From positions 416,001 to 480,000 of the forward strand of contig CBDBLO010000002.1 of assembly GCA_965207075.1 (NCBI GenBank): 64,000 nt of DNA. The letters run 5' to 3'. The stretch is from Nitrosopumilus sp. (GTDB taxonomy: Archaea; Thermoproteota; Nitrososphaeria; Nitrososphaerales; Nitrosopumilaceae). The notes beneath the pieces are model-generated. The model was not told where the DNA came from, searched no databases, and saw only the letters and a program-made list of their open reading frames with translations. Below are positions 1-64,000 of the stretch, in pieces. Within the stretch, counting starts at the first letter, position 1, and every line of letters starts with the position of its first letter. The position numbers and the translations under genes were made by a program.

Positions 1-21
1 CTCTATCACCGGGCGCGCCCG

Positions 22-1092
22 TCACGCCGCTGGCGCGGCGGCGTCCCCGTTCCCCTTTTTGAGCGCCTTTTCTATGTTCATGTTCAGCACGATCTCCGAT
101 ATGTCGCTGGCGTACTCTGCTATCCTCCTGATGTTCTCTGCCATCCTCCTTATGCGGTACACCTCCTCGTCGTCCTTGTGGTCCCTTACGGAGTCAAGCA
201 GGTCCCTCTCGTACGTCGAGATCTCGCCGCACCTATTTATGGTGCCCTCCGCCTGGACGTGGTCCTCCTTGAAGAGGGCCAAGCACGCGTCATCAAGCAC
301 CGAGAGGCAGAACTGGCTCATCCTCTCGAGCCTGTCCAGGTACTCCGGCCCTATGCTCTTCTGGAACTCCAGGACGTCCTTTGCCACGAGCGTGGCGTGA
401 TCCCCCGTCCTCTCGATGTTCTTCACCACCAGCCTGTACCCGAGGCAGTTCCTGGCGTTCCGAAACCCGATCTCCTGCAGTATGTGCTCGTTCTGTATCG
501 CTATCTTCAGCTGGCGTATTATGTAAAAGCCGAACCTGTCGACCTCGTCGTCCGTGCTGATCACCTCTTTTGCGAGCTCCGCGTTGTTCTCGCGCACGGC
601 CAGTATGGCGTCGCTGCACATGGACTTTGCCAGGTGTATCATGCGCTTGAACGCCCCGTCGACTGACAGCTCGAGGAGGTTCACCAGCACCTGGACCGTG
701 ATGCCGCTGCTCGAGTCGGAGGTTATCTCCGAGCCCATGAGCATCCTCTTCACTGACTCCTTTACGGTGCTCCTCTGGCCCGGGCTGAGCCTGTCCCCCC
801 TCGGCTTTACCGTGATGGACCTGAACCCCAGAAAGTAGAGCGAGATGAGCTTGCGCACTATACTTGACGGCTCGTCCCTGCCGTCTATCTCCAGTATGGC
901 GTCCTCCTTCTTCGGCGTCCTCGGCTCGTACTTTGGGGGGTGCACCTCGAGGGCCGTCGCCCCCTTGCGCACTATCCTCACCTGGTCGCCCCTCTTGAGG
1001 CCCAGGTCGGTTATCCAGTCCTTTGGCAGGGTGACTATATACGACGACTTGCCGGTAAATTGAATCTTGCGCATCTCCTCATTCTCGCTCAT
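22..1092 (-). CDS. phoU: Phosphate uptake regulator, AbrB-like N-terminus plus PhoU domains
   Basis: RKIQFTGKSSYIVTLPKDW AbrB motif; DDEVDR and ERTGDH PhoU motifs; start moved to MSENEE ATG at 1092. Confidence 0.9.
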   Translation of the reverse strand: MSENEEMRKIQFTGKSSYIVTLPKDWITDLGLKRGDQVRIVRKGATALEVHPPKYEPRTPKKEDAILEIDGRDEPSSIVRKLISLYFLGFRSITVKPRGDRLSPGQRSTVKESVKRMLMGSEITSDSSSGITVQVLVNLLELSVDGAFKRMIHLAKSMCSDAILAVRENNAELAKEVISTDDEVDRFGFYIIRQLKIAIQNEHILQEIGFRNARNCLGYRLVVKNIERTGDHATLVAKDVLEFQKSIGPEYLDRLERMSQFCLSVLDDACLALFKEDHVQAEGTINRCGEISTYERDLLDSVRDHKDDEEVYRIRRMAENIRRIAEYASDISEIVLNMNIEKALKKGNGDAAAPAA

Positions 1093-1201
1093 GTATATGA
1101 TGCGGGCCGGCCATTCTATATAGACATGCCGCCCCATATGGCCTGTATCGCATGCGCGGTGGCGCGCGTACGTCTAATAGTGGCGGCGTGATGCATGCCG
1201 C

Positions 1202-1672
1202 ATGCAGGAGGTCTCAAAGGTGCGCCATACCATCGACGCGCAGTTCGGGCGCGGGGCGCACAGGTCGGTTCCGGCGGGCGCCGTCATAGAGCGCTCAAGG
1301 CGGACCGGGCGCATAAGGGGGATACGCGACGGCAGTCAGAACCTGCTCTGCACCCTGAGGCCCGACGGCGGGCTGGCGATCACGACGCGCCTGGCCGAGG
1401 TGATGCTTGCCAGGCGCCCTGCCGCATTCGCGTCGTACTGCGTCGAGGTCTCGCCTGACGCCGCCCCGTTCGTGGAGGAGGGCCGGTCGGTCTTCTGCAG
1501 GCACGTGGTGCGCTGCGGCCGAAACGTCAGGGCCGCCTCCGACGTGCCCGTCACGTGCGGCGGCAGGGTGATCGCGGTGGGCAGGGCGCTGCTGTCGTGC
1601 GAGGTAATGTCGGATATGAGCAGGGGGGTCGCAGTCAAGGTCAGGGATGGTTTAAAAGGTCGCGGCGGGTAA
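1202..1672 (+). CDS. PUA-domain protein (similar to the archaeosine TGT C-terminal region)
   Basis: SRRTGRIR, LRPDGG, GRSVFCRHV and AVGRALLS motifs typical of stand-alone pre-PUA/PUA proteins. Confidence 0.8.
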   Translation: MQEVSKVRHTIDAQFGRGAHRSVPAGAVIERSRRTGRIRGIRDGSQNLLCTLRPDGGLAITTRLAEVMLARRPAAFASYCVEVSPDAAPFVEEGRSVFCRHVVRCGRNVRAASDVPVTCGGRVIAVGRALLSCEVMSDMSRGVAVKVRDGLKGRGG

Positions 1673-1679
1673 CCATGCC

Positions 1680-2027
1680 ATGATGCGTGGCGGAAACCGC
1701 GGCATGCGGCGCATGATCGACAAGATGGGCCTTGACGTGGAGGAGATAAAGAACGTCCGAGAGGTGGTGATCAAGACCGACAAGAAGGAGATTATCGTCG
1801 AAAAGCCGTCCGTCTCGGAGATGAAGAGCAAGGACGCCACCATATTCACCGTGACCGCCGACGGCGGCGGCTACTCGGAGCGCGAACTGGAGGTCCCGGT
1901 ATTCCCGGACGAGGACATCGACATGGTGTGCGAGGAGACCGGCGTCGACAGGGAGAGGGCGGCCGCCGCGCTGGCCGAGGCCGACGGCGACCTGGCGCGC
2001 GCCATACTGGCGCTCGGCGACAAGTAG
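1680..2027 (+). CDS. nac: Nascent polypeptide-associated complex protein
   Basis: MRRMIDKMGL...V.EV.I NAC domain; C-terminal UBA-like ADGDLARAIL. Confidence 0.92.
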   Translation: MMRGGNRGMRRMIDKMGLDVEEIKNVREVVIKTDKKEIIVEKPSVSEMKSKDATIFTVTADGGGYSERELEVPVFPDEDIDMVCEETGVDRERAAAALAEADGDLARAILALGDK

Positions 2028-2082
2028 AGCGGCGCCGGCCCCGAATTAAGATTTAAGTAATAGCCTGCGTGAGCCCAAGCGT

Positions 2083-2433
2083 ATGAGCAAGGGTTCTGCA
2101 AGCGTGGCGGCCGAGTCCAACGTCTCCGGCATCATAAAGTCGCTCAGCGCGCTCGAGGACGACCTCGACTCCCTGGGCGGCAAGGTGGGTGACATGAAAA
2201 AGCAGCTTGCGGCAAGGGCCCAGTCCCAGATCGAGTCCATGATGGAAAAGACGCGGGAGATGGCCTCAAAGGAGGCCGAGGTTATCATCAACGAGTCAAA
2301 GGCGGCAGCGGAGGCCGAGTCCAAAAGCATAACGGAGCGCGGCGAGGCCAGGCTTGCCGAGATAAAATCCGCCGTCGACGACAACTTTGAGGGCGCGGTG
2401 AAGGACGTGGTATCGACCATTTTGAAGCCATGA
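2083..2433 (+). CDS. Coiled-coil protein, A/V-type ATPase subunit H/G-like
   Basis: Helical Ala/Glu/Lys-rich 116-aa protein ending AVKDVVSTIL. Confidence 0.55.
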   Translation: MSKGSASVAAESNVSGIIKSLSALEDDLDSLGGKVGDMKKQLAARAQSQIESMMEKTREMASKEAEVIINESKAAAEAESKSITERGEARLAEIKSAVDDNFEGAVKDVVSTILKP

Positions 2434-2436
2434 CCG

Positions 2437-3267
2437 GTGCGCCATGATCATACACGTCACAACAACCAGTACCGTCGCATATCTCTTCACCGCAGGGCCG
2501 CCGGGGCCTCCGGTGTGTGCCGCCTGCTGCCGCCGCCGTTGCTACTGCTACTGCTCAGGACGCGGTGGCGCGCCGTGACGTTCCACCCGCTGCAGGATCC
2601 ACCATTTCCAAGCGGCCTGCGCGTGGCGGTGGCGACTGCCCGCGGCAGGCCGTACTATTACTTTTCGTCGCTGCTCAGGGGGCTGGGCGTCCGGTTCGAC
2701 TCGATACTGCCGGATCACATGGGCGCGTACGGGGGCCACCTCGTGATGACCACGGTGCCGGAGCATCCGGGGCCCCGCGCGTTTCAGGGCCCCTCCCTGT
2801 TCTTTGAGGACGTCTCGGGGCACCCGCCCGCCGTGGTGTGCGGCCTGATGGTACGGGAGTCCGGCATGCATCCGGGGCCCGAGGAGCTCGTAGTGGGGAT
2901 AGACCCGGGGCAGCGTAGCGGGCTTGCAATATCGTACTGCGGGCGGGAGATAGGGTCGTCGATACACTCCTCCGTGGACGGCCTGGTCTCGATGGTCATA
3001 CGCGTGCTGGGGGGCCTGCCTGCAAGGCGCAGGCTCGTCAAGATAGGGGACGGCGACGTCGAGACGGCCTGCGAGATTGCCCGCATGCTGAACCTGCGCT
3101 TCTGCTCCTCCTTTGAGTTCGAGCTCGTCGACGAGAGCCGGACGAGCCCAAAGCTCAAGAACTTTAACCGCCGCGGCAGGCGCGACATCCTGTCCGCGCG
3201 CTACATATCCCGCCGCGACGGCAGGAGGAGGCACCGCGACGTCATGCCGCTCTCGTTGACCGGCTGA
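2437..3267 (+). CDS. Conserved hypothetical protein with C-terminal RNase H-like (YqgF-like) domain; true start probably downstream (~2575)
   Basis: VVGIDPG...GLA, VKIGDG, LVDESRTS, RDILSA motifs. Confidence 0.65.
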   Translation: MRHDHTRHNNQYRRISLHRRAAGASGVCRLLPPPLLLLLLRTRWRAVTFHPLQDPPFPSGLRVAVATARGRPYYYFSSLLRGLGVRFDSILPDHMGAYGGHLVMTTVPEHPGPRAFQGPSLFFEDVSGHPPAVVCGLMVRESGMHPGPEELVVGIDPGQRSGLAISYCGREIGSSIHSSVDGLVSMVIRVLGGLPARRRLVKIGDGDVETACEIARMLNLRFCSSFEFELVDESRTSPKLKNFNRRGRRDILSARYISRRDGRRRHRDVMPLSLTG

Positions 3268-3441
3268 CGACGCGCTGCCGCCTGCGGCCGTGATAACTGC
3301 ATATTTTCTTAAGAATTCCCGCTGTTTTTGTTGTATTTTCCAAATTTTCATACCATATCGGCAAGTTTTATATTTTTGGACTGTTTTTTTGAAAGTTTTC
3401 TGGCTTTAGGCTTAAATACCTTTCGTGTTTATCAATCACAC

Positions 3442-3894
3442 ATGACGTGCAAGGGAATCTGTACTCGATACAAGGCCCAAAAGCCGGTCGGGACGGGCAG
3501 GTACGCCTCGGGACAGCGTCGGTGCCAGATATGCGAGATATTCATAAAATGGGAGGGGCTGTGGTGCCCGTGCTGCGGGTACAGGCTCCGCACAAAGCCG
3601 CGCAACCTCAAGTACAAGGCCAAGCTGCGCGCCAGGGTGGAGGCGAGCGCGGCAGAGGCGCGGGCAAGCTTGGCCGCCGCCGCCTCAAAGGCAAAAAAAG
3701 CCAAGTCCAAGGCCGCCAAGGTGTTAAAACCCGCTAGGGCCAAAAAGGCCGCCGCCTCCAAGTCCGGCGCCGCAGAGGGCAAGGCGACAAAGGGGGAGAA
3801 GAAGCCGTGCACGTACTGCGATAGACTGTTTGTATATCCCAAGCGCCACGCGAAGAACTGCAAGAATAACCCCGCCGCGTCCGGCAGCACGTAG
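3442..3894 (+). CDS. Zn-finger protein with Lys/Ala-rich linker and C-terminal C2HC motif
   Basis: CKGIC, RCQIC, CPCC motifs; KAKKAKSK-rich tail; CTYC...H...C; AT-rich upstream region. Confidence 0.8.
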   Translation: MTCKGICTRYKAQKPVGTGRYASGQRRCQICEIFIKWEGLWCPCCGYRLRTKPRNLKYKAKLRARVEASAAEARASLAAAASKAKKAKSKAAKVLKPARAKKAAASKSGAAEGKATKGEKKPCTYCDRLFVYPKRHAKNCKNNPAASGST

Positions 3895-3930
3895 GGGCGC
3901 ATTGATATTGACGGCGTCGCCCACCCCACG

Positions 3931-4368
3931 GTGAAGGGAATGCCCGCAACAACGGATGCAGAGGAAGGGACGGCAGGCCCCGCGCCGGGCGTGCCCGGGG
4001 GCAGGGACGTCATGTCCGAGAGCACGGTAAGCCCGCAGGGCCGTTCCTTTGTCGTGCAGGTGCACAGGTTTGAGAACGGGGTGTTTGCGGCGATATCCGA
4101 GAACAGCCGCCGGCTCGGCTCGCTTGCGGTGTCGCTCGTATCGCGGGCGGGGGCCGCCCCGGTTACTACGACGATAATCCCGCCGCGCGATCCCACGTGC
4201 GCGTTTCTCATGAGGATGGCGGCCGAGCAGATCAGCTCGCGGACGCGCGGGATCGCGGCCGTCTCCGTGTACGCCGACGGCGAGCTCGGCGCGCCGACGT
4301 CAAAGGAGCTGCTCGAGGTCCTGGTGGGGATGATAACCCTTGGGGGGGAGAAGGATGGTTCTGCCTGA
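3931..4368 (+). CDS. Conserved hypothetical protein (proteasome assembly chaperone-like)
   Basis: F.VQV.RFENG.F..ISE...LGSL.VS pattern; overlaps the start of the UbiD gene. Confidence 0.55.
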   Translation: MKGMPATTDAEEGTAGPAPGVPGGRDVMSESTVSPQGRSFVVQVHRFENGVFAAISENSRRLGSLAVSLVSRAGAAPVTTTIIPPRDPTCAFLMRMAAEQISSRTRGIAAVSVYADGELGAPTSKELLEVLVGMITLGGEKDGSA

Positions 4369-5734
4369 CCTGCGCGGATACCTCTCGGCAATCGAGAGGG
4401 CGGGCCAGCTGAAGCGCGTCGCAAAGCCGGCCTCTACAAGGTTCGAGATTGCGGGTGTGACGGCGCGGGCAGACGGGGGGCCCGCCATACTGTTTGAGCA
4501 TGTCAGGGGCAGCGGCAGCGCCGGCTTCCGGCTCGTCTCGAACCTGGTGGGAACGCGCCAGAGGTTTGCCGCCGCCGTGGGGGCCAGGACGGAGCGGGCC
4601 ATCCATGACAAGGTCATATCGGCGATATCAAAAGCGAGGAGGCCCAGAACATCCCGGCGCGCGGGGCTGTACGAGGAGAACCATACACGCGACCTGTCCG
4701 TGCTGCCCATAGTGACGCACTTTGAGAAGGAGCCGGGGCCGTTCGTAACGTCCTCCGTGATATACGCCGAGAACCCGGAGACTGGGGCGCAGAACTCTTC
4801 TTTCCACAGGCTCATGCCCGTTGCGGGGGGAGACAGCGGTGGCGGCGGCAAGACCACGAGGTGCACCGTCCGCATGGTGGAGGGGCGGCACCTGCACCGG
4901 TGCTTTGAGGCCGCCAAGACGCTGGGACAGGACCTCAGGGTGGCCATTACGATAGGCGTGCACCCGGCCATATCGATCGCGTCCGCATACCAGGCGGAGT
5001 GGGGCCGGGACGAGATGCACATCGCAAACTCTATTCTGGGCGGAAAGTTGGAGCTTGCCAAGCTGGGATGGTCCGGGATGTACGTGCCGTCCGGCGCCGA
5101 GATCGTACTGGAGGGCCGCATACTGCACGACGTGACGCATAGGGAGTGGATGGTCGAGATGCTGCAGACCTACGACCACAAGAGGCGGCAGCCCGTATTT
5201 GAGCTGGAGCGGTTACACTACAGGAACGACCCCATATTCCACGACATACTCTCCGGGTATGCGGAGCACCGCCTCCTGATGGGCATGCCCATCGAGTCCA
5301 AGCTCAACGGCGAGCTCGGGGCGGCGTTTCCGCAGGTCAGGCGCGTCTCGGTGACCAACGGAGGCTGCAACTGGCTGCATGCCGCGGTCCAGATATCAAA
5401 GAGGCGCTCAGACGACCCCAGGCGCATAATAAAGAGGGCGTTTGCATCCCACCGCTCGCTCAAGCAGGTCACCGTGGTGGATGAGGACATCGACCCGGAC
5501 AGCGCCGAGTCGGTAGAGTACGCGATGGCGACCAGGTTCCAGGCCGACAGGGACCTCGTCATAGTCAGGAACGTGAGGGGCTCGAGCCTGGATCCGTCAA
5601 GCGACCAGAAGAACCTGAAGACGGCCAAGATGGGGGTGGACGCCACCATACCCCGATCAAAGCGCCCCGAGGGGTTCGAGATTGCGAAAATCCCGGGCAT
5701 CGAGAAAATCAGGCTCGAGAGGTACCTCGGGTGA
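4355..5734 (+). CDS. ubiD: UbiD family (de)carboxylase
   Basis: DLRGYL, LPIVTH...GPF, AEIVLEG, VVDEDID, SSLDPS, KMGVDAT motifs. Confidence 0.92.
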   Translation: MVLPDLRGYLSAIERAGQLKRVAKPASTRFEIAGVTARADGGPAILFEHVRGSGSAGFRLVSNLVGTRQRFAAAVGARTERAIHDKVISAISKARRPRTSRRAGLYEENHTRDLSVLPIVTHFEKEPGPFVTSSVIYAENPETGAQNSSFHRLMPVAGGDSGGGGKTTRCTVRMVEGRHLHRCFEAAKTLGQDLRVAITIGVHPAISIASAYQAEWGRDEMHIANSILGGKLELAKLGWSGMYVPSGAEIVLEGRILHDVTHREWMVEMLQTYDHKRRQPVFELERLHYRNDPIFHDILSGYAEHRLLMGMPIESKLNGELGAAFPQVRRVSVTNGGCNWLHAAVQISKRRSDDPRRIIKRAFASHRSLKQVTVVDEDIDPDSAESVEYAMATRFQADRDLVIVRNVRGSSLDPSSDQKNLKTAKMGVDATIPRSKRPEGFEIAKIPGIEKIRLERYLG

Positions 5735-5765
5735 CACACCCGTTTCGTATCTGACGGCGCGGACG

Positions 5766-6515
5766 TCACGCGTATCCTCGTACGGAGCCGCCGTACTGCC
5801 CGTTGCGTTTCATGTAATACTTGGCAAACCATTTCAGGAAGTGCATCTCGTCGTACTGGAGGTTTCTCTTTTCAAGGACGCGGTAATACTGTACCTGTCG
5901 GTAAATCTTATGCCCAGCGGCGGATATCCATTTTTTTATCAGCATGTAGTTCATCAGCAGCCTTGACGTCCTGCCGTTGCCGTCGCCGAACGGACGTATG
6001 TTTGCAAACCTAAAGTGCGCGGCCCCTGCAAACTCCACCGGATCCATTGCCTTGCGGCTTCCACCTGAGTTCAACCACCTGAAAAAGTTCCTTGCAAAGG
6101 CCGGGACGAATCGATGGTGCGAAAACCGTGAGTTGCTTCCTGTTATGAACACCGCATGCCGGCGCAACGCGCCTGCGATCTCCAGTTTTGTCTTTTCAAA
6201 CATTGCCTTGCGCCATGACACCACCCGCCTCATGTCAAGGCGGGGAGGCGGCTTCCTTGCCATGTCTGTAAATATCTGATGGTGAATCTTGGCCTCTAGC
6301 ATGTCGGATTCGGGCTTTTGCGCCGGGGTGAGGTTGAACCCTGGGAGTTCATACGTCTCCTTTTTTGTCAGGGACGCGCCCTCGATTTTCTGCGTATCGT
6401 GCGTGAACCGGTATGAAAATTCTTCTAGTCGTCGATTCTCTGGAATTCCGGAACTGGCATATACCGTCCTGATGTCCTCCAGGACGGGCCTCCACTGCAA
6501 CCGCAGCATGTCCAA
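5766..6515 (-). pseudogene. Degenerate Fic-domain protein
   Basis: FTHDTQKIEG and RPFGDGNGRTSR (His of HPFxDGNGR replaced by Arg); compensating frameshift near 5935; N-terminus abuts an IS remnant. Confidence 0.7.
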
Positions 6516-6539
6516 TTCAAACTCTCGTTTTTGTCACAA

Positions 6540-6716
6540 TTCTTCACGTGATGAATCTCCTTGTCTGCATCCATGAACTGCTGTCTCCACGTCTGAAGCG
6601 TCGGGGGGTGAACATTGTACTTGCGGCACAGTTCTGCCATACTGATATTGGTCTTGATTGATTCCAGTACGATCTGCCTAGGCCTCGGAACAGGGGGTGA
6701 ACGACTTTTTGTATAA
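6540..6716 (-). mobile_element. IS remnant: transposase HTH fragment joined to an IS481-type terminal sequence
   Basis: ISMAELCRKYNVHPPTLQTWRQQF resembles the IS3 orfA at 31732; 6674-6713 nearly matches 47640-47682. Confidence 0.7.
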
Positions 6717-6734
6717 GAGTACGAACCACAGAAC

Positions 6735-8161
6735 AATTCTGTTTCCTAATTGCACCAGTAGGCACCCGCCTGGCCGGGTGTTTTTTGCATGTTAGTCAGG
6801 TATTTTTCGCCTTGGGTGTTAAGTGTGCATGACACGATGTCCCACCGCACACAAATGATGGGACAAAGATGCCAGGCACAAGGCATACTTGCAGGGCATG
6901 GCTTTAAGCATGGCGCGGCGGCGCGGTCCGTCCGCAGAGGAGGGGACTGTCCGTGAGCAGGGCCGGGCGCGGCGCGGCTGCAAAGACTGACAACGAAAAG
7001 TACGTCAGGCGCGGCGCGGATCTGGTCATTGAATATGATCCGGAGTGGGAGGATGACGTAAGGCGCGCAAACGAGGGCAAGGTGGGCGCCCCGTACCAGT
7101 ACGCGGACACGCTCATCATGCTGGCCGCCGGCATCAGGGTCGCGCAGGGGGTCCGGTACAGGCAGCTCCAGGGGATGGTCGGCAAGATGATAGGCAGGTC
7201 CAACGCGCCCGTGTTCAGCCAGCTGTGCAAGCGGATCAACGGGCTTGACGCGGACATCCGCCGGGGCCCGGACGGGATGGTGACGGTGTCGGACAGGGAG
7301 GGGCCGCGGGTGCTGGCGCTCGACGCGAGCGGGCTCAAGCAGCACAACAGGGGCGAATGGATGAGGGCCAAGTGGAAGGTGAGGCGGGGCTTTGTAAAGA
7401 TGCACGTGCTGGTCGACACGGAGACCATGAAGATACTCGCGCTGGAGGTCACCGACGACTCCGTGGGAGACCCGACCATGTTCGAGTCGCTGCTCGGACA
7501 GGTCGTGGACGCGGACGGCGCCAATGCGGAGGACGGCACGCGGCACGCGGAGCCGCCCGCCGCGCCCCGCTCCGACGGCGGCGGTCCGAGGTACGAAAAC
7601 CTGCTCGCGTCCGGCGTCTCCCCGCTCGCGTCGTTCTTCCCGGGCGCCCCCCGGGACCGGACCGCGCCCGACCTCCTGCTCGGCGATGCCGCGTACGGCT
7701 CAAGAAAAAACATATCCGCGTGCGCGCGGGCCGGGGTGACACCGGGCATTGCGCACACCGTCAACGTGACGGCGCGCGGCAAGGGATCCGGAGACGCGTG
7801 GGGCATGTCGGTAAGGGACCAGATGGGCGGAAGCCCCGACGCGACGCGCCTGGACCTGATGGGCAGGGAGCAGAAGAGGGAGAACCAGACGTACTGGAAG
7901 GCCCGCATAGGCTACGGCTTTCGCTGGCTCGTGGAGAGCGTGTTTTCGGCGTTCAAGCGCCTGTTCGGAGAGCACCTGTTGGCCCTCAAGTGGGAAAACA
8001 TCGTGCAGGAGGTAAAACTCAAGGTGATCCAGTACAACAAGTGGAGGGACGAGTCGATAGTGCGGGAGGCGGGAGGCGGGACGTCCTGATGGCATGACGC
8101 CCATGTCGCCGTCCGATAGGGACTCGGCAGGCATCCAGATGGCGAATTAGGAAACAAAGTT
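6735..8161 (+). mobile_element. IS5-family insertion sequence (~1.43 kb)
   Basis: TIRs AATTCTGTTTCCTAATT / AACTTTGTTTCCTAATT (15/17); flanking direct repeat CACAGAAC at 6727-6734 and 8162-8169. Confidence 0.88.
6953..8089 (+). CDS. IS5-family DDE transposase
   Basis: LALDASGLK...GEW, KMHVLVD, LGDAAY, Y..RWLVESVFSAFKRLFG. Confidence 0.92.
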   Translation: MSRAGRGAAAKTDNEKYVRRGADLVIEYDPEWEDDVRRANEGKVGAPYQYADTLIMLAAGIRVAQGVRYRQLQGMVGKMIGRSNAPVFSQLCKRINGLDADIRRGPDGMVTVSDREGPRVLALDASGLKQHNRGEWMRAKWKVRRGFVKMHVLVDTETMKILALEVTDDSVGDPTMFESLLGQVVDADGANAEDGTRHAEPPAAPRSDGGGPRYENLLASGVSPLASFFPGAPRDRTAPDLLLGDAAYGSRKNISACARAGVTPGIAHTVNVTARGKGSGDAWGMSVRDQMGGSPDATRLDLMGREQKRENQTYWKARIGYGFRWLVESVFSAFKRLFGEHLLALKWENIVQEVKLKVIQYNKWRDESIVREAGGGTS

Positions 8162-8205
8162 CACAGAACATAATAAATAAATAGGGTAAAGTTAATAATC
8201 GTAAT

Positions 8206-8460
8206 ATGACAAAGATGATTCAAGTAAATCTTGAAACTGAAGGTACTGACAAAGATGAAGCACAGGAATGGGTGCATGAAATTGTCAATGTCTACGCTGA
8301 TATGGAAGTATCTGACGTAAGCATATCCGGAAATACGGTCTCTTTCCAAGCTGGTCTTTCTGGGATGGACGATACAACTTCTGAAGACATAAGACAAAGG
8401 ATCGACGAGTATAATACCATGACCGAAACGCTGCAAATTAAGAACATGTCATGCAGCTAA
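8206..8460 (+). CDS. Small acidic hypothetical protein
   Basis: Clean 84-aa ORF with ferredoxin-like alternating pattern; AT-rich upstream region. Confidence 0.7.
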   Translation: MTKMIQVNLETEGTDKDEAQEWVHEIVNVYADMEVSDVSISGNTVSFQAGLSGMDDTTSEDIRQRIDEYNTMTETLQIKNMSCS

Positions 8461-8612
8461 ACCCCATTCTTATCTTTTTATGACATAATGCAATAACTAT
8501 GTCTTGAGTCGGGGTGGACGTCTTTCTCTTTTTGTAGAATTTTGCATAGTCATTTTAGATCTGCAATAAACTAACCATTGGAACATACGGCCTAGCTTTA
8601 TTTCAGTAATCT

Positions 8613-8789
8613 CTATTGCTTTTTTAGCTCTTCTGCTTCGGCTTTTCCCAATATGCGAAATACCGTCGAACCTGTTGCAGAACTCTTGCCCTTTAGCGCC
8701 CAACGTTTGTTTTTGAGCTGGACTACTTCTGGTTCAAGAATTTTGACTTTTTTTCTTGCCTTGACGTCGTATGCTTCGTATTCTTTCAT
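8613..8789 (-). CDS. Small basic protein, CC1/DUF5679-like putative chromatin protein (58 aa)
   Basis: YDVKARKK...KSSATGSTVFRILGK; Lys-rich; AT-rich promoter region upstream. Confidence 0.7.
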   Translation of the reverse strand: MKEYEAYDVKARKKVKILEPEVVQLKNKRWALKGKSSATGSTVFRILGKAEAEELKKQ

Positions 8790-8879
8790 GCCCTCGCTAA
8801 GATATTTCGGTATATTAAGATTTTGTTTAATATTATTAATCATTAGGAAAAACTACATCTATCTTAATAATATCATTGC

Positions 8880-9331
8880 CTAGAGTAACGCTCATTGAAA
8901 ATTTCGCCTCATGATGGACAATCGCAGAAAAGCTTACTGATCGACGGATCGCCGCACCTTCCATGAACGAAAGCAGCAAGAGGATCCAGGAGCCGACGGA
9001 GGCCATGCGTGCAGAGAAGGACGTCAGGATCCGCAACATGATGATGGCAGTCCTGGGTGTACTAGAGGACACTCTACAAGTACCGCCTCTGATTTTGCAG
9101 ACGTGGATCGGCGCGCGGCGCAGCTGTGGGCTGCCAGGTTCGGCGAGGGCAGCATCGGTGGCCTCTGAGACGCTCCCGGGAGGGGCAGAGTTTCGTGCGC
9201 AAGGTACGGGCGGATCAAGAGACTGACCGACAGACTTGCAGTCAAGAACGTACTAACCCCGAGAAAGCTGCGGAACTGGATACGCGACAGGATACATGTC
9301 AGGTACAGACTGTGCAGCGCGCAGGATCCTG
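8880..9331 (+). mobile_element. Truncated IS630-family copy (left end plus 5' transposase fragment)
   Basis: CTAGAGTAACGCTCATTGAAAATTTCGC end; similar to the reverse complement of ~28260-28714. Confidence 0.85.
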
Positions 9332-9679
9332 TATGTTGGCATGCACGGAACCGGACACTAAAGTTCGAGCTAAAAGCGACTCGCGAAAGGCAGTAGCGGA
9401 CCTAACGAGACTCGGTTTGGATTCGTCACGTGACCAGAGGAACTTGGGTACGACAATGTGGGTGTGGGCGTCACGAAGCCGTTGGTTCTACTACCAAATG
9501 GGTCAAACGTACAATTTTTGTCACAGGCCGACCAACGTAGATTCGACACAGCTGTTCATTCTTAATTACGTAAATCTATGGGACAAACAGAATCGCCATT
9601 GTAATGTTTATGAATATGATCTGTTGTACATAATAAATATCTAAGAAACAATTTTTAGATGCAATGTTACTTGTAGGCC

Positions 9680-10435
9680 ATGGTGCGTCCAAAGATCACC
9701 AACGCTTTGAAGGGCAGTCTCGGAGAGACGTACTATAAGGAACTGTGTTCCCAGAAAGGTTGGGCATATTGCTCACTCGAAGTTTTGCACAGCTGCAAAG
9801 ATCTCGATTCTGTTGTTTTTAAAACAGGGTTTGAAAGGATACGAATAAGCATTCCTAACTCGATAAGACCGGAAGTGGAAAGGATATCAAAACCATCCAA
9901 CCAGACTGGCCGTGCCCCCAGTTTCGTGTTCGATTACCTCGCATGTAAGATGTGGCAAACAAATACCTCGCAAATACAGCATCCTGGAAGAAACGACTTC
10001 TGTTGGGCCGAAGTGAAGACAGGGTTGGGGATCTTTTCGGATAATCAGCACAAGACGCTGTCCGAGATCCGTCTGCCTATTGCAGTCTTTCACATAGAAA
10101 ATGTTTTGGCCAAGCCACAGTACATCGATATGGATTGGGACATTATGTCTGGAGGGGAGTTTGTAAAGCAATTAACAAGTGTGGACGAACACTACAACTA
10201 TGGAGATACTGACTACAAAGACAGGTATGATAGTAACTATCGTAGCAATACCAAGTCTGATGTGGGTTATGATAGCCATGGCAGATACAAGGATGGTACT
10301 AACAACTCCCGACACTCTAGCGTTGTAGCAAAATATGATGCTAAATGTGGTGTGTGCCACAAGAGGATAAAAGCAGGCACCGATCGAATAACGCAGGATT
10401 ATGTAGGTGATTGGATACACACAAAGTGCGCGTGA
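9680..10435 (+). CDS. Putative PD-(D/E)XK nuclease with C-terminal Zn-binding domain
   Basis: GSLGE...FDYL...AEVKTG motif order; C-terminal CGVC...WIHTKC. Confidence 0.65.
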   Translation: MVRPKITNALKGSLGETYYKELCSQKGWAYCSLEVLHSCKDLDSVVFKTGFERIRISIPNSIRPEVERISKPSNQTGRAPSFVFDYLACKMWQTNTSQIQHPGRNDFCWAEVKTGLGIFSDNQHKTLSEIRLPIAVFHIENVLAKPQYIDMDWDIMSGGEFVKQLTSVDEHYNYGDTDYKDRYDSNYRSNTKSDVGYDSHGRYKDGTNNSRHSSVVAKYDAKCGVCHKRIKAGTDRITQDYVGDWIHTKCA

Positions 10436-10614
10436 GGGATTATCTTACTCGTTACAGCGTGACCGTTTCTGTAACCGGTTGTGGAAATTTCTTAAATGAG
10501 AACGGCTGCATTCGTACACCTTAAGACTAAAGTAGGGACGTACAGCCATGCGGTACAATCCCTCTGACTAAAGGCAAAGCGGTATTACAAAAAGGGTCTA
10601 AACCAGATGTTGGA

Positions 10615-10628
10615 GCGGGCCCAAAGGG
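10615..10628 (-). other. att core (duplicated tRNA-Arg 3' end)
   Basis: 14-bp identity with 34929-34942. Confidence 0.8.
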
Positions 10629-10746
10629 ACGGGAAGGGTTTTGCCGACTATTTCGGGCCCGGGCCTGCGTGGATCGTGCCTGGCCGAGCACTCTTCGGGA
10701 GCAAATGCGCGGGCCGTTACACCTTGTACTGACGCGTGGCCCTTGC
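10625..10746. repeat. ~120-bp dispersed repeat, copy 1 (island end)
   Basis: AGGGACG..GGGTTTTGCCGACTATTTC...TTCGGGAGCAAATGCGCGGG...CACCTTGTAC shared with copies 2 and 3. Confidence 0.85.
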
Positions 10747-11046
10747 ACCTGACGCCAGACGCTTTCCAAAATCTTGGTCCAAGTTACCTATCCAGTCTTG
10801 GAATGAAGGCATCGAGCGGCTATCCTTCCATCTTCCGGGACTGGCCGATCCTCGGGATCCGTATAGGGCTGGAAGGTAGCGGAACCTGGATAGAAATGAA
10901 GGAATCAAGTGTTGGACTTGGCCGCCGCCTGAATCATGATAAACCACTTGCTGGTGCTCTGGTGATGCCCGCAACCTAAGCCAGAGTCAGGCCGCCGGAC
11001 AATTCCAGATGGGGACACGCAAAGTTGTGATAGAGACGCAGGCCCG

Positions 11047-11420
11047 CTATGGTGGACGAGTCCTCGCGCTTGAGTCCGCGTACGGCTTTTGCGCGGTGGC
11101 GTAGCGTGTTCTAGTTAAAGGACTCCATTTGGTTGGTGTGATGTATGCCGTCAAAGGCCACCCCGTTGACGCGCCCCGTGTTTTTGTGCAGAAAGTTCTT
11201 GACCCGGCACTGCTCTTTCCAAGCATGCTGGATGTTAGCGGTCTTGTCGGATATGAACGTCTCAGACACCTGCCCGCTATTTTTTTGGCCTGTGTAAACA
11301 TGGGCGCCATGTCGTAGTTGCCCTTGTACTCGGCCACCATCTTTGCGATCCAAAACCGGGTCTCGGTATACCGCATGGCAAACAGGTACTTGTGGTTGCC
11401 CCTGATCTTTAGTACTTGGT
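11047..11420 (-). pseudogene. IS6-family transposase remnant (frameshifted)
   Basis: KYLFAM..ETRFWIA, FISDK and TNQMESFN fragments in different frames. Confidence 0.7.
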
Positions 11421-11492
11421 CAAGTCGTGCACGTTACACTTCGTACTACATCCAGTTCACGCACGGATCCACGCCACACCTGACCAAGTACC

Positions 11493-12083
11493 TTACGTGT
11501 AGCGTGTACGGTGATCCAGGCCGCGTGTACGGTGATCCAGGCCGCGTGTACGGCGCTTTTTCGGATCAGTAAAGGCGCGATAAGGCACCAGGCCCGCGTC
11601 CCTCGGCTGTATCAGTGGATGATACGGGCAACCGTACTTGCTCAGGCCAAAGCACCAGAGATCAACCCCGTTCGCGGCCAACGCGCCTGCCACGCGGGCC
11701 GCCCGATTCTCGGCATCCCCGTGTATTCCCCACGCGGCCACTACGGTGTCTGCCCCGGAGGCATTGTCAACCACTACTGTCAGATTGCGTTCCCACACTT
11801 CGTGTGGCTCCGGCCCCAAGGCCATCAGATCCCGCGGGTCGGTCGCACGGTACGGTGACAGGTTGCAGACTGCCAAGTTGTCATACCCCCAGTCGATCGC
11901 GTATCTGATGCACCGTCGAATGGTAGCGTCATCCGTGGATTCATCTGCTGTGGACGGGTTGAGCATGACGAACATTAGTGTGCGTCCAGAGTCCGAACGT
12001 CGCCCACCACCAAACAGATCCCTTCTGAACAACTCATATCTGTACGACCGATCGTCAGATAGCGTGGCTGACTTTCTTATCAT
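11493..12083 (-). CDS. DUF1643 family protein
   Basis: YRYEL, FVMLNPSTAD...DDATIRRC, NL..YRATDP, AAWG, P.HPL; C-terminal 21-bp duplication. Confidence 0.88.
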   Translation of the reverse strand: MIRKSATLSDDRSYRYELFRRDLFGGGRRSDSGRTLMFVMLNPSTADESTDDATIRRCIRYAIDWGYDNLAVCNLSPYRATDPRDLMALGPEPHEVWERNLTVVVDNASGADTVVAAWGIHGDAENRAARVAGALAANGVDLWCFGLSKYGCPYHPLIQPRDAGLVPYRAFTDPKKRRTRGLDHRTRGLDHRTRYT

Positions 12084-12255
12084 GCGTCAGGCCCTGGCGG
12101 CCAGCTATTATAGCACTTTGCTGGCTCTGCTACAAAAATGGGCTAAACGTTAGGCTGGGTGACGCGGTTGATGGTGTGCAACGGTATGCGGGCAGTGGCC
12201 GTACCGGTGGGTGTTCGGGGCGCGACTGCGCCCAAGGGCCAAAAAGGAGGTCATT

Positions 12256-12828
12256 ATGCCCGTCCTGCCTGTTTCCGCAGGAGAGCCAGATCTCGCACAA
12301 TCTTTAATAGAACACGTGCAAATGAATGATATGACTCAGAATGGCGACATTTGTGACGACGACGCGCCGCAAATAGATTGGGTGCAGGACACCAAAAGAA
12401 TTGTCGCAGGGCTGGAACATGATAGAGTGTTGAGGGGAACGAGGTTCACGTGGGATCGGGAGGCGTTGAGCGTTGGCAGATGGCAGCTTAACTGCCCACC
12501 AGTGCGCAGCACGGGACTCAGCACTGCGGACATGGTTGACTATGCAACGTGCGCACGGATCGAAGTTGCCATGGCACAAGACCTGCTAGTCCGGATTGGC
12601 CGCGGATACAACGACATGCAGACCCGCACCGAATGCATGCTGAGGTTGTGGATGGCTTACAAATGGGTCGAGGCAATCTTGGCGCAAGACCCACCGGGCC
12701 GGATTGGCAGCGAGTGCAACGACATGCAGATCTACACCGAATGCATGCGGAGTTTGCGGATGAACCACAAACGGATCGAGGCAATCATGAGCAGAGTGGG
12801 TGCAGAAACTCCCGTCCAGGTACGGTAA
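12256..12828 (+). CDS. Hypothetical protein with a 36-aa internal duplication
   Basis: AGGAGGT RBS before ATG 12256; RIG...NDMQ..TECM..L.M..K..EAI repeated at a 108-bp offset. Confidence 0.6.
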   Translation: MPVLPVSAGEPDLAQSLIEHVQMNDMTQNGDICDDDAPQIDWVQDTKRIVAGLEHDRVLRGTRFTWDREALSVGRWQLNCPPVRSTGLSTADMVDYATCARIEVAMAQDLLVRIGRGYNDMQTRTECMLRLWMAYKWVEAILAQDPPGRIGSECNDMQIYTECMRSLRMNHKRIEAIMSRVGAETPVQVR

Positions 12829-12966
12829 CAGGTCCAAGCCGCTTGAGTCGTATCCTCCCTGTATGGACAATCCGCTGTGAGATGTCGCGTATGGGCACAG
12901 GGAACACTGCTGTACTGCGCACCGGGCAGGCCGAACCGCTGGAGTCTGGGACTGTAGTGGATCATA

Positions 12967-13090
12967 AGGGACGAAAAGAGTTTTGCCGACTGTTTCGGAT
13001 CCAGAATGTCGCAGAGCGTGCCCATCCGAGGTACTATTCGGGAGCAACTGCGCGGGCAGTTGCACCTTGTACGGACTTGTGACCCCTTGC
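12967..13090. repeat. ~120-bp dispersed repeat, copy 2
   Basis: Aligns with 10625-10746. Confidence 0.85.
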
Positions 13091-13216
13091 CGCAGATGCC
13101 TGAAATTTTCCACAATCCGGGCACAGGCTATCCAATCGGGTCTTGGCTATAGAGGCGTTGAGCTCGTGAAAACATGATTCATGTGTTTCATAAGACATAA
13201 ATAATATAGCTATCCA

Positions 13217-14041
13217 ATGATAGCCATGAGTCAAGCACTCAAGAAGGCCACTCTCATGATGAGAATGCCAAAGGTGATCGATGAGTATGCAGGCTCGGCA
13301 TCAATGCCGCGCACTACTGCATACAATATGCTAATACGGCGCGGTCTTGCAGTGCGACAGATATTCCGTTTCTACTCACAACTCAACATACGGGGGGAGA
13401 AACTAACAGAGTACGGCATGGCATCAATGGACTATGCGGGGTATGTTATGGCCAAGTATGATGAGTATTACAAGGAGAGCAAACACAGCGTCATAAGCAA
13501 GACCATTGCACTTGATGAGAGTACGCTCAGTGTCATACGGCAGTTGACAGAAGAGTTTGACGTGACGGTGCGGCCCACAAACATCGGAATGGCAGGCATG
13601 TGCCTAGGCCTGGGCTTCATACATGACATTGAATTGGCAAATGACATGGACGCCATAGACGACTTGTTCAGTAAAGACGCTGTGCACCTCTCGCGCATGG
13701 CCAGGCGTGTATGGTCCGCCGCGGATTTAAACATACTTGAGAATCTCGGATGGTCTGTCTCTGATTTGGAGCGGCACGTTATACGCGAGTCCGAACTGCT
13801 GGGCATGATCTGCAGTGACGCGGAGTTGATGGAGAAGACCAATGTCGAGATACAGCAGAAGCGCCCAACCGCGCAGGACGTGCAGAACCCGGAACTTTTG
13901 GAGCAGCTCAACGACGAGAAGAACAACGACAAGCGTAGCGCGCTGATAAGGAAACTGCAGAGGCAGTACGCACAGGCTGGCAAAGTGGCGCAGGAGTACG
14001 ATAAGCGTAACTACCTCGGATGGTCAGAGGCGTTGTGGTGA
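13217..14041 (+). CDS. Hypothetical protein, possible tandem ribbon-helix-helix domains
   Basis: Long ORF after an AT-rich promoter; VIDEYA...RTTAYNMLIRRGL and KTIALDESTLSVIRQL patterns. Confidence 0.6.
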   Translation: MIAMSQALKKATLMMRMPKVIDEYAGSASMPRTTAYNMLIRRGLAVRQIFRFYSQLNIRGEKLTEYGMASMDYAGYVMAKYDEYYKESKHSVISKTIALDESTLSVIRQLTEEFDVTVRPTNIGMAGMCLGLGFIHDIELANDMDAIDDLFSKDAVHLSRMARRVWSAADLNILENLGWSVSDLERHVIRESELLGMICSDAELMEKTNVEIQQKRPTAQDVQNPELLEQLNDEKNNDKRSALIRKLQRQYAQAGKVAQEYDKRNYLGWSEALW

Positions 14042-14135
14042 TACTGATGATTAAGAAAGACATGGAAGGCTTAGTTTCGCACGCCCCACCTTGCCACGAA
14101 CACTCTGAGCCCGCAAAAGTAAAAGGAGATTTAAT

Positions 14136-14318
14136 ATGAAATACGAAATGCCTGTTTTTACATTGTTGCCCGGAGAGCAGCAAGCCGTGGACGAGATCGT
14201 GGAAAAGCACAGACGGCTCGGCCACTGTCCGTTCTGCCACAACAAGGACATCGAGGGCCATGCAATCTCAATAGTCTTGGGCCGCAGGCGCGCGTGGGCA
14301 GGAGTACAGTCCACATGA
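14136..14318 (+). CDS. Small Cys/His protein
   Basis: AAGGAG RBS; HCPFCH motif. Confidence 0.45.
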   Translation: MKYEMPVFTLLPGEQQAVDEIVEKHRRLGHCPFCHNKDIEGHAISIVLGRRRAWAGVQST

Positions 14319-14374
14319 GGCGGCGGCAAGAGTTGTAGTTCGGGCCGGTACGGCCGTCAATCGTTCCGGACATA

Positions 14375-14770
14375 ATGTCTGCAGAAGGGGGCACCGCGTA
14401 CCGCAAGTGCGTCGACTCACATGTGGAACTGGAGCGGGGCGGGCGCGCGTGCAAATACTGCAAAACGAGGGGGTGGAAGGCGCACGATCATCGGATAATG
14501 AGGGTGATTGAACTGAGAAGGGAAGGCTGCCGGAAAAAACGGGCCGCGTACGCGGCAGAGCGGGCTGTTGTTGCAACGGAAAGGACACTGCAGCCCGCAA
14601 ACCAGGGGGGGAGAGAGGAGGTCGGGTTCAACATTATCCCAATAGACAGGGACACTATCCACACCACTAACGCGGCGGGAAAGAACCGCAAGACAGGCTG
14701 GTCTGCAGGGACGAGAAGGGTTTTACCGACTATTTCAGACCCAGAACGACACAGATCGTGCCTAGTCTAG
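14375..14770 (+). CDS. Hypothetical basic protein with CxxC; 3' end runs into repeat copy 3
   Basis: RKC..H...CKYC motif. Confidence 0.35.
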   Translation: MSAEGGTAYRKCVDSHVELERGGRACKYCKTRGWKAHDHRIMRVIELRREGCRKKRAAYAAERAVVATERTLQPANQGGREEVGFNIIPIDRDTIHTTNAAGKNRKTGWSAGTRRVLPTISDPERHRSCLV

Positions 14771-14828
14771 GATTATTCGGGAGCAAATGCGCGGGTTATT
14801 GCACCTAGTACGACTTGCGGCCTCTTGT
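14707..14828. repeat. ~120-bp dispersed repeat, copy 3 (cut by an IS630 end)
   Basis: Aligns with copies 1 and 2. Confidence 0.85.
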
Positions 14829-14871
14829 GCCGTTGCGTGTGAAGCGAAATTTTCAATGATCGTCACTCTAG
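14823..14871 (+). mobile_element. Isolated IS630 right end
   Basis: Reverse complement nearly identical to 27607-27655. Confidence 0.85.
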
Positions 14872-14892
14872 ATCGACTCATGGGTTTGTAAT

Positions 14893-15552
14893 CTATCTCG
14901 TATATGCTTCCAGCCCAGTCTTTGTTGGAGTCCAGTTCTTTGGCTCAAATTTGCTTGGAAGTCTTGAAACCAGCCGGTCTGATTCTAACCCAATGTACAC
15001 CAGTCGCTCTATGATTGCATGTACTTCGCGTCCGGATACGTTTTGGAGCGGCCAGTTTGTAATTTCACTTTCTTTGTCTGTCGTATGACCATAGCGGTCT
15101 ACAAACCATTCAAGTGGTGTCCTGCCGTTGACGTGATATTCACAGATTGGTAATCTATTATATATGATTATATCATCAATTATCAGGACATGATGATTCT
15201 GACTGCTTGTGATATTTTTGGATGAGTCTTTTTTCTGATGGCCCCATCTTATGTTACGCGGCGAATTGGGAATGTTGTTTACGGGCATGCCTAAATCATG
15301 CCGCTTGCAGGTTTCCCATGACAAGTGAAGATCCGCCAACTCTTTGCCTATCTTTGAGAATGCCCAAAAGTCGGGTGCCATTGGAATGTGTGGAAGTTCC
15401 CGGGTGAGATTGTTTGCATACTTCTCTCGATATCCAGAATGGTGTAAGAGTCCATAGACGTAATAGAAAATATCTTCTTTAGTGACAGTATTGTCATTGT
15501 AATGTGTTCTATATTCTTCAAGAGCATAATCTGTAATGTTGTCTACCATCAT
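14893..15552 (-). CDS. Type ISP-like C-terminal specificity domain (separate ORF; frame stays open upstream to the AG tract)
   Basis: DNITD.AL, KEDIFYYVYGLLH..YR.KY.NNL..ELP.IP, G..LA.LH, Y.VNGRTPLEW..DRY motifs; ATG overlaps the TGA of the hidden frame. Confidence 0.85.
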   Translation of the reverse strand: MMVDNITDYALEEYRTHYNDNTVTKEDIFYYVYGLLHHSGYREKYANNLTRELPHIPMAPDFWAFSKIGKELADLHLSWETCKRHDLGMPVNNIPNSPRNIRWGHQKKDSSKNITSSQNHHVLIIDDIIIYNRLPICEYHVNGRTPLEWFVDRYGHTTDKESEITNWPLQNVSGREVHAIIERLVYIGLESDRLVSRLPSKFEPKNWTPTKTGLEAYTR

Positions 15553-15658
15553 TCTTTCATCACTTTCATCGGGAATACTTGACCGTGATGGACTACTTCC
15601 AAGTCTGGTATCGTGTCGGTTATGAATACCGAAAACTTGCCCTGTATCTTGTATGGTA

Positions 15659-18130
<2,472 letters not shown>

Positions 18131-18186
18131 TTTATCTCCATGCTGTACAGTATCCTCGGCTTTCCAATCTCCCGAGTGTACCGGTA

Positions 18187-19445
18187 AGCGCTGTCCAGTT
18201 CGGAATTTTCTGCCTCAGATTTGTGCACATTTTGATGCGCTCGGGCATGAGAAGATGCCAGAATTGTCGCCGATCTAGGGAGTTGGTACGGGAAGGATCC
18301 AGATTTTGTGCCGTAGCCGGTGGTTTGTGCGCAGCGTCCGCTGGGGGTTGTGACCCTCCTTTCGGGCGGGAGGGTCTAGGCGACTAGGTTGTAGCAGATG
18401 CATTTGAGTACGAGCCGCAGCTTCCGCATGGCAAGCGTCTTTGCGCGCGCGACCGCGCCGAACCTCTCCTTGATGACGGAGAATGCGGTCTCGACTAGGC
18501 TGCGCCGGTGGTATGCCCTGCCGAACCCCTCCGGGTCGTCGCGGTGCCACTTGAGCATTGTACCCATGGCATGGTAGCCGTTGGGCCGGGAGTTCTTCTT
18601 GGGGCATATCACGGGATCGCGCCCGCTGCGCGCGATCGCGTCACAGTTTGCCTTGGCAAGGTATGCCGCGTCCAGGATGACATGGCCGCCGCCCCGCGGT
18701 ACGCGTCTGTGCATCTCCCTGAACACGGGCGAATCATGCGCGCGGCCCGCGGTCACCTCGCACGTGACTATCATCCCGTGCGGCGCCATCAGTATGTGCA
18801 GCTTGCTGAATTCGCGTCTGGATATGATCCCTTTCTTGGCGTCCTCCCAGTCCTCGTACCTCATGATGGAGAACCCCGACGAGTCTCCCAGGAGCGTCCC
18901 GCGTGCGTGTTCCGCCGCCTGGGCGCCCAGCAGTCCGACCACGGCGTCGATCATGCCCGCGAGTCCCTTTGCCCAGTCATGTAGCCCGGACTTTGATGGA
19001 ACTTTTTTTAAGCCGTACATGTTTACCGAACCTGAGTGTTCGTTCATGTACACAACATGGATCCTGTACGAGTGGTTGCGGAAGGTCATGTCCACGAGGC
19101 ATACGATCCTTGCAGCATCGTGCTCGTCGGCATCGTGGAGGGCGCCGCGGATCAGTTTCCGTAAAGATTTGATCCGGGCCCCCTTCACCCTGCCTTCTTC
19201 CCTGCGCTTCCTCTCGTACTCCTTGTAGTCGCGGCACTCCCTGATGCTCTTCTTCCTGCACTCCTTCCTGTACGCCCTGACGTGCTCGTCATGCCTCAGC
19301 TTGTCGCCCTTCCTGCTCTTCCTTCGTCTTCTTCTGGAACTCATTGGCGGTAGCCGCTATATGTGATCAATAAGCTTTTCCATCCGAGTCAGTTCTGATC
19401 TTTAAGCTTTTTGTCGTTTTTGCGCTGCCGGATCTGGACAGCGCC
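18187..19445 (-). mobile_element. IS5-like insertion sequence (~1.26 kb) in the 3' end of the helicase gene
   Basis: TIR GCGCTGTCCAG at both ends; 9-bp target duplication GTACCGGTA at 18178-18186 and 19446-19454. Confidence 0.92.
18376..19344 (-). CDS. DDE transposase (IS5/IS4 superfamily)
   Basis: GDSSGF, KLH, HDSP, LDAAY, YHRRSLVETAFSVIKERFG. Confidence 0.92.
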   Translation of the reverse strand: MSSRRRRRKSRKGDKLRHDEHVRAYRKECRKKSIRECRDYKEYERKRREEGRVKGARIKSLRKLIRGALHDADEHDAARIVCLVDMTFRNHSYRIHVVYMNEHSGSVNMYGLKKVPSKSGLHDWAKGLAGMIDAVVGLLGAQAAEHARGTLLGDSSGFSIMRYEDWEDAKKGIISRREFSKLHILMAPHGMIVTCEVTAGRAHDSPVFREMHRRVPRGGGHVILDAAYLAKANCDAIARSGRDPVICPKKNSRPNGYHAMGTMLKWHRDDPEGFGRAYHRRSLVETAFSVIKERFGAVARAKTLAMRKLRLVLKCICYNLVA

Positions 19446-22400
19446 GTACCGGTATTCTTCTTTTAGTATTACTTCCAACTCACCTAGAATTTGTGCGTCG
19501 TTTAGATTGTCGGAGTTTATTCTCTTTCGGAGGTTGTGCAGCGCCGTGTATGGTTGCTTGTTTCTCACCATCATCCTTCCCATGCGGGGCAGGAGCAGCT
19601 TGGCGCGTCGGCCCAGTTCTACGTCTTCTGCAATCCTGTTCAATCTCTTCTCGAAATACGTCTGCAGTTTTGTGGTACGTATGCGCGCCTGCTCATTCTT
19701 CATATCTCGGGTAAATTTTACCCACGCATCGCGTATGAATCCATCGTGTTGTGGGCCCTCTGCCTCTTTGGCAATTCCGACCTTTGTCTCTCCAAGCTTG
19801 GCGAGAAACGACGATGCGACCATTTTTTGTACATTGTCGCCTGACACCATATAGTATCGACGTAACGTCTTGGTGTCTATGACCCCACCGTTGAGTAGTA
19901 GCAGCTCGTCGGCCTCGCAAGCTACAAGCATCCTACCATCCCCGACGGAGCTCTTTATTCCAAGCGGCAGGCTGGTTATCCTGCGTCGGAGTGCCTCGTC
20001 GTTTTGTATGGCCTCGGCGTCCAGCTCTGCCGTAGTTTGTACCATGTCCAAGATGCCTTCTGAATCCATGTCCAGGACGTCTTCCACTCCAGCGTATATG
20101 TCGATTACCGCATCCTCATCTATCTTCTCAGATGGTTCTAGAATAGTCTGGTCGTGTCCGATAATTCGTCGTATAGTGCTTATCTTGCTGGCGACTCGCT
20201 CCCTTAAGCCTAGGCGGCTTTCGACTTGTGTGGTGGGCAGAAAGTTCACAATGTCGACCGTTTCGTGCTTGGAGCCTATTCGGTCTATCCTTCCAACTCT
20301 CTGTATGAGCCGTACTGGGTTCCAGTGGAAGTCATAGTTTATCACAGTGCGGCCTGCCTGTAGGTTTACGCCCTCGGAAAGGACATCTGTGCTCACCAGT
20401 ATGTTGAGTTCTTCTTCCGGTGCAAACTGGGCATTGTTGTTTTCGGGATCAAATCTACCCACCATCTCCCTTTTTTCGGCAGACGACTTGTGGGAGTCTA
20501 TCTGGCCTATGCGGATGTCGGGTATGGCCTCCTTTATGCGCCCGTAAAGATATTCTGCGGTCACGCGCGACTCGGTAAATAGGAGTATCTTTTCATCCTT
20601 GACTCGTATTACCTCCAGCAGGGAATCGAACTTGTCATCGAACTTGTGATAGTCTGCCATCGCAGGCAGGTAGTTGAGTATTTTTCCAAACTCGCCTATG
20701 TCGTGTACCAGATCGGCGCGCCATCTTGCTACGTCAAACGCGTCAATGCTGTAATCCGACTCTCCGAGCTTCTCAAGGTCGTACTCGTCATCATCATACA
20801 TGATGCTCTTGTATATGGCGTCTTGGTAGTCCTTTCCTATCGGGACTATGCCCTTTTTCAAAAGGTCTAGGAACTCTTGTGATCCCTTCTGGTAGTTTGT
20901 AGCACTTGCTGCAAACGCCGCTATGCTGGACTCCATTCTCTTCAAGAGTCCGCATCTTACCATCCCGATGAGGGACTTCATGCGGTTTGCGAGATCATTG
21001 TATTTTTTGTATTCGGGATGCGTGGTATTCTGGTACTCTTCTTTGATATAGTCTCCGGGAGAGTACCTGGCCATGGTCAGGTTTTCAATATGGCCCAGCA
21101 TGGCCTCAAAGGAGCTTAGATACACCTTATCTATGTCGTACTGACGCGGGGTGGTCAAGTTCCTTTCTGGAAAGTATCTGCGCTCTCCGCTTTCCAGTTC
21201 AAGATAGTGCCTCTTGCCGTCGCGCTTTGCGTACTTTTCACGAATCTGCCTTCTAGTGCGGCGAATCAGTATGTGGCGCAGCAGCTCCCGTATCCTTTCC
21301 TCGCCCTCTTCGGTAAGACGGTGATCCTGCTCTGACCCCTTGAAGTATTCGTCGAGCGAGGTGTTACCAAGTGGGGGTATGTCCCGGATTCTTTCTGCAG
21401 GAAAGAGGTTCAACTGGTTCTTTAGGTCCGTTACGCCGTTTGAGATTGGGGTTGCGGTAAGCATGATGATGGCCGAGTCGTCACTTTGCTGTTCCATGAA
21501 CGCGTGCAGTGCGTCGTATGCATGCGTCTTGTTTCTAAAGTTGTGGCTCTCGTCCACCAGTATGACGTCACAGTTGGTGTAACGGCTCAGTATGTTGTCG
21601 TCCATTCCTATCTTGTACCTGGAGACTACCTCTGCGTATATGTCAAAGAGGCGCATGTATTCCCTCCACATGTCAATCAGATGGGGGGGACATATGATGA
21701 GGGGCTTGGCCCGCTTTGTCTCCTTGAGATACTTTAGTATCATGCTGCCAATGTACGACTTGCCGGTTCCCACCACATCCGCCACTATCACACCACCGTA
21801 CTCTTCGAGCATCTTGACGGACTTTAGGACCGCCATCCTTTGGAATTCAAAGAGATGTCTTGCCTCGACGCCGCCTATTACGTCATCCGGCAGACTACCA
21901 TACTCGTGCATCACCGCCTTGCGGTATATGTCGATGGGGCGCCTGTCATTGACCCACGAGTCCCGCATCTCGCTGGCCATCTCCTCGGTGAATTCTTTGG
22001 CCTCTTCCCAGTGTCGCTCAAACCACTCCAACAGTTTCTCTGTATCGTTGTCCACATTGGTTCGCAGATTGAGTTCCGTATGTTCCCTTATTCCGGATAT
22101 TGAGAGGTTGCTGGATCCTACTATGGAGAATCGTGGCAGGGCAGGATTGTCCATCTCAAATATGTACGCCTTGGCGTGAAGTTGTACCTTTGTGTAGACT
22201 CGGACCTGCAGTTTGCCGCGTCGCATCAGATCTGCCAGCTTTAGCACTGCACGTCGATCCTGCTCAGTCTGTGGCATGTGTCCAAGGGAATCACGTACTT
22301 GCTTGGAAACTGTCGTCTGTCCACCAACGTCGTCTGTTGCAACTTTTCGCTTTACATCGTCAAACGACTCGTTGTTTGCAAGCAGTGCTTCCGCGGTAGG

Positions 22401-22694
22401 ACGGTTCGTCTTTGGTGATATGAGAAGACGTATGACATGATCTGGATTGTCACTCTTCTCGATCTTTGCAAAGTAGTCCATTATGGCGGCAAATCCTGAT
22501 ATGAAAAAGTACCCCACTGCTATGCTGGCCCGTGTCGTATTTGGAAGGTGGAGTTTTAGTTGATCTAGGAGCACGACGTTTTCGTTGTCTATGACGCTCT
22601 CGTTTGACAATGCTATGTGTCTATGCTGTGGGTTTATCTGTTTTTTGAACGTGTAAAACACAGCCTGTTCACTATGGTTCGTGGCAGAAGTCAT
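19389..22694 (-). CDS. PLD-nuclease plus SF2 (SNF2-like) helicase; last 18 aa are IS-derived
   Basis: LHAKAY...GSSNLS (PLD); ADVVGTGKS, DESH, LTATP, STDVLSEGVNLQ, QRVGRIDR. Confidence 0.92.
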   Translation of the reverse strand: MTSATNHSEQAVFYTFKKQINPQHRHIALSNESVIDNENVVLLDQLKLHLPNTTRASIAVGYFFISGFAAIMDYFAKIEKSDNPDHVIRLLISPKTNRPTAEALLANNESFDDVKRKVATDDVGGQTTVSKQVRDSLGHMPQTEQDRRAVLKLADLMRRGKLQVRVYTKVQLHAKAYIFEMDNPALPRFSIVGSSNLSISGIREHTELNLRTNVDNDTEKLLEWFERHWEEAKEFTEEMASEMRDSWVNDRRPIDIYRKAVMHEYGSLPDDVIGGVEARHLFEFQRMAVLKSVKMLEEYGGVIVADVVGTGKSYIGSMILKYLKETKRAKPLIICPPHLIDMWREYMRLFDIYAEVVSRYKIGMDDNILSRYTNCDVILVDESHNFRNKTHAYDALHAFMEQQSDDSAIIMLTATPISNGVTDLKNQLNLFPAERIRDIPPLGNTSLDEYFKGSEQDHRLTEEGEERIRELLRHILIRRTRRQIREKYAKRDGKRHYLELESGERRYFPERNLTTPRQYDIDKVYLSSFEAMLGHIENLTMARYSPGDYIKEEYQNTTHPEYKKYNDLANRMKSLIGMVRCGLLKRMESSIAAFAASATNYQKGSQEFLDLLKKGIVPIGKDYQDAIYKSIMYDDDEYDLEKLGESDYSIDAFDVARWRADLVHDIGEFGKILNYLPAMADYHKFDDKFDSLLEVIRVKDEKILLFTESRVTAEYLYGRIKEAIPDIRIGQIDSHKSSAEKREMVGRFDPENNNAQFAPEEELNILVSTDVLSEGVNLQAGRTVINYDFHWNPVRLIQRVGRIDRIGSKHETVDIVNFLPTTQVESRLGLRERVASKISTIRRIIGHDQTILEPSEKIDEDAVIDIYAGVEDVLDMDSEGILDMVQTTAELDAEAIQNDEALRRRITSLPLGIKSSVGDGRMLVACEADELLLLNGGVIDTKTLRRYYMVSGDNVQKMVASSFLAKLGETKVGIAKEAEGPQHDGFIRDAWVKFTRDMKNEQARIRTTKLQTYFEKRLNRIAEDVELGRRAKLLLPRMGRMMVRNKQPYTALHNLRKRINSDNLNDAQILGELEVILKEEYRYGAVQIRQRKNDKKLKDQN

Positions 22695-22888
22695 GATGCT
22701 AAATTTGAACCAGCATGTTTTTCTATGCGATGTGCATGACGTTTTTATGGATGTACTGAACTTGTCTACGGGAAAGAAAGATCTAGATTATGGCAGCGCT
22801 CACTCGCGAGTTTACTGCTTTCCAGGATCTGGAAAGACAGACCATGAGTAGTAGGATGGACTACTGATCAAAAACGGAGAAGTGTACA

Positions 22889-25108
22889 ATGATTAGTAAA
22901 AACCAAGCCAAACAAATCGTTGATGATTTACGACAGCAGCGCAAGCTTCAGACTGATGAAATTTTAAAACATCTCGAAAAAGCACATATAGCAAAATCAA
23001 GTGATGTACTTAAAATTATTGATGCAATGTTGAGCTATGGCGATTATTTTATTTACTTTATTGTTAACAATCTTTCTGTTTATTCAGCTCCGAATAATCA
23101 ATTTGTTCGTATTATAAGAAAACTGTCAAAATTAAAACAATTTGAAAATGGGATCTATAATTTACGAACATTGTATAGACGTGATCCAAAATCTGCCGAC
23201 TTTATCTATGAAAAACTACAAAAAATAGATGAGTATGAGATAGCACTGGTCACAGGATCTGTTCTTGGTGGAAAGGGGCAAATTAATCCCGACTTTTTAT
23301 GGAAGGTTATTGATAACAACACGAAACCTACAATAAATGATAAGATTTCTTACACACGTGCGATTGAAATTGTAGCTCAAGAAAATAGTGTGCCCGGCAG
23401 ATTCGTGGATCAGCTTGTTTCGTATATGGATGATGATAATATAAACCTCAGGCGGCATGTAGTTCAAACTTTAATTATTCGATTTAACAACCTAAAAAAG
23501 ATTGAAAAATTTATTATCTCTATTATAAAACAAAATGACGCTAACAAGAGACTTGTCCTGGGCTATCTTTTCCCCGTTACAAACAAACCTGAGAAATTCT
23601 GTCTTAAGATTCTCCAATCGTGTGCCAACACCGATGACAATCAGATCATTGGGATGGTGGCATTCAACTTCGCCTATCTAGCACCAGACCATCCAATTGA
23701 ATCCTTGAGGATATTAAGACGATGGTGTAAAAAACAAGGATTCTTTATGGGACATTCTGAATATATGGCCTCTCAAATGGGAACGAAAAACATCCACAAG
23801 ATATCAACACTGTTACTTGCGTGGATAAGGACAGAAAAGAATGGTATCACACTCCAGTTTCATCTACCTGCTATAATTCGTGAGGCATATCGTGATAACG
23901 ACCCAGAGTTAATGAACTTAATTTTAAAAATTGACTATACTCAGAAGAAAAAGGCAATTCTTATTATCAAAATCGTTGAAACCGTACTTTCACAAGGTTT
24001 CCATCAAGTAGTGCGAAGTGACAGCTTTCTTGCCACTTGTAATAGAATTCTGCATAAGATTGCTGAACATCAGAATCTTGAAATATGTATAGATCGCAGT
24101 TTGAAAAATCCTGTAATACAAACACTTGATCTAGTTGATAAAGTCAGATTTGGCCAAAAGAAAAAGAACCCCGATGAAATAAAAAACAATCTAGAATACT
24201 TCCCAACCATTATGCAGTTTTTTGGCCGACGCAAGCTTCATAAATTGATAGAAAACAAACCGTGTCACCCATTTGTCCAAATTCTGACACGATCTCGGGT
24301 TTCAAAAACATTGGTAAAAAAAATTTTGCGCAGAATAAACAATCGAAAAACGTCTTGGGAGAAGGCCATGATGCTTCATGCACTTCAATCAAAGTTTTTT
24401 CCTACATCATTATTGAGTGACATGGAATTCTCTCTTTCTTTGCTAGGTAAAGACGAGCGAGGAGTTGTGCGGCTACGTAGTGGACTGTTGAATGAAAGTG
24501 ATTTCTTTCCAACTCTGGCTGAACTGAATGTGTATGCACGGTTCAAGAAAAAATATCCAACAAAACTACAACCTCCTGTAGGTAATAACGAACTAGATGT
24601 GGAAGTTACAATTGATGGAGTTGTCTATCTGTTCGAAGTCTTTGCTCCCAAAAATAACGTTGAGGTGGAGTATGTGCGAGCTGCACACACAGTAGATAAC
24701 AAAGCTAAGAAACGTATTATTGAAAAATTAGAAAGACAGATAAAAAATGCAGCCGGCTCCACTCATCCTGTACTTTTGATCATAGATAAAAGCATGGCTC
24801 ACACCGTTGATTATGATAATATAATTGATTCTCTCTATGGGACGTATCAATATACGATAGAAATGAACAAACAGAGCGGAGCAATAGAAAATGAATACAG
24901 TTCTAGAAAAAGTGATTCCATTTCAGATGTATCTCTCTACGGAAAAATAATAAGTGCAATAATTCTTCTACACAGAGACATGAGCTACGACGATTACAGC
25001 ATGATACTTTCAGGACAACTTTTCCCAAATCCTAATGCTACAATTCCTTTAAGCCAGACTTCAATACAAAAAATTACAAATGTATTATTTAAAAAAATAA
25101 CTGTCTAG
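22889..25108 (+). CDS. Large low-GC protein: helical-repeat N-terminus plus putative PD-(D/E)XK-like C-terminus
   Basis: 739-aa AT-rich ORF; HEAT-like LVSYMDDDNINLRRHVVQTL; LAEL...ELDVEV...LFEV motif. Confidence 0.7.
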   Translation: MISKNQAKQIVDDLRQQRKLQTDEILKHLEKAHIAKSSDVLKIIDAMLSYGDYFIYFIVNNLSVYSAPNNQFVRIIRKLSKLKQFENGIYNLRTLYRRDPKSADFIYEKLQKIDEYEIALVTGSVLGGKGQINPDFLWKVIDNNTKPTINDKISYTRAIEIVAQENSVPGRFVDQLVSYMDDDNINLRRHVVQTLIIRFNNLKKIEKFIISIIKQNDANKRLVLGYLFPVTNKPEKFCLKILQSCANTDDNQIIGMVAFNFAYLAPDHPIESLRILRRWCKKQGFFMGHSEYMASQMGTKNIHKISTLLLAWIRTEKNGITLQFHLPAIIREAYRDNDPELMNLILKIDYTQKKKAILIIKIVETVLSQGFHQVVRSDSFLATCNRILHKIAEHQNLEICIDRSLKNPVIQTLDLVDKVRFGQKKKNPDEIKNNLEYFPTIMQFFGRRKLHKLIENKPCHPFVQILTRSRVSKTLVKKILRRINNRKTSWEKAMMLHALQSKFFPTSLLSDMEFSLSLLGKDERGVVRLRSGLLNESDFFPTLAELNVYARFKKKYPTKLQPPVGNNELDVEVTIDGVVYLFEVFAPKNNVEVEYVRAAHTVDNKAKKRIIEKLERQIKNAAGSTHPVLLIIDKSMAHTVDYDNIIDSLYGTYQYTIEMNKQSGAIENEYSSRKSDSISDVSLYGKIISAIILLHRDMSYDDYSMILSGQLFPNPNATIPLSQTSIQKITNVLFKKITV

Positions 25109-25144
25109 TCACTTAAAAACAAAAAACAAACTACATACGAAAGT

Positions 25145-25345
25145 AATATCCAGATCCGTATGTGCTATACATTCCATACCTGTGTGACTTAAAACCATAA
25201 TCCAACTCAGAGCGAATTTTGGATGCAATATATCATCTTCTGTATCCATGCCTGGTCTTCGATGGTCCTGTGCTCTGTCTCATCCTCACCTCTTAATCGC
25301 TCCAATACGTACATGACTTGGTTTTTCAATATTGATACATAGTCT
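25145..25345 (-). pseudogene. Possible SocA/Panacea-like antitoxin remnant
   Basis: WIQKMIY and, after a frameshift, LDYGFKSHRYGMYS resemble the QKL.Y...YGPYS pattern. Confidence 0.3.
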
Positions 25346-25724
25346 ATCCACTACATGCTTTTGTTAACCCCCGCATGCTGTCAGATGTTATATTCGACTC
25401 ATCTATCAGACTGTTCTGATGCGCACATGCTGTCAAATCCCGCGCGACAGGGTCTGACAGGTAGTTACCTCCTGCCCCCGGCTTGGGCACAAATTCCACT
25501 ACCCGTCCATGTGAAGTCTGAGGAGATGTGTTTATCATCCTGCTCGCGTCCCCGACACGCTAAGGGGGATTATCATGTATACACGAGTGTTGTCGATTTT
25601 TGAAGCTCAAGTCGCCCATAACACATCTACGACACCACAGTCAAACAATTTCTCAGCGCGCTCACAGGATTGCTTGCGTAGCACAGGAGCTAACTAGAAA
25701 TACTGAGCATCGTACACGAATCGC

Positions 25725-27080
25725 ATGAAAGAGGGAGTGGTTAGAATTCATGCCGAAAACTTCAAGAGCCTGAAGGACTTTACAATCGACTTTAAAAAGT
25801 TTAATGTGCTGATTGGAACCAACGGTTCTGGAAAAACCAACGTGCTTGAGCTGTTTAAGTTTGCTAATCTATGTATCAATCCAGACCGAATTCCCACATA
25901 TCCATTTAGATCATGGTCAGGATTCAAAAATATTGTATGGTCTGGTGACCCGAACCAAGTGATTCGTCTCCAAGTTAGTCACTCAATAGAAAAGTATGAC
26001 TTTGATTACAAGGTAACTATTGGCGATTCAGGGGGCACTCCTGAATTTTTGGATGAGGAATTAAACATTTCAAATTATTTACGTGTTTTGCGTAACGCTC
26101 AATCTCTCAAATACGAGCTTGATTCCAAGTTCTTGGACACGATAAAACCTATGCTATCCGCAACCCCACTCGTTAGTGACTTCGTGGATGATTTACCAGA
26201 GTCACCCTGGATCGAGGAAATAGATAATTTTATCACAATTCCAAATATAATTCGAGCATTACATGTCCGTCCCATAGAAATATATGCGCGATCAAGAAGA
26301 TCAATGTCACGCTCATCACCACATGACTCCAATTCGTCGAGTTATGATATTGATGATGTCGGATTCGCAATGGAGTATTTTGAAAGTATAGGTAAGCGAC
26401 TTTTGATTCCGTCCGTTAGGATTGGTGGTGACGACAACAAAGACTTTATCCACGAGCACGCCACTAGTTTCTTGGCGGGACGACATTCCATGATTCTACT
26501 GCGACAGTTAAACTATACGGCCATCCGAGAGTCGCGGTCAGTCGAAGATTCCGATGAATTGGGGGAAGACGGTGTTGGACTAATTGGCAAGCTGTTCCGC
26601 TGGTATAATAGAAACAATCAACTACCTGAGCGTTTTACTTTTGCGCTTGAAAACCTATTTCCTGGCTGGCAGATCAATTTTGATGTAACTGGAGATGGGC
26701 GGATATTGCTAAACGTATATGATGGCAACATGGCTTTGTCCCCATCATCAATTCCAGACGGCTTTTACAAACTACTTGCAATACTCGCAGCCGTGGAAAT
26801 AGGACCAAAATTCTTGCTAATAGACGAAGTAGATACGTCCCTGCATGCGGAAATTATCGACTACGTTCTCAGTGAGCTTCGTACTTGTGAATCACATGTA
26901 ATTATTACCACGCATTCTCCACTGGTAATAGATGCAGTTAAACTTGCAGACGTTGTAATTCTTAAAAGAACTAAATCCGGTACCACGTGTCAAAGGATTG
27001 AAAATACTGATAGCATGCAAAAAGAATTGCGCGATCAAGGACTTACGCTAAGCGAAAGCTGGATATATGGTGGATCATGA
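25725..27080 (+). CDS. ABC-type (AAA_21-like) ATPase
   Basis: ENFKSL, GTNGSGKTN Walker A, PDG signature, LLIDEVDTSLH Walker B, ITTHSP. Confidence 0.9.
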   Translation: MKEGVVRIHAENFKSLKDFTIDFKKFNVLIGTNGSGKTNVLELFKFANLCINPDRIPTYPFRSWSGFKNIVWSGDPNQVIRLQVSHSIEKYDFDYKVTIGDSGGTPEFLDEELNISNYLRVLRNAQSLKYELDSKFLDTIKPMLSATPLVSDFVDDLPESPWIEEIDNFITIPNIIRALHVRPIEIYARSRRSMSRSSPHDSNSSSYDIDDVGFAMEYFESIGKRLLIPSVRIGGDDNKDFIHEHATSFLAGRHSMILLRQLNYTAIRESRSVEDSDELGEDGVGLIGKLFRWYNRNNQLPERFTFALENLFPGWQINFDVTGDGRILLNVYDGNMALSPSSIPDGFYKLLAILAAVEIGPKFLLIDEVDTSLHAEIIDYVLSELRTCESHVIITTHSPLVIDAVKLADVVILKRTKSGTTCQRIENTDSMQKELRDQGLTLSESWIYGGS

Positions 27081-27559
27081 AGTATTATTTTATTGTGGAA
27101 GATGATTTTGGTCCACAGTTTATCAAAGCGCTATTTAGAAAAAAGTCAGATGAAGGTATATTTTCTGGTATGTTGGTTAAAGCAAAACAATATTCGATCG
27201 GTCCCAAAATGTCGCGAATAGCTAAAGCTGCAACGCGTAACGCTGATCGTATAGTCATCTTAATGGATGCAGACGGCAAGCCTCATAAGGAATGGACTCG
27301 TCATATAGAATCATTTCTTTCTGATGTTGATATGAATTATGTTCGTATTGTGCTGTTGGATCATGAGATAGAAGAATGGATTTGCCATTCACAGGGGATT
27401 AAGTTTGATGAAAAACCTTCCAAGATCTTGAAAGCCAGCATATCATACAAAAAAAATCAACTTCCAAAGTATGCTTTAAAACTAGACTGTGAAAAATTAA
27501 AAACCTGTTCTAGTTTCGAGCGTCTGATGCTTGCACTTAGATCCGACGATCGTATATAG
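27077..27559 (+). CDS. Putative TOPRIM-like partner (DUF4276-like)
   Basis: ATGA overlap with the ATPase; IVEDD, LMDAD, EIEEW, C.SF motifs. Confidence 0.7.
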   Translation: MKYYFIVEDDFGPQFIKALFRKKSDEGIFSGMLVKAKQYSIGPKMSRIAKAATRNADRIVILMDADGKPHKEWTRHIESFLSDVDMNYVRIVLLDHEIEEWICHSQGIKFDEKPSKILKASISYKKNQLPKYALKLDCEKLKTCSSFERLMLALRSDDRI

Positions 27560-27606
27560 TATTATTCGCTGAGCAAAACGGCGCTCAAAATTTTATACAT
27601 ATTCAT

Positions 27607-28714
27607 CTAGAGTGACGATCATTGAAAATTTCGCTTCACACACAACGGTACAAGAACCTGTAGATGTCGAGTCGGATTGGGCACGTCCTGAAATATTCGG
27701 ACACCGCATGTGTCAGATCCTCCCGTGTCTCGTAGTGCTCTGAGGTGACAAGCCTGTACTTTGCATCCTTCCAGACGGACTCGACTGCGCTGAGCTTCGG
27801 CGTCGCGGTGGGCAGGTACAGTATCTCCACCCCGTCGTGTTCTCTCAGATATCTTTTCACATCCCTGTGCTTGTGCTGGCTTGCGTTGTCCGTACGAGGA
27901 GGACCCTGCCCCACTTGCGGCGCACCTTCCTGAGATAACGCACGAACGTCGGACCGTCAAACCTTTCATACTGCCGCATCAGCTTGGTTCCATCCTCTGT
28001 AAGCGCGCCAAATACGACGGTCCGGTTCCTCCTACCGTGCTAGCTGACAGCCACGGGATCCTCGACGCGCGACCACAGCTTCCTTCCGTTGTCCCCGTTC
28101 TGAGAAATATGGACTCATCCTGCACCACGATCGTCAATCCGCGCCTTTTTGCACCGGATATCGTGCCTGCGGCGTCGGTCTGTCACTGCCTTACCGTGTC
28201 GTCGTCGGCAGCCGAGGCGTACAGGGTGGTCGATCTCTTGTATGAGAACACGAGGTGTCGCAGGATCCTGCGCACGTTGCACAGGCTGTACCGGATGCGC
28301 ATTCTGCCGCGTATCCAGTTCCGCAGCTTTCTCGGGGTGAGCATGTTCCTGCCTGCAAGGCTGTCGGCCAGCCTCCTGATCCGCCCGTACCTTGCGCGTG
28401 AAGCCCTGCCCCTCCCGGGAGCGTCCCGGAGGCCACCGATGCCGCCCTCGTTGAACCGAGCAACCCACAGTTGCACCGTTAGCTGGCCACGTCTGCAAAA
28501 TCAGACGCGGTCCTTGTCGAGTGGCCATTGAGCACGCCTAGGACCGCCATCATCCTGTTACGGATCCTGATGTCCCTCTCTGCACGCATGGCCTCCTTCA
28601 GCTCCCGGATCTTCTTCTTGTTCTCGATCATGGACGGTTCGGCGATCCATCGATCAATAAGCTTTTCTGCGGTTGTCCATCATGAGGCGAAATTTTCAAT
28701 GAGCGTTACTCTAG
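27607..28714 (-). mobile_element. IS630-family element with frameshifted transposase
   Basis: TIRs CTAGAGTRACGMTCATTGAAAATTTCGC; DNASQH, YLPTATPKLSAVESVW fragments. Confidence 0.9.
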
Positions 28715-29065
28715 TTGCATCTCTTGCACTTGTGGACGACCTTTTTGTTGGTAGCATCGTCATTCTCAAACCTCTTATTCCAATACCGCGTCCTGTACCG
28801 CTTTACCCTGCGCTCAAACCGCTTTACCCTGCGCTCAAACCGCTTCCGGAACGCCTCGTCAGTGTTGAGGCGTTCTTAGTATGCATCGGCCATGGGGAAG
28901 GCCACGACTGCATGTGGGTAAGGGCCATGTCCGGGGGTATGTGGTACCGTCTCACAAAGAATCTTAGCAGACGCTCTGTTCCCTCAAAGTCCGACTTCTC
29001 TTCTTTATTCATGACTGCCATGACTGCCGTCGTATTTATGACTGCGGGATCGTCAGACACGCTGA

Positions 29066-29320
29066 TCAGTCACGATCAAGTACAAACTGGAGTTCTGGAT
29101 GATCGTTTTCCACTTGTTGTGTCCCTCCGTTGAGATGCCTGCGGCCTCGGTGGAGAGTCTTGTTCTTTATGGCATTGTGCTTGCGGACGCGGTTGTAGTG
29201 AACCTTCATGCCCTTGAATACCGCCGTGTCCGTGTTGCTTAGGCCGCGAAAGGTCTTTTCACTGTCGCGGACAGTTCCGTTGAACCGTTCCATCTTATTG
29301 TTTGACGGGTGGTAGTTACC
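29066..29320 (-). pseudogene. IS6-family transposase 3' fragment
   Basis: NNKMERFNGTVRD.EK.FRGL...YN.VR.H. Confidence 0.75.
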
Positions 29321-29430
29321 GGTGCTGCGCCGCCGGCCGTAAACGCGCGGCCCGCCAAACGGCCATACCGGAGTGGGCAAAGATCAGCGCCGGGTGGTGG
29401 GCCGAAGGCGCGCTGGACGACGGCGCGTTC

Positions 29431-29709
29431 CTACAGTCTATACAGTATCTGATCGACTAGGGAGTCATCCAGATCCCAGCAACGGAGGCCGGGGGTGCCG
29501 AGGGCGCGGACAAGATACCGACATGGGTGAGGACCAGCGCCGGGTGGTGGGCTGAAGGCGCCATTGACGATGACACGTTCGTGCGGTCCATACAGTTCCT
29601 CGTACAGAGCGGGGTCATAGTCGTCGTTGAGTCCGAATGATGGCGACGGACGCTGTCCGAGGACCATGGATGTACTGTTCGAGCGGTTTAACCTCCCCTT
29701 GACGTACAA
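29431..29709 (-). CDS. Hypothetical protein, probably degenerate; ~40-bp segment repeated at a 150-bp offset
   Basis: AFSPPPGA, with AFGPPPGA repeated after the stop codon. Confidence 0.3.
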   Translation of the reverse strand: MYVKGRLNRSNSTSMVLGQRPSPSFGLNDDYDPALYEELYGPHERVIVNGAFSPPPGAGPHPCRYLVRALGTPGLRCWDLDDSLVDQILYRL

Positions 29710-29823
29710 TCAGGGAATAACACTCGGCCGTGGAAAAGCCGACTTGGTGGATTCAAAGTCGACAAAGTCTACAACATTGTAGACTCTTGTGCCTGCCTAC
29801 CTGCTTGCCTACCTGTCTGCCAA

Positions 29824-29859
29824 GTCGACAAAGTCGTCAGTGCTGACGACTTTGTCGAC
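29824..29859. repeat. Perfect inverted repeat, 17-bp arms with 2-nt spacer
   Basis: GTCGACAAAGTCGTCAG-TG-CTGACGACTTTGTCGAC. Confidence 0.95.
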
Positions 29860-29863
29860 ACCT

Positions 29864-29992
29864 GCGCCCGGAGCCCCCCTGGAGTCAGCGGAGCCGACTG
29901 AGCCTAGCGCCCGGAGCCCCCCTGGAGTCAGCGGAGCCGACTGAGCCTAGCGCCCGGAGCCCCCCTGGAGTCAGCGGAGCCGACTGAGCCTA
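29864..29992. repeat. 43-bp tandem repeat x3
   Basis: Identical units start at 29864, 29907 and 29950. Confidence 0.95.
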
Positions 29993-30713
29993 CAAGATGG
30001 ACAGGTGCCCGCCTTGGGCGGAGCCCAGGGTGGGCCTCTGGACATGCCCGCGACGTCTCGTGTTCTGGACGGCTGACGGTGGTAGGATCACGGATGCCTT
30101 GGGAAGCCTGCGCCGGGAACGGAGTTGGAACGATCCGATCCAGAACGTACCCGGGCGCGAAGTGCGTGTCACCATAGCGCGATCGGCGTACGTTGGGAGA
30201 ATTGACCGGTGAATTTTGGCGCTTCCGGGCGAGTTTGAGCAAGGATCTGGAGCTTGCCAAAAGGTACATCGGGGCAGCTGCTGGATGCCGCGAAATGACG
30301 GCGCGACATACAGGTGGCGCGCCGTAGATGCAGAAGGAGTGTTGGTGTGATGCCGTTGACTTGCCCGACCCGGATAGTTGGCGCGCGATGACGTTGAATG
30401 ACAACCGCGCGTCGGGAAGAGTGGAAGTTGTGGGATACCTGAGAAATTGACAGTTGAGCGCAGGGCGCCTGTTGGCTGAGGGGGACAACGGAGCGACCTC
30501 GGAGGGAACCGATGAGGTCGCGGGAAATGCTTCCATCACCACAACGCGCAACATTGCGCCGATCCCGCGGGCGCTCACGATGAATGCCAGCTTGGAGAGT
30601 GAGCGCGCGGCGCTTCAAGATGATCCCTCCGTGTGGAATGTGTCGGGGAAGATCTGGCTGTCGTTCAGGTATTGTTCTATGTGCGAAGGGGGTAGCAGAT
30701 AAATGCCATCAGC

Positions 30714-30841
30714 CCGCGAGCGCGCTTCACATGCTTAGCGCGCGTGCCGCGAGCGCGCTTCACATGCTTAGCGCGCGTGCCGCGAGCGCGCTTCACATGC
30801 TTAGCGCGCGTGCCGCGAGCGCGCTTCACATGCTTAGCGCG
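30714..30841. repeat. 33-bp tandem array A, left part (~4 units)
   Basis: CCGCGAGCGCGCTTCACATGCTTAGCGCGCGTG at 30714, 30747, 30780, 30813. Confidence 0.95.
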
Positions 30842-30901
30842 TGGAGTGGACCCCCTGTTTTGGTACCATTTCTTGCTCCAAAATCCGAATGATTCCTGCC
30901 C

Positions 30902-31735
30902 TCATTTATTCGTCATCTCCCACAGTTCGACAAACTCTGCCGGTGTCATGTACCCGATAGAGGAGTGTATCCGCTCTTTGTTGTAGTCGGCAATGGCTTC
31001 TGCAATGATCTTCTCTGCCTCCTGGTAATTGGCAAACTCATGCGGCCAGATGTACTCCTTTTTGAGGGTCTTGTGGAACGACTCGACGTGCCCGTTCTGC
31101 TCCGGTGTGTTCTTCCAGATGAACTCGTGCTTGCCGATGCCCAGGGCCCGGACCGCGCGCCTGAAGTCTCGGCTCGCGTACTGGTTGCCGTTGTCAGTGC
31201 GCAGCCGCAGCCTGGAGCAGTCGGGCCTTTCCGCGGCGACCGCGTTTGTGATCGAGTCGATTGCCACGTCCCTCGTGGCATGGACGTCAAACGCGTACGC
31301 GATCCACTTGCGCGTAAAGCAGTCTATCACGTTGAAACAGTAGCACCAGCCGTCAATGCCGCACCAGACGTACGTGATGTCAGTCTCCCACAGCCGGTTC
31401 GGGGCCTCTGGCTTGAAGAGCCTGCGGCCTGCCCGGATGATGTCGTTTTTCGTCTTTTGCGGCTGGATGTAGCCTATCCTGCGGTATATCCGCTGCACTT
31501 TCTTGCGGTTTGTGGACACGCCGGTCTCGCGGGCCACCTGGGCCGCCATTCTTCTGGTTCCATACGTGGGACGCCTGGCCGCAATGCGCCTGACCACCCG
31601 GACGGCGTCCGCGTCCACCGGGACGTTCCTTGGACGCGCAGTGTAATACCATGCCTGCTTGGACATGCCGCAGTATCCCAGCGCCCTGTTGAGGCTCATA
31701 TATTTCGCTGCCTTGGTGACTGCCTCCATCCTCAT
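30902..31735 (-). CDS. IS3 transposase OrfB
   Basis: YGTRRM, W.TDITY, IDCFTR, TDNG.QY, N..VESFH.TLKKE, YN..R.HSS. Confidence 0.93.
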   Translation of the reverse strand: MRMEAVTKAAKYMSLNRALGYCGMSKQAWYYTARPRNVPVDADAVRVVRRIAARRPTYGTRRMAAQVARETGVSTNRKKVQRIYRRIGYIQPQKTKNDIIRAGRRLFKPEAPNRLWETDITYVWCGIDGWCYCFNVIDCFTRKWIAYAFDVHATRDVAIDSITNAVAAERPDCSRLRLRTDNGNQYASRDFRRAVRALGIGKHEFIWKNTPEQNGHVESFHKTLKKEYIWPHEFANYQEAEKIIAEAIADYNKERIHSSIGYMTPAEFVELWEMTNK

Positions 31736-32046
31736 CTTTTTGCCCCCTCCAAAGTTTTTTTTAAAACGTCGTTGGCTATGGTGATCTCTGCGATTATGCG
31801 CTTGAGGTGTTCAATCTCCCGGACGTGGCTCTTGTCAACGTCCCCGTGGCTGGCAAGCGCCTGCTTGCCACCCTGCAGGAACTTGTCCTTCCAGTCCTGG
31901 AAGGTCGCAGGGGAGACATTGTGCTTGCGGCACAGCTCGGCGGCAGATATGCGGGTGGTAAAAAACTCCACCACCGCGTCGGCCTTGTCTTGCGGGCTGC
32001 GTCTCTTGCTCATGCCCCTGCTGCCGCCTCCTGCACCCTTAAGCAT
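31732..32046 (-). CDS. IS3 transposase OrfA
   Basis: AELCRKHNVSPATFQDWK HTH; A8 slippery run near its end. Confidence 0.9.
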   Translation of the reverse strand: MLKGAGGGSRGMSKRRSPQDKADAVVEFFTTRISAAELCRKHNVSPATFQDWKDKFLQGGKQALASHGDVDKSHVREIEHLKRIIAEITIANDVLKKTLEGAKR

Positions 32047-32085
32047 TCGGTTTTGATCGGTCTCACTTTAGCGGGGTCCAGCCCA

Positions 32086-32222
32086 CGCGCGTGCCGCGAG
32101 CGCGCTTCACATGCTTAGCGCGCGTGCCGCGAGCGCGCTTCACATGCTTAGCGCGCGTGCCGCGAGCGCGCTTCACATGCTTAGCGCGCGTGCCGCGAGC
32201 GCGCTTCACATGCTTAGCGCGC
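32086..32222. repeat. 33-bp tandem array A, right part (~4 units)
   Basis: Same unit at 32094, 32127, 32160, 32193. Confidence 0.95.
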
Positions 32223-32747
32223 TCTTTCCCCTTAAGTGGTTCCGGGACATTGAGGCCATGGAAAAAGACGTAATCGGGCGCAGGGTACATATGAGGAGAA
32301 GTGGGGCGGGGATGCTGCACGGGTCCTGCTGATCCGGACGCCTACGGGAAGGCTATGGTGGATATGATAGCCAAGGAACTCAGTCCAAAAGCGGGGGGGG
32401 GGGGGGAAATTCTGGCTCGGCATCAGGGAGCGGGCTGGAAAAGCTCCGGTTCTGATCGTAGTGGCCTCTGTTTTTCCTGAAAGCTGGTTTTGGGCTCGCT
32501 GGATCCTAGGCTTTAAGTCATCTGGTATTACCTGTCTCGCTTTCGCACATGTCAGTCGACGGATCGTCAGTTACACCATTCGGGTTCGACCGAGGGAAGG
32601 ACGACGGGGGGGGGGGGGGAAGAACGCTCCTTACTAGGAAAGAGCCAGAGCATGTTGATCTCCCAAGGCATATACTAGGGCAGTTCCTGTATTTTGAGAA
32701 TGGGCCGGACGAGATCTTGGCAGGCGCCTATCAGTATTGCGTTCGGG

Positions 32748-32903
32748 TCAGGGATCGTATATGGGCCTCTTGTCAATTACAAATTTCAGTTTGGTGTTAG
32801 AAAAACATGTCTTGCACAGATCCAACTCATAAGGGCCCCTGGAGCCTCCATCTAGTACCAGTTTCATGAACTTCTTGGCCTTGCACAAACATCGGTAGAT
32901 CAT
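32748..32903 (-). CDS. Small Cys-containing protein (51 aa), below the ORF track cutoff
   Basis: GAGGAG RBS; MIYRCLCKAKKFMKLVLDGGSRGPYELDLCKTCFSNTKLKFVIDKRPIYDP. Confidence 0.5.
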   Translation of the reverse strand: MIYRCLCKAKKFMKLVLDGGSRGPYELDLCKTCFSNTKLKFVIDKRPIYDP

Positions 32904-33195
32904 TTCGTTTCTCCTCTAAGGAATTGTGCAGCAGTGAGATCGTTTGTTCCAAAATAACGTTTTTTATATCCGGTGATATGAGCCTTCAAATTTTTCTTTG
33001 ATACATATGTACAATCCATTTGCATAGTATTAATGTCGCTTGTTGTATTTATTGCTGTTTAATGGTGTTATCTTCTGCCTTGATAATTTACATTTATCAT
33101 ATGTTGTGTTATTTTAGAAGATCTCTTTTTCTCAAATACCATGATAAATGTTGCTAATGCTCTAAGTGTACTAAGCGTATTTTTTGTGGGCGCGC

Positions 33196-33419
33196 AAAAC
33201 ACGGAAAGCATGGAAAGCGCGACCACGGAAAACACGGAAAGCATGGAAAGCGCGACCACGGAAAACACGGAAAGCATGGAAAGCGCGACCACGGAAAACA
33301 CGGAAAGCATGGAAAGCGCGACCACGGAAAACACGGAAAGCATGGAAAGCGCGACCACGGAAAACACGGAAAGCATGGAAAGCGCGACCACGGAAAACAC
33401 GGAAAACACGGAAAGCATG
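33196..33419. repeat. 33-bp tandem array B (~6.5 units)
   Basis: AAAACACGGAAAGCATGGAAAGCGCGACCACGG from 33196 with period 33. Confidence 0.95.
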
Positions 33420-33676
33420 CCAAGCGCCATTAGTGAACAGGACGATGACGAGTGTACTCGGCAAGCGTCTTCAGGCGCCAGACTCGACACAAATGTCGAC
33501 TTCGCATTATACCAAAGGAACGAAAAACGAAAGGATTGATGGGAAGTCAAGCTGAAGAACAGCGGCTCACCGAAGCCCACCGCCCCGGCAGTCACACCAC
33601 CCTGACAGTGGATCGGCAGCCCCACCGCCCGCGGGCCGTCAAGGTCCGACTGACCACTCCATGGTCGAGCACGGCC

Positions 33677-34885
33677 TCACTGTTTGCCAAACCTGCTTGA
33701 GACGTCCAGTATCTGCTGGATCTTCTCTATCTCGAGCTTCATGTCCTCCAGCTCCCTGTTCTTGATCTCGAGCTCGGTCTTTTCTCTCTCCAGCTGTCGC
33801 TTCTCAAGCCTCACGCGCTCCGTGTCTGACACAGTCAGGAAGGGTATGGCCTTTTCATACTCTGAGAACCTCTCAAAGTCCTCCTCGTTGTACCTCTCAT
33901 AGTGTTTCTCCATCCCCGTGGTGTGCCCCATCATGTCCTCCTTGTCCAGGTAGTTGACCTTGGCGCGCCTCATCATGGTGTTAAAGTACTTTCTAAACCC
34001 GTGGTCGAGCTTGACCTCGTACCGCCTCGTCCCCTCCTTCATCTGGTCGCGGAGGCCTATCTTTGTTACGATCTTGTTGACTCTGGCCTTGATCCCCTTC
34101 TGGTGGAACCGCCTCGGCACGTCAAACCTGGCCGACGCGAGGAGCGGGTCGTCGTCTTTCGGATGGCGCAGAAACCTCGAGCGCCACTCCTTTTTGTACA
34201 GCTCGAGGACCTTGCAGGCCTCCGGCGTGAGAAACGTCCAGTACTCTTCCGGATCCCCGCGGTACACCCTCAGGGCCGCACCTCTGTATTCCACGTCGCC
34301 GTCGGAGGCGGCAGATCCGGACGAAGCGGTGGGAAGCATGACAACGTCCTTCCAGCAAAAGTAGTCCCAGGCCTCCAGCCTGAACCCGCCCGAGGAGAAC
34401 ATCAAAATGATGAGTCTGTCAGTTATGTCCGTACAGTGTACCAGCATCCCCTGGATCTCCTCCCTGGTATATGCGCGGTCCTCGCTCTTTGTCTCCCGCG
34501 GGTACATCTTGTTTATCAGCCCCCACGAGACATCGACCTCGTTTGAGACGAGCAGCGCCTTTATCGGCTTTATCCTGTTCGGGACGGTATTGGCACTGAG
34601 TAGGCCCTGCTCCACCTCCTTGTTGGTCTCCCTCACGTACGACTTGATTATGGACTTGGCGGCGCCAATGTCGTTTCTGGCAAGGTGCACGAACGCGTCG
34701 GCAAGGTGCTCCACGCCGCGCGATTCCGGGGCCGCGCCCGAGCACTTTGTGAATATGCGGTCCGGGATCAGGCTCAGGAACTTTCTGAGGTTCCGCGTAT
34801 AGCCGCGCCTGGTCTCGCTGCCCCGGATCGACCCGAGAAAGTTCGCATAGGCGTCGTTCTCCATTACATCCAGTTCTATGTTCAC
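33677..34885 (-). CDS. Tyrosine recombinase/integrase
   Basis: SSGGFR (Arg), HGFRKYF (HxxR), MMGH, HY catalytic Tyr; adjacent to the tRNA. Confidence 0.93.
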   Translation of the reverse strand: MNIELDVMENDAYANFLGSIRGSETRRGYTRNLRKFLSLIPDRIFTKCSGAAPESRGVEHLADAFVHLARNDIGAAKSIIKSYVRETNKEVEQGLLSANTVPNRIKPIKALLVSNEVDVSWGLINKMYPRETKSEDRAYTREEIQGMLVHCTDITDRLIILMFSSGGFRLEAWDYFCWKDVVMLPTASSGSAASDGDVEYRGAALRVYRGDPEEYWTFLTPEACKVLELYKKEWRSRFLRHPKDDDPLLASARFDVPRRFHQKGIKARVNKIVTKIGLRDQMKEGTRRYEVKLDHGFRKYFNTMMRRAKVNYLDKEDMMGHTTGMEKHYERYNEEDFERFSEYEKAIPFLTVSDTERVRLEKRQLEREKTELEIKNRELEDMKLEIEKIQQILDVSSRFGKQ

Positions 34886-34929
34886 GCTTCTATTAAGGGG
34901 TTGGGCCTATTTGAGTCACTAAAACGAGG

Positions 34930-35004
34930 CGGGCCCAAAGGGCTTCGATCCCTTGACCATTGGATTAGAAGTCCAACACTCTATCCATGCTGAGCTATGG
35001 GCCC
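34930..35004 (-). tRNA. tRNA-Arg (TCT)
   Basis: GGGCCCA/TGGGCCC acceptor stem; anticodon arm TTGGA-CTTCTAA-TCCAA; T-arm AAGGG-ATCGAAG-CCCTT. Confidence 0.95.
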
Positions 35005-35168
35005 AAGAAGCTTGCAGCCCGGTGCGGTTTTAAGGGTTTTTTTGGCGATCCGCTGCACATTTCCAATCATTTCGTGCCGCGTGTAGCTGTCTACCATATA
35101 GCATCGACTGCATGGTACGTCTGTCCCGGAGCACGGTCTCGTTTCTGCTGTGTGGCATACGCGGCATG

Positions 35169-36143
35169 TCATATCTTCTGCCTCCAGGAGGCGCCTGCGT
35201 CGTCCCTGGCCATCTTGAATAGCCACTGCTGCGCGTACCCTGCGTACGGCCCAAAGTATTCTGCTATCTTGCCGTGTGCGGCCCTGTATCGTTTGTCGGT
35301 CAGATGTTCTAGTGGTGACGGGGGGGACGATGATGATGACGCTGACGATACTGCATGAGACCCCCGGCTCCCGAACACGCCCCTGTAGCGCGTGTCCAGG
35401 ACGCGCAGCATCCACCGGTCAAGCGGGAACGCGTCCAGCCTCTCAAGCGAGAACAGCATTATGCAGTCGGCCACCTTGTTCCCGACGCCCGGTATGGAGA
35501 GCACCGCGTCCATCATGTCGTCATAGTCTTTCATCTCCTTGATGCGCCCAAAGTCGATCTCGCCTGACTCGACCATCTCCGATGCTTCCTTGATGTACGC
35601 GGCGCGGTACCCGACGCCGCACTCTTGTATCTCCCGTATGGTTGCGCCCGCAAGCGCCGACGGCGCGGGAAAGAGGTGCATCGTACCCGCGCCGCCTCCC
35701 ACGTCCACGGGCCTGCCAAACGTCTCTGCCATGCGCGAGAGGTTGCCTGTTATGCGCCGTATGTTGGAGTTTGCAGACGTGATGAACGACACCATGCACT
35801 GGTACGGGTCCTGCCTGATGATCCTCAGGTCGCGGTACCTACGCGCGGCCTCCACCGTGGTATCATCCTGCGGCATCGACTCTGGTATGCGGCCTGGATT
35901 GTCCGAGTCCCTGAGCAAGTCTTTCTTGTATGCGGACCATTTGCCGCCCTTCTGGTATGTACTGGTCCTTCCCGTATCCCCGTCGACCCTGAGTATCTCC
36001 TGGCCCTGGACGCCGTACCACCACAACCCCCTTCCTTTCTTCTGGACGGTTCTCCACAGGAACACCTGCCCACTGTTCATGGTGTCGGCTATATTGACTG
36101 CCGCGCGGCCCGCCCCCTTGCCTGAGCCACCCGAACGCTGCAT
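35169..36143 (-). CDS. 8-oxoguanine DNA glycosylase/AP lyase (OGG1-type)
   Basis: TMNSGQ.F.W, LRIIRQDP, S.N.NI.RI, GYRA, GVG.KVADC, PLD. Confidence 0.9.
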   Translation of the reverse strand: MQRSGGSGKGAGRAAVNIADTMNSGQVFLWRTVQKKGRGLWWYGVQGQEILRVDGDTGRTSTYQKGGKWSAYKKDLLRDSDNPGRIPESMPQDDTTVEAARRYRDLRIIRQDPYQCMVSFITSANSNIRRITGNLSRMAETFGRPVDVGGGAGTMHLFPAPSALAGATIREIQECGVGYRAAYIKEASEMVESGEIDFGRIKEMKDYDDMMDAVLSIPGVGNKVADCIMLFSLERLDAFPLDRWMLRVLDTRYRGVFGSRGSHAVSSASSSSSPPSPLEHLTDKRYRAAHGKIAEYFGPYAGYAQQWLFKMARDDAGASWRQKI

Positions 36144-36144
36144 C

Positions 36145-37440
36145 TCAGACCGGTATCGTGTCGTTTGCGGCGGGGACCTGCGCCTCCCACCCGAACTCAT
36201 CGTGGATCTCCTGCGCAAATGCAGTGCAGGACTCCCCGTCCCCGTGCACCGTAAGCACCTTGGGGTCGCCCTCTATACTCTTTAGCATGGCAAAGAGCTC
36301 GTTCCTGTCCGCGTGCCCGGAAAACTCGAACTTTCTGACCTCGGCCTCCACCTTGATCTCCTTGCCCCTCGCCTCCACCTTGCCGGTGTCCAGCAGCATC
36401 CTGCCCGGCGTGCCGTCGCCCTGGTACGACACGAGGGCTATCCCGTTCCTCTTCTCGAACGCCAGCTCCTGCAGGTAGAAGACTGCGTTGCCCCCGACCA
36501 GCATTCCGGCAGGCGATATCACGACGCACGGCTCCGCGTAGCTGCCGTCGGCGGCCTTTGCGTCCCTCAGGGCGCGCTTGCGGTGGGCGTGGTCCCTTAT
36601 GGCGACCGAGTCTTTTATGGCGCTCTTGAAGACGTCCGGGTCTCGGAGGTACTCGGGATGCCTGAATATGATATCGTTAACCTTTAGCGCCATGCCATCC
36701 ATGATTATCCTGTGCTTGAAGTTGGCGGCGCGCAGCACGCAGGCGATCTCCTGCGACCGCTCCACCGAGAACGACGGTATGAAGAGGACGCCCTTCCTGT
36801 CCATCACCTCGTTTGCAAACTCCACCAGGTCCCGCTCGGACTCGGCCCTGGGGGTCTGCACCGTCTGCGAGTACGTGCTCTCGGTGATCAGCATGTCGAT
36901 CTCCCCCACGTCGAGGTCCGCCTCGCGGAGCATCCGGGATCCGTTGGTCTTTATGTCGCCGGTGTAAAACAGCCTCTTTGAGCCGGACTCGACCAGCACG
37001 GTGCTCCCGCCTACCACGTGGCCCGATTCGCGCAGCTCAAACGTCGCGTCGCCCTTTGACACTTTTTCTTTGTACCCGATGCCCTTTGCGCTCTTCATCA
37101 TCCTGTTGAGCTCCGGCATGTCAAACTGGTGCGCGTTCTTCTCTATCTTGAGCATGTCTGCTATCAGCAGCTCGGACAGGTCGAGCGTGGGCGGCGTGGC
37201 ATAGACGTCCGTGCGGCCGCTGACAAACATGGAAGGAACGCACCCCGAATGGTCCAAGTGCGCGTGCGTTATTACGATGGCATCCAAGTCCTTGGGCCTG
37301 ACGTGCAGCGGGTACGTGGGCGGCGTACCCCTCCTGCCGAACATCACCCCGTAGTCTAGCAGTATGCTGGCGCCCTCGCAGTTTACAAGAAAGCCGGACC
37401 TTCCAACCTCGCCGGCCGCTCCCAGTACTCGCACATCCAA
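36145..37440 (-). CDS. beta-CASP MBL-fold ribonuclease
   Basis: GAAGEVGRS, THAHLDH, YTGD, TESTY, FSGHAD, VHGD. Confidence 0.92.
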   Translation of the reverse strand: MDVRVLGAAGEVGRSGFLVNCEGASILLDYGVMFGRRGTPPTYPLHVRPKDLDAIVITHAHLDHSGCVPSMFVSGRTDVYATPPTLDLSELLIADMLKIEKNAHQFDMPELNRMMKSAKGIGYKEKVSKGDATFELRESGHVVGGSTVLVESGSKRLFYTGDIKTNGSRMLREADLDVGEIDMLITESTYSQTVQTPRAESERDLVEFANEVMDRKGVLFIPSFSVERSQEIACVLRAANFKHRIIMDGMALKVNDIIFRHPEYLRDPDVFKSAIKDSVAIRDHAHRKRALRDAKAADGSYAEPCVVISPAGMLVGGNAVFYLQELAFEKRNGIALVSYQGDGTPGRMLLDTGKVEARGKEIKVEAEVRKFEFSGHADRNELFAMLKSIEGDPKVLTVHGDGESCTAFAQEIHDEFGWEAQVPAANDTIPV

Positions 37441-37616
37441 GAATTAACGTCCAAAAACGTCTACGTTAAAACCTTCTTTTTTGCCTCCATGCGGCGTGTG
37501 TGCAGATCGCAGTCCAGCCGGCGTCCCGTCCTGCGGCCTGCCCCGGTGCGGCCCTTTATTATGCACCCCGTGAAATCTTCAAAAGCTTTAATTACTATAA
37601 TCTATTCCTGCTGTTC

Positions 37617-37829
37617 ATGGGTAGAACCTATGAAGAGTGGCTTGCCCAGCAGGACGCCGATCTTGTAAAAAAGGTCCGTGCCGGCGACGAGGACAACAAG
37701 CCCCTTCTGAACCAAATTAACTGGATCTGGGTTAATAATCTGATGAATCAGAAGGCTGACCTGAATCCGAGTTCTGCTGAACTTCTTGACTGGGTCACAT
37801 CCGGTCAGATCGACGCAATGAGAAAGTAA
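37617..37829 (+). CDS. Small conserved hypothetical protein
   Basis: MGRTYEEW... 70 aa; TATA-like upstream; T-rich downstream. Confidence 0.75.
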   Translation: MGRTYEEWLAQQDADLVKKVRAGDEDNKPLLNQINWIWVNNLMNQKADLNPSSAELLDWVTSGQIDAMRK

Positions 37830-37958
37830 TAGCGTGGCTTTGGGCCCGTTTTCTCTTTTCTTTTGTTTTGTGTGCATCAAAGGGCTGGGATCCGTTTCAT
37901 AACAGGGTTATGATATCAGCTCACAGTTTAAATAGTAAATAGCCAAAGATGACTTGTA

Positions 37959-38261
37959 ATGCCTATAGCAATACTGCCGGACATTGACGAGCAGAGGTGT
38001 ATTGGCTGCGCGCTGTGCGTGGAGATCTGTACAACACTGGGACCCGATGTCCTCAGAGTAAAGCCAGTCGAAGGCTGGAAGAGAGGTAAGGCATTTGTCT
38101 TTTACCCGGAGAGATGCATCTCTGACGGCGCGTGCATTGGCGTGTGCCCGACAAAGTCCATCTTCTGGATGAGGCCGATGAACTATACCGCCGGTCAGCC
38201 GGTACCGCTCCACAAGAACGGTGTCTTCGTAAACGGCTGGGCCGAAGATGCGGCACTATAA
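37959..38261 (+). CDS. 2x[4Fe-4S] ferredoxin
   Basis: CIGCALCVEIC and CISDGACIGVCP. Confidence 0.93.
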   Translation: MPIAILPDIDEQRCIGCALCVEICTTLGPDVLRVKPVEGWKRGKAFVFYPERCISDGACIGVCPTKSIFWMRPMNYTAGQPVPLHKNGVFVNGWAEDAAL

Positions 38262-38303
38262 CCGCTCTTTTTCTTTCTTCTTTATTTTACTTGGACGGTC
38301 GTA

Positions 38304-39920
38304 CTACGGCGCGGCGCCGTCTGCCCTCTTCAGACTGCGCTTTTTCACGCCCTTGAGCCTCTTTACAAAATGGCCCAGAAACGCGTCGCCTTTGTCGTAC
38401 CACACCTCTGCAAATCCGTTGTTCCCAAAGAACGCGTCCCACGTCTTGGCAAACTCCGTGCACGCGGCCGGGTCCACGCGTACGCGCGCCTGTTCGTGGT
38501 GCGCCGCCGGATAGACGTCGGATATCTCGATTGGTATTATCCCAAGTATGGGGCTGTACTGGCAGAACTGGACATCGTCGCTCCCACTGCTCCGCTTGTA
38601 CAGCTCCCTGTACTCGCGGGACATGTATCCAGGCTTTGTGTGGGACTCGGGGGTTATCGCGACGATGCTCTTTCTGGTCCGGAACTTGCGCACGATGTCG
38701 TGGTATGCGACAACCTCGGGCCTGTGCTGGTCCTCCGCCCCGTACAGGAAGGCGGCCTTTTGCTTGTACTGGGGCGTTCCGGCCCTGAACATGCCGCTGA
38801 TATCCAGCGGCGGCGCCGCCGATGTTGGTGACGGCGATGTTGACGACAATGGCAAAGAAGAAGAAGACGGCGTCATCAGGTGCGTGACGGCCTCGTACAG
38901 CCTGGGGTGCGCCCTTGACTTTTTCATGACATACTCCCACAGTCTGCCCTCGGTAATCGCCTGCTTTGTCCTGTCCACCTCGAGCTTTATCGCGTACAGG
39001 TTGTGCAACGCTATGTTGTCGACCCTCTGCTCCTGCGGCATGAGGCGCAGCTCGCCGGGCTCATACCTGGAGCATACGGCGCAGCAGCACGGAAAGTACT
39101 CGATCTCGTCCAGCATGCGCGTGCCGTCCTCGGTCATGTACCGGCCGTGCTTTGCGTACAGTATGTACGATGCCGAGTCGAACGTGTCGCATCCGAGCGC
39201 GACGGCAAGCGGTATCGTGAGCGGGTGGCCTGCCCCGAACAGGTGGAGCGGTATGCCGTGAGGCATGCTGCGCTTTGCAGTCGCGATCATCTCGGCCAGC
39301 AGCCTGTATTCGTACGACTCCATGAACTCCACGGGGCTGCCGAGCGCCAGCATCTCAAAGCCCATCCTCACCAGACTCTTGGTCGACCTTGCCACCAGGT
39401 CCCGGTGCTCCCCGCCCTGGATGGGGCCTATCCATGTCTGGCCGTTGTCGCCGTTTGCGCCCTCGGCGGCACGCAGGGCCTCCCTTGACACCCTGAGTGT
39501 GTCCCTGACGTACGACTCTGCGGCATCGCGCCCCATGCCGAACCCCGTCGGCTTGTCCAGTGGGATGGCAAAGTCGGTGCGTATGCCCCTCTCAAACTCG
39601 GCCATCTCCGGCGGGGTGACCCCGACCTTGCCGTATTCGAGCACCTGGTATCCGCCCGAGTCGGTCATTATGGCGCCGTCGTACTTGATGATGTCGTGTA
39701 TGCCGCGCCTGACGGCCTCGTCGTGGCCGTAGGTGTTCCTTGTGATGTATGCGTTTGTTATCACGATCTCAAAGCCCATCTCCTTGATGCGGGATGCCGG
39801 AATGGTCTGCTTTGCGGGGTGTATGACCGGCACGTACGCGGGGGTCTCCACGGCCCCGTGTCCCGTCTGCATCCTGCCTATGCGGGCGGCCAGATCCGTC
39901 TTTTGAATCTCAAACCGCAT
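38304..39920 (-). CDS. tgtA: Archaeosine tRNA-guanine(15) transglycosylase
   Basis: ETPA.VPV.HP, MTDSGGYQ, PIQGG, HLFGAGHP, FDSASY, C.C.VC...HNL. Confidence 0.95.
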   Translation of the reverse strand: MRFEIQKTDLAARIGRMQTGHGAVETPAYVPVIHPAKQTIPASRIKEMGFEIVITNAYITRNTYGHDEAVRRGIHDIIKYDGAIMTDSGGYQVLEYGKVGVTPPEMAEFERGIRTDFAIPLDKPTGFGMGRDAAESYVRDTLRVSREALRAAEGANGDNGQTWIGPIQGGEHRDLVARSTKSLVRMGFEMLALGSPVEFMESYEYRLLAEMIATAKRSMPHGIPLHLFGAGHPLTIPLAVALGCDTFDSASYILYAKHGRYMTEDGTRMLDEIEYFPCCCAVCSRYEPGELRLMPQEQRVDNIALHNLYAIKLEVDRTKQAITEGRLWEYVMKKSRAHPRLYEAVTHLMTPSSSSLPLSSTSPSPTSAAPPLDISGMFRAGTPQYKQKAAFLYGAEDQHRPEVVAYHDIVRKFRTRKSIVAITPESHTKPGYMSREYRELYKRSSGSDDVQFCQYSPILGIIPIEISDVYPAAHHEQARVRVDPAACTEFAKTWDAFFGNNGFAEVWYDKGDAFLGHFVKRLKGVKKRSLKRADGAAP

Positions 39921-39950
39921 GGAGTCGTCGCGCCATGATTGGCTAATTAA

Positions 39951-40691
39951 TCATACCGTGCCGCCGGGCCAGCCGGGCATGATGTCCTTGAGCATCTTCT
40001 CGTACGCGGTCTTGTCGGCAAGCCAGCCTATGCGCTCGCCGGGCTCCCGGGCGCCCCCCGCGTCCGGTGAATCTGGCGGCGTTGCCTGCGGCGCCCGGCT
40101 GTTGCCGCCCTTGTTCCCGCCGCCCCCGCGACATACTCGCTCCGCATCGGCCAGTATCACGCGCGCAGTCTCTTGCGCCTCCCTGCCGGTGGTGTCGTAC
40201 TGGCCCGTCGCCCCGTACCGCGCAGCGTACGTGTCAAACGATATGGTCCCGAGCATCTCGGCCCCCGCGTTCTCCTTTGCCTTGCGCTCCGAGTACCCCC
40301 TCTCCTCGTACACCCTGATCAGCTCGTACGGGTTTCTCCTCAGTACGGCTGCAAGTATCACGTCGTCAGCCGGTATCACATACGGCGCCAGGTGCCCCAC
40401 GACGATGTACCTGCCCGGGGCCGCGAGCGCGCCGCGCGCCGCGTCTGACAGTGTATTGGCATCCACGTCAGTCGTGTCCGACGCGGGGTCGTAACCCCCC
40501 GCGGCATCAAGCAGCCCTTCTGCGCGCGCCACCTCGTTTATGTCGACTATCTGCCAGCCCGAGTCCCCCGCCTGCGCCATCCGGGACTGGAGGGCCCCGG
40601 CCACGGTATGCTTGCCGACCCCGGGGGTGCCGGTTATCAGTATGATGCGCCGGTGGTCCCTTCCTTCCCCTGAGATGTCCCAGCCGTCCAT
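39951..40691 (-). CDS. AK6/Fap7-like adenylate kinase
   Basis: ITGTPGVGK, VVGH, RGYS..K..EN..AE. Confidence 0.85.
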   Translation of the reverse strand: MDGWDISGEGRDHRRIILITGTPGVGKHTVAGALQSRMAQAGDSGWQIVDINEVARAEGLLDAAGGYDPASDTTDVDANTLSDAARGALAAPGRYIVVGHLAPYVIPADDVILAAVLRRNPYELIRVYEERGYSERKAKENAGAEMLGTISFDTYAARYGATGQYDTTGREAQETARVILADAERVCRGGGGNKGGNSRAPQATPPDSPDAGGAREPGERIGWLADKTAYEKMLKDIMPGWPGGTV

Positions 40692-40744
40692 TGGTGCACT
40701 TTGCGATGCGATACTAATATGAAGCAGGCGGCCGCCGTCGCCTT

Positions 40745-41959
40745 ATGCAGATTGGGCTGCTGGGCAAGGCAAACGTGGGCAAGTCAACATTCTTCTCGGC
40801 CGCGACGGAGGTTGCCGTACCGTCGGGAAACTTTCCATTCACTACGATCGAGCCCAACGTGGGGGTCGCGCATGTGGAGACTAAGTGCGCCTGCGCGCAC
40901 TTTGGGATCGAGCACCAGAACGACCTGTGCCGGGACGGTACCCGGCTGGTGCCCGTGCGGCTGATCGACGTGGCCGGGCTGGTGCCCGGGGCGCACGAGG
41001 GCAAGGGGCTTGGAAACAAGTTCCTTGACAATGCGCGGCAGGCCGAGATCCTGATACACGTGGTGGACGCGGCCGGGACCACCGACATACAGGGGCAGCC
41101 GGTCGCGGCCGGCACGCACGACCCGGCCGAGGACGTCAGGTTCGTGAGGGACGAGTTCGACCTGTGGTTTGCAGACATACTGATGCGCGACTGGGACAGG
41201 ATAATCCGCGAGGTGGATCAAAAGCGCACAAAGCTGGCAGACGGCATCGCCGAGCGGTTCTCGGGGCTGGGCATAACCGCGTCCGACGTGCACCGCGTCC
41301 TTGCGGGCATGAACCTTGAGGGGCGCGGGCCCGCCGAGTGGTCCGAGTCCGACACCGTATCCTTTGCGCGCCGCCTGCGCGCAGACGCAAAGCCGATGAT
41401 AATCGCGGCAAACAAGGCCGACCTGTGCGGCGGCGGCATCCAGGACGCGGCAGCGGCCCTTGCCGGCGCGTCGGACGGCGCGCGGGTGGTACCGTGCAGC
41501 GCCGAGACGGAGCTGCTGCTGCGAAAGGCGGCCAAGGCCGGGGTGATCACGTACGCTCCGGGCGCCGGCTCGTTTGAGGTCGCTCCGGGAGCCGCGGACA
41601 AGCTGGCGCCGCAGCAGAGAAAGGCGCTTGACATGGCGGCAGCCATCCTGTCCCGCATGTCTGACACGGGCGTGCAGAAACTGCTTGACATGGCCGTCTT
41701 TGAGATTCTGGGGTACATCGTGGTCTATCCGGTGGAGGACGAGACCCGACTTACGAACAAGGACGGGCAGGTGCTGCCCGACTCCCGGCTGGTGCCCCGC
41801 GGATCCACCGTCCGGGACTTGGCCGCCTCCGTCCACGCGGACCTGGCCGAGGGGCTCCTGCACGCCATAGACTGCAAGACCAAGCAGCGGATAAGCGGGG
41901 ACAAGCAGCTGAGCGACGGCGACGTGATAAAGATCGTGTCGACCATGAGCAGGGGATGA
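40745..41959 (+). CDS. ychF: YchF/Obg-family ATPase/GTPase with TGS domain
   Basis: GKANVGKST, FPFTTIEPN, DVAGLV.GA..G.GLGNKFL, NKAD. Confidence 0.93.
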   Translation: MQIGLLGKANVGKSTFFSAATEVAVPSGNFPFTTIEPNVGVAHVETKCACAHFGIEHQNDLCRDGTRLVPVRLIDVAGLVPGAHEGKGLGNKFLDNARQAEILIHVVDAAGTTDIQGQPVAAGTHDPAEDVRFVRDEFDLWFADILMRDWDRIIREVDQKRTKLADGIAERFSGLGITASDVHRVLAGMNLEGRGPAEWSESDTVSFARRLRADAKPMIIAANKADLCGGGIQDAAAALAGASDGARVVPCSAETELLLRKAAKAGVITYAPGAGSFEVAPGAADKLAPQQRKALDMAAAILSRMSDTGVQKLLDMAVFEILGYIVVYPVEDETRLTNKDGQVLPDSRLVPRGSTVRDLAASVHADLAEGLLHAIDCKTKQRISGDKQLSDGDVIKIVSTMSRG

Positions 41960-42000
41960 TGATCGTGACGGAGCAGGCTGCGTGACGCGTATGGTGGAGG

Positions 42001-43179
42001 GTGACGACAACGACGGCGACATCGACTAAATCGGGCGCCGCGGCCCCGAGAAAGAGGAGGGTGCTCGGGCTTGGCATCGAGAGCACCGCCCATACGTTCT
42101 CGTGCGCCATAATGGAGAAGACCGGGTATGACAGGGGCCGGATACTCTCCGACGTGCGCCACGTATACAGGCCCGACGACGGGGAGGGAATACACCCGAG
42201 GGAGGCCTCGCGCCACCACGTGGAGTATGCCCCAGAGGTGCTCGCCCAGTGCCTCGAGGAGTCCAAGACGTCGGTTGCCGATATCGACCTGATATCGTAC
42301 GCGGCGGGGCCCGGGCTGGGCCCCTGCCTGCGCGTGGGTGCCGTGGTGGCACGGTCGCTTGCGTCGTTTCACGGCATTCCGATCTATCCTGTGAACCATG
42401 CCATAGGGCACATCGAGCTTGGCAAGCTGCTTACGGGCGCAAGGAATCCGTTGGTGCTGCTCGTGTCGGGGGGGCACACCATGCTGCTGGCGTTTCTGGA
42501 CAGGCAGTGGCGCGTGTTTGGCGAGACGCTTGACATTACCCTGGGGCAGCTGCTTGACCAGTTCGGGCGGGCGCTGGGGCTTGCGTCCCCCTGCGGCAGG
42601 GTTATCGAGGAGATGGCGCAACAGGACCGGCAGCCCGGCGCTTCGTCTGCAAGCCGTGGTAACGGCACCGGTGATAATTATGGCGACGGCGGCGGCAGCA
42701 GCGGCAGCGGCAAGGGTACGCGACGCACCGCCCGTCGCCGGCAACAACAACAGACGCCACCGCGATACGTGCCGCTCCCCTACACCGTAAAGGGGAACGA
42801 CGTTTCCTTCTCGGGGCTGCTGTCGGCCGCAAAGTCGGCCGCAAAATCCGACAAGTACTCGGCGTGCTTTTCGCTGCAGGAGACCGCGTTTGCGATGATC
42901 GGCGAGGCCGTCGAGCGCGCCCTCTCGTTTACGGGCAAGCGCGAACTGATGGTCGTGGGGGGCGTCGCTGCAAACAAGCGGCTGTCGGCCATGCTGTCCG
43001 ACGTCTGCAGGCGCCACTCGTGCAGGTTCTTCGTGGTGCCGCTGAAATACGCCGGCGACTGCGGCAGCCAGATCTGCTGGACCGGGCTGATGGAGTCAAA
43101 CGTAAAGCGGGGCGCCGCAATGTCCGACACATTTGTCACCCAGTCCTGGCGCCTTGACACGGTGCGGGTCGAGTACTGA
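42001..43179 (+). CDS. kae1: KEOPS t6A N6-threonylcarbamoyltransferase Kae1
   Basis: GIESTAHT, GIHPREA..HH, GPGLGP.L, VNH..GHIE, VSGG, LPYTVKG.D.SFSG. Confidence 0.95.
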   Translation: MTTTTATSTKSGAAAPRKRRVLGLGIESTAHTFSCAIMEKTGYDRGRILSDVRHVYRPDDGEGIHPREASRHHVEYAPEVLAQCLEESKTSVADIDLISYAAGPGLGPCLRVGAVVARSLASFHGIPIYPVNHAIGHIELGKLLTGARNPLVLLVSGGHTMLLAFLDRQWRVFGETLDITLGQLLDQFGRALGLASPCGRVIEEMAQQDRQPGASSASRGNGTGDNYGDGGGSSGSGKGTRRTARRRQQQQTPPRYVPLPYTVKGNDVSFSGLLSAAKSAAKSDKYSACFSLQETAFAMIGEAVERALSFTGKRELMVVGGVAANKRLSAMLSDVCRRHSCRFFVVPLKYAGDCGSQICWTGLMESNVKRGAAMSDTFVTQSWRLDTVRVEY

Positions 43180-43515
43180 CTATCCCTGCCGGCTGCCGGT
43201 GTCGTCCTCGACTGCCTCGCTTATCGCGTCCCTCCAGCTTCCGGGGCTGAACACGCCGAACTTGTAGGTGTCCTCGCCCTCCGCGGTCCTCGCCGTAAAG
43301 CAGACCTTCTTCATGAGCAGCCCTTCCTTCCACGTCTTGGTGACGCTCCTGAGTGGGACGTCAAGCACGGTGTCCCCCACGTTCTTGCTAAAGTCCATTA
43401 TGCGGGCCCTGGTCTTGTCAAACGCGATGCGCCTGTTTGTCAGGGTCAGTATGCCCGGCCCCAGCCCGTCCTCGCTGCAGTCCTCCTGCCTTATCCTCTT
43501 CTCCCCGTCCTCCAT
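43180..43515 (-). CDS. Small PH/GRAM-like domain protein
   Basis: G.LTLTNRRI.F pattern. Confidence 0.65.
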   Translation of the reverse strand: MEDGEKRIRQEDCSEDGLGPGILTLTNRRIAFDKTRARIMDFSKNVGDTVLDVPLRSVTKTWKEGLLMKKVCFTARTAEGEDTYKFGVFSPGSWRDAISEAVEDDTGSRQG

Positions 43516-43565
43516 GTTCCGACTTTGGATCATTATGGTTATAATGATAGCTGACGCAACACGCC

Positions 43566-44204
43566 GTGACTGTTGCGATGAAGCTGGTAAAGAAAGGGGC
43601 CGAGGCCGACATATATCGCGGCTCGTGGAACGGAAGGGCCGCAATACTCAAGGTCAGAAAGCCAAAGGGCTACCGCGTCCCGCAGCTGGACGCGCGCATA
43701 AGGCGCCAGCGCACCTCGCGCGAGTCGCAGATGCTGTCACACGCGCGCTCCCTCGGCGTGACCACCCCGCTCGTATACCTGGTGGACACCGCGAATTATG
43801 CCATTATAATGCAGGACGTCCCGGGCTCCGTGGTGCAGGGCCTGCCGGACGACGACATAGTGGGGCTGTCGGCCCGCATGGGCCGCATGGTCGGAACCCT
43901 GCACAGGAGCGGCATAATGCACGGGGATCTGACCACGTCGAACTTTGTGTACGACGGCGGGCGCGACGCGCTGTACATGATAGACTTTGGGCTCTCGCAG
44001 AGCACCTCCAAGCCGGAGGATCACGCCGTCGACATGCGGCTCATAAAGGAGATCCTCAACAGCGCGCACGCGCGGATAATGGCCGAGTCCTGGAAGAGGC
44101 TCTTGCAGGGGTATGCGCGGGCAGTCGGATACGAGAGGCGCGCAAAGATAGTGCGGCTCGTCTCGGTTATAGAGGGGCGCGGACGGTATGCGACGGTCGT
44201 CTGA
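43566..44204 (+). CDS. bud32: KEOPS kinase Bud32
   Basis: KGAEA, K.R.PK.YR, HGDLTTSN, IDFGL, RGRY. Confidence 0.95.
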   Translation: MTVAMKLVKKGAEADIYRGSWNGRAAILKVRKPKGYRVPQLDARIRRQRTSRESQMLSHARSLGVTTPLVYLVDTANYAIIMQDVPGSVVQGLPDDDIVGLSARMGRMVGTLHRSGIMHGDLTTSNFVYDGGRDALYMIDFGLSQSTSKPEDHAVDMRLIKEILNSAHARIMAESWKRLLQGYARAVGYERRAKIVRLVSVIEGRGRYATVV

Positions 44205-44754
44205 CGATGTAGTGCGGTTTGTGTCATCAAACCGCCACAAGTACGAGGAGGCGCTGCCGGTGCTGAGGGGCCTCGGCGTGCGGGTCGAGTACGAGTGCGC
44301 CCGCCTGCGGGAGGTCCAGTCCGACGAGCTCGCCGTGATAGCGCGGGCAAAGGCGCGGGACGCGTACAGCAGGCTTGGCAGGCCCGTGATCGTGGAGGAT
44401 GACGGGCTGTTCATCGAGGCACTGGGTGGCTTCCCCGGGGCGTACTCGTCACATGCACTGCGCACGATCGGGATCGCGGGCGTCCTGAGGCTGCTTGAGG
44501 GCAGCGGCGACAGGCGCGCCACGTTCTCTGCCGCCATAGCGTACGACGACGGCCCGGAGCGCCGCACGTTTGAGGCCTCGGTGCGCGGGGTGATCTCCGA
44601 GGTATCGCGGGGTGAAAAGAGCTGGGGGTACGACCCCGTGTTCGTGCCGGACGGCCAGGACAAGACGTTTGCGGAGATGGGACCTGACCAAAAGATCGGG
44701 GCCTCGCACCGGACCGGTGCGCTAAAGGCGTTTGCAGAATGGTACGCGGGTTAG
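44188..44754 (+). CDS. rdgB: Non-canonical purine NTP pyrophosphatase (HAM1/RdgB)
   Basis: SSN.HK..E, VEDDGL, GFPG.YS, GYDP.F, SHR. Confidence 0.93.
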   Translation: MRRSSDDVVRFVSSNRHKYEEALPVLRGLGVRVEYECARLREVQSDELAVIARAKARDAYSRLGRPVIVEDDGLFIEALGGFPGAYSSHALRTIGIAGVLRLLEGSGDRRATFSAAIAYDDGPERRTFEASVRGVISEVSRGEKSWGYDPVFVPDGQDKTFAEMGPDQKIGASHRTGALKAFAEWYAG

Positions 44755-44810
44755 CCGCCTGGCCGGCGGCCCCAGGCCCGCCAAGTCCCCGAGCCGAGCC
44801 AAGCGCAAAT

Positions 44811-44993
44811 ATGCCAACCCGAGAAGCACCCCCTGTGGACAGACGTTCAAAAAATTCTCTCGTCGGCTGGCTTCTCATCCTTGCGTTCATACCCGCCCAG
44901 ATGCTCATCCCCTTCCCCTATGCCCCCGTGGTCGGTGTAGGGTGCGTAGCGGGCGGTGTGGTATTCCTTCTTAGACGCCGCAGATTGACCTAA
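44811..44993 (+). CDS. Small two-TM membrane protein
   Basis: Two hydrophobic segments and a basic C-terminal tail. Confidence 0.5.
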   Translation: MPTREAPPVDRRSKNSLVGWLLILAFIPAQMLIPFPYAPVVGVGCVAGGVVFLLRRRRLT

Positions 44994-45287
44994 CGCCCAA
45001 TGTCTACAGATAGACTCGGGTTCGCAAATATACACATTCGGGGAGAACATCCGGGGACATGTGTATTTTTACCAAGGCTGCCACTGTTTTTGGCATGTTG
45101 ATTGCAATCGATCATGTGACTTGTGGTTACTACACATGTATTCACATCCGGCCCCAAAGTATCAGTTGAAAAACATGATGATGATGATGGTGATGGCCCG
45201 GTACAACTCGCACACACTGTGAATAGGGCAGGATGCCAAATCCTTGAGCTGTATCCTGCCAAGCTCCGCCGGCACGTCCGCGCCCGC

Positions 45288-46322
45288 TTACTGCGCGTAC
45301 GCCTCGATGTACCTGTCGATCTTCCGCCTGCCGTTCTGCAGCACGACAATCCTTGATATCTCGCTCTCGTCCATCACAAAGAACGAGTCGCTGCGGCGCG
45401 CCACACCCTCTGCGAACTTCCTTACCTCGCCCATCTCCAGCATGTCGTCGCGCTCGAGCCTGTTTCTGGAGCGCCCGATGTGCATGTAGGACTTTATCTC
45501 CACAAAGTGCGGGCTTGACTCGTCAAGCATTCTTGCAAAGGCCGGCACCATGTCGTTGCCGTCGTTGTATCCCCTGATCAGCGTTATGCGCAGGACGGTC
45601 CTGGTCGGCAGCTCCCTCAGCATGGACAGGGTCTCGTTCCACCGCTCCCAAGAGTCCTCGTACCTGGGCCTGTTTATCTCCATGAACGAGTCGCGGTCGG
45701 CCGCGTTCGTGGACAGGTACAGCTGCGTGGGAAGCGTATCGGGCTCCTCCTTCATGCGCCTTATCATCTGCGGCTCCTGCCCGTTGGTCACCAGGAATAC
45801 TGACTTTGTGGCCCCGAGCGTGTACAGGTACCGTATCAGCTCCGGCAGCTTTGGGTACATCGTGGGCTCCCCGGACAGCGATATCGCGTAGTGGGCCGGG
45901 AGGAGCGATTCGTCGAGCCTCTTTTTGTCGTTTCGGGGATCGCCATAGTATCCGTTTATCAGCCGCTTCCTCTCCGCCATCAGGCTTGACAGTATGTCCT
46001 CTGGCTCTGCCACCTGCCCGGGCTCCATGTTAAGCGACTCGTAAAACTCCATGGGGCGCCAGCAGTATATGCAGCGGTTCTCGCAGTGCATGCCGGCCGG
46101 CGAGAACTCCATGCACCTGTGCGTGCTGATGCCGTAGAACTTGTGCTTGTAGCAGCTTCCCTCGCCCCTGAACGCCTTTTTCGTCCAGTGACATAGCTCG
46201 ACTGTCGAGTGGTCCGAGACGCCGTACTTTGCCTTCTTGAGCTGCTCTGCAACGGCGGGCCTTATCTGGATCAGGTCCGCCCCTTCCTCCTCCCTCTCTA
46301 CTATCTCTCCTGAACAGCTCAT
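45288..46322 (-). CDS. taw1: 4-demethylwyosine synthase (radical SAM)
   Basis: HS.V.LCHWTK, CYK.KFYGI..HRC, CENRCIYCWR, AISLSGEP. Confidence 0.95.
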   Translation of the reverse strand: MSCSGEIVEREEEGADLIQIRPAVAEQLKKAKYGVSDHSTVELCHWTKKAFRGEGSCYKHKFYGISTHRCMEFSPAGMHCENRCIYCWRPMEFYESLNMEPGQVAEPEDILSSLMAERKRLINGYYGDPRNDKKRLDESLLPAHYAISLSGEPTMYPKLPELIRYLYTLGATKSVFLVTNGQEPQMIRRMKEEPDTLPTQLYLSTNAADRDSFMEINRPRYEDSWERWNETLSMLRELPTRTVLRITLIRGYNDGNDMVPAFARMLDESSPHFVEIKSYMHIGRSRNRLERDDMLEMGEVRKFAEGVARRSDSFFVMDESEISRIVVLQNGRRKIDRYIEAYAQ

Positions 46323-46555
46323 GCTGTGGCGTATGTCCGCTTTCTTATAATTATCGCGTGGCGCGCGTCGCTAGCGTACATTCTGGCACAGACGGGCGCC
46401 CCCCCCAGCTGCTGCCGCAAGCACTTCCCCCGGCCTTGGATTGTGGCCGCACCCACTTCACCCGTCACGCCCCTGTCCCCGATGTTCGTGGCCGTCCTGG
46501 CGCGCACGAAACGCGCCGCTGTATTTTAAAAACAAGAGGTATCGTTCCGGCCTGC

Positions 46556-47688
46556 TGTGGTATCCAAAAAGTAGTTCCCCCCTCCCTATCTGGCATCGTA
46601 CTCCTCACCCGTCTGCTCATCTATGATCCTTTCCCCCTTGGGAGCCATCTTTCTCTCAAACGCCTCTGCAGGAGTCTCGTCGTCATTCAGTGACATGTGC
46701 GTCCGGCGGTAGTTGTACCACTGCATGAACAGGTCCATCGGATCGCTCTTCCTCATCATTATGGCCTCAAACTCGTGCAGCTTGCGCTGTATTTCTCCGT
46801 GCAGGCGCTCTATCTTGCCGTTGGTCTGCGGGTGCCCCACGCCCGCGAGTATCTGGCGTATGCCGAGCTCGACCAGTCTCTTCTCGAACCCGCTCTCGCC
46901 GCGCGCCTTGGCCTCTTTCTCGTTTGCGTAGAACTGCACACCGTGATCCGTCATGATCGACGCCGGCCTGCCGTGGTTCTTGATGGCCTCGTCAAGCACT
47001 CTGAGGGCGTTCTCGGTGGTGGCGTTGTCGAAGATTCCATATCCCGTCACGAACCTGGACGCGTCGTCCTCGTAGCACAGGAACCAGCGGCCGTCGTGCA
47101 TTCCGCCGTGGATCTGCTTCCAGTCCGTGTGCCACAGCGAGTTTGAGTGCGTGCGCTCGTATCTGACCCATCTGCGCCTCTTTCTCTTCTTGCCCGGCTC
47201 CTCCCGGGCAAGGTTCTCCTCCACCATTACCCTGTGTATGACGCCCAGTGGGATATTAAGACCGCACTGTTTCCGGATCTTTTCTCGCAGCAGGGATGCG
47301 CTCACGTGCTCGCCGCCGCGCGCGTTCAGTACCGCCGCGTGCTCCCTGCGGCCGTACATGCTGGCAACGCGCCTGCCCATCCGGGGCGGATGAACCACGT
47401 CCTTCACCCGCTTGTGCTTGTACCTGGACCAGAGTTTCTTCACCCATCGCGCGGAGACCTTCATGGATTCGGCTATCTGAGCGTTGGTGAGTTCACCCTT
47501 GTGCTTCTCTTGCAGTATCCATCGTACCTGCTTTGTGTCGAGCCTCACTCTGTCTGGGTTCTCACGGCTTACGTATTTACGCCGCCGCCTGCTCCAGACC
47601 CACACACCCACATTTCCACTGCGCATGTTGACACACAGCCTGCCTAGGCTCCGGGACAGGGGGTGAACGACTTTTTGTATAACAGACA
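46556..47688 (-). mobile_element. IS481-family element
   Basis: TGT...ACA ends with imperfect TIR (TAT.CAAAAAGT.GTTC.CCCC); TCGTTCCGGCCTGC repeated on both flanks. Confidence 0.88.
46586..47626 (-). CDS. IS481 transposase
   Basis: WHTDW, DDASR, TDHG.QF, HPQTNGKIERLH, YN..R.H.SL. Confidence 0.92.
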   Translation of the reverse strand: MRSGNVGVWVWSRRRRKYVSRENPDRVRLDTKQVRWILQEKHKGELTNAQIAESMKVSARWVKKLWSRYKHKRVKDVVHPPRMGRRVASMYGRREHAAVLNARGGEHVSASLLREKIRKQCGLNIPLGVIHRVMVEENLAREEPGKKRKRRRWVRYERTHSNSLWHTDWKQIHGGMHDGRWFLCYEDDASRFVTGYGIFDNATTENALRVLDEAIKNHGRPASIMTDHGVQFYANEKEAKARGESGFEKRLVELGIRQILAGVGHPQTNGKIERLHGEIQRKLHEFEAIMMRKSDPMDLFMQWYNYRRTHMSLNDDETPAEAFERKMAPKGERIIDEQTGEEYDAR

Positions 47689-48435
47689 TCGTTCCGGCCT
47701 GCGCTAACCTTTGCCGTGTTCTTGCGACTGCCCATTTTTTTCGCGCGCCCCCTGTCCAACTTGGCGCGACAGTAGGCCGTGCCGGCTCGTACCCGCGCGT
47801 TTGGGCCCCTTGACCGCTGTCTTGCTTTCTCCATATGTGCGAGCTACGCCCGCGCCCGTCACTTACGCAGCGGGCTTGCTTCCTAATACAAGCGGCCCGG
47901 GATTTTTCCAAAGCACCGCATGCACGTGAATCATCCTCGCGCCCTTCGTGGCGTCTGCCGGACTTGCCGCATGCGTGCGCCCTGGGCCTCTCCTGCTAGC
48001 TTGCCCGCCTCCTTCTCTCCCTCCCCCTCCCCCCCGCATCCTCCAGCTTGCCTGCCCTAGGGGGCCCGCCGACCCAGCCGACGGCTTTGGGCACCGACTT
48101 TCCTCCCCCGATGCCAGAGCCGGGTCCTCGTATCTGGGATTCGGACGCCTCCTCACCCCAGCAGAGGCGTGCTCATGGAGCCCAGGGCCGCCACTGACAG
48201 GTCATGCGCAGGGATCAGGCGGGTGCACAAGGGGGCAAAACGGGGGATCAGCCCAAGCAATCGCATGCGGCACTGCCATCTGATGCCACATCCTGCCGTC
48301 CGGATGCCTCCGCGCGCTCCATGCGTATGGGTGGCGGCAGGAGCGATCGCAAAATCCGATCTTCTGCCCGCCGGACGCCAGTGGGCCAAACGACCTGATA
48401 TGAGAAGATTTTAGAGAAGTTTAATAAATAGATCA

Positions 48436-50901
48436 TTGAAACGTCTCTTGTATTTGAAACAAAAGATGGCGCTTCCTTTCATGTTCCTACTTGTAGCTAT
48501 TCTCACCAGCGTCCCGTTTGCCTCCCAGACCTTTGCAGATCCCGATCCAGACAGGGACGGCATAATGGAGGACGAGGATCTGTGTCCCAACCTGATGGAG
48601 GACTACGAGGGCGCCTTGGACGGCTGCCCGTCCAGCTTTGTGCCCTGGTATGACGAGGACGAGGACGGCATAGAGGATCACCTCGACCAGTGCCCCGCCC
48701 TAAGGGAGCAACACAACGGCTTTGAGGACGAGGACGGCTGCCCCGACACGGCTCCCGGAAGCGGGACGGGCGGACTGCCCGACTCGGACTCGGACTCTTT
48801 CTCTGATCTGGTCGACCTGTGCCCCAGCCAGCCGGAGACGTTCAACGGCTATCTTGACCTAGACGGCTGCCCCGACTCGCCAAGCGACGGGGACAGGGAC
48901 GGCGACGGCATTGCAGACAGCCTGGATTCGTGTCCGATCGCCCCGGAGACCTACAACCGGTACCAGGATACGGACGGCTGCCCCGACACACCGGGCGATC
49001 CGTCGTTTGTCGACACCGACGGCGACGGTGTCCAGGACAAGGTTGATCAGTGCATGACGGAGCCTGAGACCATAAACGGGTACCGCGATCTGGACGGCTG
49101 CCCCGACGTCACGCCCGCCTCTGACACGACGGACACCGACGGCGACGGGATTGCGGATAGATACGACATATGCCCGACTGACCTTGAGACGTTCAACCAG
49201 TTTGCCGACTTTGACGGCTGCCCCGACTCTCCCCCTAACCTTGACAGCGCGCCAGGCGATGCCGACGGCGACAGGGTGCCCGACCACGAGGACCTGTGCC
49301 CGCTTATTCCAGAGCGGTACAACGGATTTGAGGACGACGACGGCTGCCCGGACATTCCGCCGTATACGACTGACGCCGACTCGGATCGTGACGCGATTCC
49401 CGACAGCGTGGACCAGTGCCCCCAGGCCATGGAGACCTACAACCGGTACCAGGACGACGACGGCTGCCCGGACACGGTCGGCTCTATCACGCATGTTCCG
49501 GATTCTGACATGGACGGCATATCCGACTACAAGGACCTGTGCCCCAACCAGCCGGAGACCATGAACGGCTATCTTGACCTAGACGGCTGCCCCGATAGTG
49601 TCTACGTGCCTGACCGCGACCTGGACGGCATTCCAGACTCTGCGGACGAGTGCCCCCTTGCACAAGAGACGTGGAACAGGGTGAGCGATGACGACGGCTG
49701 CCCCGACTCCAACCCGGCTACGATTATCCGCGACGCGGACGGGGACGGCATATCTGACTTTGTCGACCAGTGCCCGATAGCGGCCGAGATTGTAAACGGA
49801 TACCTTGACACGGACGGCTGCCCCGACGAGTTTGTGTCTGATATGGACAGCGACGGGGTGAGGGACGGGATGGACATGTGCCCCACCGAGCCGGAGACCT
49901 GGAACCACTACTTTGACTATGACGGCTGCCCCGACGACAGCACCTTGGAGGCCGATACCGACTTTGACGGAATACTGGACGTGGACGACCAGTGCCAGCT
50001 TGCCAGGGAGACGTACAACGGCTTTGAGGACTCCGACGGCTGCCCCGACTATCCGGGCTTTGACGCCTCGCTTGACACCGACTCAGACGGCATACCTGAC
50101 GGAGCGGACGTCTGCCCGGCGGCGCCGGAGACTTACAACTTCTTCGTAGACTCCGACGGCTGCCCGGACACGGTTCCAAGCAACAAGGGACAGCCGGACT
50201 CTGATATGGACGGAATATCCGATTATCGCGACCTGTGCCCCAACCAGCCGGAGACCATGAACGGCGTGCTTGACATGGACGGCTGCCCCGACGACTACCA
50301 GCCGCTCATGGACAGGGACACTGACGGCATACCCGACGAGTCGGACATGTGCCCGATTGCGCCGGAATCCTACAACGGCTTTGAGGACGACGATGGCTGC
50401 CCCGACACGCCGGGCACCACCAACGGTGCGATACCCGACTCCGACGGCGACGGCATCAACAACGTGAGCGATGAGTGCCCCTCGATGCCGGAGACCTTTA
50501 ACGGACTGGACGATGACGACGGCTGCCCCGACTCTAATGAGACCATGCCAGACGGCGACGGCGACGGGGTCCCGGACAACATGGACGTCTGCCCGGACCT
50601 CTCTGAGACGTGGAACCGGTACGTGGACTATGACGGCTGCCCGGACTCGATACCGTTCGCGACGCCGCAGGTGGACTCTGACGGCGACGGGTTTGCCGAC
50701 AGCGTGGACCAGTGTACGGACCTCGCGGAGACGTGGAACAAGTACAAGGACGACGACGGCTGCCCCGACTCGATACCGGAGCAGTCCAGATACAAGCATG
50801 ACAGCGACCTTGATGGAATCATAAACAGTGCGGACGTCTGCCCGAACGAGCCGGAGGACTTTGACGGCGACCTTGACACGGACGGCTGCCCTGATCCGTA
50901 G
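48436..50901 (+). CDS. Secreted thrombospondin type-3 repeat protein 1 (start may be 48466)
   Basis: Signal-like N-terminus; repeated D.D.DG..D..D.CP...E..N...D.DGCPD. Confidence 0.92.
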   Translation: MKRLLYLKQKMALPFMFLLVAILTSVPFASQTFADPDPDRDGIMEDEDLCPNLMEDYEGALDGCPSSFVPWYDEDEDGIEDHLDQCPALREQHNGFEDEDGCPDTAPGSGTGGLPDSDSDSFSDLVDLCPSQPETFNGYLDLDGCPDSPSDGDRDGDGIADSLDSCPIAPETYNRYQDTDGCPDTPGDPSFVDTDGDGVQDKVDQCMTEPETINGYRDLDGCPDVTPASDTTDTDGDGIADRYDICPTDLETFNQFADFDGCPDSPPNLDSAPGDADGDRVPDHEDLCPLIPERYNGFEDDDGCPDIPPYTTDADSDRDAIPDSVDQCPQAMETYNRYQDDDGCPDTVGSITHVPDSDMDGISDYKDLCPNQPETMNGYLDLDGCPDSVYVPDRDLDGIPDSADECPLAQETWNRVSDDDGCPDSNPATIIRDADGDGISDFVDQCPIAAEIVNGYLDTDGCPDEFVSDMDSDGVRDGMDMCPTEPETWNHYFDYDGCPDDSTLEADTDFDGILDVDDQCQLARETYNGFEDSDGCPDYPGFDASLDTDSDGIPDGADVCPAAPETYNFFVDSDGCPDTVPSNKGQPDSDMDGISDYRDLCPNQPETMNGVLDMDGCPDDYQPLMDRDTDGIPDESDMCPIAPESYNGFEDDDGCPDTPGTTNGAIPDSDGDGINNVSDECPSMPETFNGLDDDDGCPDSNETMPDGDGDGVPDNMDVCPDLSETWNRYVDYDGCPDSIPFATPQVDSDGDGFADSVDQCTDLAETWNKYKDDDGCPDSIPEQSRYKHDSDLDGIINSADVCPNEPEDFDGDLDTDGCPDP

Positions 50902-50916
50902 CCCCATGATATTGCG

Positions 50917-53322
50917 ATGATGAAGTTAATGGCAGGAGAAAGGGAGCGGAGATGTGGTGGCATGACTGTATCGGCGACAACTACAGCAAGGGCAGCGGCC
51001 GCGACACGCGCGGCGCAGCAGCAGGCTCGCGGCGGCGGCGGTAACAGCAACAGCGGCAGCAATCGCGGTAGCTCTGGCAGCTCCGGCCCCGCTACCCGCG
51101 GCAGGCGCATCGCGACCGGCTTTATGCTGGCCGCCATACTGACTGTAGGACTTGCATCGGCATCCTCCTCCATGCTGCCCCTGCCGGCGGCCCATGCCGA
51201 GTCCGTCACCGCCCTTGACATAGACGGCGACGGCGTCCCAAACTCTTCTGATCAGTGCCCGTTCCTCATGGAGGACTATGACCCGCAGTACGGCGATAAC
51301 ATAGACGGCTGCCCGGCGGACTTTGTGCCGTGGTACGACACCGACGAGGACGGAATACAGGACCACATAGACAACTGCCCTACTGTCAAGGAGACCTACA
51401 ACAGGTTTGCCGACGCCGACGGATGCCCGGACGTCTCCCCCATCACGGCGCCCAGCATGGACATTGACACCGACGGCGACGGGTTCCCGGACTATATCGA
51501 CCTGTGCCCCAACCAGCCGGAGGCGTTCAACGGGCTCAACGATCTGGACGGCTGCCCCGACGACCCGTCGATCGTATTCGACACCGACCGTGACGGGCTG
51601 TCGGACAGCATGGACGACTGCCCGGACTCCCCGGAGACGTACAATAGGTACGAGGACGGTGACGGCTGCCCGGACACGGCGCCCTTTGCGCTGCCCGAGT
51701 ACGAGTTCCCGGACACGGACTCCGACGGGATAGAGGACAGGTGGGACCAGTGCGTCGACGAGCCTGAGAACTACAACGACTACCTTGACTGGGACGGCTG
51801 TCCGGACACGCCGGGTGCGGAGTCCCTCGAGCAGCGGGATGAGGACTACGACGGAATCCCCGACGACGTGGATGAGTGCCCCCTTGAGCGGGAGAACTAC
51901 AACCGCATAGCCGATGACGACGGCTGCCCGGACGTCCTTGAGCTTGGATTCAACGGCGACATTGACCGGGACGGCGTCTCAGACCATGACGATGCCTGCC
52001 CGTTCAACGCGGAGGTATACAACATGTACGAGGACGACGACGGCTGCCCGGACATCGTGGCCTACAAGGCCGCCACCAATATCGTAGACTCGGATTCTGA
52101 CGGCATACCAGACGGCATTGACCTTTGTCCCGTCCAGCCTGAGACCATGAACGGATTCCAAGACCTCGACGGCTGCCCGGACAGCCTGCTCTTGAATGCG
52201 GACACCGACGGTGACGGACTGCTTGATGTAGACGACCTCTGCCCGTCCGAGCAGGAATCCTACAACGGCTTTGAGGATACAGACGGCTGCCCGGACAAGA
52301 CGTCCACGTCGCCCTCCGTGTTTGCGTTTCCCGATATGGACTCCGACGGGATAGATGACAGGTGGGACCAGTGTATAGACGAGCCTGAGAACTACAACGA
52401 CTACCTTGACTGGGACGGCTGCCCGGACATGAGGGCGGCCACCTCCATCATTATACCAGACGGAGATCATGACGGCATACCCGACGAGTCGGACATGTGC
52501 CCCGATGTGGCCGAGCGGTACAACGGGTACCAGGACGAGGACGGCTGCCCCGAGTCAGTCCCCAGTGACTATGTGGGCGATGCCGACTCTGACGGCATCC
52601 CGGACAATGCCGACGAGTGCCCCAACTCCCCGGAGACGTACAACAGGGTGGATGACGACGACGGCTGCCCGGACACGCTTGCCGACAACAAGTCCATATC
52701 TGACACGGACGGTGACGGACTACACGACTCGCTTGACCTCTGCCCGCTGCAGCCGGAGACCGTAAACGGTGTTCTTGATGCCGACGGCTGCCCTGACGAC
52801 CTGCTGACGGTGCTTGATGCCGACTCTGACGGCATCCCGGACAATGCCGACGAGTGCCCCAACTCCCCGGAGACGTACAACAGGGTGGATGACGACGACG
52901 GCTGCCCGGACAGCACGCAGACCGTACTTCCGCAGTACACGTTCCCCGACGTCGACTCTGACGGGGTGGACGACCGGTGGGACCAGTGCGTCGACGAGCC
53001 TGAGAACTACAACGACTACCTTGACTTTGACGGCTGCCCGGACACTCCGGCGGCCGAGTCCGTCACGCCGCTCATGATTGACTCTGACGGCGACGGATAC
53101 GTTGACATGGTCGACATGTGCCCGATCTCGCCTGAGACGTGGAACAAGTACCTAGACTTTGACGGATGCCCCGACTCGGTACCGGAGCAACAGAGGTTCG
53201 GGCACGACATTGATCTTGACGGCATACTGAACGACGCGGACCAGTGCCCGACCGAGCCGGAGGACTATGACGGCTTTGAGGATACAGACGGCTGCCCGGA
53301 TGACGGCAGCGGCGCACCCTGA
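50917..53322 (+). CDS. Thrombospondin type-3 repeat protein 2
   Basis: Same repeat; hydrophobic segment FMLAAILTVGLA after a Gly/Ser-rich leader. Confidence 0.92.
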   Translation: MMKLMAGERERRCGGMTVSATTTARAAAATRAAQQQARGGGGNSNSGSNRGSSGSSGPATRGRRIATGFMLAAILTVGLASASSSMLPLPAAHAESVTALDIDGDGVPNSSDQCPFLMEDYDPQYGDNIDGCPADFVPWYDTDEDGIQDHIDNCPTVKETYNRFADADGCPDVSPITAPSMDIDTDGDGFPDYIDLCPNQPEAFNGLNDLDGCPDDPSIVFDTDRDGLSDSMDDCPDSPETYNRYEDGDGCPDTAPFALPEYEFPDTDSDGIEDRWDQCVDEPENYNDYLDWDGCPDTPGAESLEQRDEDYDGIPDDVDECPLERENYNRIADDDGCPDVLELGFNGDIDRDGVSDHDDACPFNAEVYNMYEDDDGCPDIVAYKAATNIVDSDSDGIPDGIDLCPVQPETMNGFQDLDGCPDSLLLNADTDGDGLLDVDDLCPSEQESYNGFEDTDGCPDKTSTSPSVFAFPDMDSDGIDDRWDQCIDEPENYNDYLDWDGCPDMRAATSIIIPDGDHDGIPDESDMCPDVAERYNGYQDEDGCPESVPSDYVGDADSDGIPDNADECPNSPETYNRVDDDDGCPDTLADNKSISDTDGDGLHDSLDLCPLQPETVNGVLDADGCPDDLLTVLDADSDGIPDNADECPNSPETYNRVDDDDGCPDSTQTVLPQYTFPDVDSDGVDDRWDQCVDEPENYNDYLDFDGCPDTPAAESVTPLMIDSDGDGYVDMVDMCPISPETWNKYLDFDGCPDSVPEQQRFGHDIDLDGILNDADQCPTEPEDYDGFEDTDGCPDDGSGAP

Positions 53323-53498
53323 CCTGCCTGCCGCCTCTGGATGCTGGCTGTCGCGGCAGCGGCCGAAATGAACTTCATAAATGGCCCGCCACGGGCCGAC
53401 GCAAGTGGTTCTTGGCGATGATTGCGTGGCGGCGGCATGCGCCGTCACGCGTTTTGTCGATCAGGCCGCGATGATTCATCACGATACTTAATAAACAC

Positions 53499-56384
53499 GT
53501 GATAACGAGAGATGTTGTTGGAGATATGCATTCCCTAGGCATTCCTATAACAATGATCATTTTAATCCTGAGCATTGGAATGCTCCCTTCCGGCGTCGAC
53601 ACCGCGTACGCAAACCAGGACGTAGACACGGACAGGGACGGCGTCCCGGACGCGCTGGACCACTGCCCCCACCTGCCTGAGGACTACGATCCTCAGTACG
53701 GCCATAACATAGACGGCTGTCCGGCGGACTTTGTGCCGTGGTACGACACCGACGAGGACGGGATACAGGACCATCTGGACGGCTGCCCCACCCTGAAGGA
53801 GACCTACAACAACATATCTGACCAAGACGGCTGCCCCGACCAGCTGCCGGGACAGGGCCCGTTCTCCATTGCGGACGCGGACTCTGACGGATATCCTGAC
53901 TTTATGGACCTGTGTCCGCACCAGCCGGAGACCTTCAACGGGGTCGACGACCGCGACGGGTGCCCGGACGACCTGCGAGAGGTTACCGACCGCGACCAGG
54001 ACGGGATATCCGACTCGCTCGACCTCTGCCCGCTGCAGCCGGAGGTGTACAACTTTGTCGCCGACGAGGACGGCTGCCCCGACGCCGTGCCCGACGGGCA
54101 GCCCAACCCGTACCAGTTCCCCGACGTCGACGGCGACGGCATAGACGACAGGTGGGACCAGTGCCCGTCAGAACCCGAGAACTACAACGGCGTGCTTGAC
54201 TGGGACGGGTGCGTGGACAGGCCGGGCTCGGAATCAAACCCGGTCGTCGACTCTGACTATGACTCCATACCGGACGGGGAGGACCAGTGCCCGACTGAGC
54301 GCGAAAACTACAACAAGTTCCAGGACGACGACGGCTGCCCCGACTCTCCGCAGATCTCGATATCCGGCGACGCCGACTATGACGGGGTGAGGGACGCCGC
54401 GGACAAGTGCCCGTTTGCGCGCGAGGTGTACAACATGTTCCAGGACGACGACGGCTGCCCCGACTCGCTGTATGACGCGAGGCCGGCGTACGACTCGGAC
54501 GGCGACACGATAATTGACGCGATTGACCTGTGCCCCAACCAGCCGGAGACCGTAAACGGATATCTTGACACGGACGGCTGCCCCGACTCGATTGACGCGA
54601 GCGCCGACGCGGATTCAGACGGGATACCCGACTCTGCCGACGCGTGCGCGACGGAGCCTGAGACCTACAACCACTTTCAGGACGACGACGGCTGCCCCGA
54701 CGCGCTCGGCACTGCAGTCTCACCAGGCGCCACCGCAACCTCGGCGTTCATACTTGCCGACGCGGATTCAGACGGGATAGACGACAGGTGGGACCAGTGC
54801 CCGTCAGAACCCGAGAACTACAACGGCGTGCTTGACTCAGACGGCTGCCCCGAGGTGCCCGGCGTGTCCGGCACGGGGGTGGTGGACAGCGACTTTGACC
54901 TGATACCAGACGCGATCGACAGGTGCCCGCTCCTGGCAGAACGGTACAACGGCTTTGAGGATGCGGACGGCTGTCCGGACACCGTTCAGCATGTTGCGAC
55001 CGGCGACGCCGACTACGACCTGGTGCCTGATGGCGTGGACCAGTGTCCTAACGCAAGGGAGACGTACAACCGCTACCAGGACGACGACGGCTGCCCCGAC
55101 GCGATATATGACGCGAGGCCGGCGTACGACTCGGACGGCGACACGATAATTGACGCGATTGACCTGTGCCCCAACCAGCCGGAGACCGTAAACGGATATC
55201 TTGACACGGACGGCTGCCCCGACTCGCTTGGCGCGAGCGCCGACGCGGATTCAGACGGGATACCCGACTCTGCCGACGCGTGCGCGACGGAGCCTGAGAC
55301 CTACAACCACTTTCAGGACGACGACGGCTGCCCCGACGCGCTCGGCACTGTAGTCTCCCCCGGAGTCATAACCACGTCGTTCATACTTGCCGACGCGGAT
55401 TCAGACGGGATAGACGACAGGTGGGACCAGTGCCCGTCAGAACCCGAGAACTACAACGGCGTGCTTGACTCAGACGGCTGCCCCGAGGTGCCCGGCGTGT
55501 CCGGCACGGGGGTGGTGGACAGCGACTTTGACCTGATACCAAACAGGAGTGACGCATGCCCGTTCCTGCCGGAACGGTACAACGGCTTTGAGGATACGGA
55601 CGGCTGCCCGGACATCATACAGTATGCCGCCCCGGTCGGCGACGCCGACTACGACCTGGTGCCTGACAATATAGATCAGTGTCCGAACGCAAGGGAAACG
55701 TACAACCGCTACCAGGATGCGGACGGCTGCCCCGACGGGGTACCCGACTCTAGAACCATTGTAGACAGCGACGGCGACGGACTCTATGACGTGATCGACT
55801 CATGCCCCAACCAGCCGGAGACCGTAAACGGCGTGCTTGACAGGGACGGCTGCCCCGACCAGATGCTGTCTGCGCACGATGCCGACTACGACGGCATCCC
55901 TGACAGCGCCGACGCATGCCCGATCGAGCCCGAGGTGTACAACCTCATTGACGATACCGACGGCTGCCCCGACACGGCTGCCGTCCAGACCCCCACTGAG
56001 ATGGCCCTGCCTGACGCCGACGGCGACCTCATACACGACGCCAGGGACAACTGCCCCGACGAGCCGGAGAACCTCAACGACTACCTTGACTGGGACGGCT
56101 GCCCCGACGTGAGGCCGGTTCTGAGCCCGATCCTCGACAGGCCCGACAGCGACGGCGACGGATACTTGGATGACGCGGACCTGTGTCCGACAAGCCCCGA
56201 GGTGTGGAACAAGTACAACGACCATGACGGCTGCCCCGACACGGCCCCCGAGCAGCAGAGGTTCGGGCACGACAATGATCTTGACGGCATACCGGACGGA
56301 GAGGACCAGTGCCCGGCCGAGCCGGAGGACTATGACGGCTTTGAGGATACGGACGGCTGCCCCGACGCGGCGGCTACCGGCTGA
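53499..56384 (+). CDS. Thrombospondin type-3 repeat protein 3
   Basis: Same repeat; signal-like ITMIILILSIG; ~636-bp internal duplication. Confidence 0.92.
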   Translation: MITRDVVGDMHSLGIPITMIILILSIGMLPSGVDTAYANQDVDTDRDGVPDALDHCPHLPEDYDPQYGHNIDGCPADFVPWYDTDEDGIQDHLDGCPTLKETYNNISDQDGCPDQLPGQGPFSIADADSDGYPDFMDLCPHQPETFNGVDDRDGCPDDLREVTDRDQDGISDSLDLCPLQPEVYNFVADEDGCPDAVPDGQPNPYQFPDVDGDGIDDRWDQCPSEPENYNGVLDWDGCVDRPGSESNPVVDSDYDSIPDGEDQCPTERENYNKFQDDDGCPDSPQISISGDADYDGVRDAADKCPFAREVYNMFQDDDGCPDSLYDARPAYDSDGDTIIDAIDLCPNQPETVNGYLDTDGCPDSIDASADADSDGIPDSADACATEPETYNHFQDDDGCPDALGTAVSPGATATSAFILADADSDGIDDRWDQCPSEPENYNGVLDSDGCPEVPGVSGTGVVDSDFDLIPDAIDRCPLLAERYNGFEDADGCPDTVQHVATGDADYDLVPDGVDQCPNARETYNRYQDDDGCPDAIYDARPAYDSDGDTIIDAIDLCPNQPETVNGYLDTDGCPDSLGASADADSDGIPDSADACATEPETYNHFQDDDGCPDALGTVVSPGVITTSFILADADSDGIDDRWDQCPSEPENYNGVLDSDGCPEVPGVSGTGVVDSDFDLIPNRSDACPFLPERYNGFEDTDGCPDIIQYAAPVGDADYDLVPDNIDQCPNARETYNRYQDADGCPDGVPDSRTIVDSDGDGLYDVIDSCPNQPETVNGVLDRDGCPDQMLSAHDADYDGIPDSADACPIEPEVYNLIDDTDGCPDTAAVQTPTEMALPDADGDLIHDARDNCPDEPENLNDYLDWDGCPDVRPVLSPILDRPDSDGDGYLDDADLCPTSPEVWNKYNDHDGCPDTAPEQQRFGHDNDLDGIPDGEDQCPAEPEDYDGFEDTDGCPDAAATG

Positions 56385-56441
56385 GCGAGAGCGTCAGGCC
56401 CTGAAATAATCTAGATATACCTTTTGGGCATCCGTTTTTTC

Positions 56442-57422
56442 ATGCTTCCGCGCTTCTCCGGCAGGGCGTTTCTCGCCCCGATGGCCGGCGTAAGCGATCC
56501 GGCCCTCCGGCTGCAGTGCCGAAGGATGGGAGCCGCCCTCGTGGTGACGGAGTTTACCAGCATACACAGCGTTGTGGCAAAGCAGGAGCAGCTTGCAGGG
56601 GAAGGCCGGACGATACGGGAGTTTCTGGAGTATTCAGACGAGGAGCGCCCGCTCTCCGTCCAGCTTTTCGGCTCCGACCTCGAGGCGCTTGCAAAGGCCG
56701 CCAGGATCGTAGAGCCGCACTTTGACATCATAGACTACAACATGGGGTGCCCGGCGCCGCACATAACAAGCCAGATGGCCGGCGGGGCCCTTCTTCAGGA
56801 GGCGGACCTGACGCGCCAGATATTCCAGACGCTTACCGGCGCGGCGGGGGGCAGGACCCCCGTCACGCTAAAGGTCAGGGCCGGCGTGACTGAGTCGGAC
56901 CGGTTCCTGTTCCTGGAGGTGGCAAGGATCGCCGAGGACGAGGGGGTCGAGATGATAACGCTGCACCCGCGTACGGTCAGCCAGGGGTATTCGGGCAGGG
57001 CCGACTGGGACATGATCAGGATGCTCAAGGAGAGGTCGGACGTCCCCGTAGTGGGCAACGGCGACATCGCAACGCCGGAGGATGCAAAGGCCATGATTGA
57101 CCGGACCGGATGCGACTATGTCATGGTCGGGCGCGGGGCGATGGGAAACCCGTTTCTTTTTGAGCAGATAAACGACTATCTGGACACGGGCTCGTACTCT
57201 GCGTATACGCTTGAGGATCGACTGGACGCGTTCTTTGAGTATCTCCGCATCGCAGCGAACTACCGGATCCGCTTTGCCAACATAAAGGGGCAGGCAATGA
57301 GGTTCACAAAAGGGCTGCGCAACGGTGCCACGATGCGCTCCAGGATAACCCAATCAGAAGGCATAGACCAGCTGGCCGACGTGATGAGCAACGGCATTCG
57401 GGCCGTCTGCGCGGCGGGCTGA
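56442..57422 (+). CDS. dus: tRNA-dihydrouridine synthase
   Basis: LAPMAGVSD, VQLFG, D.NMGCP, LH.RT, V.GNGDI, MVGRGA.GNP. Confidence 0.93.
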   Translation: MLPRFSGRAFLAPMAGVSDPALRLQCRRMGAALVVTEFTSIHSVVAKQEQLAGEGRTIREFLEYSDEERPLSVQLFGSDLEALAKAARIVEPHFDIIDYNMGCPAPHITSQMAGGALLQEADLTRQIFQTLTGAAGGRTPVTLKVRAGVTESDRFLFLEVARIAEDEGVEMITLHPRTVSQGYSGRADWDMIRMLKERSDVPVVGNGDIATPEDAKAMIDRTGCDYVMVGRGAMGNPFLFEQINDYLDTGSYSAYTLEDRLDAFFEYLRIAANYRIRFANIKGQAMRFTKGLRNGATMRSRITQSEGIDQLADVMSNGIRAVCAAG

Positions 57423-57545
57423 CGCGTGGGCGTCCGCCCCTTCTTAATAAGTACATATAAACTACCGCCAGCCGTATTTTCGAGAGAACCGTACTGGCCA
57501 ATCTTATATAATTGGGGGTTTCTATAGATGTATGATTAATGGAGG

Positions 57546-57794
57546 ATGCGCATAATGGCCACGGCCTACGTCCTGATAAACTGCGAGCTGGGGTCAGAAG
57601 AGGCTGTCATAAACGAGCTGAAATCCATAGAGGGTGTCGTAGAAGTGCACGGCACCTTTGGCGCGTACGACATTCTGGCCAAGGTGGAGTCGTCCTTGGT
57701 TGAGGCCCTGCGTGAGACCATCACTTGGAAGATTAGAAAGATTCCAAAGATTAGGTCCACCCTGACGCTGATGGGAATCGAGGGCCAGCAATAG
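57546..57794 (+). CDS. Stand-alone Lrp/AsnC ligand-binding domain protein
   Basis: AYVLIN...G.YDI..KV...IR....RST.TL. Confidence 0.9.
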   Translation: MRIMATAYVLINCELGSEEAVINELKSIEGVVEVHGTFGAYDILAKVESSLVEALRETITWKIRKIPKIRSTLTLMGIEGQQ

Positions 57795-57952
57795 ATTCAA
57801 CCGCGCCCACATCTTCCTTTTTTGGGTTTTCGGGGGCGCCCTTGCACCCCATGTCTTGTCTGGCTTGCCGCGCATCAGGCCCTGCCGGGCATGCGCCGTG
57901 CGGCAGCCTGGCGCGGCAGGCGGGCGGCCATGTGTGCGGCCAAAAAAAATGG

Positions 57953-58294
57953 TCAGAGGGCCTGCTCGCCGCTCTTTTTTGTTGTGATGTTCAGCACGCT
58001 GTCGACATCTGTCACCACTATGATTCCGTCACCCGGGCTTCCCGTATATGCAGCCCCTGCTATCACGTCTGAGATTCTTGGGACGTCCGCGTCGGGGACG
58101 ATGGTGGCTATGGACACGACCTCGTTATAGTCGGCAGTCATCGAGCCGGTCCCCCTTCCCATCTTGACAGTCTGCCTCTTGCTTGAGCCGCGGCCCCTTC
58201 CCTCGGTGATGGTGAAGCCTCCGACTATGTCGTTAATGGCGTCCACGACCGCGTTCTTCCTGCTGGCCGGGACGGTTGCCGTGATCTGCTTCAT
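57953..58294 (-). CDS. P-II family nitrogen regulatory protein
   Basis: G.TI...GRG T-loop; AYTG.PGDG.I.V; SGEQAL. Confidence 0.9.
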   Translation of the reverse strand: MKQITATVPASRKNAVVDAINDIVGGFTITEGRGRGSSKRQTVKMGRGTGSMTADYNEVVSIATIVPDADVPRISDVIAGAAYTGSPGDGIIVVTDVDSVLNITTKKSGEQAL

Positions 58295-58470
58295 TGGGTA
58301 TCGCCTCCTGCATGTTTATAAAAAACTTGGGTATTGCGGCCGCGGCGCCGGAGTGGCTTGCTGGCCCTGCTCCAATCCGGCCCGGCCTAGTACCTGATGG
58401 ACGCACGGGGGCGGTATTCGCACCCCCGCCATCGCCGCCGCACGCCCCACATTGCATGCATAAATAACGC

Positions 58471-59346
58471 GTGTCTGATAGGAGACTGATGGCCGAGGCT
58501 ATGGTTGACGACGTAAAGAAGCTGCTTGATGGTGATTTTGGGGACGACAGAATCCTCAAGGACATCTACCGGGCGTGCAAGAACGGCGAGGTTATCAGCA
58601 ACTATGAGAGAAAATACGTGCGTGATCTGACGGAGCGCTATCTGAAGCCGAACCCGCTGGAGGACGCCTCGGCCCCGGCGCCTGACAAGGGCGTGACTCC
58701 GGACGTCGTACTGCCAGAGAAGGCAAGAGCCCAGGCGGAGGGCGCCCCCGGCGCATACGGGACGCATGCGTCGCCACCACCGCCGGATCCGCGCCACCGC
58801 GATCATCGTGGCCATTATGCGCAGCTGCAGCAGCAGCAGCAACAGCAGGACCGTAGCCCGGACGAAGGCGGCGAATCCGTGCGGCTCATACACTCCACTA
58901 CCAGAAAGACCGGCGGCTCCAAGGGCAAGATCGTCGCCATTTTGGCGGGAGTCATAATCGTTGCGATAGTGGCAGCCGCCGCGGCCGCGCTCCTGACGTC
59001 TGATAATGGCAGCGGCCCTGTGGGTGTTACAGTCGGGAACGGCGTCACTGTGGATCCTCCGGCGCCCGGGGAGTTCTCCGTAAGGACGGATCTTGAAAGC
59101 TACGCCGGAGGGGATCTAATATCTCTCAGCGGGTGGTCAGGTGAAGACGGACCCGTCAGCCTCTCGATTGAGAACCCGTCAGACTCCGTAGTCTGGCGTG
59201 AGTCGGTCCGGGTAGGCGGGGACGGCACGTACTCCACGCTTACCATAGCCGGCATAAGCGGCGGCTGGGCCGAGTCCGGAACCTTTGTTGTCCGCGCCGA
59301 CAACGGTGTGGATGAGGCCGAGTCGGAGTTCAGACTTGAAAACTAA
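58471..59346 (+). CDS. Single-pass membrane protein with C-terminal Ig-like domain
   Basis: TM segment IVAILAGVIIVAIV; VRTD..SY..GD.I..SG pattern; polyQ linker. Confidence 0.75.
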   Translation: MSDRRLMAEAMVDDVKKLLDGDFGDDRILKDIYRACKNGEVISNYERKYVRDLTERYLKPNPLEDASAPAPDKGVTPDVVLPEKARAQAEGAPGAYGTHASPPPPDPRHRDHRGHYAQLQQQQQQQDRSPDEGGESVRLIHSTTRKTGGSKGKIVAILAGVIIVAIVAAAAAALLTSDNGSGPVGVTVGNGVTVDPPAPGEFSVRTDLESYAGGDLISLSGWSGEDGPVSLSIENPSDSVVWRESVRVGGDGTYSTLTIAGISGGWAESGTFVVRADNGVDEAESEFRLEN

Positions 59347-59382
59347 CCGTACCGCCAGGACGCGCCCGCTAACTGTCTGCGT

Positions 59383-59625
59383 TCATCTGTGGCAGCAGTT
59401 GCCCTCTGCGTCCCTGTACAGTATGTAGTACTCCTCTGGACTGTCCCGGGAATTCTTGGCGTCTAGCGCGTCCTGATATCTGTCATAATGCCTTATCTCG
59501 TACAGCTCGCCCCTGACGTCTGCCAGCCGGTCGATCCCAACAAGGCAGAACCCGGAGTCCGGCGTGAGCTTTTCGCGCTGCCTTTGCAACCGAACCCGAT
59601 CTGGGCCGCCGCCGTCAGGCCCCAT
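59383..59625 (-). CDS. Small hypothetical protein
   Basis: GF.LVGID....GE.LY...Y..Y.DA pattern; start uncertain. Confidence 0.55.
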   Translation of the reverse strand: MGPDGGGPDRVRLQRQREKLTPDSGFCLVGIDRLADVRGELYEIRHYDRYQDALDAKNSRDSPEEYYILYRDAEGNCCHR

Positions 59626-59739
59626 CGCAGGCCGCCCCCTTCAAAGAGACGCGGCGCCGCAGACCCTCTTTCATTTGTGCGATGCGCGCATGGCTCCTGT
59701 TGCAATCCGCGTAGTCCATTGTGGCACCCGTTACTGACG

Positions 59740-60303
59740 TTACTGCTCGTATATCATCAGGTTTTTTTCCTCAAGCAGCGCGTGCAGGTTGTGCACCGAC
59801 CGGTACACGTCGGTCTCCTTTTTGGCCCCAGTGCAGACCAGCTTGCCTGATGCAAACAGCAGTATCACGGTCTTGGGATCCAGCATGCGGTGTATGAGTC
59901 CTGGGAACTGCTCGGGTTCGTACATGCTGCGCGGCAGCGTCCTTGCGGCCTTTTCCAGGTGGATCTTGCCGCCGAGGTTGATTGCCGCCACTATGTTCTG
60001 CACGGTTATGACGGCGTCCTTTTTTATCTTGATCTTGCCCCTCCGGAGCCTCTGCACCACCGTGTTGACCGCCTTTATGGACATCTCCTCTGACTTTGCC
60101 CCGGTGCAGACCATCTTGCCCGTCCTGAATATCAGCGTGGCCGTGCGCGGGTTGTTGAGCCTGAATACCAGCCCGGGGAACTGTTCTGGATGGTACTCGG
60201 TGTCCGGAAACTTCTTCGTAATCTCGTTGAGATCGATCTTCTGGTCGACTGATGCCGAGGCCACGACGTTCTCTACGCTCACGACAGGCTTTGTCTGGGG
60301 CAC
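59740..60303 (-). CDS. tbp: TATA-box-binding protein
   Basis: Two repeats of N.VA...Y.PEQFPGL..R...P....LF..GK.VCTGAK. Confidence 0.97.
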   Translation of the reverse strand: MPQTKPVVSVENVVASASVDQKIDLNEITKKFPDTEYHPEQFPGLVFRLNNPRTATLIFRTGKMVCTGAKSEEMSIKAVNTVVQRLRRGKIKIKKDAVITVQNIVAAINLGGKIHLEKAARTLPRSMYEPEQFPGLIHRMLDPKTVILLFASGKLVCTGAKKETDVYRSVHNLHALLEEKNLMIYEQ

Positions 60304-60513
60304 AAAAAGCCTTTTTAAGCCTCATATATATACTAGACATTTTGGTGGCTGCCCATTCAGGCCGAAGTGCTGCCTAAAATTTCAAAACCCGGGGGCGCGT
60401 CGGTCTTCTTGTACAAACCGCCGGCATCCGGCACATGCCGGCGCCGCCTGCAGAGAAACCGACGCTGGGTCGGACCGCGGTGCGTATTGCGCACCTGCGC
60501 CTTCTGGCGCCGT

Positions 60514-60987
60514 TCAGTGGTGCCCCACCAGGCGGTAGCGGTGCTCCTCGTCGATTATCTCTGCAAGCGCTGCGCCGTCGGGACTTCCTGCCATGTCCGG
60601 CAGCCTGGCGTTAAAGAACCCGAGGCCTCCCTTGTACGGGATCGGTATCCTAAACGCCTTTGGAGACTCCAGCAGGAACCCGTACCTGTGACCCCTCTCG
60701 AGTTCTGGCCCCGTCACTGCGGCATGGTGTCTGGCTCGGTCCCTCCTCAGTTCTGCCGCGGTCTCGTATCTTGTGACGTCGTAGATCGTCGCCTTGCCTA
60801 TGATTGCGCCCGTCGCCAGCGAGTCCGGCCTCATGCCGAGCCTCCTGCAGTCTGGGATGCGCACCCTTTGCGGGGAGTGCACCAGAAACTCGCCGCGGAA
60901 TCTGGTGTTCCAGCCGCGCAGCTCGACTGTCTTCTTGCCGCGTACGATGAGGTCCGCAAAGGGCTGGCAGATTGACAGGCATTTCAT
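60514..60987 (-). CDS. ASCH domain protein
   Basis: LSI.QPFA.LIV.GKK.VELR.W; GAIIG; IP.KG.LG.F. Confidence 0.88.
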   Translation of the reverse strand: MKCLSICQPFADLIVRGKKTVELRGWNTRFRGEFLVHSPQRVRIPDCRRLGMRPDSLATGAIIGKATIYDVTRYETAAELRRDRARHHAAVTGPELERGHRYGFLLESPKAFRIPIPYKGGLGFFNARLPDMAGSPDGAALAEIIDEEHRYRLVGHH

Positions 60988-61076
60988 GGCCGTGTAAGCG
61001 GCGGTATGCATATAATCATGGCGCCGACGGTCGCGGTGTCGGCTGCGTGCGTACCGGCACGGTGTCTGGCGCGGCC

Positions 61077-62657
61077 CTAGTCGGTTGCCGGCTTTACAAG
61101 CTGGCCCGGGCTCATCATCATGCTCTCCGGCAGGCCGGTTATCCCCCCGTTGAGGCTTTCTGCGGCTATGCCGTTTCCCACAAGCACCTTTGTGGCCATC
61201 AGCGAGGTGTTTCCGGCCATGCAGATCAGCAGGCACTTGCCCTTTTCACTATCATCGTGCTGCAGGTCGCGGCTCATCTCCTCCGGAACCTTTCGGTCGG
61301 TGAGCAGCTGTCCCACGGTGCTCGCCTTTTGCACGATTATCTTGTCCTTGGATACGCCCAGCGACTTTGCAATCACCTCGAGGCCCTCCTCGCGCGGCGT
61401 ATACTGGGGGTGGACCCACACTATCCTGTCATAGTCGTCGGCAGACTGGGCCGCGTCCTCAAGCGAGACTTGGATGCGTCCCCCTTTCCCCTGCTTTTCC
61501 ATCCTCTCTGCCTCTTCCATTGCCTTGCGGTACTTGGCGATGCCGTCGGCTATTATCACCACGAATTTCTGCGCCTTGCCGTCTATGGACATCTGCATCG
61601 CCGCGTACAGCGCGAGCGCCGAACTCTCGCCTATGTCAAGCCCCTTCTGCTTTACAAAGAAGCGGTGCAGCGGCCTTGCCTTTCCAAAGTCTATTATGTG
61701 CTGGCCCTCGTACGAGTCGGGCCTGTACATCGACAGCCCGTCGGCCGTGGCCTGCGTCCTGATGCCCGCCACGTCCTGTCCCACGGGGGGAAAGACCACG
61801 TGCACGGCCTTCTGGCCGTACCTGTCATTCATGTACTCGTTGAATCCGGAGGAGGTGCCGCCCGTGCCGAACGTGCAGACTATGCGGTACCCGTCAAGCG
61901 ACCCGCCCTCTGCGGCAAGCTGCTGGTCCGTCTCCACCGCCGTAACGGTGCGGTGCGCCTCGGGGTTGAGGCTGTTGTCGTACTGGGCGGGGCAAAAGCA
62001 CCCGTACGCCCTTGCAAGAAGCTTTGCCAGGTTTATGATGTCCTGGGCCTGCAGCAGCTCCAGTATTTCGGCCATGTTGTCATCAAACGGCCCTGTCGGG
62101 AATCCCAGGTTGAGCATCTGCGCCCGTATGTTCGCGGCCGCCGCCCTTGCGGCAATCTCGTCCTTGTTTCCCTTCATGCCGGGCGCGGGGCAGACGTCCA
62201 TGTCAAGGTCGATTATGTGGACTCCCTCGCTTCGCAGCTCTGCAAACACGCCCTCCTGGAGCCTTCTTGAGACGAGGGCCACCACCTTTAGGCCCAGCCT
62301 TGCAAGCAGTCCCAGCGCTATTCCAAAGTTGCCGGACGTGGCCTCTATTACGGCCTGGCCGTCCCTCAGCTTGCCGCTTTTTATCGCGTCGTGTATGATG
62401 TGGACCGCCGGCCTCACCTTTATGGAGCCCGTCAGGAGCTCGGACTCTAGCTTGCCCATGACGCGCAGGTCGGGGCTCGGCAGGTCCGTCCTGTATGCGG
62501 CCCTGGCGCACTCCCTGAGGTGCTCTGTGATGTCTATCAGGGGCGTGGCGCCGACCACCGTGGCGCCCTGGCCGCCGTCCCCGCCGCGCTCAAGGTGCGG
62601 CACCTTGGACCATATCTCGCGCTCAAAGCGCTCTAGCAGGGGGCCGTCTGCGTCCAT
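61077..62657 (-). CDS. PLP-dependent cysteine synthase-family protein with C-terminal rhodanese-like domain
   Basis: TGSIK.R, EATSGNFG, QY.N..N..AH, GTGGT, GESS; IC.AG..S...A.SL.GG. Confidence 0.88.
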   Translation of the reverse strand: MDADGPLLERFEREIWSKVPHLERGGDGGQGATVVGATPLIDITEHLRECARAAYRTDLPSPDLRVMGKLESELLTGSIKVRPAVHIIHDAIKSGKLRDGQAVIEATSGNFGIALGLLARLGLKVVALVSRRLQEGVFAELRSEGVHIIDLDMDVCPAPGMKGNKDEIAARAAAANIRAQMLNLGFPTGPFDDNMAEILELLQAQDIINLAKLLARAYGCFCPAQYDNSLNPEAHRTVTAVETDQQLAAEGGSLDGYRIVCTFGTGGTSSGFNEYMNDRYGQKAVHVVFPPVGQDVAGIRTQATADGLSMYRPDSYEGQHIIDFGKARPLHRFFVKQKGLDIGESSALALYAAMQMSIDGKAQKFVVIIADGIAKYRKAMEEAERMEKQGKGGRIQVSLEDAAQSADDYDRIVWVHPQYTPREEGLEVIAKSLGVSKDKIIVQKASTVGQLLTDRKVPEEMSRDLQHDDSEKGKCLLICMAGNTSLMATKVLVGNGIAAESLNGGITGLPESMMMSPGQLVKPATD

Positions 62658-62732
62658 GCTGGAATGTTTCCATCATACTCTTATAAAATGTAAGATCGGC
62701 GGCCCGCCCGCCGGTGCGCGCGCAAGAACTGG

Positions 62733-64000
62733 TCACGCCTCCAGTATTCCCATTACCTTGTTTGGTATGTCGGCCAGCCTGCTTACGGCCACCGTCCTTT
62801 CGTACCCGAGCCGCCTCAGGTTGCTTGCAATCGCGGTGGCCCTTGTGATGTTGGGGCCCAGGCCCAGCGCCACCATGCCCGTACCCAGTCCCTTCAGCCC
62901 CGTTATCATCTCCCTGACCGCGTCGGGGTCAGATGGCTCTCCGTCTGTCAGCGTCAGGAATATGTCCGGCCTCCTTGCCTGGAGTATGGGGTACATCTTG
63001 TCGTACACCTCTGCAAGCGGGGTCGAGCCGTTTGCGACTATCCTTGCGAGCCTCTTTGCCGCGGAGGTGTTCCACTTTGCGGCCTCCGGCTTTATGGACC
63101 AGCATACGACGGATCTATCCTGCGTGCTGAACGCGTAGACGGAGAACGACACCCTCAGAAACGAGAGCACCTCGCAGAGCGCCAGGGTCGCTTTTTTGTA
63201 CTCTCTGGCGTCCGACGCGATCGAGGACGAGTGGTCGAGCAGTATGGTGATCCTGGTCTTTATCGACTTTTTCACGTCCGTGACGAACGGATCGTGCCCC
63301 TCGATGTAGCTCTCCCCGTCAAACTCCTCCCCCGCCGACGCGACGTGCGTCTCGCTCCATCCGCTCTTCCACTCCTTGAACTTTGCCTTGAGCCCGTTTA
63401 TCAGAGCGGCGTCGTATATGGCCGACTCGTCGGCGCCCTCTGCGCCCGCCGGGGCCTGGATTCCGATGGGCTCGGACGCAAGCCCCTTGTTCTCGGCCCG
63501 CTGGTTCTCCTCAAGCAGCATGGTGTACTCGCCGTGTATGTCCTCCGAGCCGCGCAGTATGGACGAGGCGTCCCTTGCGTTCTCCGCGAGCCCCGACCTT
63601 TTGTCGTGCTGCAGGACTACCTTTAGCACCTTTAGCATCTCCTTCTCGTCGAGCGCCATGCCGGCCCTCATGAACGGCAGGGAGACCGGTATTGTCATGA
63701 GCGAGTCTATGTCCAGCATCTTTATGATGCGGCTCGTGTGCCCCTCGACCCAGTCCGTGCCCCTGCCCTCTGATACCGCCTCTGATATCACACCCCTTGC
63801 AAACTCGGCCGCCCTCGCGACGCGCTCGACATGGCTAGCCTGCAGCTCGCCCTTTACGGCCCCGAACAGCAGCTGCTGGTAGAACGCCTCGACTATGCGG
63901 GCCCTTCCGTACACCTCATGCAGCTGGGGCCTCTCCACCAGCATGTGGGCGTGGTACATGACGATCTCGTCGTCCATGCCGCGCCACACCTTTCGGCCCA
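62733..64000 (-). CDS. vWA domain protein (5' partial)
   Basis: LLDHSSSI MIDAS, GSTPL, LTDGEP. Confidence 0.85.
   Translation of the reverse strand, partial: GRKVWRGMDDEIVMYHAHMLVERPQLHEVYGRARIVEAFYQQLLFGAVKGELQASHVERVARAAEFARGVISEAVSEGRGTDWVEGHTSRIIKMLDIDSLMTIPVSLPFMRAGMALDEKEMLKVLKVVLQHDKRSGLAENARDASSILRGSEDIHGEYTMLLEENQRAENKGLASEPIGIQAPAGAEGADESAIYDAALINGLKAKFKEWKSGWSETHVASAGEEFDGESYIEGHDPFVTDVKKSIKTRITILLDHSSSIASDAREYKKATLALCEVLSFLRVSFSVYAFSTQDRSVVCWSIKPEAAKWNTSAAKRLARIVANGSTPLAEVYDKMYPILQARRPDIFLTLTDGEPSDPDAVREMITGLKGLGTGMVALGLGPNITRATAIASNLRRLGYERTVAVSRLADIPNKVMGILEA

Follow-up and report, generated by a model that had tools for sequence, protein, structure and literature searches.

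Arm repeats beside tRNA-like cores at the distal end of a Nitrosopumilus tyrosine-integrase island: candidate nested attachment-site ends with an inverted box that tracks the core

The island, its repeats and its integrase

The window (the whole 64-kb stretch of Nitrosopumilus sp. DNA analysed) contains a 24.3-kb tyrosine-integrase defence island located in tRNA-Arg(TCT). The island is bordered by a 14-bp core found at 10615-10628 and again at 34929-34942 (14/14 identical), corresponding to the tRNA gene's 3' terminus; the chance expectation for such a match in the window is ~7e-4. This is the only 14-bp tRNA duplicate in the window, and the first of three copies of a repeat starts inside it, on the island side, in agreement with the first-pass annotation, which had placed copy 1 at a perfect att core and had offered the repeat as a marker of element ends. 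Copy 1 forms the inner arm of attR, and with the perfect core it makes up the island's working end. The features of the distal end are as follows.

10615-10628, minus strand: attR core, box Z1, at the island's distal end; its 14 bp are those of the tRNA-Arg(TCT) 3' end
10625-10815, minus strand: repeat copy 1, element-side arm of attR, ~190 bp
10652-10661, minus strand: box Y1, inverted copy of Z1 (9 Watson-Crick and 1 G-T pairs of 10)
10735-10742, minus strand: box X1, in the core sense and complementary to Y1; a weaker signal
10816-12956, unstranded: module A
~11000-11440, minus strand: frameshifted transposase remnant of module A, presumably IS6-like from its translation
11493-12083, minus strand: DUF1643 gene of module A (PF07799, E 8e-35)
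~12328-12828, plus strand: orphan gene of module A, with an internal 108-bp duplication
12957-12970, minus strand: core Z2, 9/14 identical to the tRNA-Arg core
12967-13163, minus strand: repeat copy 2, ~190 bp, containing boxes Y2 (12994-13003) and X2 (13078-13085)
13164-14696, plus strand: module B
13226-14041: 271-aa orphan of module B, with two relatives found (96% and 61% identical)
14136-14318 and 14375-14770: small Cys-rich ORFs of module B
14697-14710, minus strand: core Z3, 9/14 identical to the tRNA-Arg core and 11/14 to a Nitrosotenuis tRNA-Lys(CTT) att site (compared by hand)
14707-14827, minus strand: repeat copy 3, cut short, containing boxes Y3 (14734-14743) and X3 (14816-14823)
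14823-14873, plus strand: 51-bp right end, joined to copy 3, of an IS at 27607-28714 that we take, from its translation, to be IS630-like
14893-27559, unstranded: island cargo

The three copies lie in the same orientation with starts at 10625, 12967 and 14707 (blastn E 3e-22, 1e-21 and 6e-18), and their pairwise identities are 95/122, 94/120 and 98/121 (78-81%). The positions and orientation annotated earlier were thus reproduced, while the length was not: in place of ~120 bp, copies 1 and 2 each run to ~190 bp (p=0.002 for the extension), and copy 3 is cut short at ~14823 by the IS right end. The start-to-start distances of 2342 and 1740 bp fit the modules of ~2.3 and ~1.7 kb described before. 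No fourth copy was detected within the 64 kb, either by nhmmer or by a covariance model with filters off. A scan of a genome collection gave seven matches, all bacterial, arising by chance and with no homology past the seed, and searches of phages and plasmids returned no homologue of the repeat. Since homologous copies were not found elsewhere, the whole case rests on three sequences from one genome.

The modules hold several genes apiece; they contain IS debris and have genes on either strand. The PF07799 match bears out the earlier DUF1643 assignment, whereas the label RHH-like for the 271-aa orphan found no library support, a weak Atlas match to a NikA-like cluster (0.83) being the sole lead. 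The cargo comprises a frameshifted Type ISP/IIG restriction-modification gene, a PLD-SNF2 helicase, a DDE_Tnp_1 transposase, a 739-aa orphan, and an AAA ATPase with a DUF4276-like gene. The opposite end of the island carries three features.

33677-34885, minus strand: tyrosine integrase of a Nitrosopumilaceae family, with a two-domain XerA/Cre-like fold and a C-terminal helix in the model
34901-34907, minus strand: box Y', 7 nt, repeating the core in inverted form a second time; it lies in the attL arm immediately upstream of the integrase
34928-35004, minus strand: tRNA-Arg(TCT), whose 3' 14 bp (34929-34942) are the attL core

The integrase lies 19 kb from the repeat array. It has 607 relatives, of which the named ones are Nitrosopumilus/Nitrosarchaeum site-specific integrases, and R169, H295, R298, H321 and Y329/Y332 are invariant. 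PF00589 was found in 77 of the 88 aligned family members, and a phrog_1 match was also obtained. The protein itself is too distant to match PF00589, so that its lack of a match to the IntI-specific additional domain carries little weight, and an archaeal XerA model, the only one to match, did so far below its cut-off. In the structure comparison, XerA (Z 17.1 and 15.8) ranked above the integron integrase 2a3v (Z 14.7), which was tied with Cre. As modelled, the integrase is without an N-terminal arm-binding domain, its chain aligning from residue ~10 to residues 74-86 of the lambda and Tn1549 integrases. We found no integrase remnant inside the island using tblastn with 121 sequences (best match E 0.019, within the helicase gene), and no copy of a left arm after the internal cores.

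Cores, inverted boxes and tRNA targets

At 26 nt from its core, each arm has a box, Y, that repeats that core, Z, in inverted form. Across the three copies, 26/30 cells of the Y:Z helix are paired and 4/10 pairs are compensatory, as compared with 20-53% pairing in slid-register controls. The Y:Z register ranks first among 106 (21/27, against 14 for the runner-up); none of 5000 column-shuffled arms reached 21 pairs, and under a null that kept the Y consensus and resampled real variation patterns, P was 4e-4 for the 21 pairs and 0.0018 for the four compensatory ones. Cores 2 and 3 match the complement of the Y in their own arm at 13/18 positions (P=3.5e-5 with random cores, 0.005 with a decayed Arg core). 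The Y boxes form 9, 8 and 7 Watson-Crick pairs of 10 with the adjacent core, and 5 and 5 with the core at the module start. Most Y:Z pairs form in single-sequence folds, with probabilities of ~1.0, 0.5-0.6 and 0.3-0.8. We therefore state that the Y box tracks the Z core across the three copies, as a pairing potential whose folding is predicted.

Several observations temper this signal. The tool's own shuffle control for Y:Z covariation was modest (17/500), and the cognate Y-Z assignment is the best of six permutations. Y3 is ambiguous, pairing equally with Z2 and Z3 (7+1 in each case), and when DNA energies were compared after swapping, arm 3 favoured core 1 (-3.7 vs -3.1). The hairpins of copies 2 and 3 are weak as compared with shuffles (p 0.05-0.54), the four compensatory changes are all double transitions in a transition-rich alignment, and extension of the stem into the other arm of a reconstructed attP was not significant (p 0.2-1.0).

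The pairing signal attributed to the repeat before is real, but the covarying helix is a different one, joining arm with core. The CGGAT/ATCCG pairing of copy 2 and AGAC/GTCT pairing of copy 3 lie one column out of register, with 10/15 cells paired, and the covariation score of the three named helices was equalled in 397 of 500 shuffles. The suggestion that the repeat is a structured RNA or ssDNA element also fails as far as a stable structured RNA is concerned: taken whole, the repeat is no more stably folded than its shuffles, and the six single-strand folds computed for its body were unremarkable (z -0.54 to +1.71).

As counted earlier, cores 2 and 3 both match the Arg core at 9/14 positions; AGGG, which belongs to the repeat itself, supplies four of the nine matches, leaving 5/10 in each outside it. 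The cores have diverged faster than the arms (10/20 vs ~78% identity, p=0.005). Z is the target tRNA's 3' acceptor strand together with its discriminator, and in the three copies a change in Z comes with one in Y. Thaumarchaeal att targets include tRNA-Arg(TCT) 3' ends, listed three times with 12-13-bp att sites (PMC6563490, Table S2, in the available part of that source). In comparisons made by hand with published att sites, the core that Y1 predicts agrees at all 12 nt with the N. devanaterra tRNA-Arg(TCT) att site, and Y3 (GGGTCTG) complements the Nitrosotenuis tRNA-Lys(CTT) acceptor strand exactly, while core 2 fitted tRNA-Val(CAC) at only 10/14; these assignments are comparisons with other genera and have no null model. 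Core 3 and its inverted copy thus resemble tRNA-Lys(CTT) in the hand comparison. Because the inverted copies follow their own cores and core 3 is tRNA-Lys(CTT)-like, cores 2 and 3 look like other targets and not like products of decay. Y1, Z1 and Y' are all Arg-type, indicating that the outermost arm and the integrase end belong together; a Y'-like match arises in 1.5% of random 60-nt stretches.

Proposed nested attachment-site ends and competing explanations

We propose the repeat as the right attachment site's element-side arm in a family of tRNA-targeting integrative elements of ammonia-oxidising archaea. Copies 2 and 3 are most likely right ends left by sister elements directed to different targets, probably tRNA-Lys(CTT) in one case; these would have inserted within the resident element and later lost their integrase ends by deletion, and modules A and B would be stranded pieces of these older elements. 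It counts against this history that neither a remnant of their integrases nor a left arm was detected. As the likeliest function, the att region may fold so that Y pairs with Z, much as the tRNA gene's own 5' strand would at attB. On both partners, an integrase that has no arm-binding domain would thereby encounter a duplex resembling an acceptor stem, and retargeting would require a joint change of Y and Z. That the copies are nested attR ends of related elements appears highly probable to us; granted this, the odds that the pairing acts at the DNA level in recombination seem about even. For the combined reading, nested attR ends with a CTXphi-like folded att site mimicking the tRNA acceptor stem, we put the probability at roughly 0.4. 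The elements may accordingly recognise their tRNA-gene targets partly via folded DNA, as far as sequence patterns can suggest.

An alternative that we consider rather unlikely keeps the nested attR ends and takes X, Y, Z and Y' as repeated duplex-DNA boxes for the core-binding domain of the integrase, with no folding and with covariation arising because sister integrases recognise different tRNA 3' ends. It would account for four boxes of one motif around the Arg core, including Y' by the integrase start, and for a repeat that folds like its shuffles; extra core-type sites could also fill the role of the arm-binding domain absent from the model. It requires, however, that specificity shifted at 3-4 of 7 positions while the arms remained ~80% identical. 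X differs from the core by one inserted base, which suits a bulged helix more than a protein site, and of the eight non-Watson-Crick cells in X:Y and Y:Z, G-T on the minus strand accounts for four and A-C for none.

These wobble pairs favour the strand on which the tRNA and the integrase are transcribed, as would be expected if Y and Z paired in RNA. An arm-to-core transcript would then fold into a tRNA-acceptor-like hairpin, which ends the transcript or is a substrate for cleavage by tRNA-processing enzymes, serving host insulation or control of the integrase message from the excised circle, and Y would track Z solely since the target tRNA fixes Z. Y pairs with precisely the acceptor 3' strand and discriminator, the core has a run of T behind it in the attL arm, and X offers an alternative partner for Y. 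On the other hand, the fold is without a T-stem, no conserved TATA-like box was seen by eye in the arm alignment, and Rfam reported tRNA alone at the gathering score and, in a relaxed search, one weak match outside the repeat (E 0.66). We regard this explanation as unlikely.

A little less likely still is ordinary accretion and decay, in which the cores were once identical or were chance secondary att sites, and the complementarity is neutral, produced by template switching in a quasi-palindrome or by coincidence under transition bias. Arrays of integrated elements and decayed internal att sites are common according to the available parts of the literature (PMC6563490; PMC5704250; tycheposons, bioRxiv 10.1101/2020.12.28.424599), the sample is three, and the compensations are all transitions. 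Against this stand the faster divergence of cores than arms, the decayed-core null, and the order of the junctions: tandem accretion predicts the best junction next to the tRNA, and here the distal core is the perfect one.

A bolder version of the preferred reading, in which the integrase family picks its tRNA target by base-pairing of the att-arm box, as folded DNA or transcript, with the acceptor 3' strand, would be a long shot. If true, ~10 nucleotides would suffice for retargeting with the protein unchanged, sister elements could switch tRNA genes, and the stacked ends would be a record of retargeted elements landing in one another.

The integron-like accretion suggested in the first pass, with the integrase excising or adding module-plus-repeat cassettes singly at the island end, now seems very improbable. 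The geometry is cassette-like, with short modules, the repeat at one module end, the crossover at the tip, and an attC-like hairpin containing the crossover region. In circular cassettes, the inverse core matches the cassette's own start. Here Y fits the adjacent core (8 and 9 Watson-Crick pairs) and not the module's starting core (5 and 5), no RYYYAAC/GTTRRRY pair of attC motifs is present in the repeat body, the multi-gene modules face both ways and contain IS debris, and the integrase is far from the array. Equally improbable is a small non-autonomous mobile unit (a MITE or an IS110-type non-coding end) inserting at tRNA-like sequences that match an internal box: its ~190 bp and two internal segments matching the flank in opposite senses loosely recall bridge RNA guides, but X and Y cover the same target bases, whereas such guides take opposite core sides, domain scans of 54 and 19 ORFs (overlapping sets, of 257 of at least 80 aa) gave no IS110 match, the inspected ends of copies 1 and 2 show no terminal inverted repeats or target duplication, and, with regard to the dispersed MITE considered earlier, all three copies in the window lie in one island and one orientation, with none in its remainder.

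Relation to known systems

Thaumarchaeal att sites are unusually short, with a median of 17 bp (PMC6563490, section 6, available part). For archaeal tyrosine recombinases, the sequence shared by attB and attP is insufficient for recombination, and how a 14-nt att site without a stem-loop works is left open in the accessible portion of the review (PMC8371274, section 17). An arm box that mirrors and tracks the target would be a testable answer to this problem and a route for close relatives to change from one tRNA target to another. Should pairing govern the choice of target, reprogramming of the integrase might be possible; should the signal be neutral, the locus would amount to an ordinary composite island. 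The arm-core mirror arrangement was not found in the literature searched, whose coverage leaves out most subscription journals.

The island resembles the thaumarchaeal cryptic integrated elements (CIE; Krupovic et al. 2019, PMC6563490) in its tyrosine integrase, its short tRNA-3'-end att repeat, its size (~20 kb in CIE) and its restriction-modification cargo; a terminal tyrosine integrase gene and a tRNA 3'-end direct repeat at both borders (14/14) are both present here, and tandem and piggy-back insertions of CIE are on record. In the available part of that paper, att is defined by the shared direct repeat alone, and a ~190-bp conserved arm, an internal stack of arms with different cores or an arm-core inverted repeat is not described. 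As in tandem accretion/CIME (Guedon et al. 2017, PMC5704250) and tycheposons (bioRxiv 10.1101/2020.12.28.424599), the island is composite, with internal att junctions and integrase-less older pieces, namely att-bounded segments in which tblastn revealed no integrase remnant. According to the available parts of these sources, internal junctions repeat one target and the newest element lies beside the target gene, whereas here the internal cores resemble other targets and match at 9/14 while the distal core is perfect (14/14).

Integron attC/IntI systems, archaeal ones included (bioRxiv 10.1101/2022.02.06.479319, available part), share module-separating repeats and an outer stem holding the crossover region, and differ from the island in having attC motifs, adjacent intI/attI and co-oriented single-gene cassettes; here the complementarity follows the neighbouring core. 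The IS110 bridge RNA (PMC11208158, available part) is likewise a non-coding segment of the element that covaries with the target, but it belongs with a different recombinase family, and its guides lie on opposite core sides and act in trans as RNA. In the CTXphi attP(+) hairpin (PMC3089051, available part, as for what follows), two inverted att-like boxes pair as a recombination substrate, and the box variants in Table II differ with the target site, as do the inverted, target-covarying boxes of the three copies here at the level of pairing potential. CTXphi is a single-stranded phage that uses host XerCD at dif, with ~90 bp between the boxes, whereas this element has its own integrase, a tRNA 3'-end target in place of dif, a 26-nt loop and a single-stranded stage that is not established.

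Repeat copies, att cores and the island

Self-comparison of the window by blastn linked the sequences starting at 10625, 12967 and 14707 to one another at E values of 1e-21 to 6e-18, in the same orientation and at the places proposed in the first-pass annotation, with pairwise identities of 95/122, 94/120 and 98/121 among the three copies. The three copies are thus real, but the proposed length of about 120 bp is not uniform, as the likeness of copies 1 and 2 reaches about 190 bp, whereas copy 3 breaks off at about 14823, at its junction with a 51-bp right end of the IS located at 27607-28714. Profile and covariance-model searches found no fourth copy in the window. The features discussed below are as follows.

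10615-34942: island, a tyrosine-integrase element of 24.3 kb with restriction-modification and other defence-like genes and IS debris
10615-10628: Z1, the attR core, 14 bp, beside copy 1
10625, 12967 and 14707: starts of copies (arms) 1, 2 and 3, same orientation; Z2 and Z3 are the cores beside copies 2 and 3
34928-35004: tRNA-Arg(TCT), the only tRNA gene in the window
34929-34942: attL core

The perfect att core reported at copy 1 was recovered, its 14 bp being identical to the 3' end of tRNA-Arg(TCT). The count of 9/14 matches to this core, reported for cores 2 and 3, is also right, although four of the matching bases belong to the repeat itself. Outside the cores, no significant homology linked the flanks with one another or with the attL arm (p 0.15-0.92). 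Since copy 1 is on the side of the distal core that faces the island, it is, by position, the element-derived arm of attR. A coding remnant was rejected, as the variable columns of the repeat are even across codon positions (24, 23 and 19) without codon periodicity, and the ORFs crossing it have no relatives (one search returned nothing, the other only the query itself). At 10803-10817, the far end of the homology between copies 1 and 2, a loose likeness to a continuation into the tRNA T-arm (about 10/13 by eye, with a gap) was judged not significant. The T-loop of tRNA-Arg(TCT), at 34943-34949, reads ATCGAAG on the coding strand; the usual form is TTCGAAT.

The cargo at 14893-27559 includes a frameshifted Type ISP/IIG gene, a PLD-SNF2 helicase (HKD+Snf2 in PADLOC), a low-GC orphan of 739 aa, and an AAA ATPase with a DUF4276/mad4-like partner. 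The IS at 27607-28714, which we take to be IS630-like from its translation, is frameshifted and has two partial copies in the same orientation on either side of attR: a left end outside the island (8880-9331, 450 bp, 85% identical) and a right end inside it (14823-14873, 51 bp, 96%). Within the island, three 43-bp tandem repeats also follow a 36-bp near-palindrome (29824-29992), and an IS3-type element (rve, HTH_21, HTH_Tnp_1) has an identical 33-bp tandem array on each side (30714-30841 and 32086-32222), with a related array, about 70% alike and inverted, near the integrase (33160-33430). Outside attR, island-like debris occupies 5735-10614 (a Fic gene, a DDE_Tnp_1 transposase, a 251-aa orphan and an IS half); its GC content is 52%, as compared with 61-63% in the flanks, and it is not bounded by any tRNA 3'-end fragment of at least 9 nt. 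Three long ORFs at 48436-56384 encode repeats, each about 40 aa long and rich in Asp and Cys, that by eye resemble thrombospondin type 3.

An inverted copy of each core within its arm

The first-pass annotation had suggested, as one of two options, that the repeat is a structured RNA or ssDNA element, with some pairing retained in the copies. Of six single-strand folds computed for the body of the repeat, none was better than shuffles (z -0.54 to +1.71), nor were the energies of two consensus folds (p 0.53-0.86), and the four compensatory pairs that the consensus fold as a whole contains were common in nulls (P 0.21-0.38); Rfam gave no match. The CGGAT/ATCCG and AGAC/GTCT stems lie one column apart in the alignment, and the named helices, checked for covariation on the aligned copies, yielded one compensatory pair in all, a score equalled by 397/500 shuffles. 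We rejected both the named helices and a stable RNA fold of the body.

A different signal emerged once the cores were made part of the alignment. Each arm contains a 10-nt box, Y, that is the reverse complement of the core Z of the same copy, with a 26-nt loop between them; Y spans the acceptor 3' strand and the discriminator. In these three sequences from one genome, 26/30 cells are paired and 4/10 pairs are altered on both sides, as compared with 20-53% pairing in slid controls; the shuffle control of the covariation tool gave 17/500. This register was the best of 106 (21/27, against 14 for the runner-up), and none of 5000 column-shuffled arms attained 21 at any register. Resampling of the real variation patterns around a fixed Y consensus put the number of pairs at P=4e-4 and the four compensatory pairs at P=0.0018. 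With the shared CCCT set aside, nine positions per core remain, at which cores 2 and 3 match the complement of their own Y in 13/18 cases (P=3.5e-5 against random cores, 0.005 against a decayed Arg core). Single-sequence folds contain most Y:Z pairs. The attL arm contains a further inverted core copy, Y', next to where the integrase gene begins (1.5% by chance). Other results weigh against the pairing: Y3 pairs equally well with Z2 and Z3, a DNA energy swap showed no preference of arm 3 for its own core, copies 2 and 3 form weak hairpins, and every compensatory change is a transition. In one fold of a reconstructed attP the stem seemed to continue into the other arm, but on testing this was not significant.

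A further arm box, X, is complementary to Y, with 21/21 cells paired and three compensatory pairs, a result reached by 0, 1 and 1 of 250 nulls. One of these pairs depends on base 14823, at which the IS end begins and which may be IS-derived; with two compensatory pairs counted, the null frequencies become 21, 15 and 15 of 250. As this helix is also absent from single-sequence folds, we keep X:Y as a lead only.

A 28-position degenerate pattern, run against a genome collection, returned seven matches, all bacterial and none homologous; since exact matching would catch an estimated 15% or so of equally diverged copies, absence from other genomes is not established. Phage and plasmid searches gave no match. 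The literature searched gave no description of an arm-core inverted repeat that tracks the target. Homologous loci would be required before the Y:Z feature could carry much weight.

Possible targets of the cores and probable origin of the array

Krupovic et al. (2019, PMC6563490), in the portion used here, name tRNA-Arg(TCT) three times as a target, with att sites of 12-13 bp, and report tandem and piggy-back insertions. In comparisons made by hand and without a null with sites of other genera in that paper (Table S2), the N. devanaterra tRNA-Arg(TCT) att site is identical, across 12 nt, to the core that Y1 predicts; core 3 agrees at 11/14 with the Nitrosotenuis tRNA-Lys(CTT) att site, and Y3 complements the acceptor strand of that tRNA exactly; core 2 reaches only 10/14 to tRNA-Val(CAC).

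Y1, Z1 and Y' are all of the Arg type, suggesting that the outermost arm and the integrase end make up a single frame element. The cores that arms 2 and 3 match are the adjacent ones (8 and 9 Watson-Crick pairs), not those that start the modules between copies (5 and 5), which excludes circular cassettes of the integron type; the integron-like reading fails. Simple tandem accretion at one tRNA, as in PMC5704250 and the tycheposon work, would put the best core next to the tRNA, but here it is the distal one. The order of the array would be explained if two sister elements with other targets had inserted in nested fashion and their integrase ends had then been deleted in this IS-rich island; no left ends or integrase remnants of such elements were found. 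A second Type ISP C-terminal remnant (30135-30251, inverted relative to 14931-15051 and 72% identical) fits a merger of related elements. The array is a composite tRNA island, a known kind of structure.

Possible working of the att region

In attB and attL, the core may pair with the tRNA 5' strand, and in attP and attR, Y could take the place of that strand. We put the probability that Y:Z pairing has such a DNA-level role at about 0.4. That the boxes are instead integrase-binding sites seems unlikely. The tyrosine integrase (402 aa) adjoins the tRNA and has 607 relatives, the named ones being site-specific integrases of Nitrosopumilus and Nitrosarchaeum; a split SSV-type enzyme was rejected by eye because of stop codons between core and integrase start. 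A single-sequence fold was unusable (pLDDT 39), and a model from an 88-sequence alignment (pLDDT 81.5) is nearest to archaeal XerA, then to integron integrase and Cre. Because the model aligns from residue ~10 onward to residues 74-86 of the lambda and Tn1549 integrases, the enzyme as modelled lacks their arm-binding domain. The mv4 integrase, a tRNA-3'-end integrase with degenerate core sites, is described as retargeted via the overlap alone (bioRxiv 10.1101/2023.11.06.565760), so that classical explanations are still tenable.

An RNA hairpin is rather improbable, and a neutral origin of the complementarity slightly more so. A sigma-70 promoter scan is not applicable to archaea.

An arm-core inverted repeat that tracks its target bears on an open question in section 17 of PMC8371274. 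As far as the described anatomies go, strand-biased integrative elements (PMC10214605) and bridge RNA (PMC11208158) are unlike this locus. The closest worked-out case is CTXphi, whose substrate, as set out in PMC3089051, is formed by pairing between two inverted att boxes.
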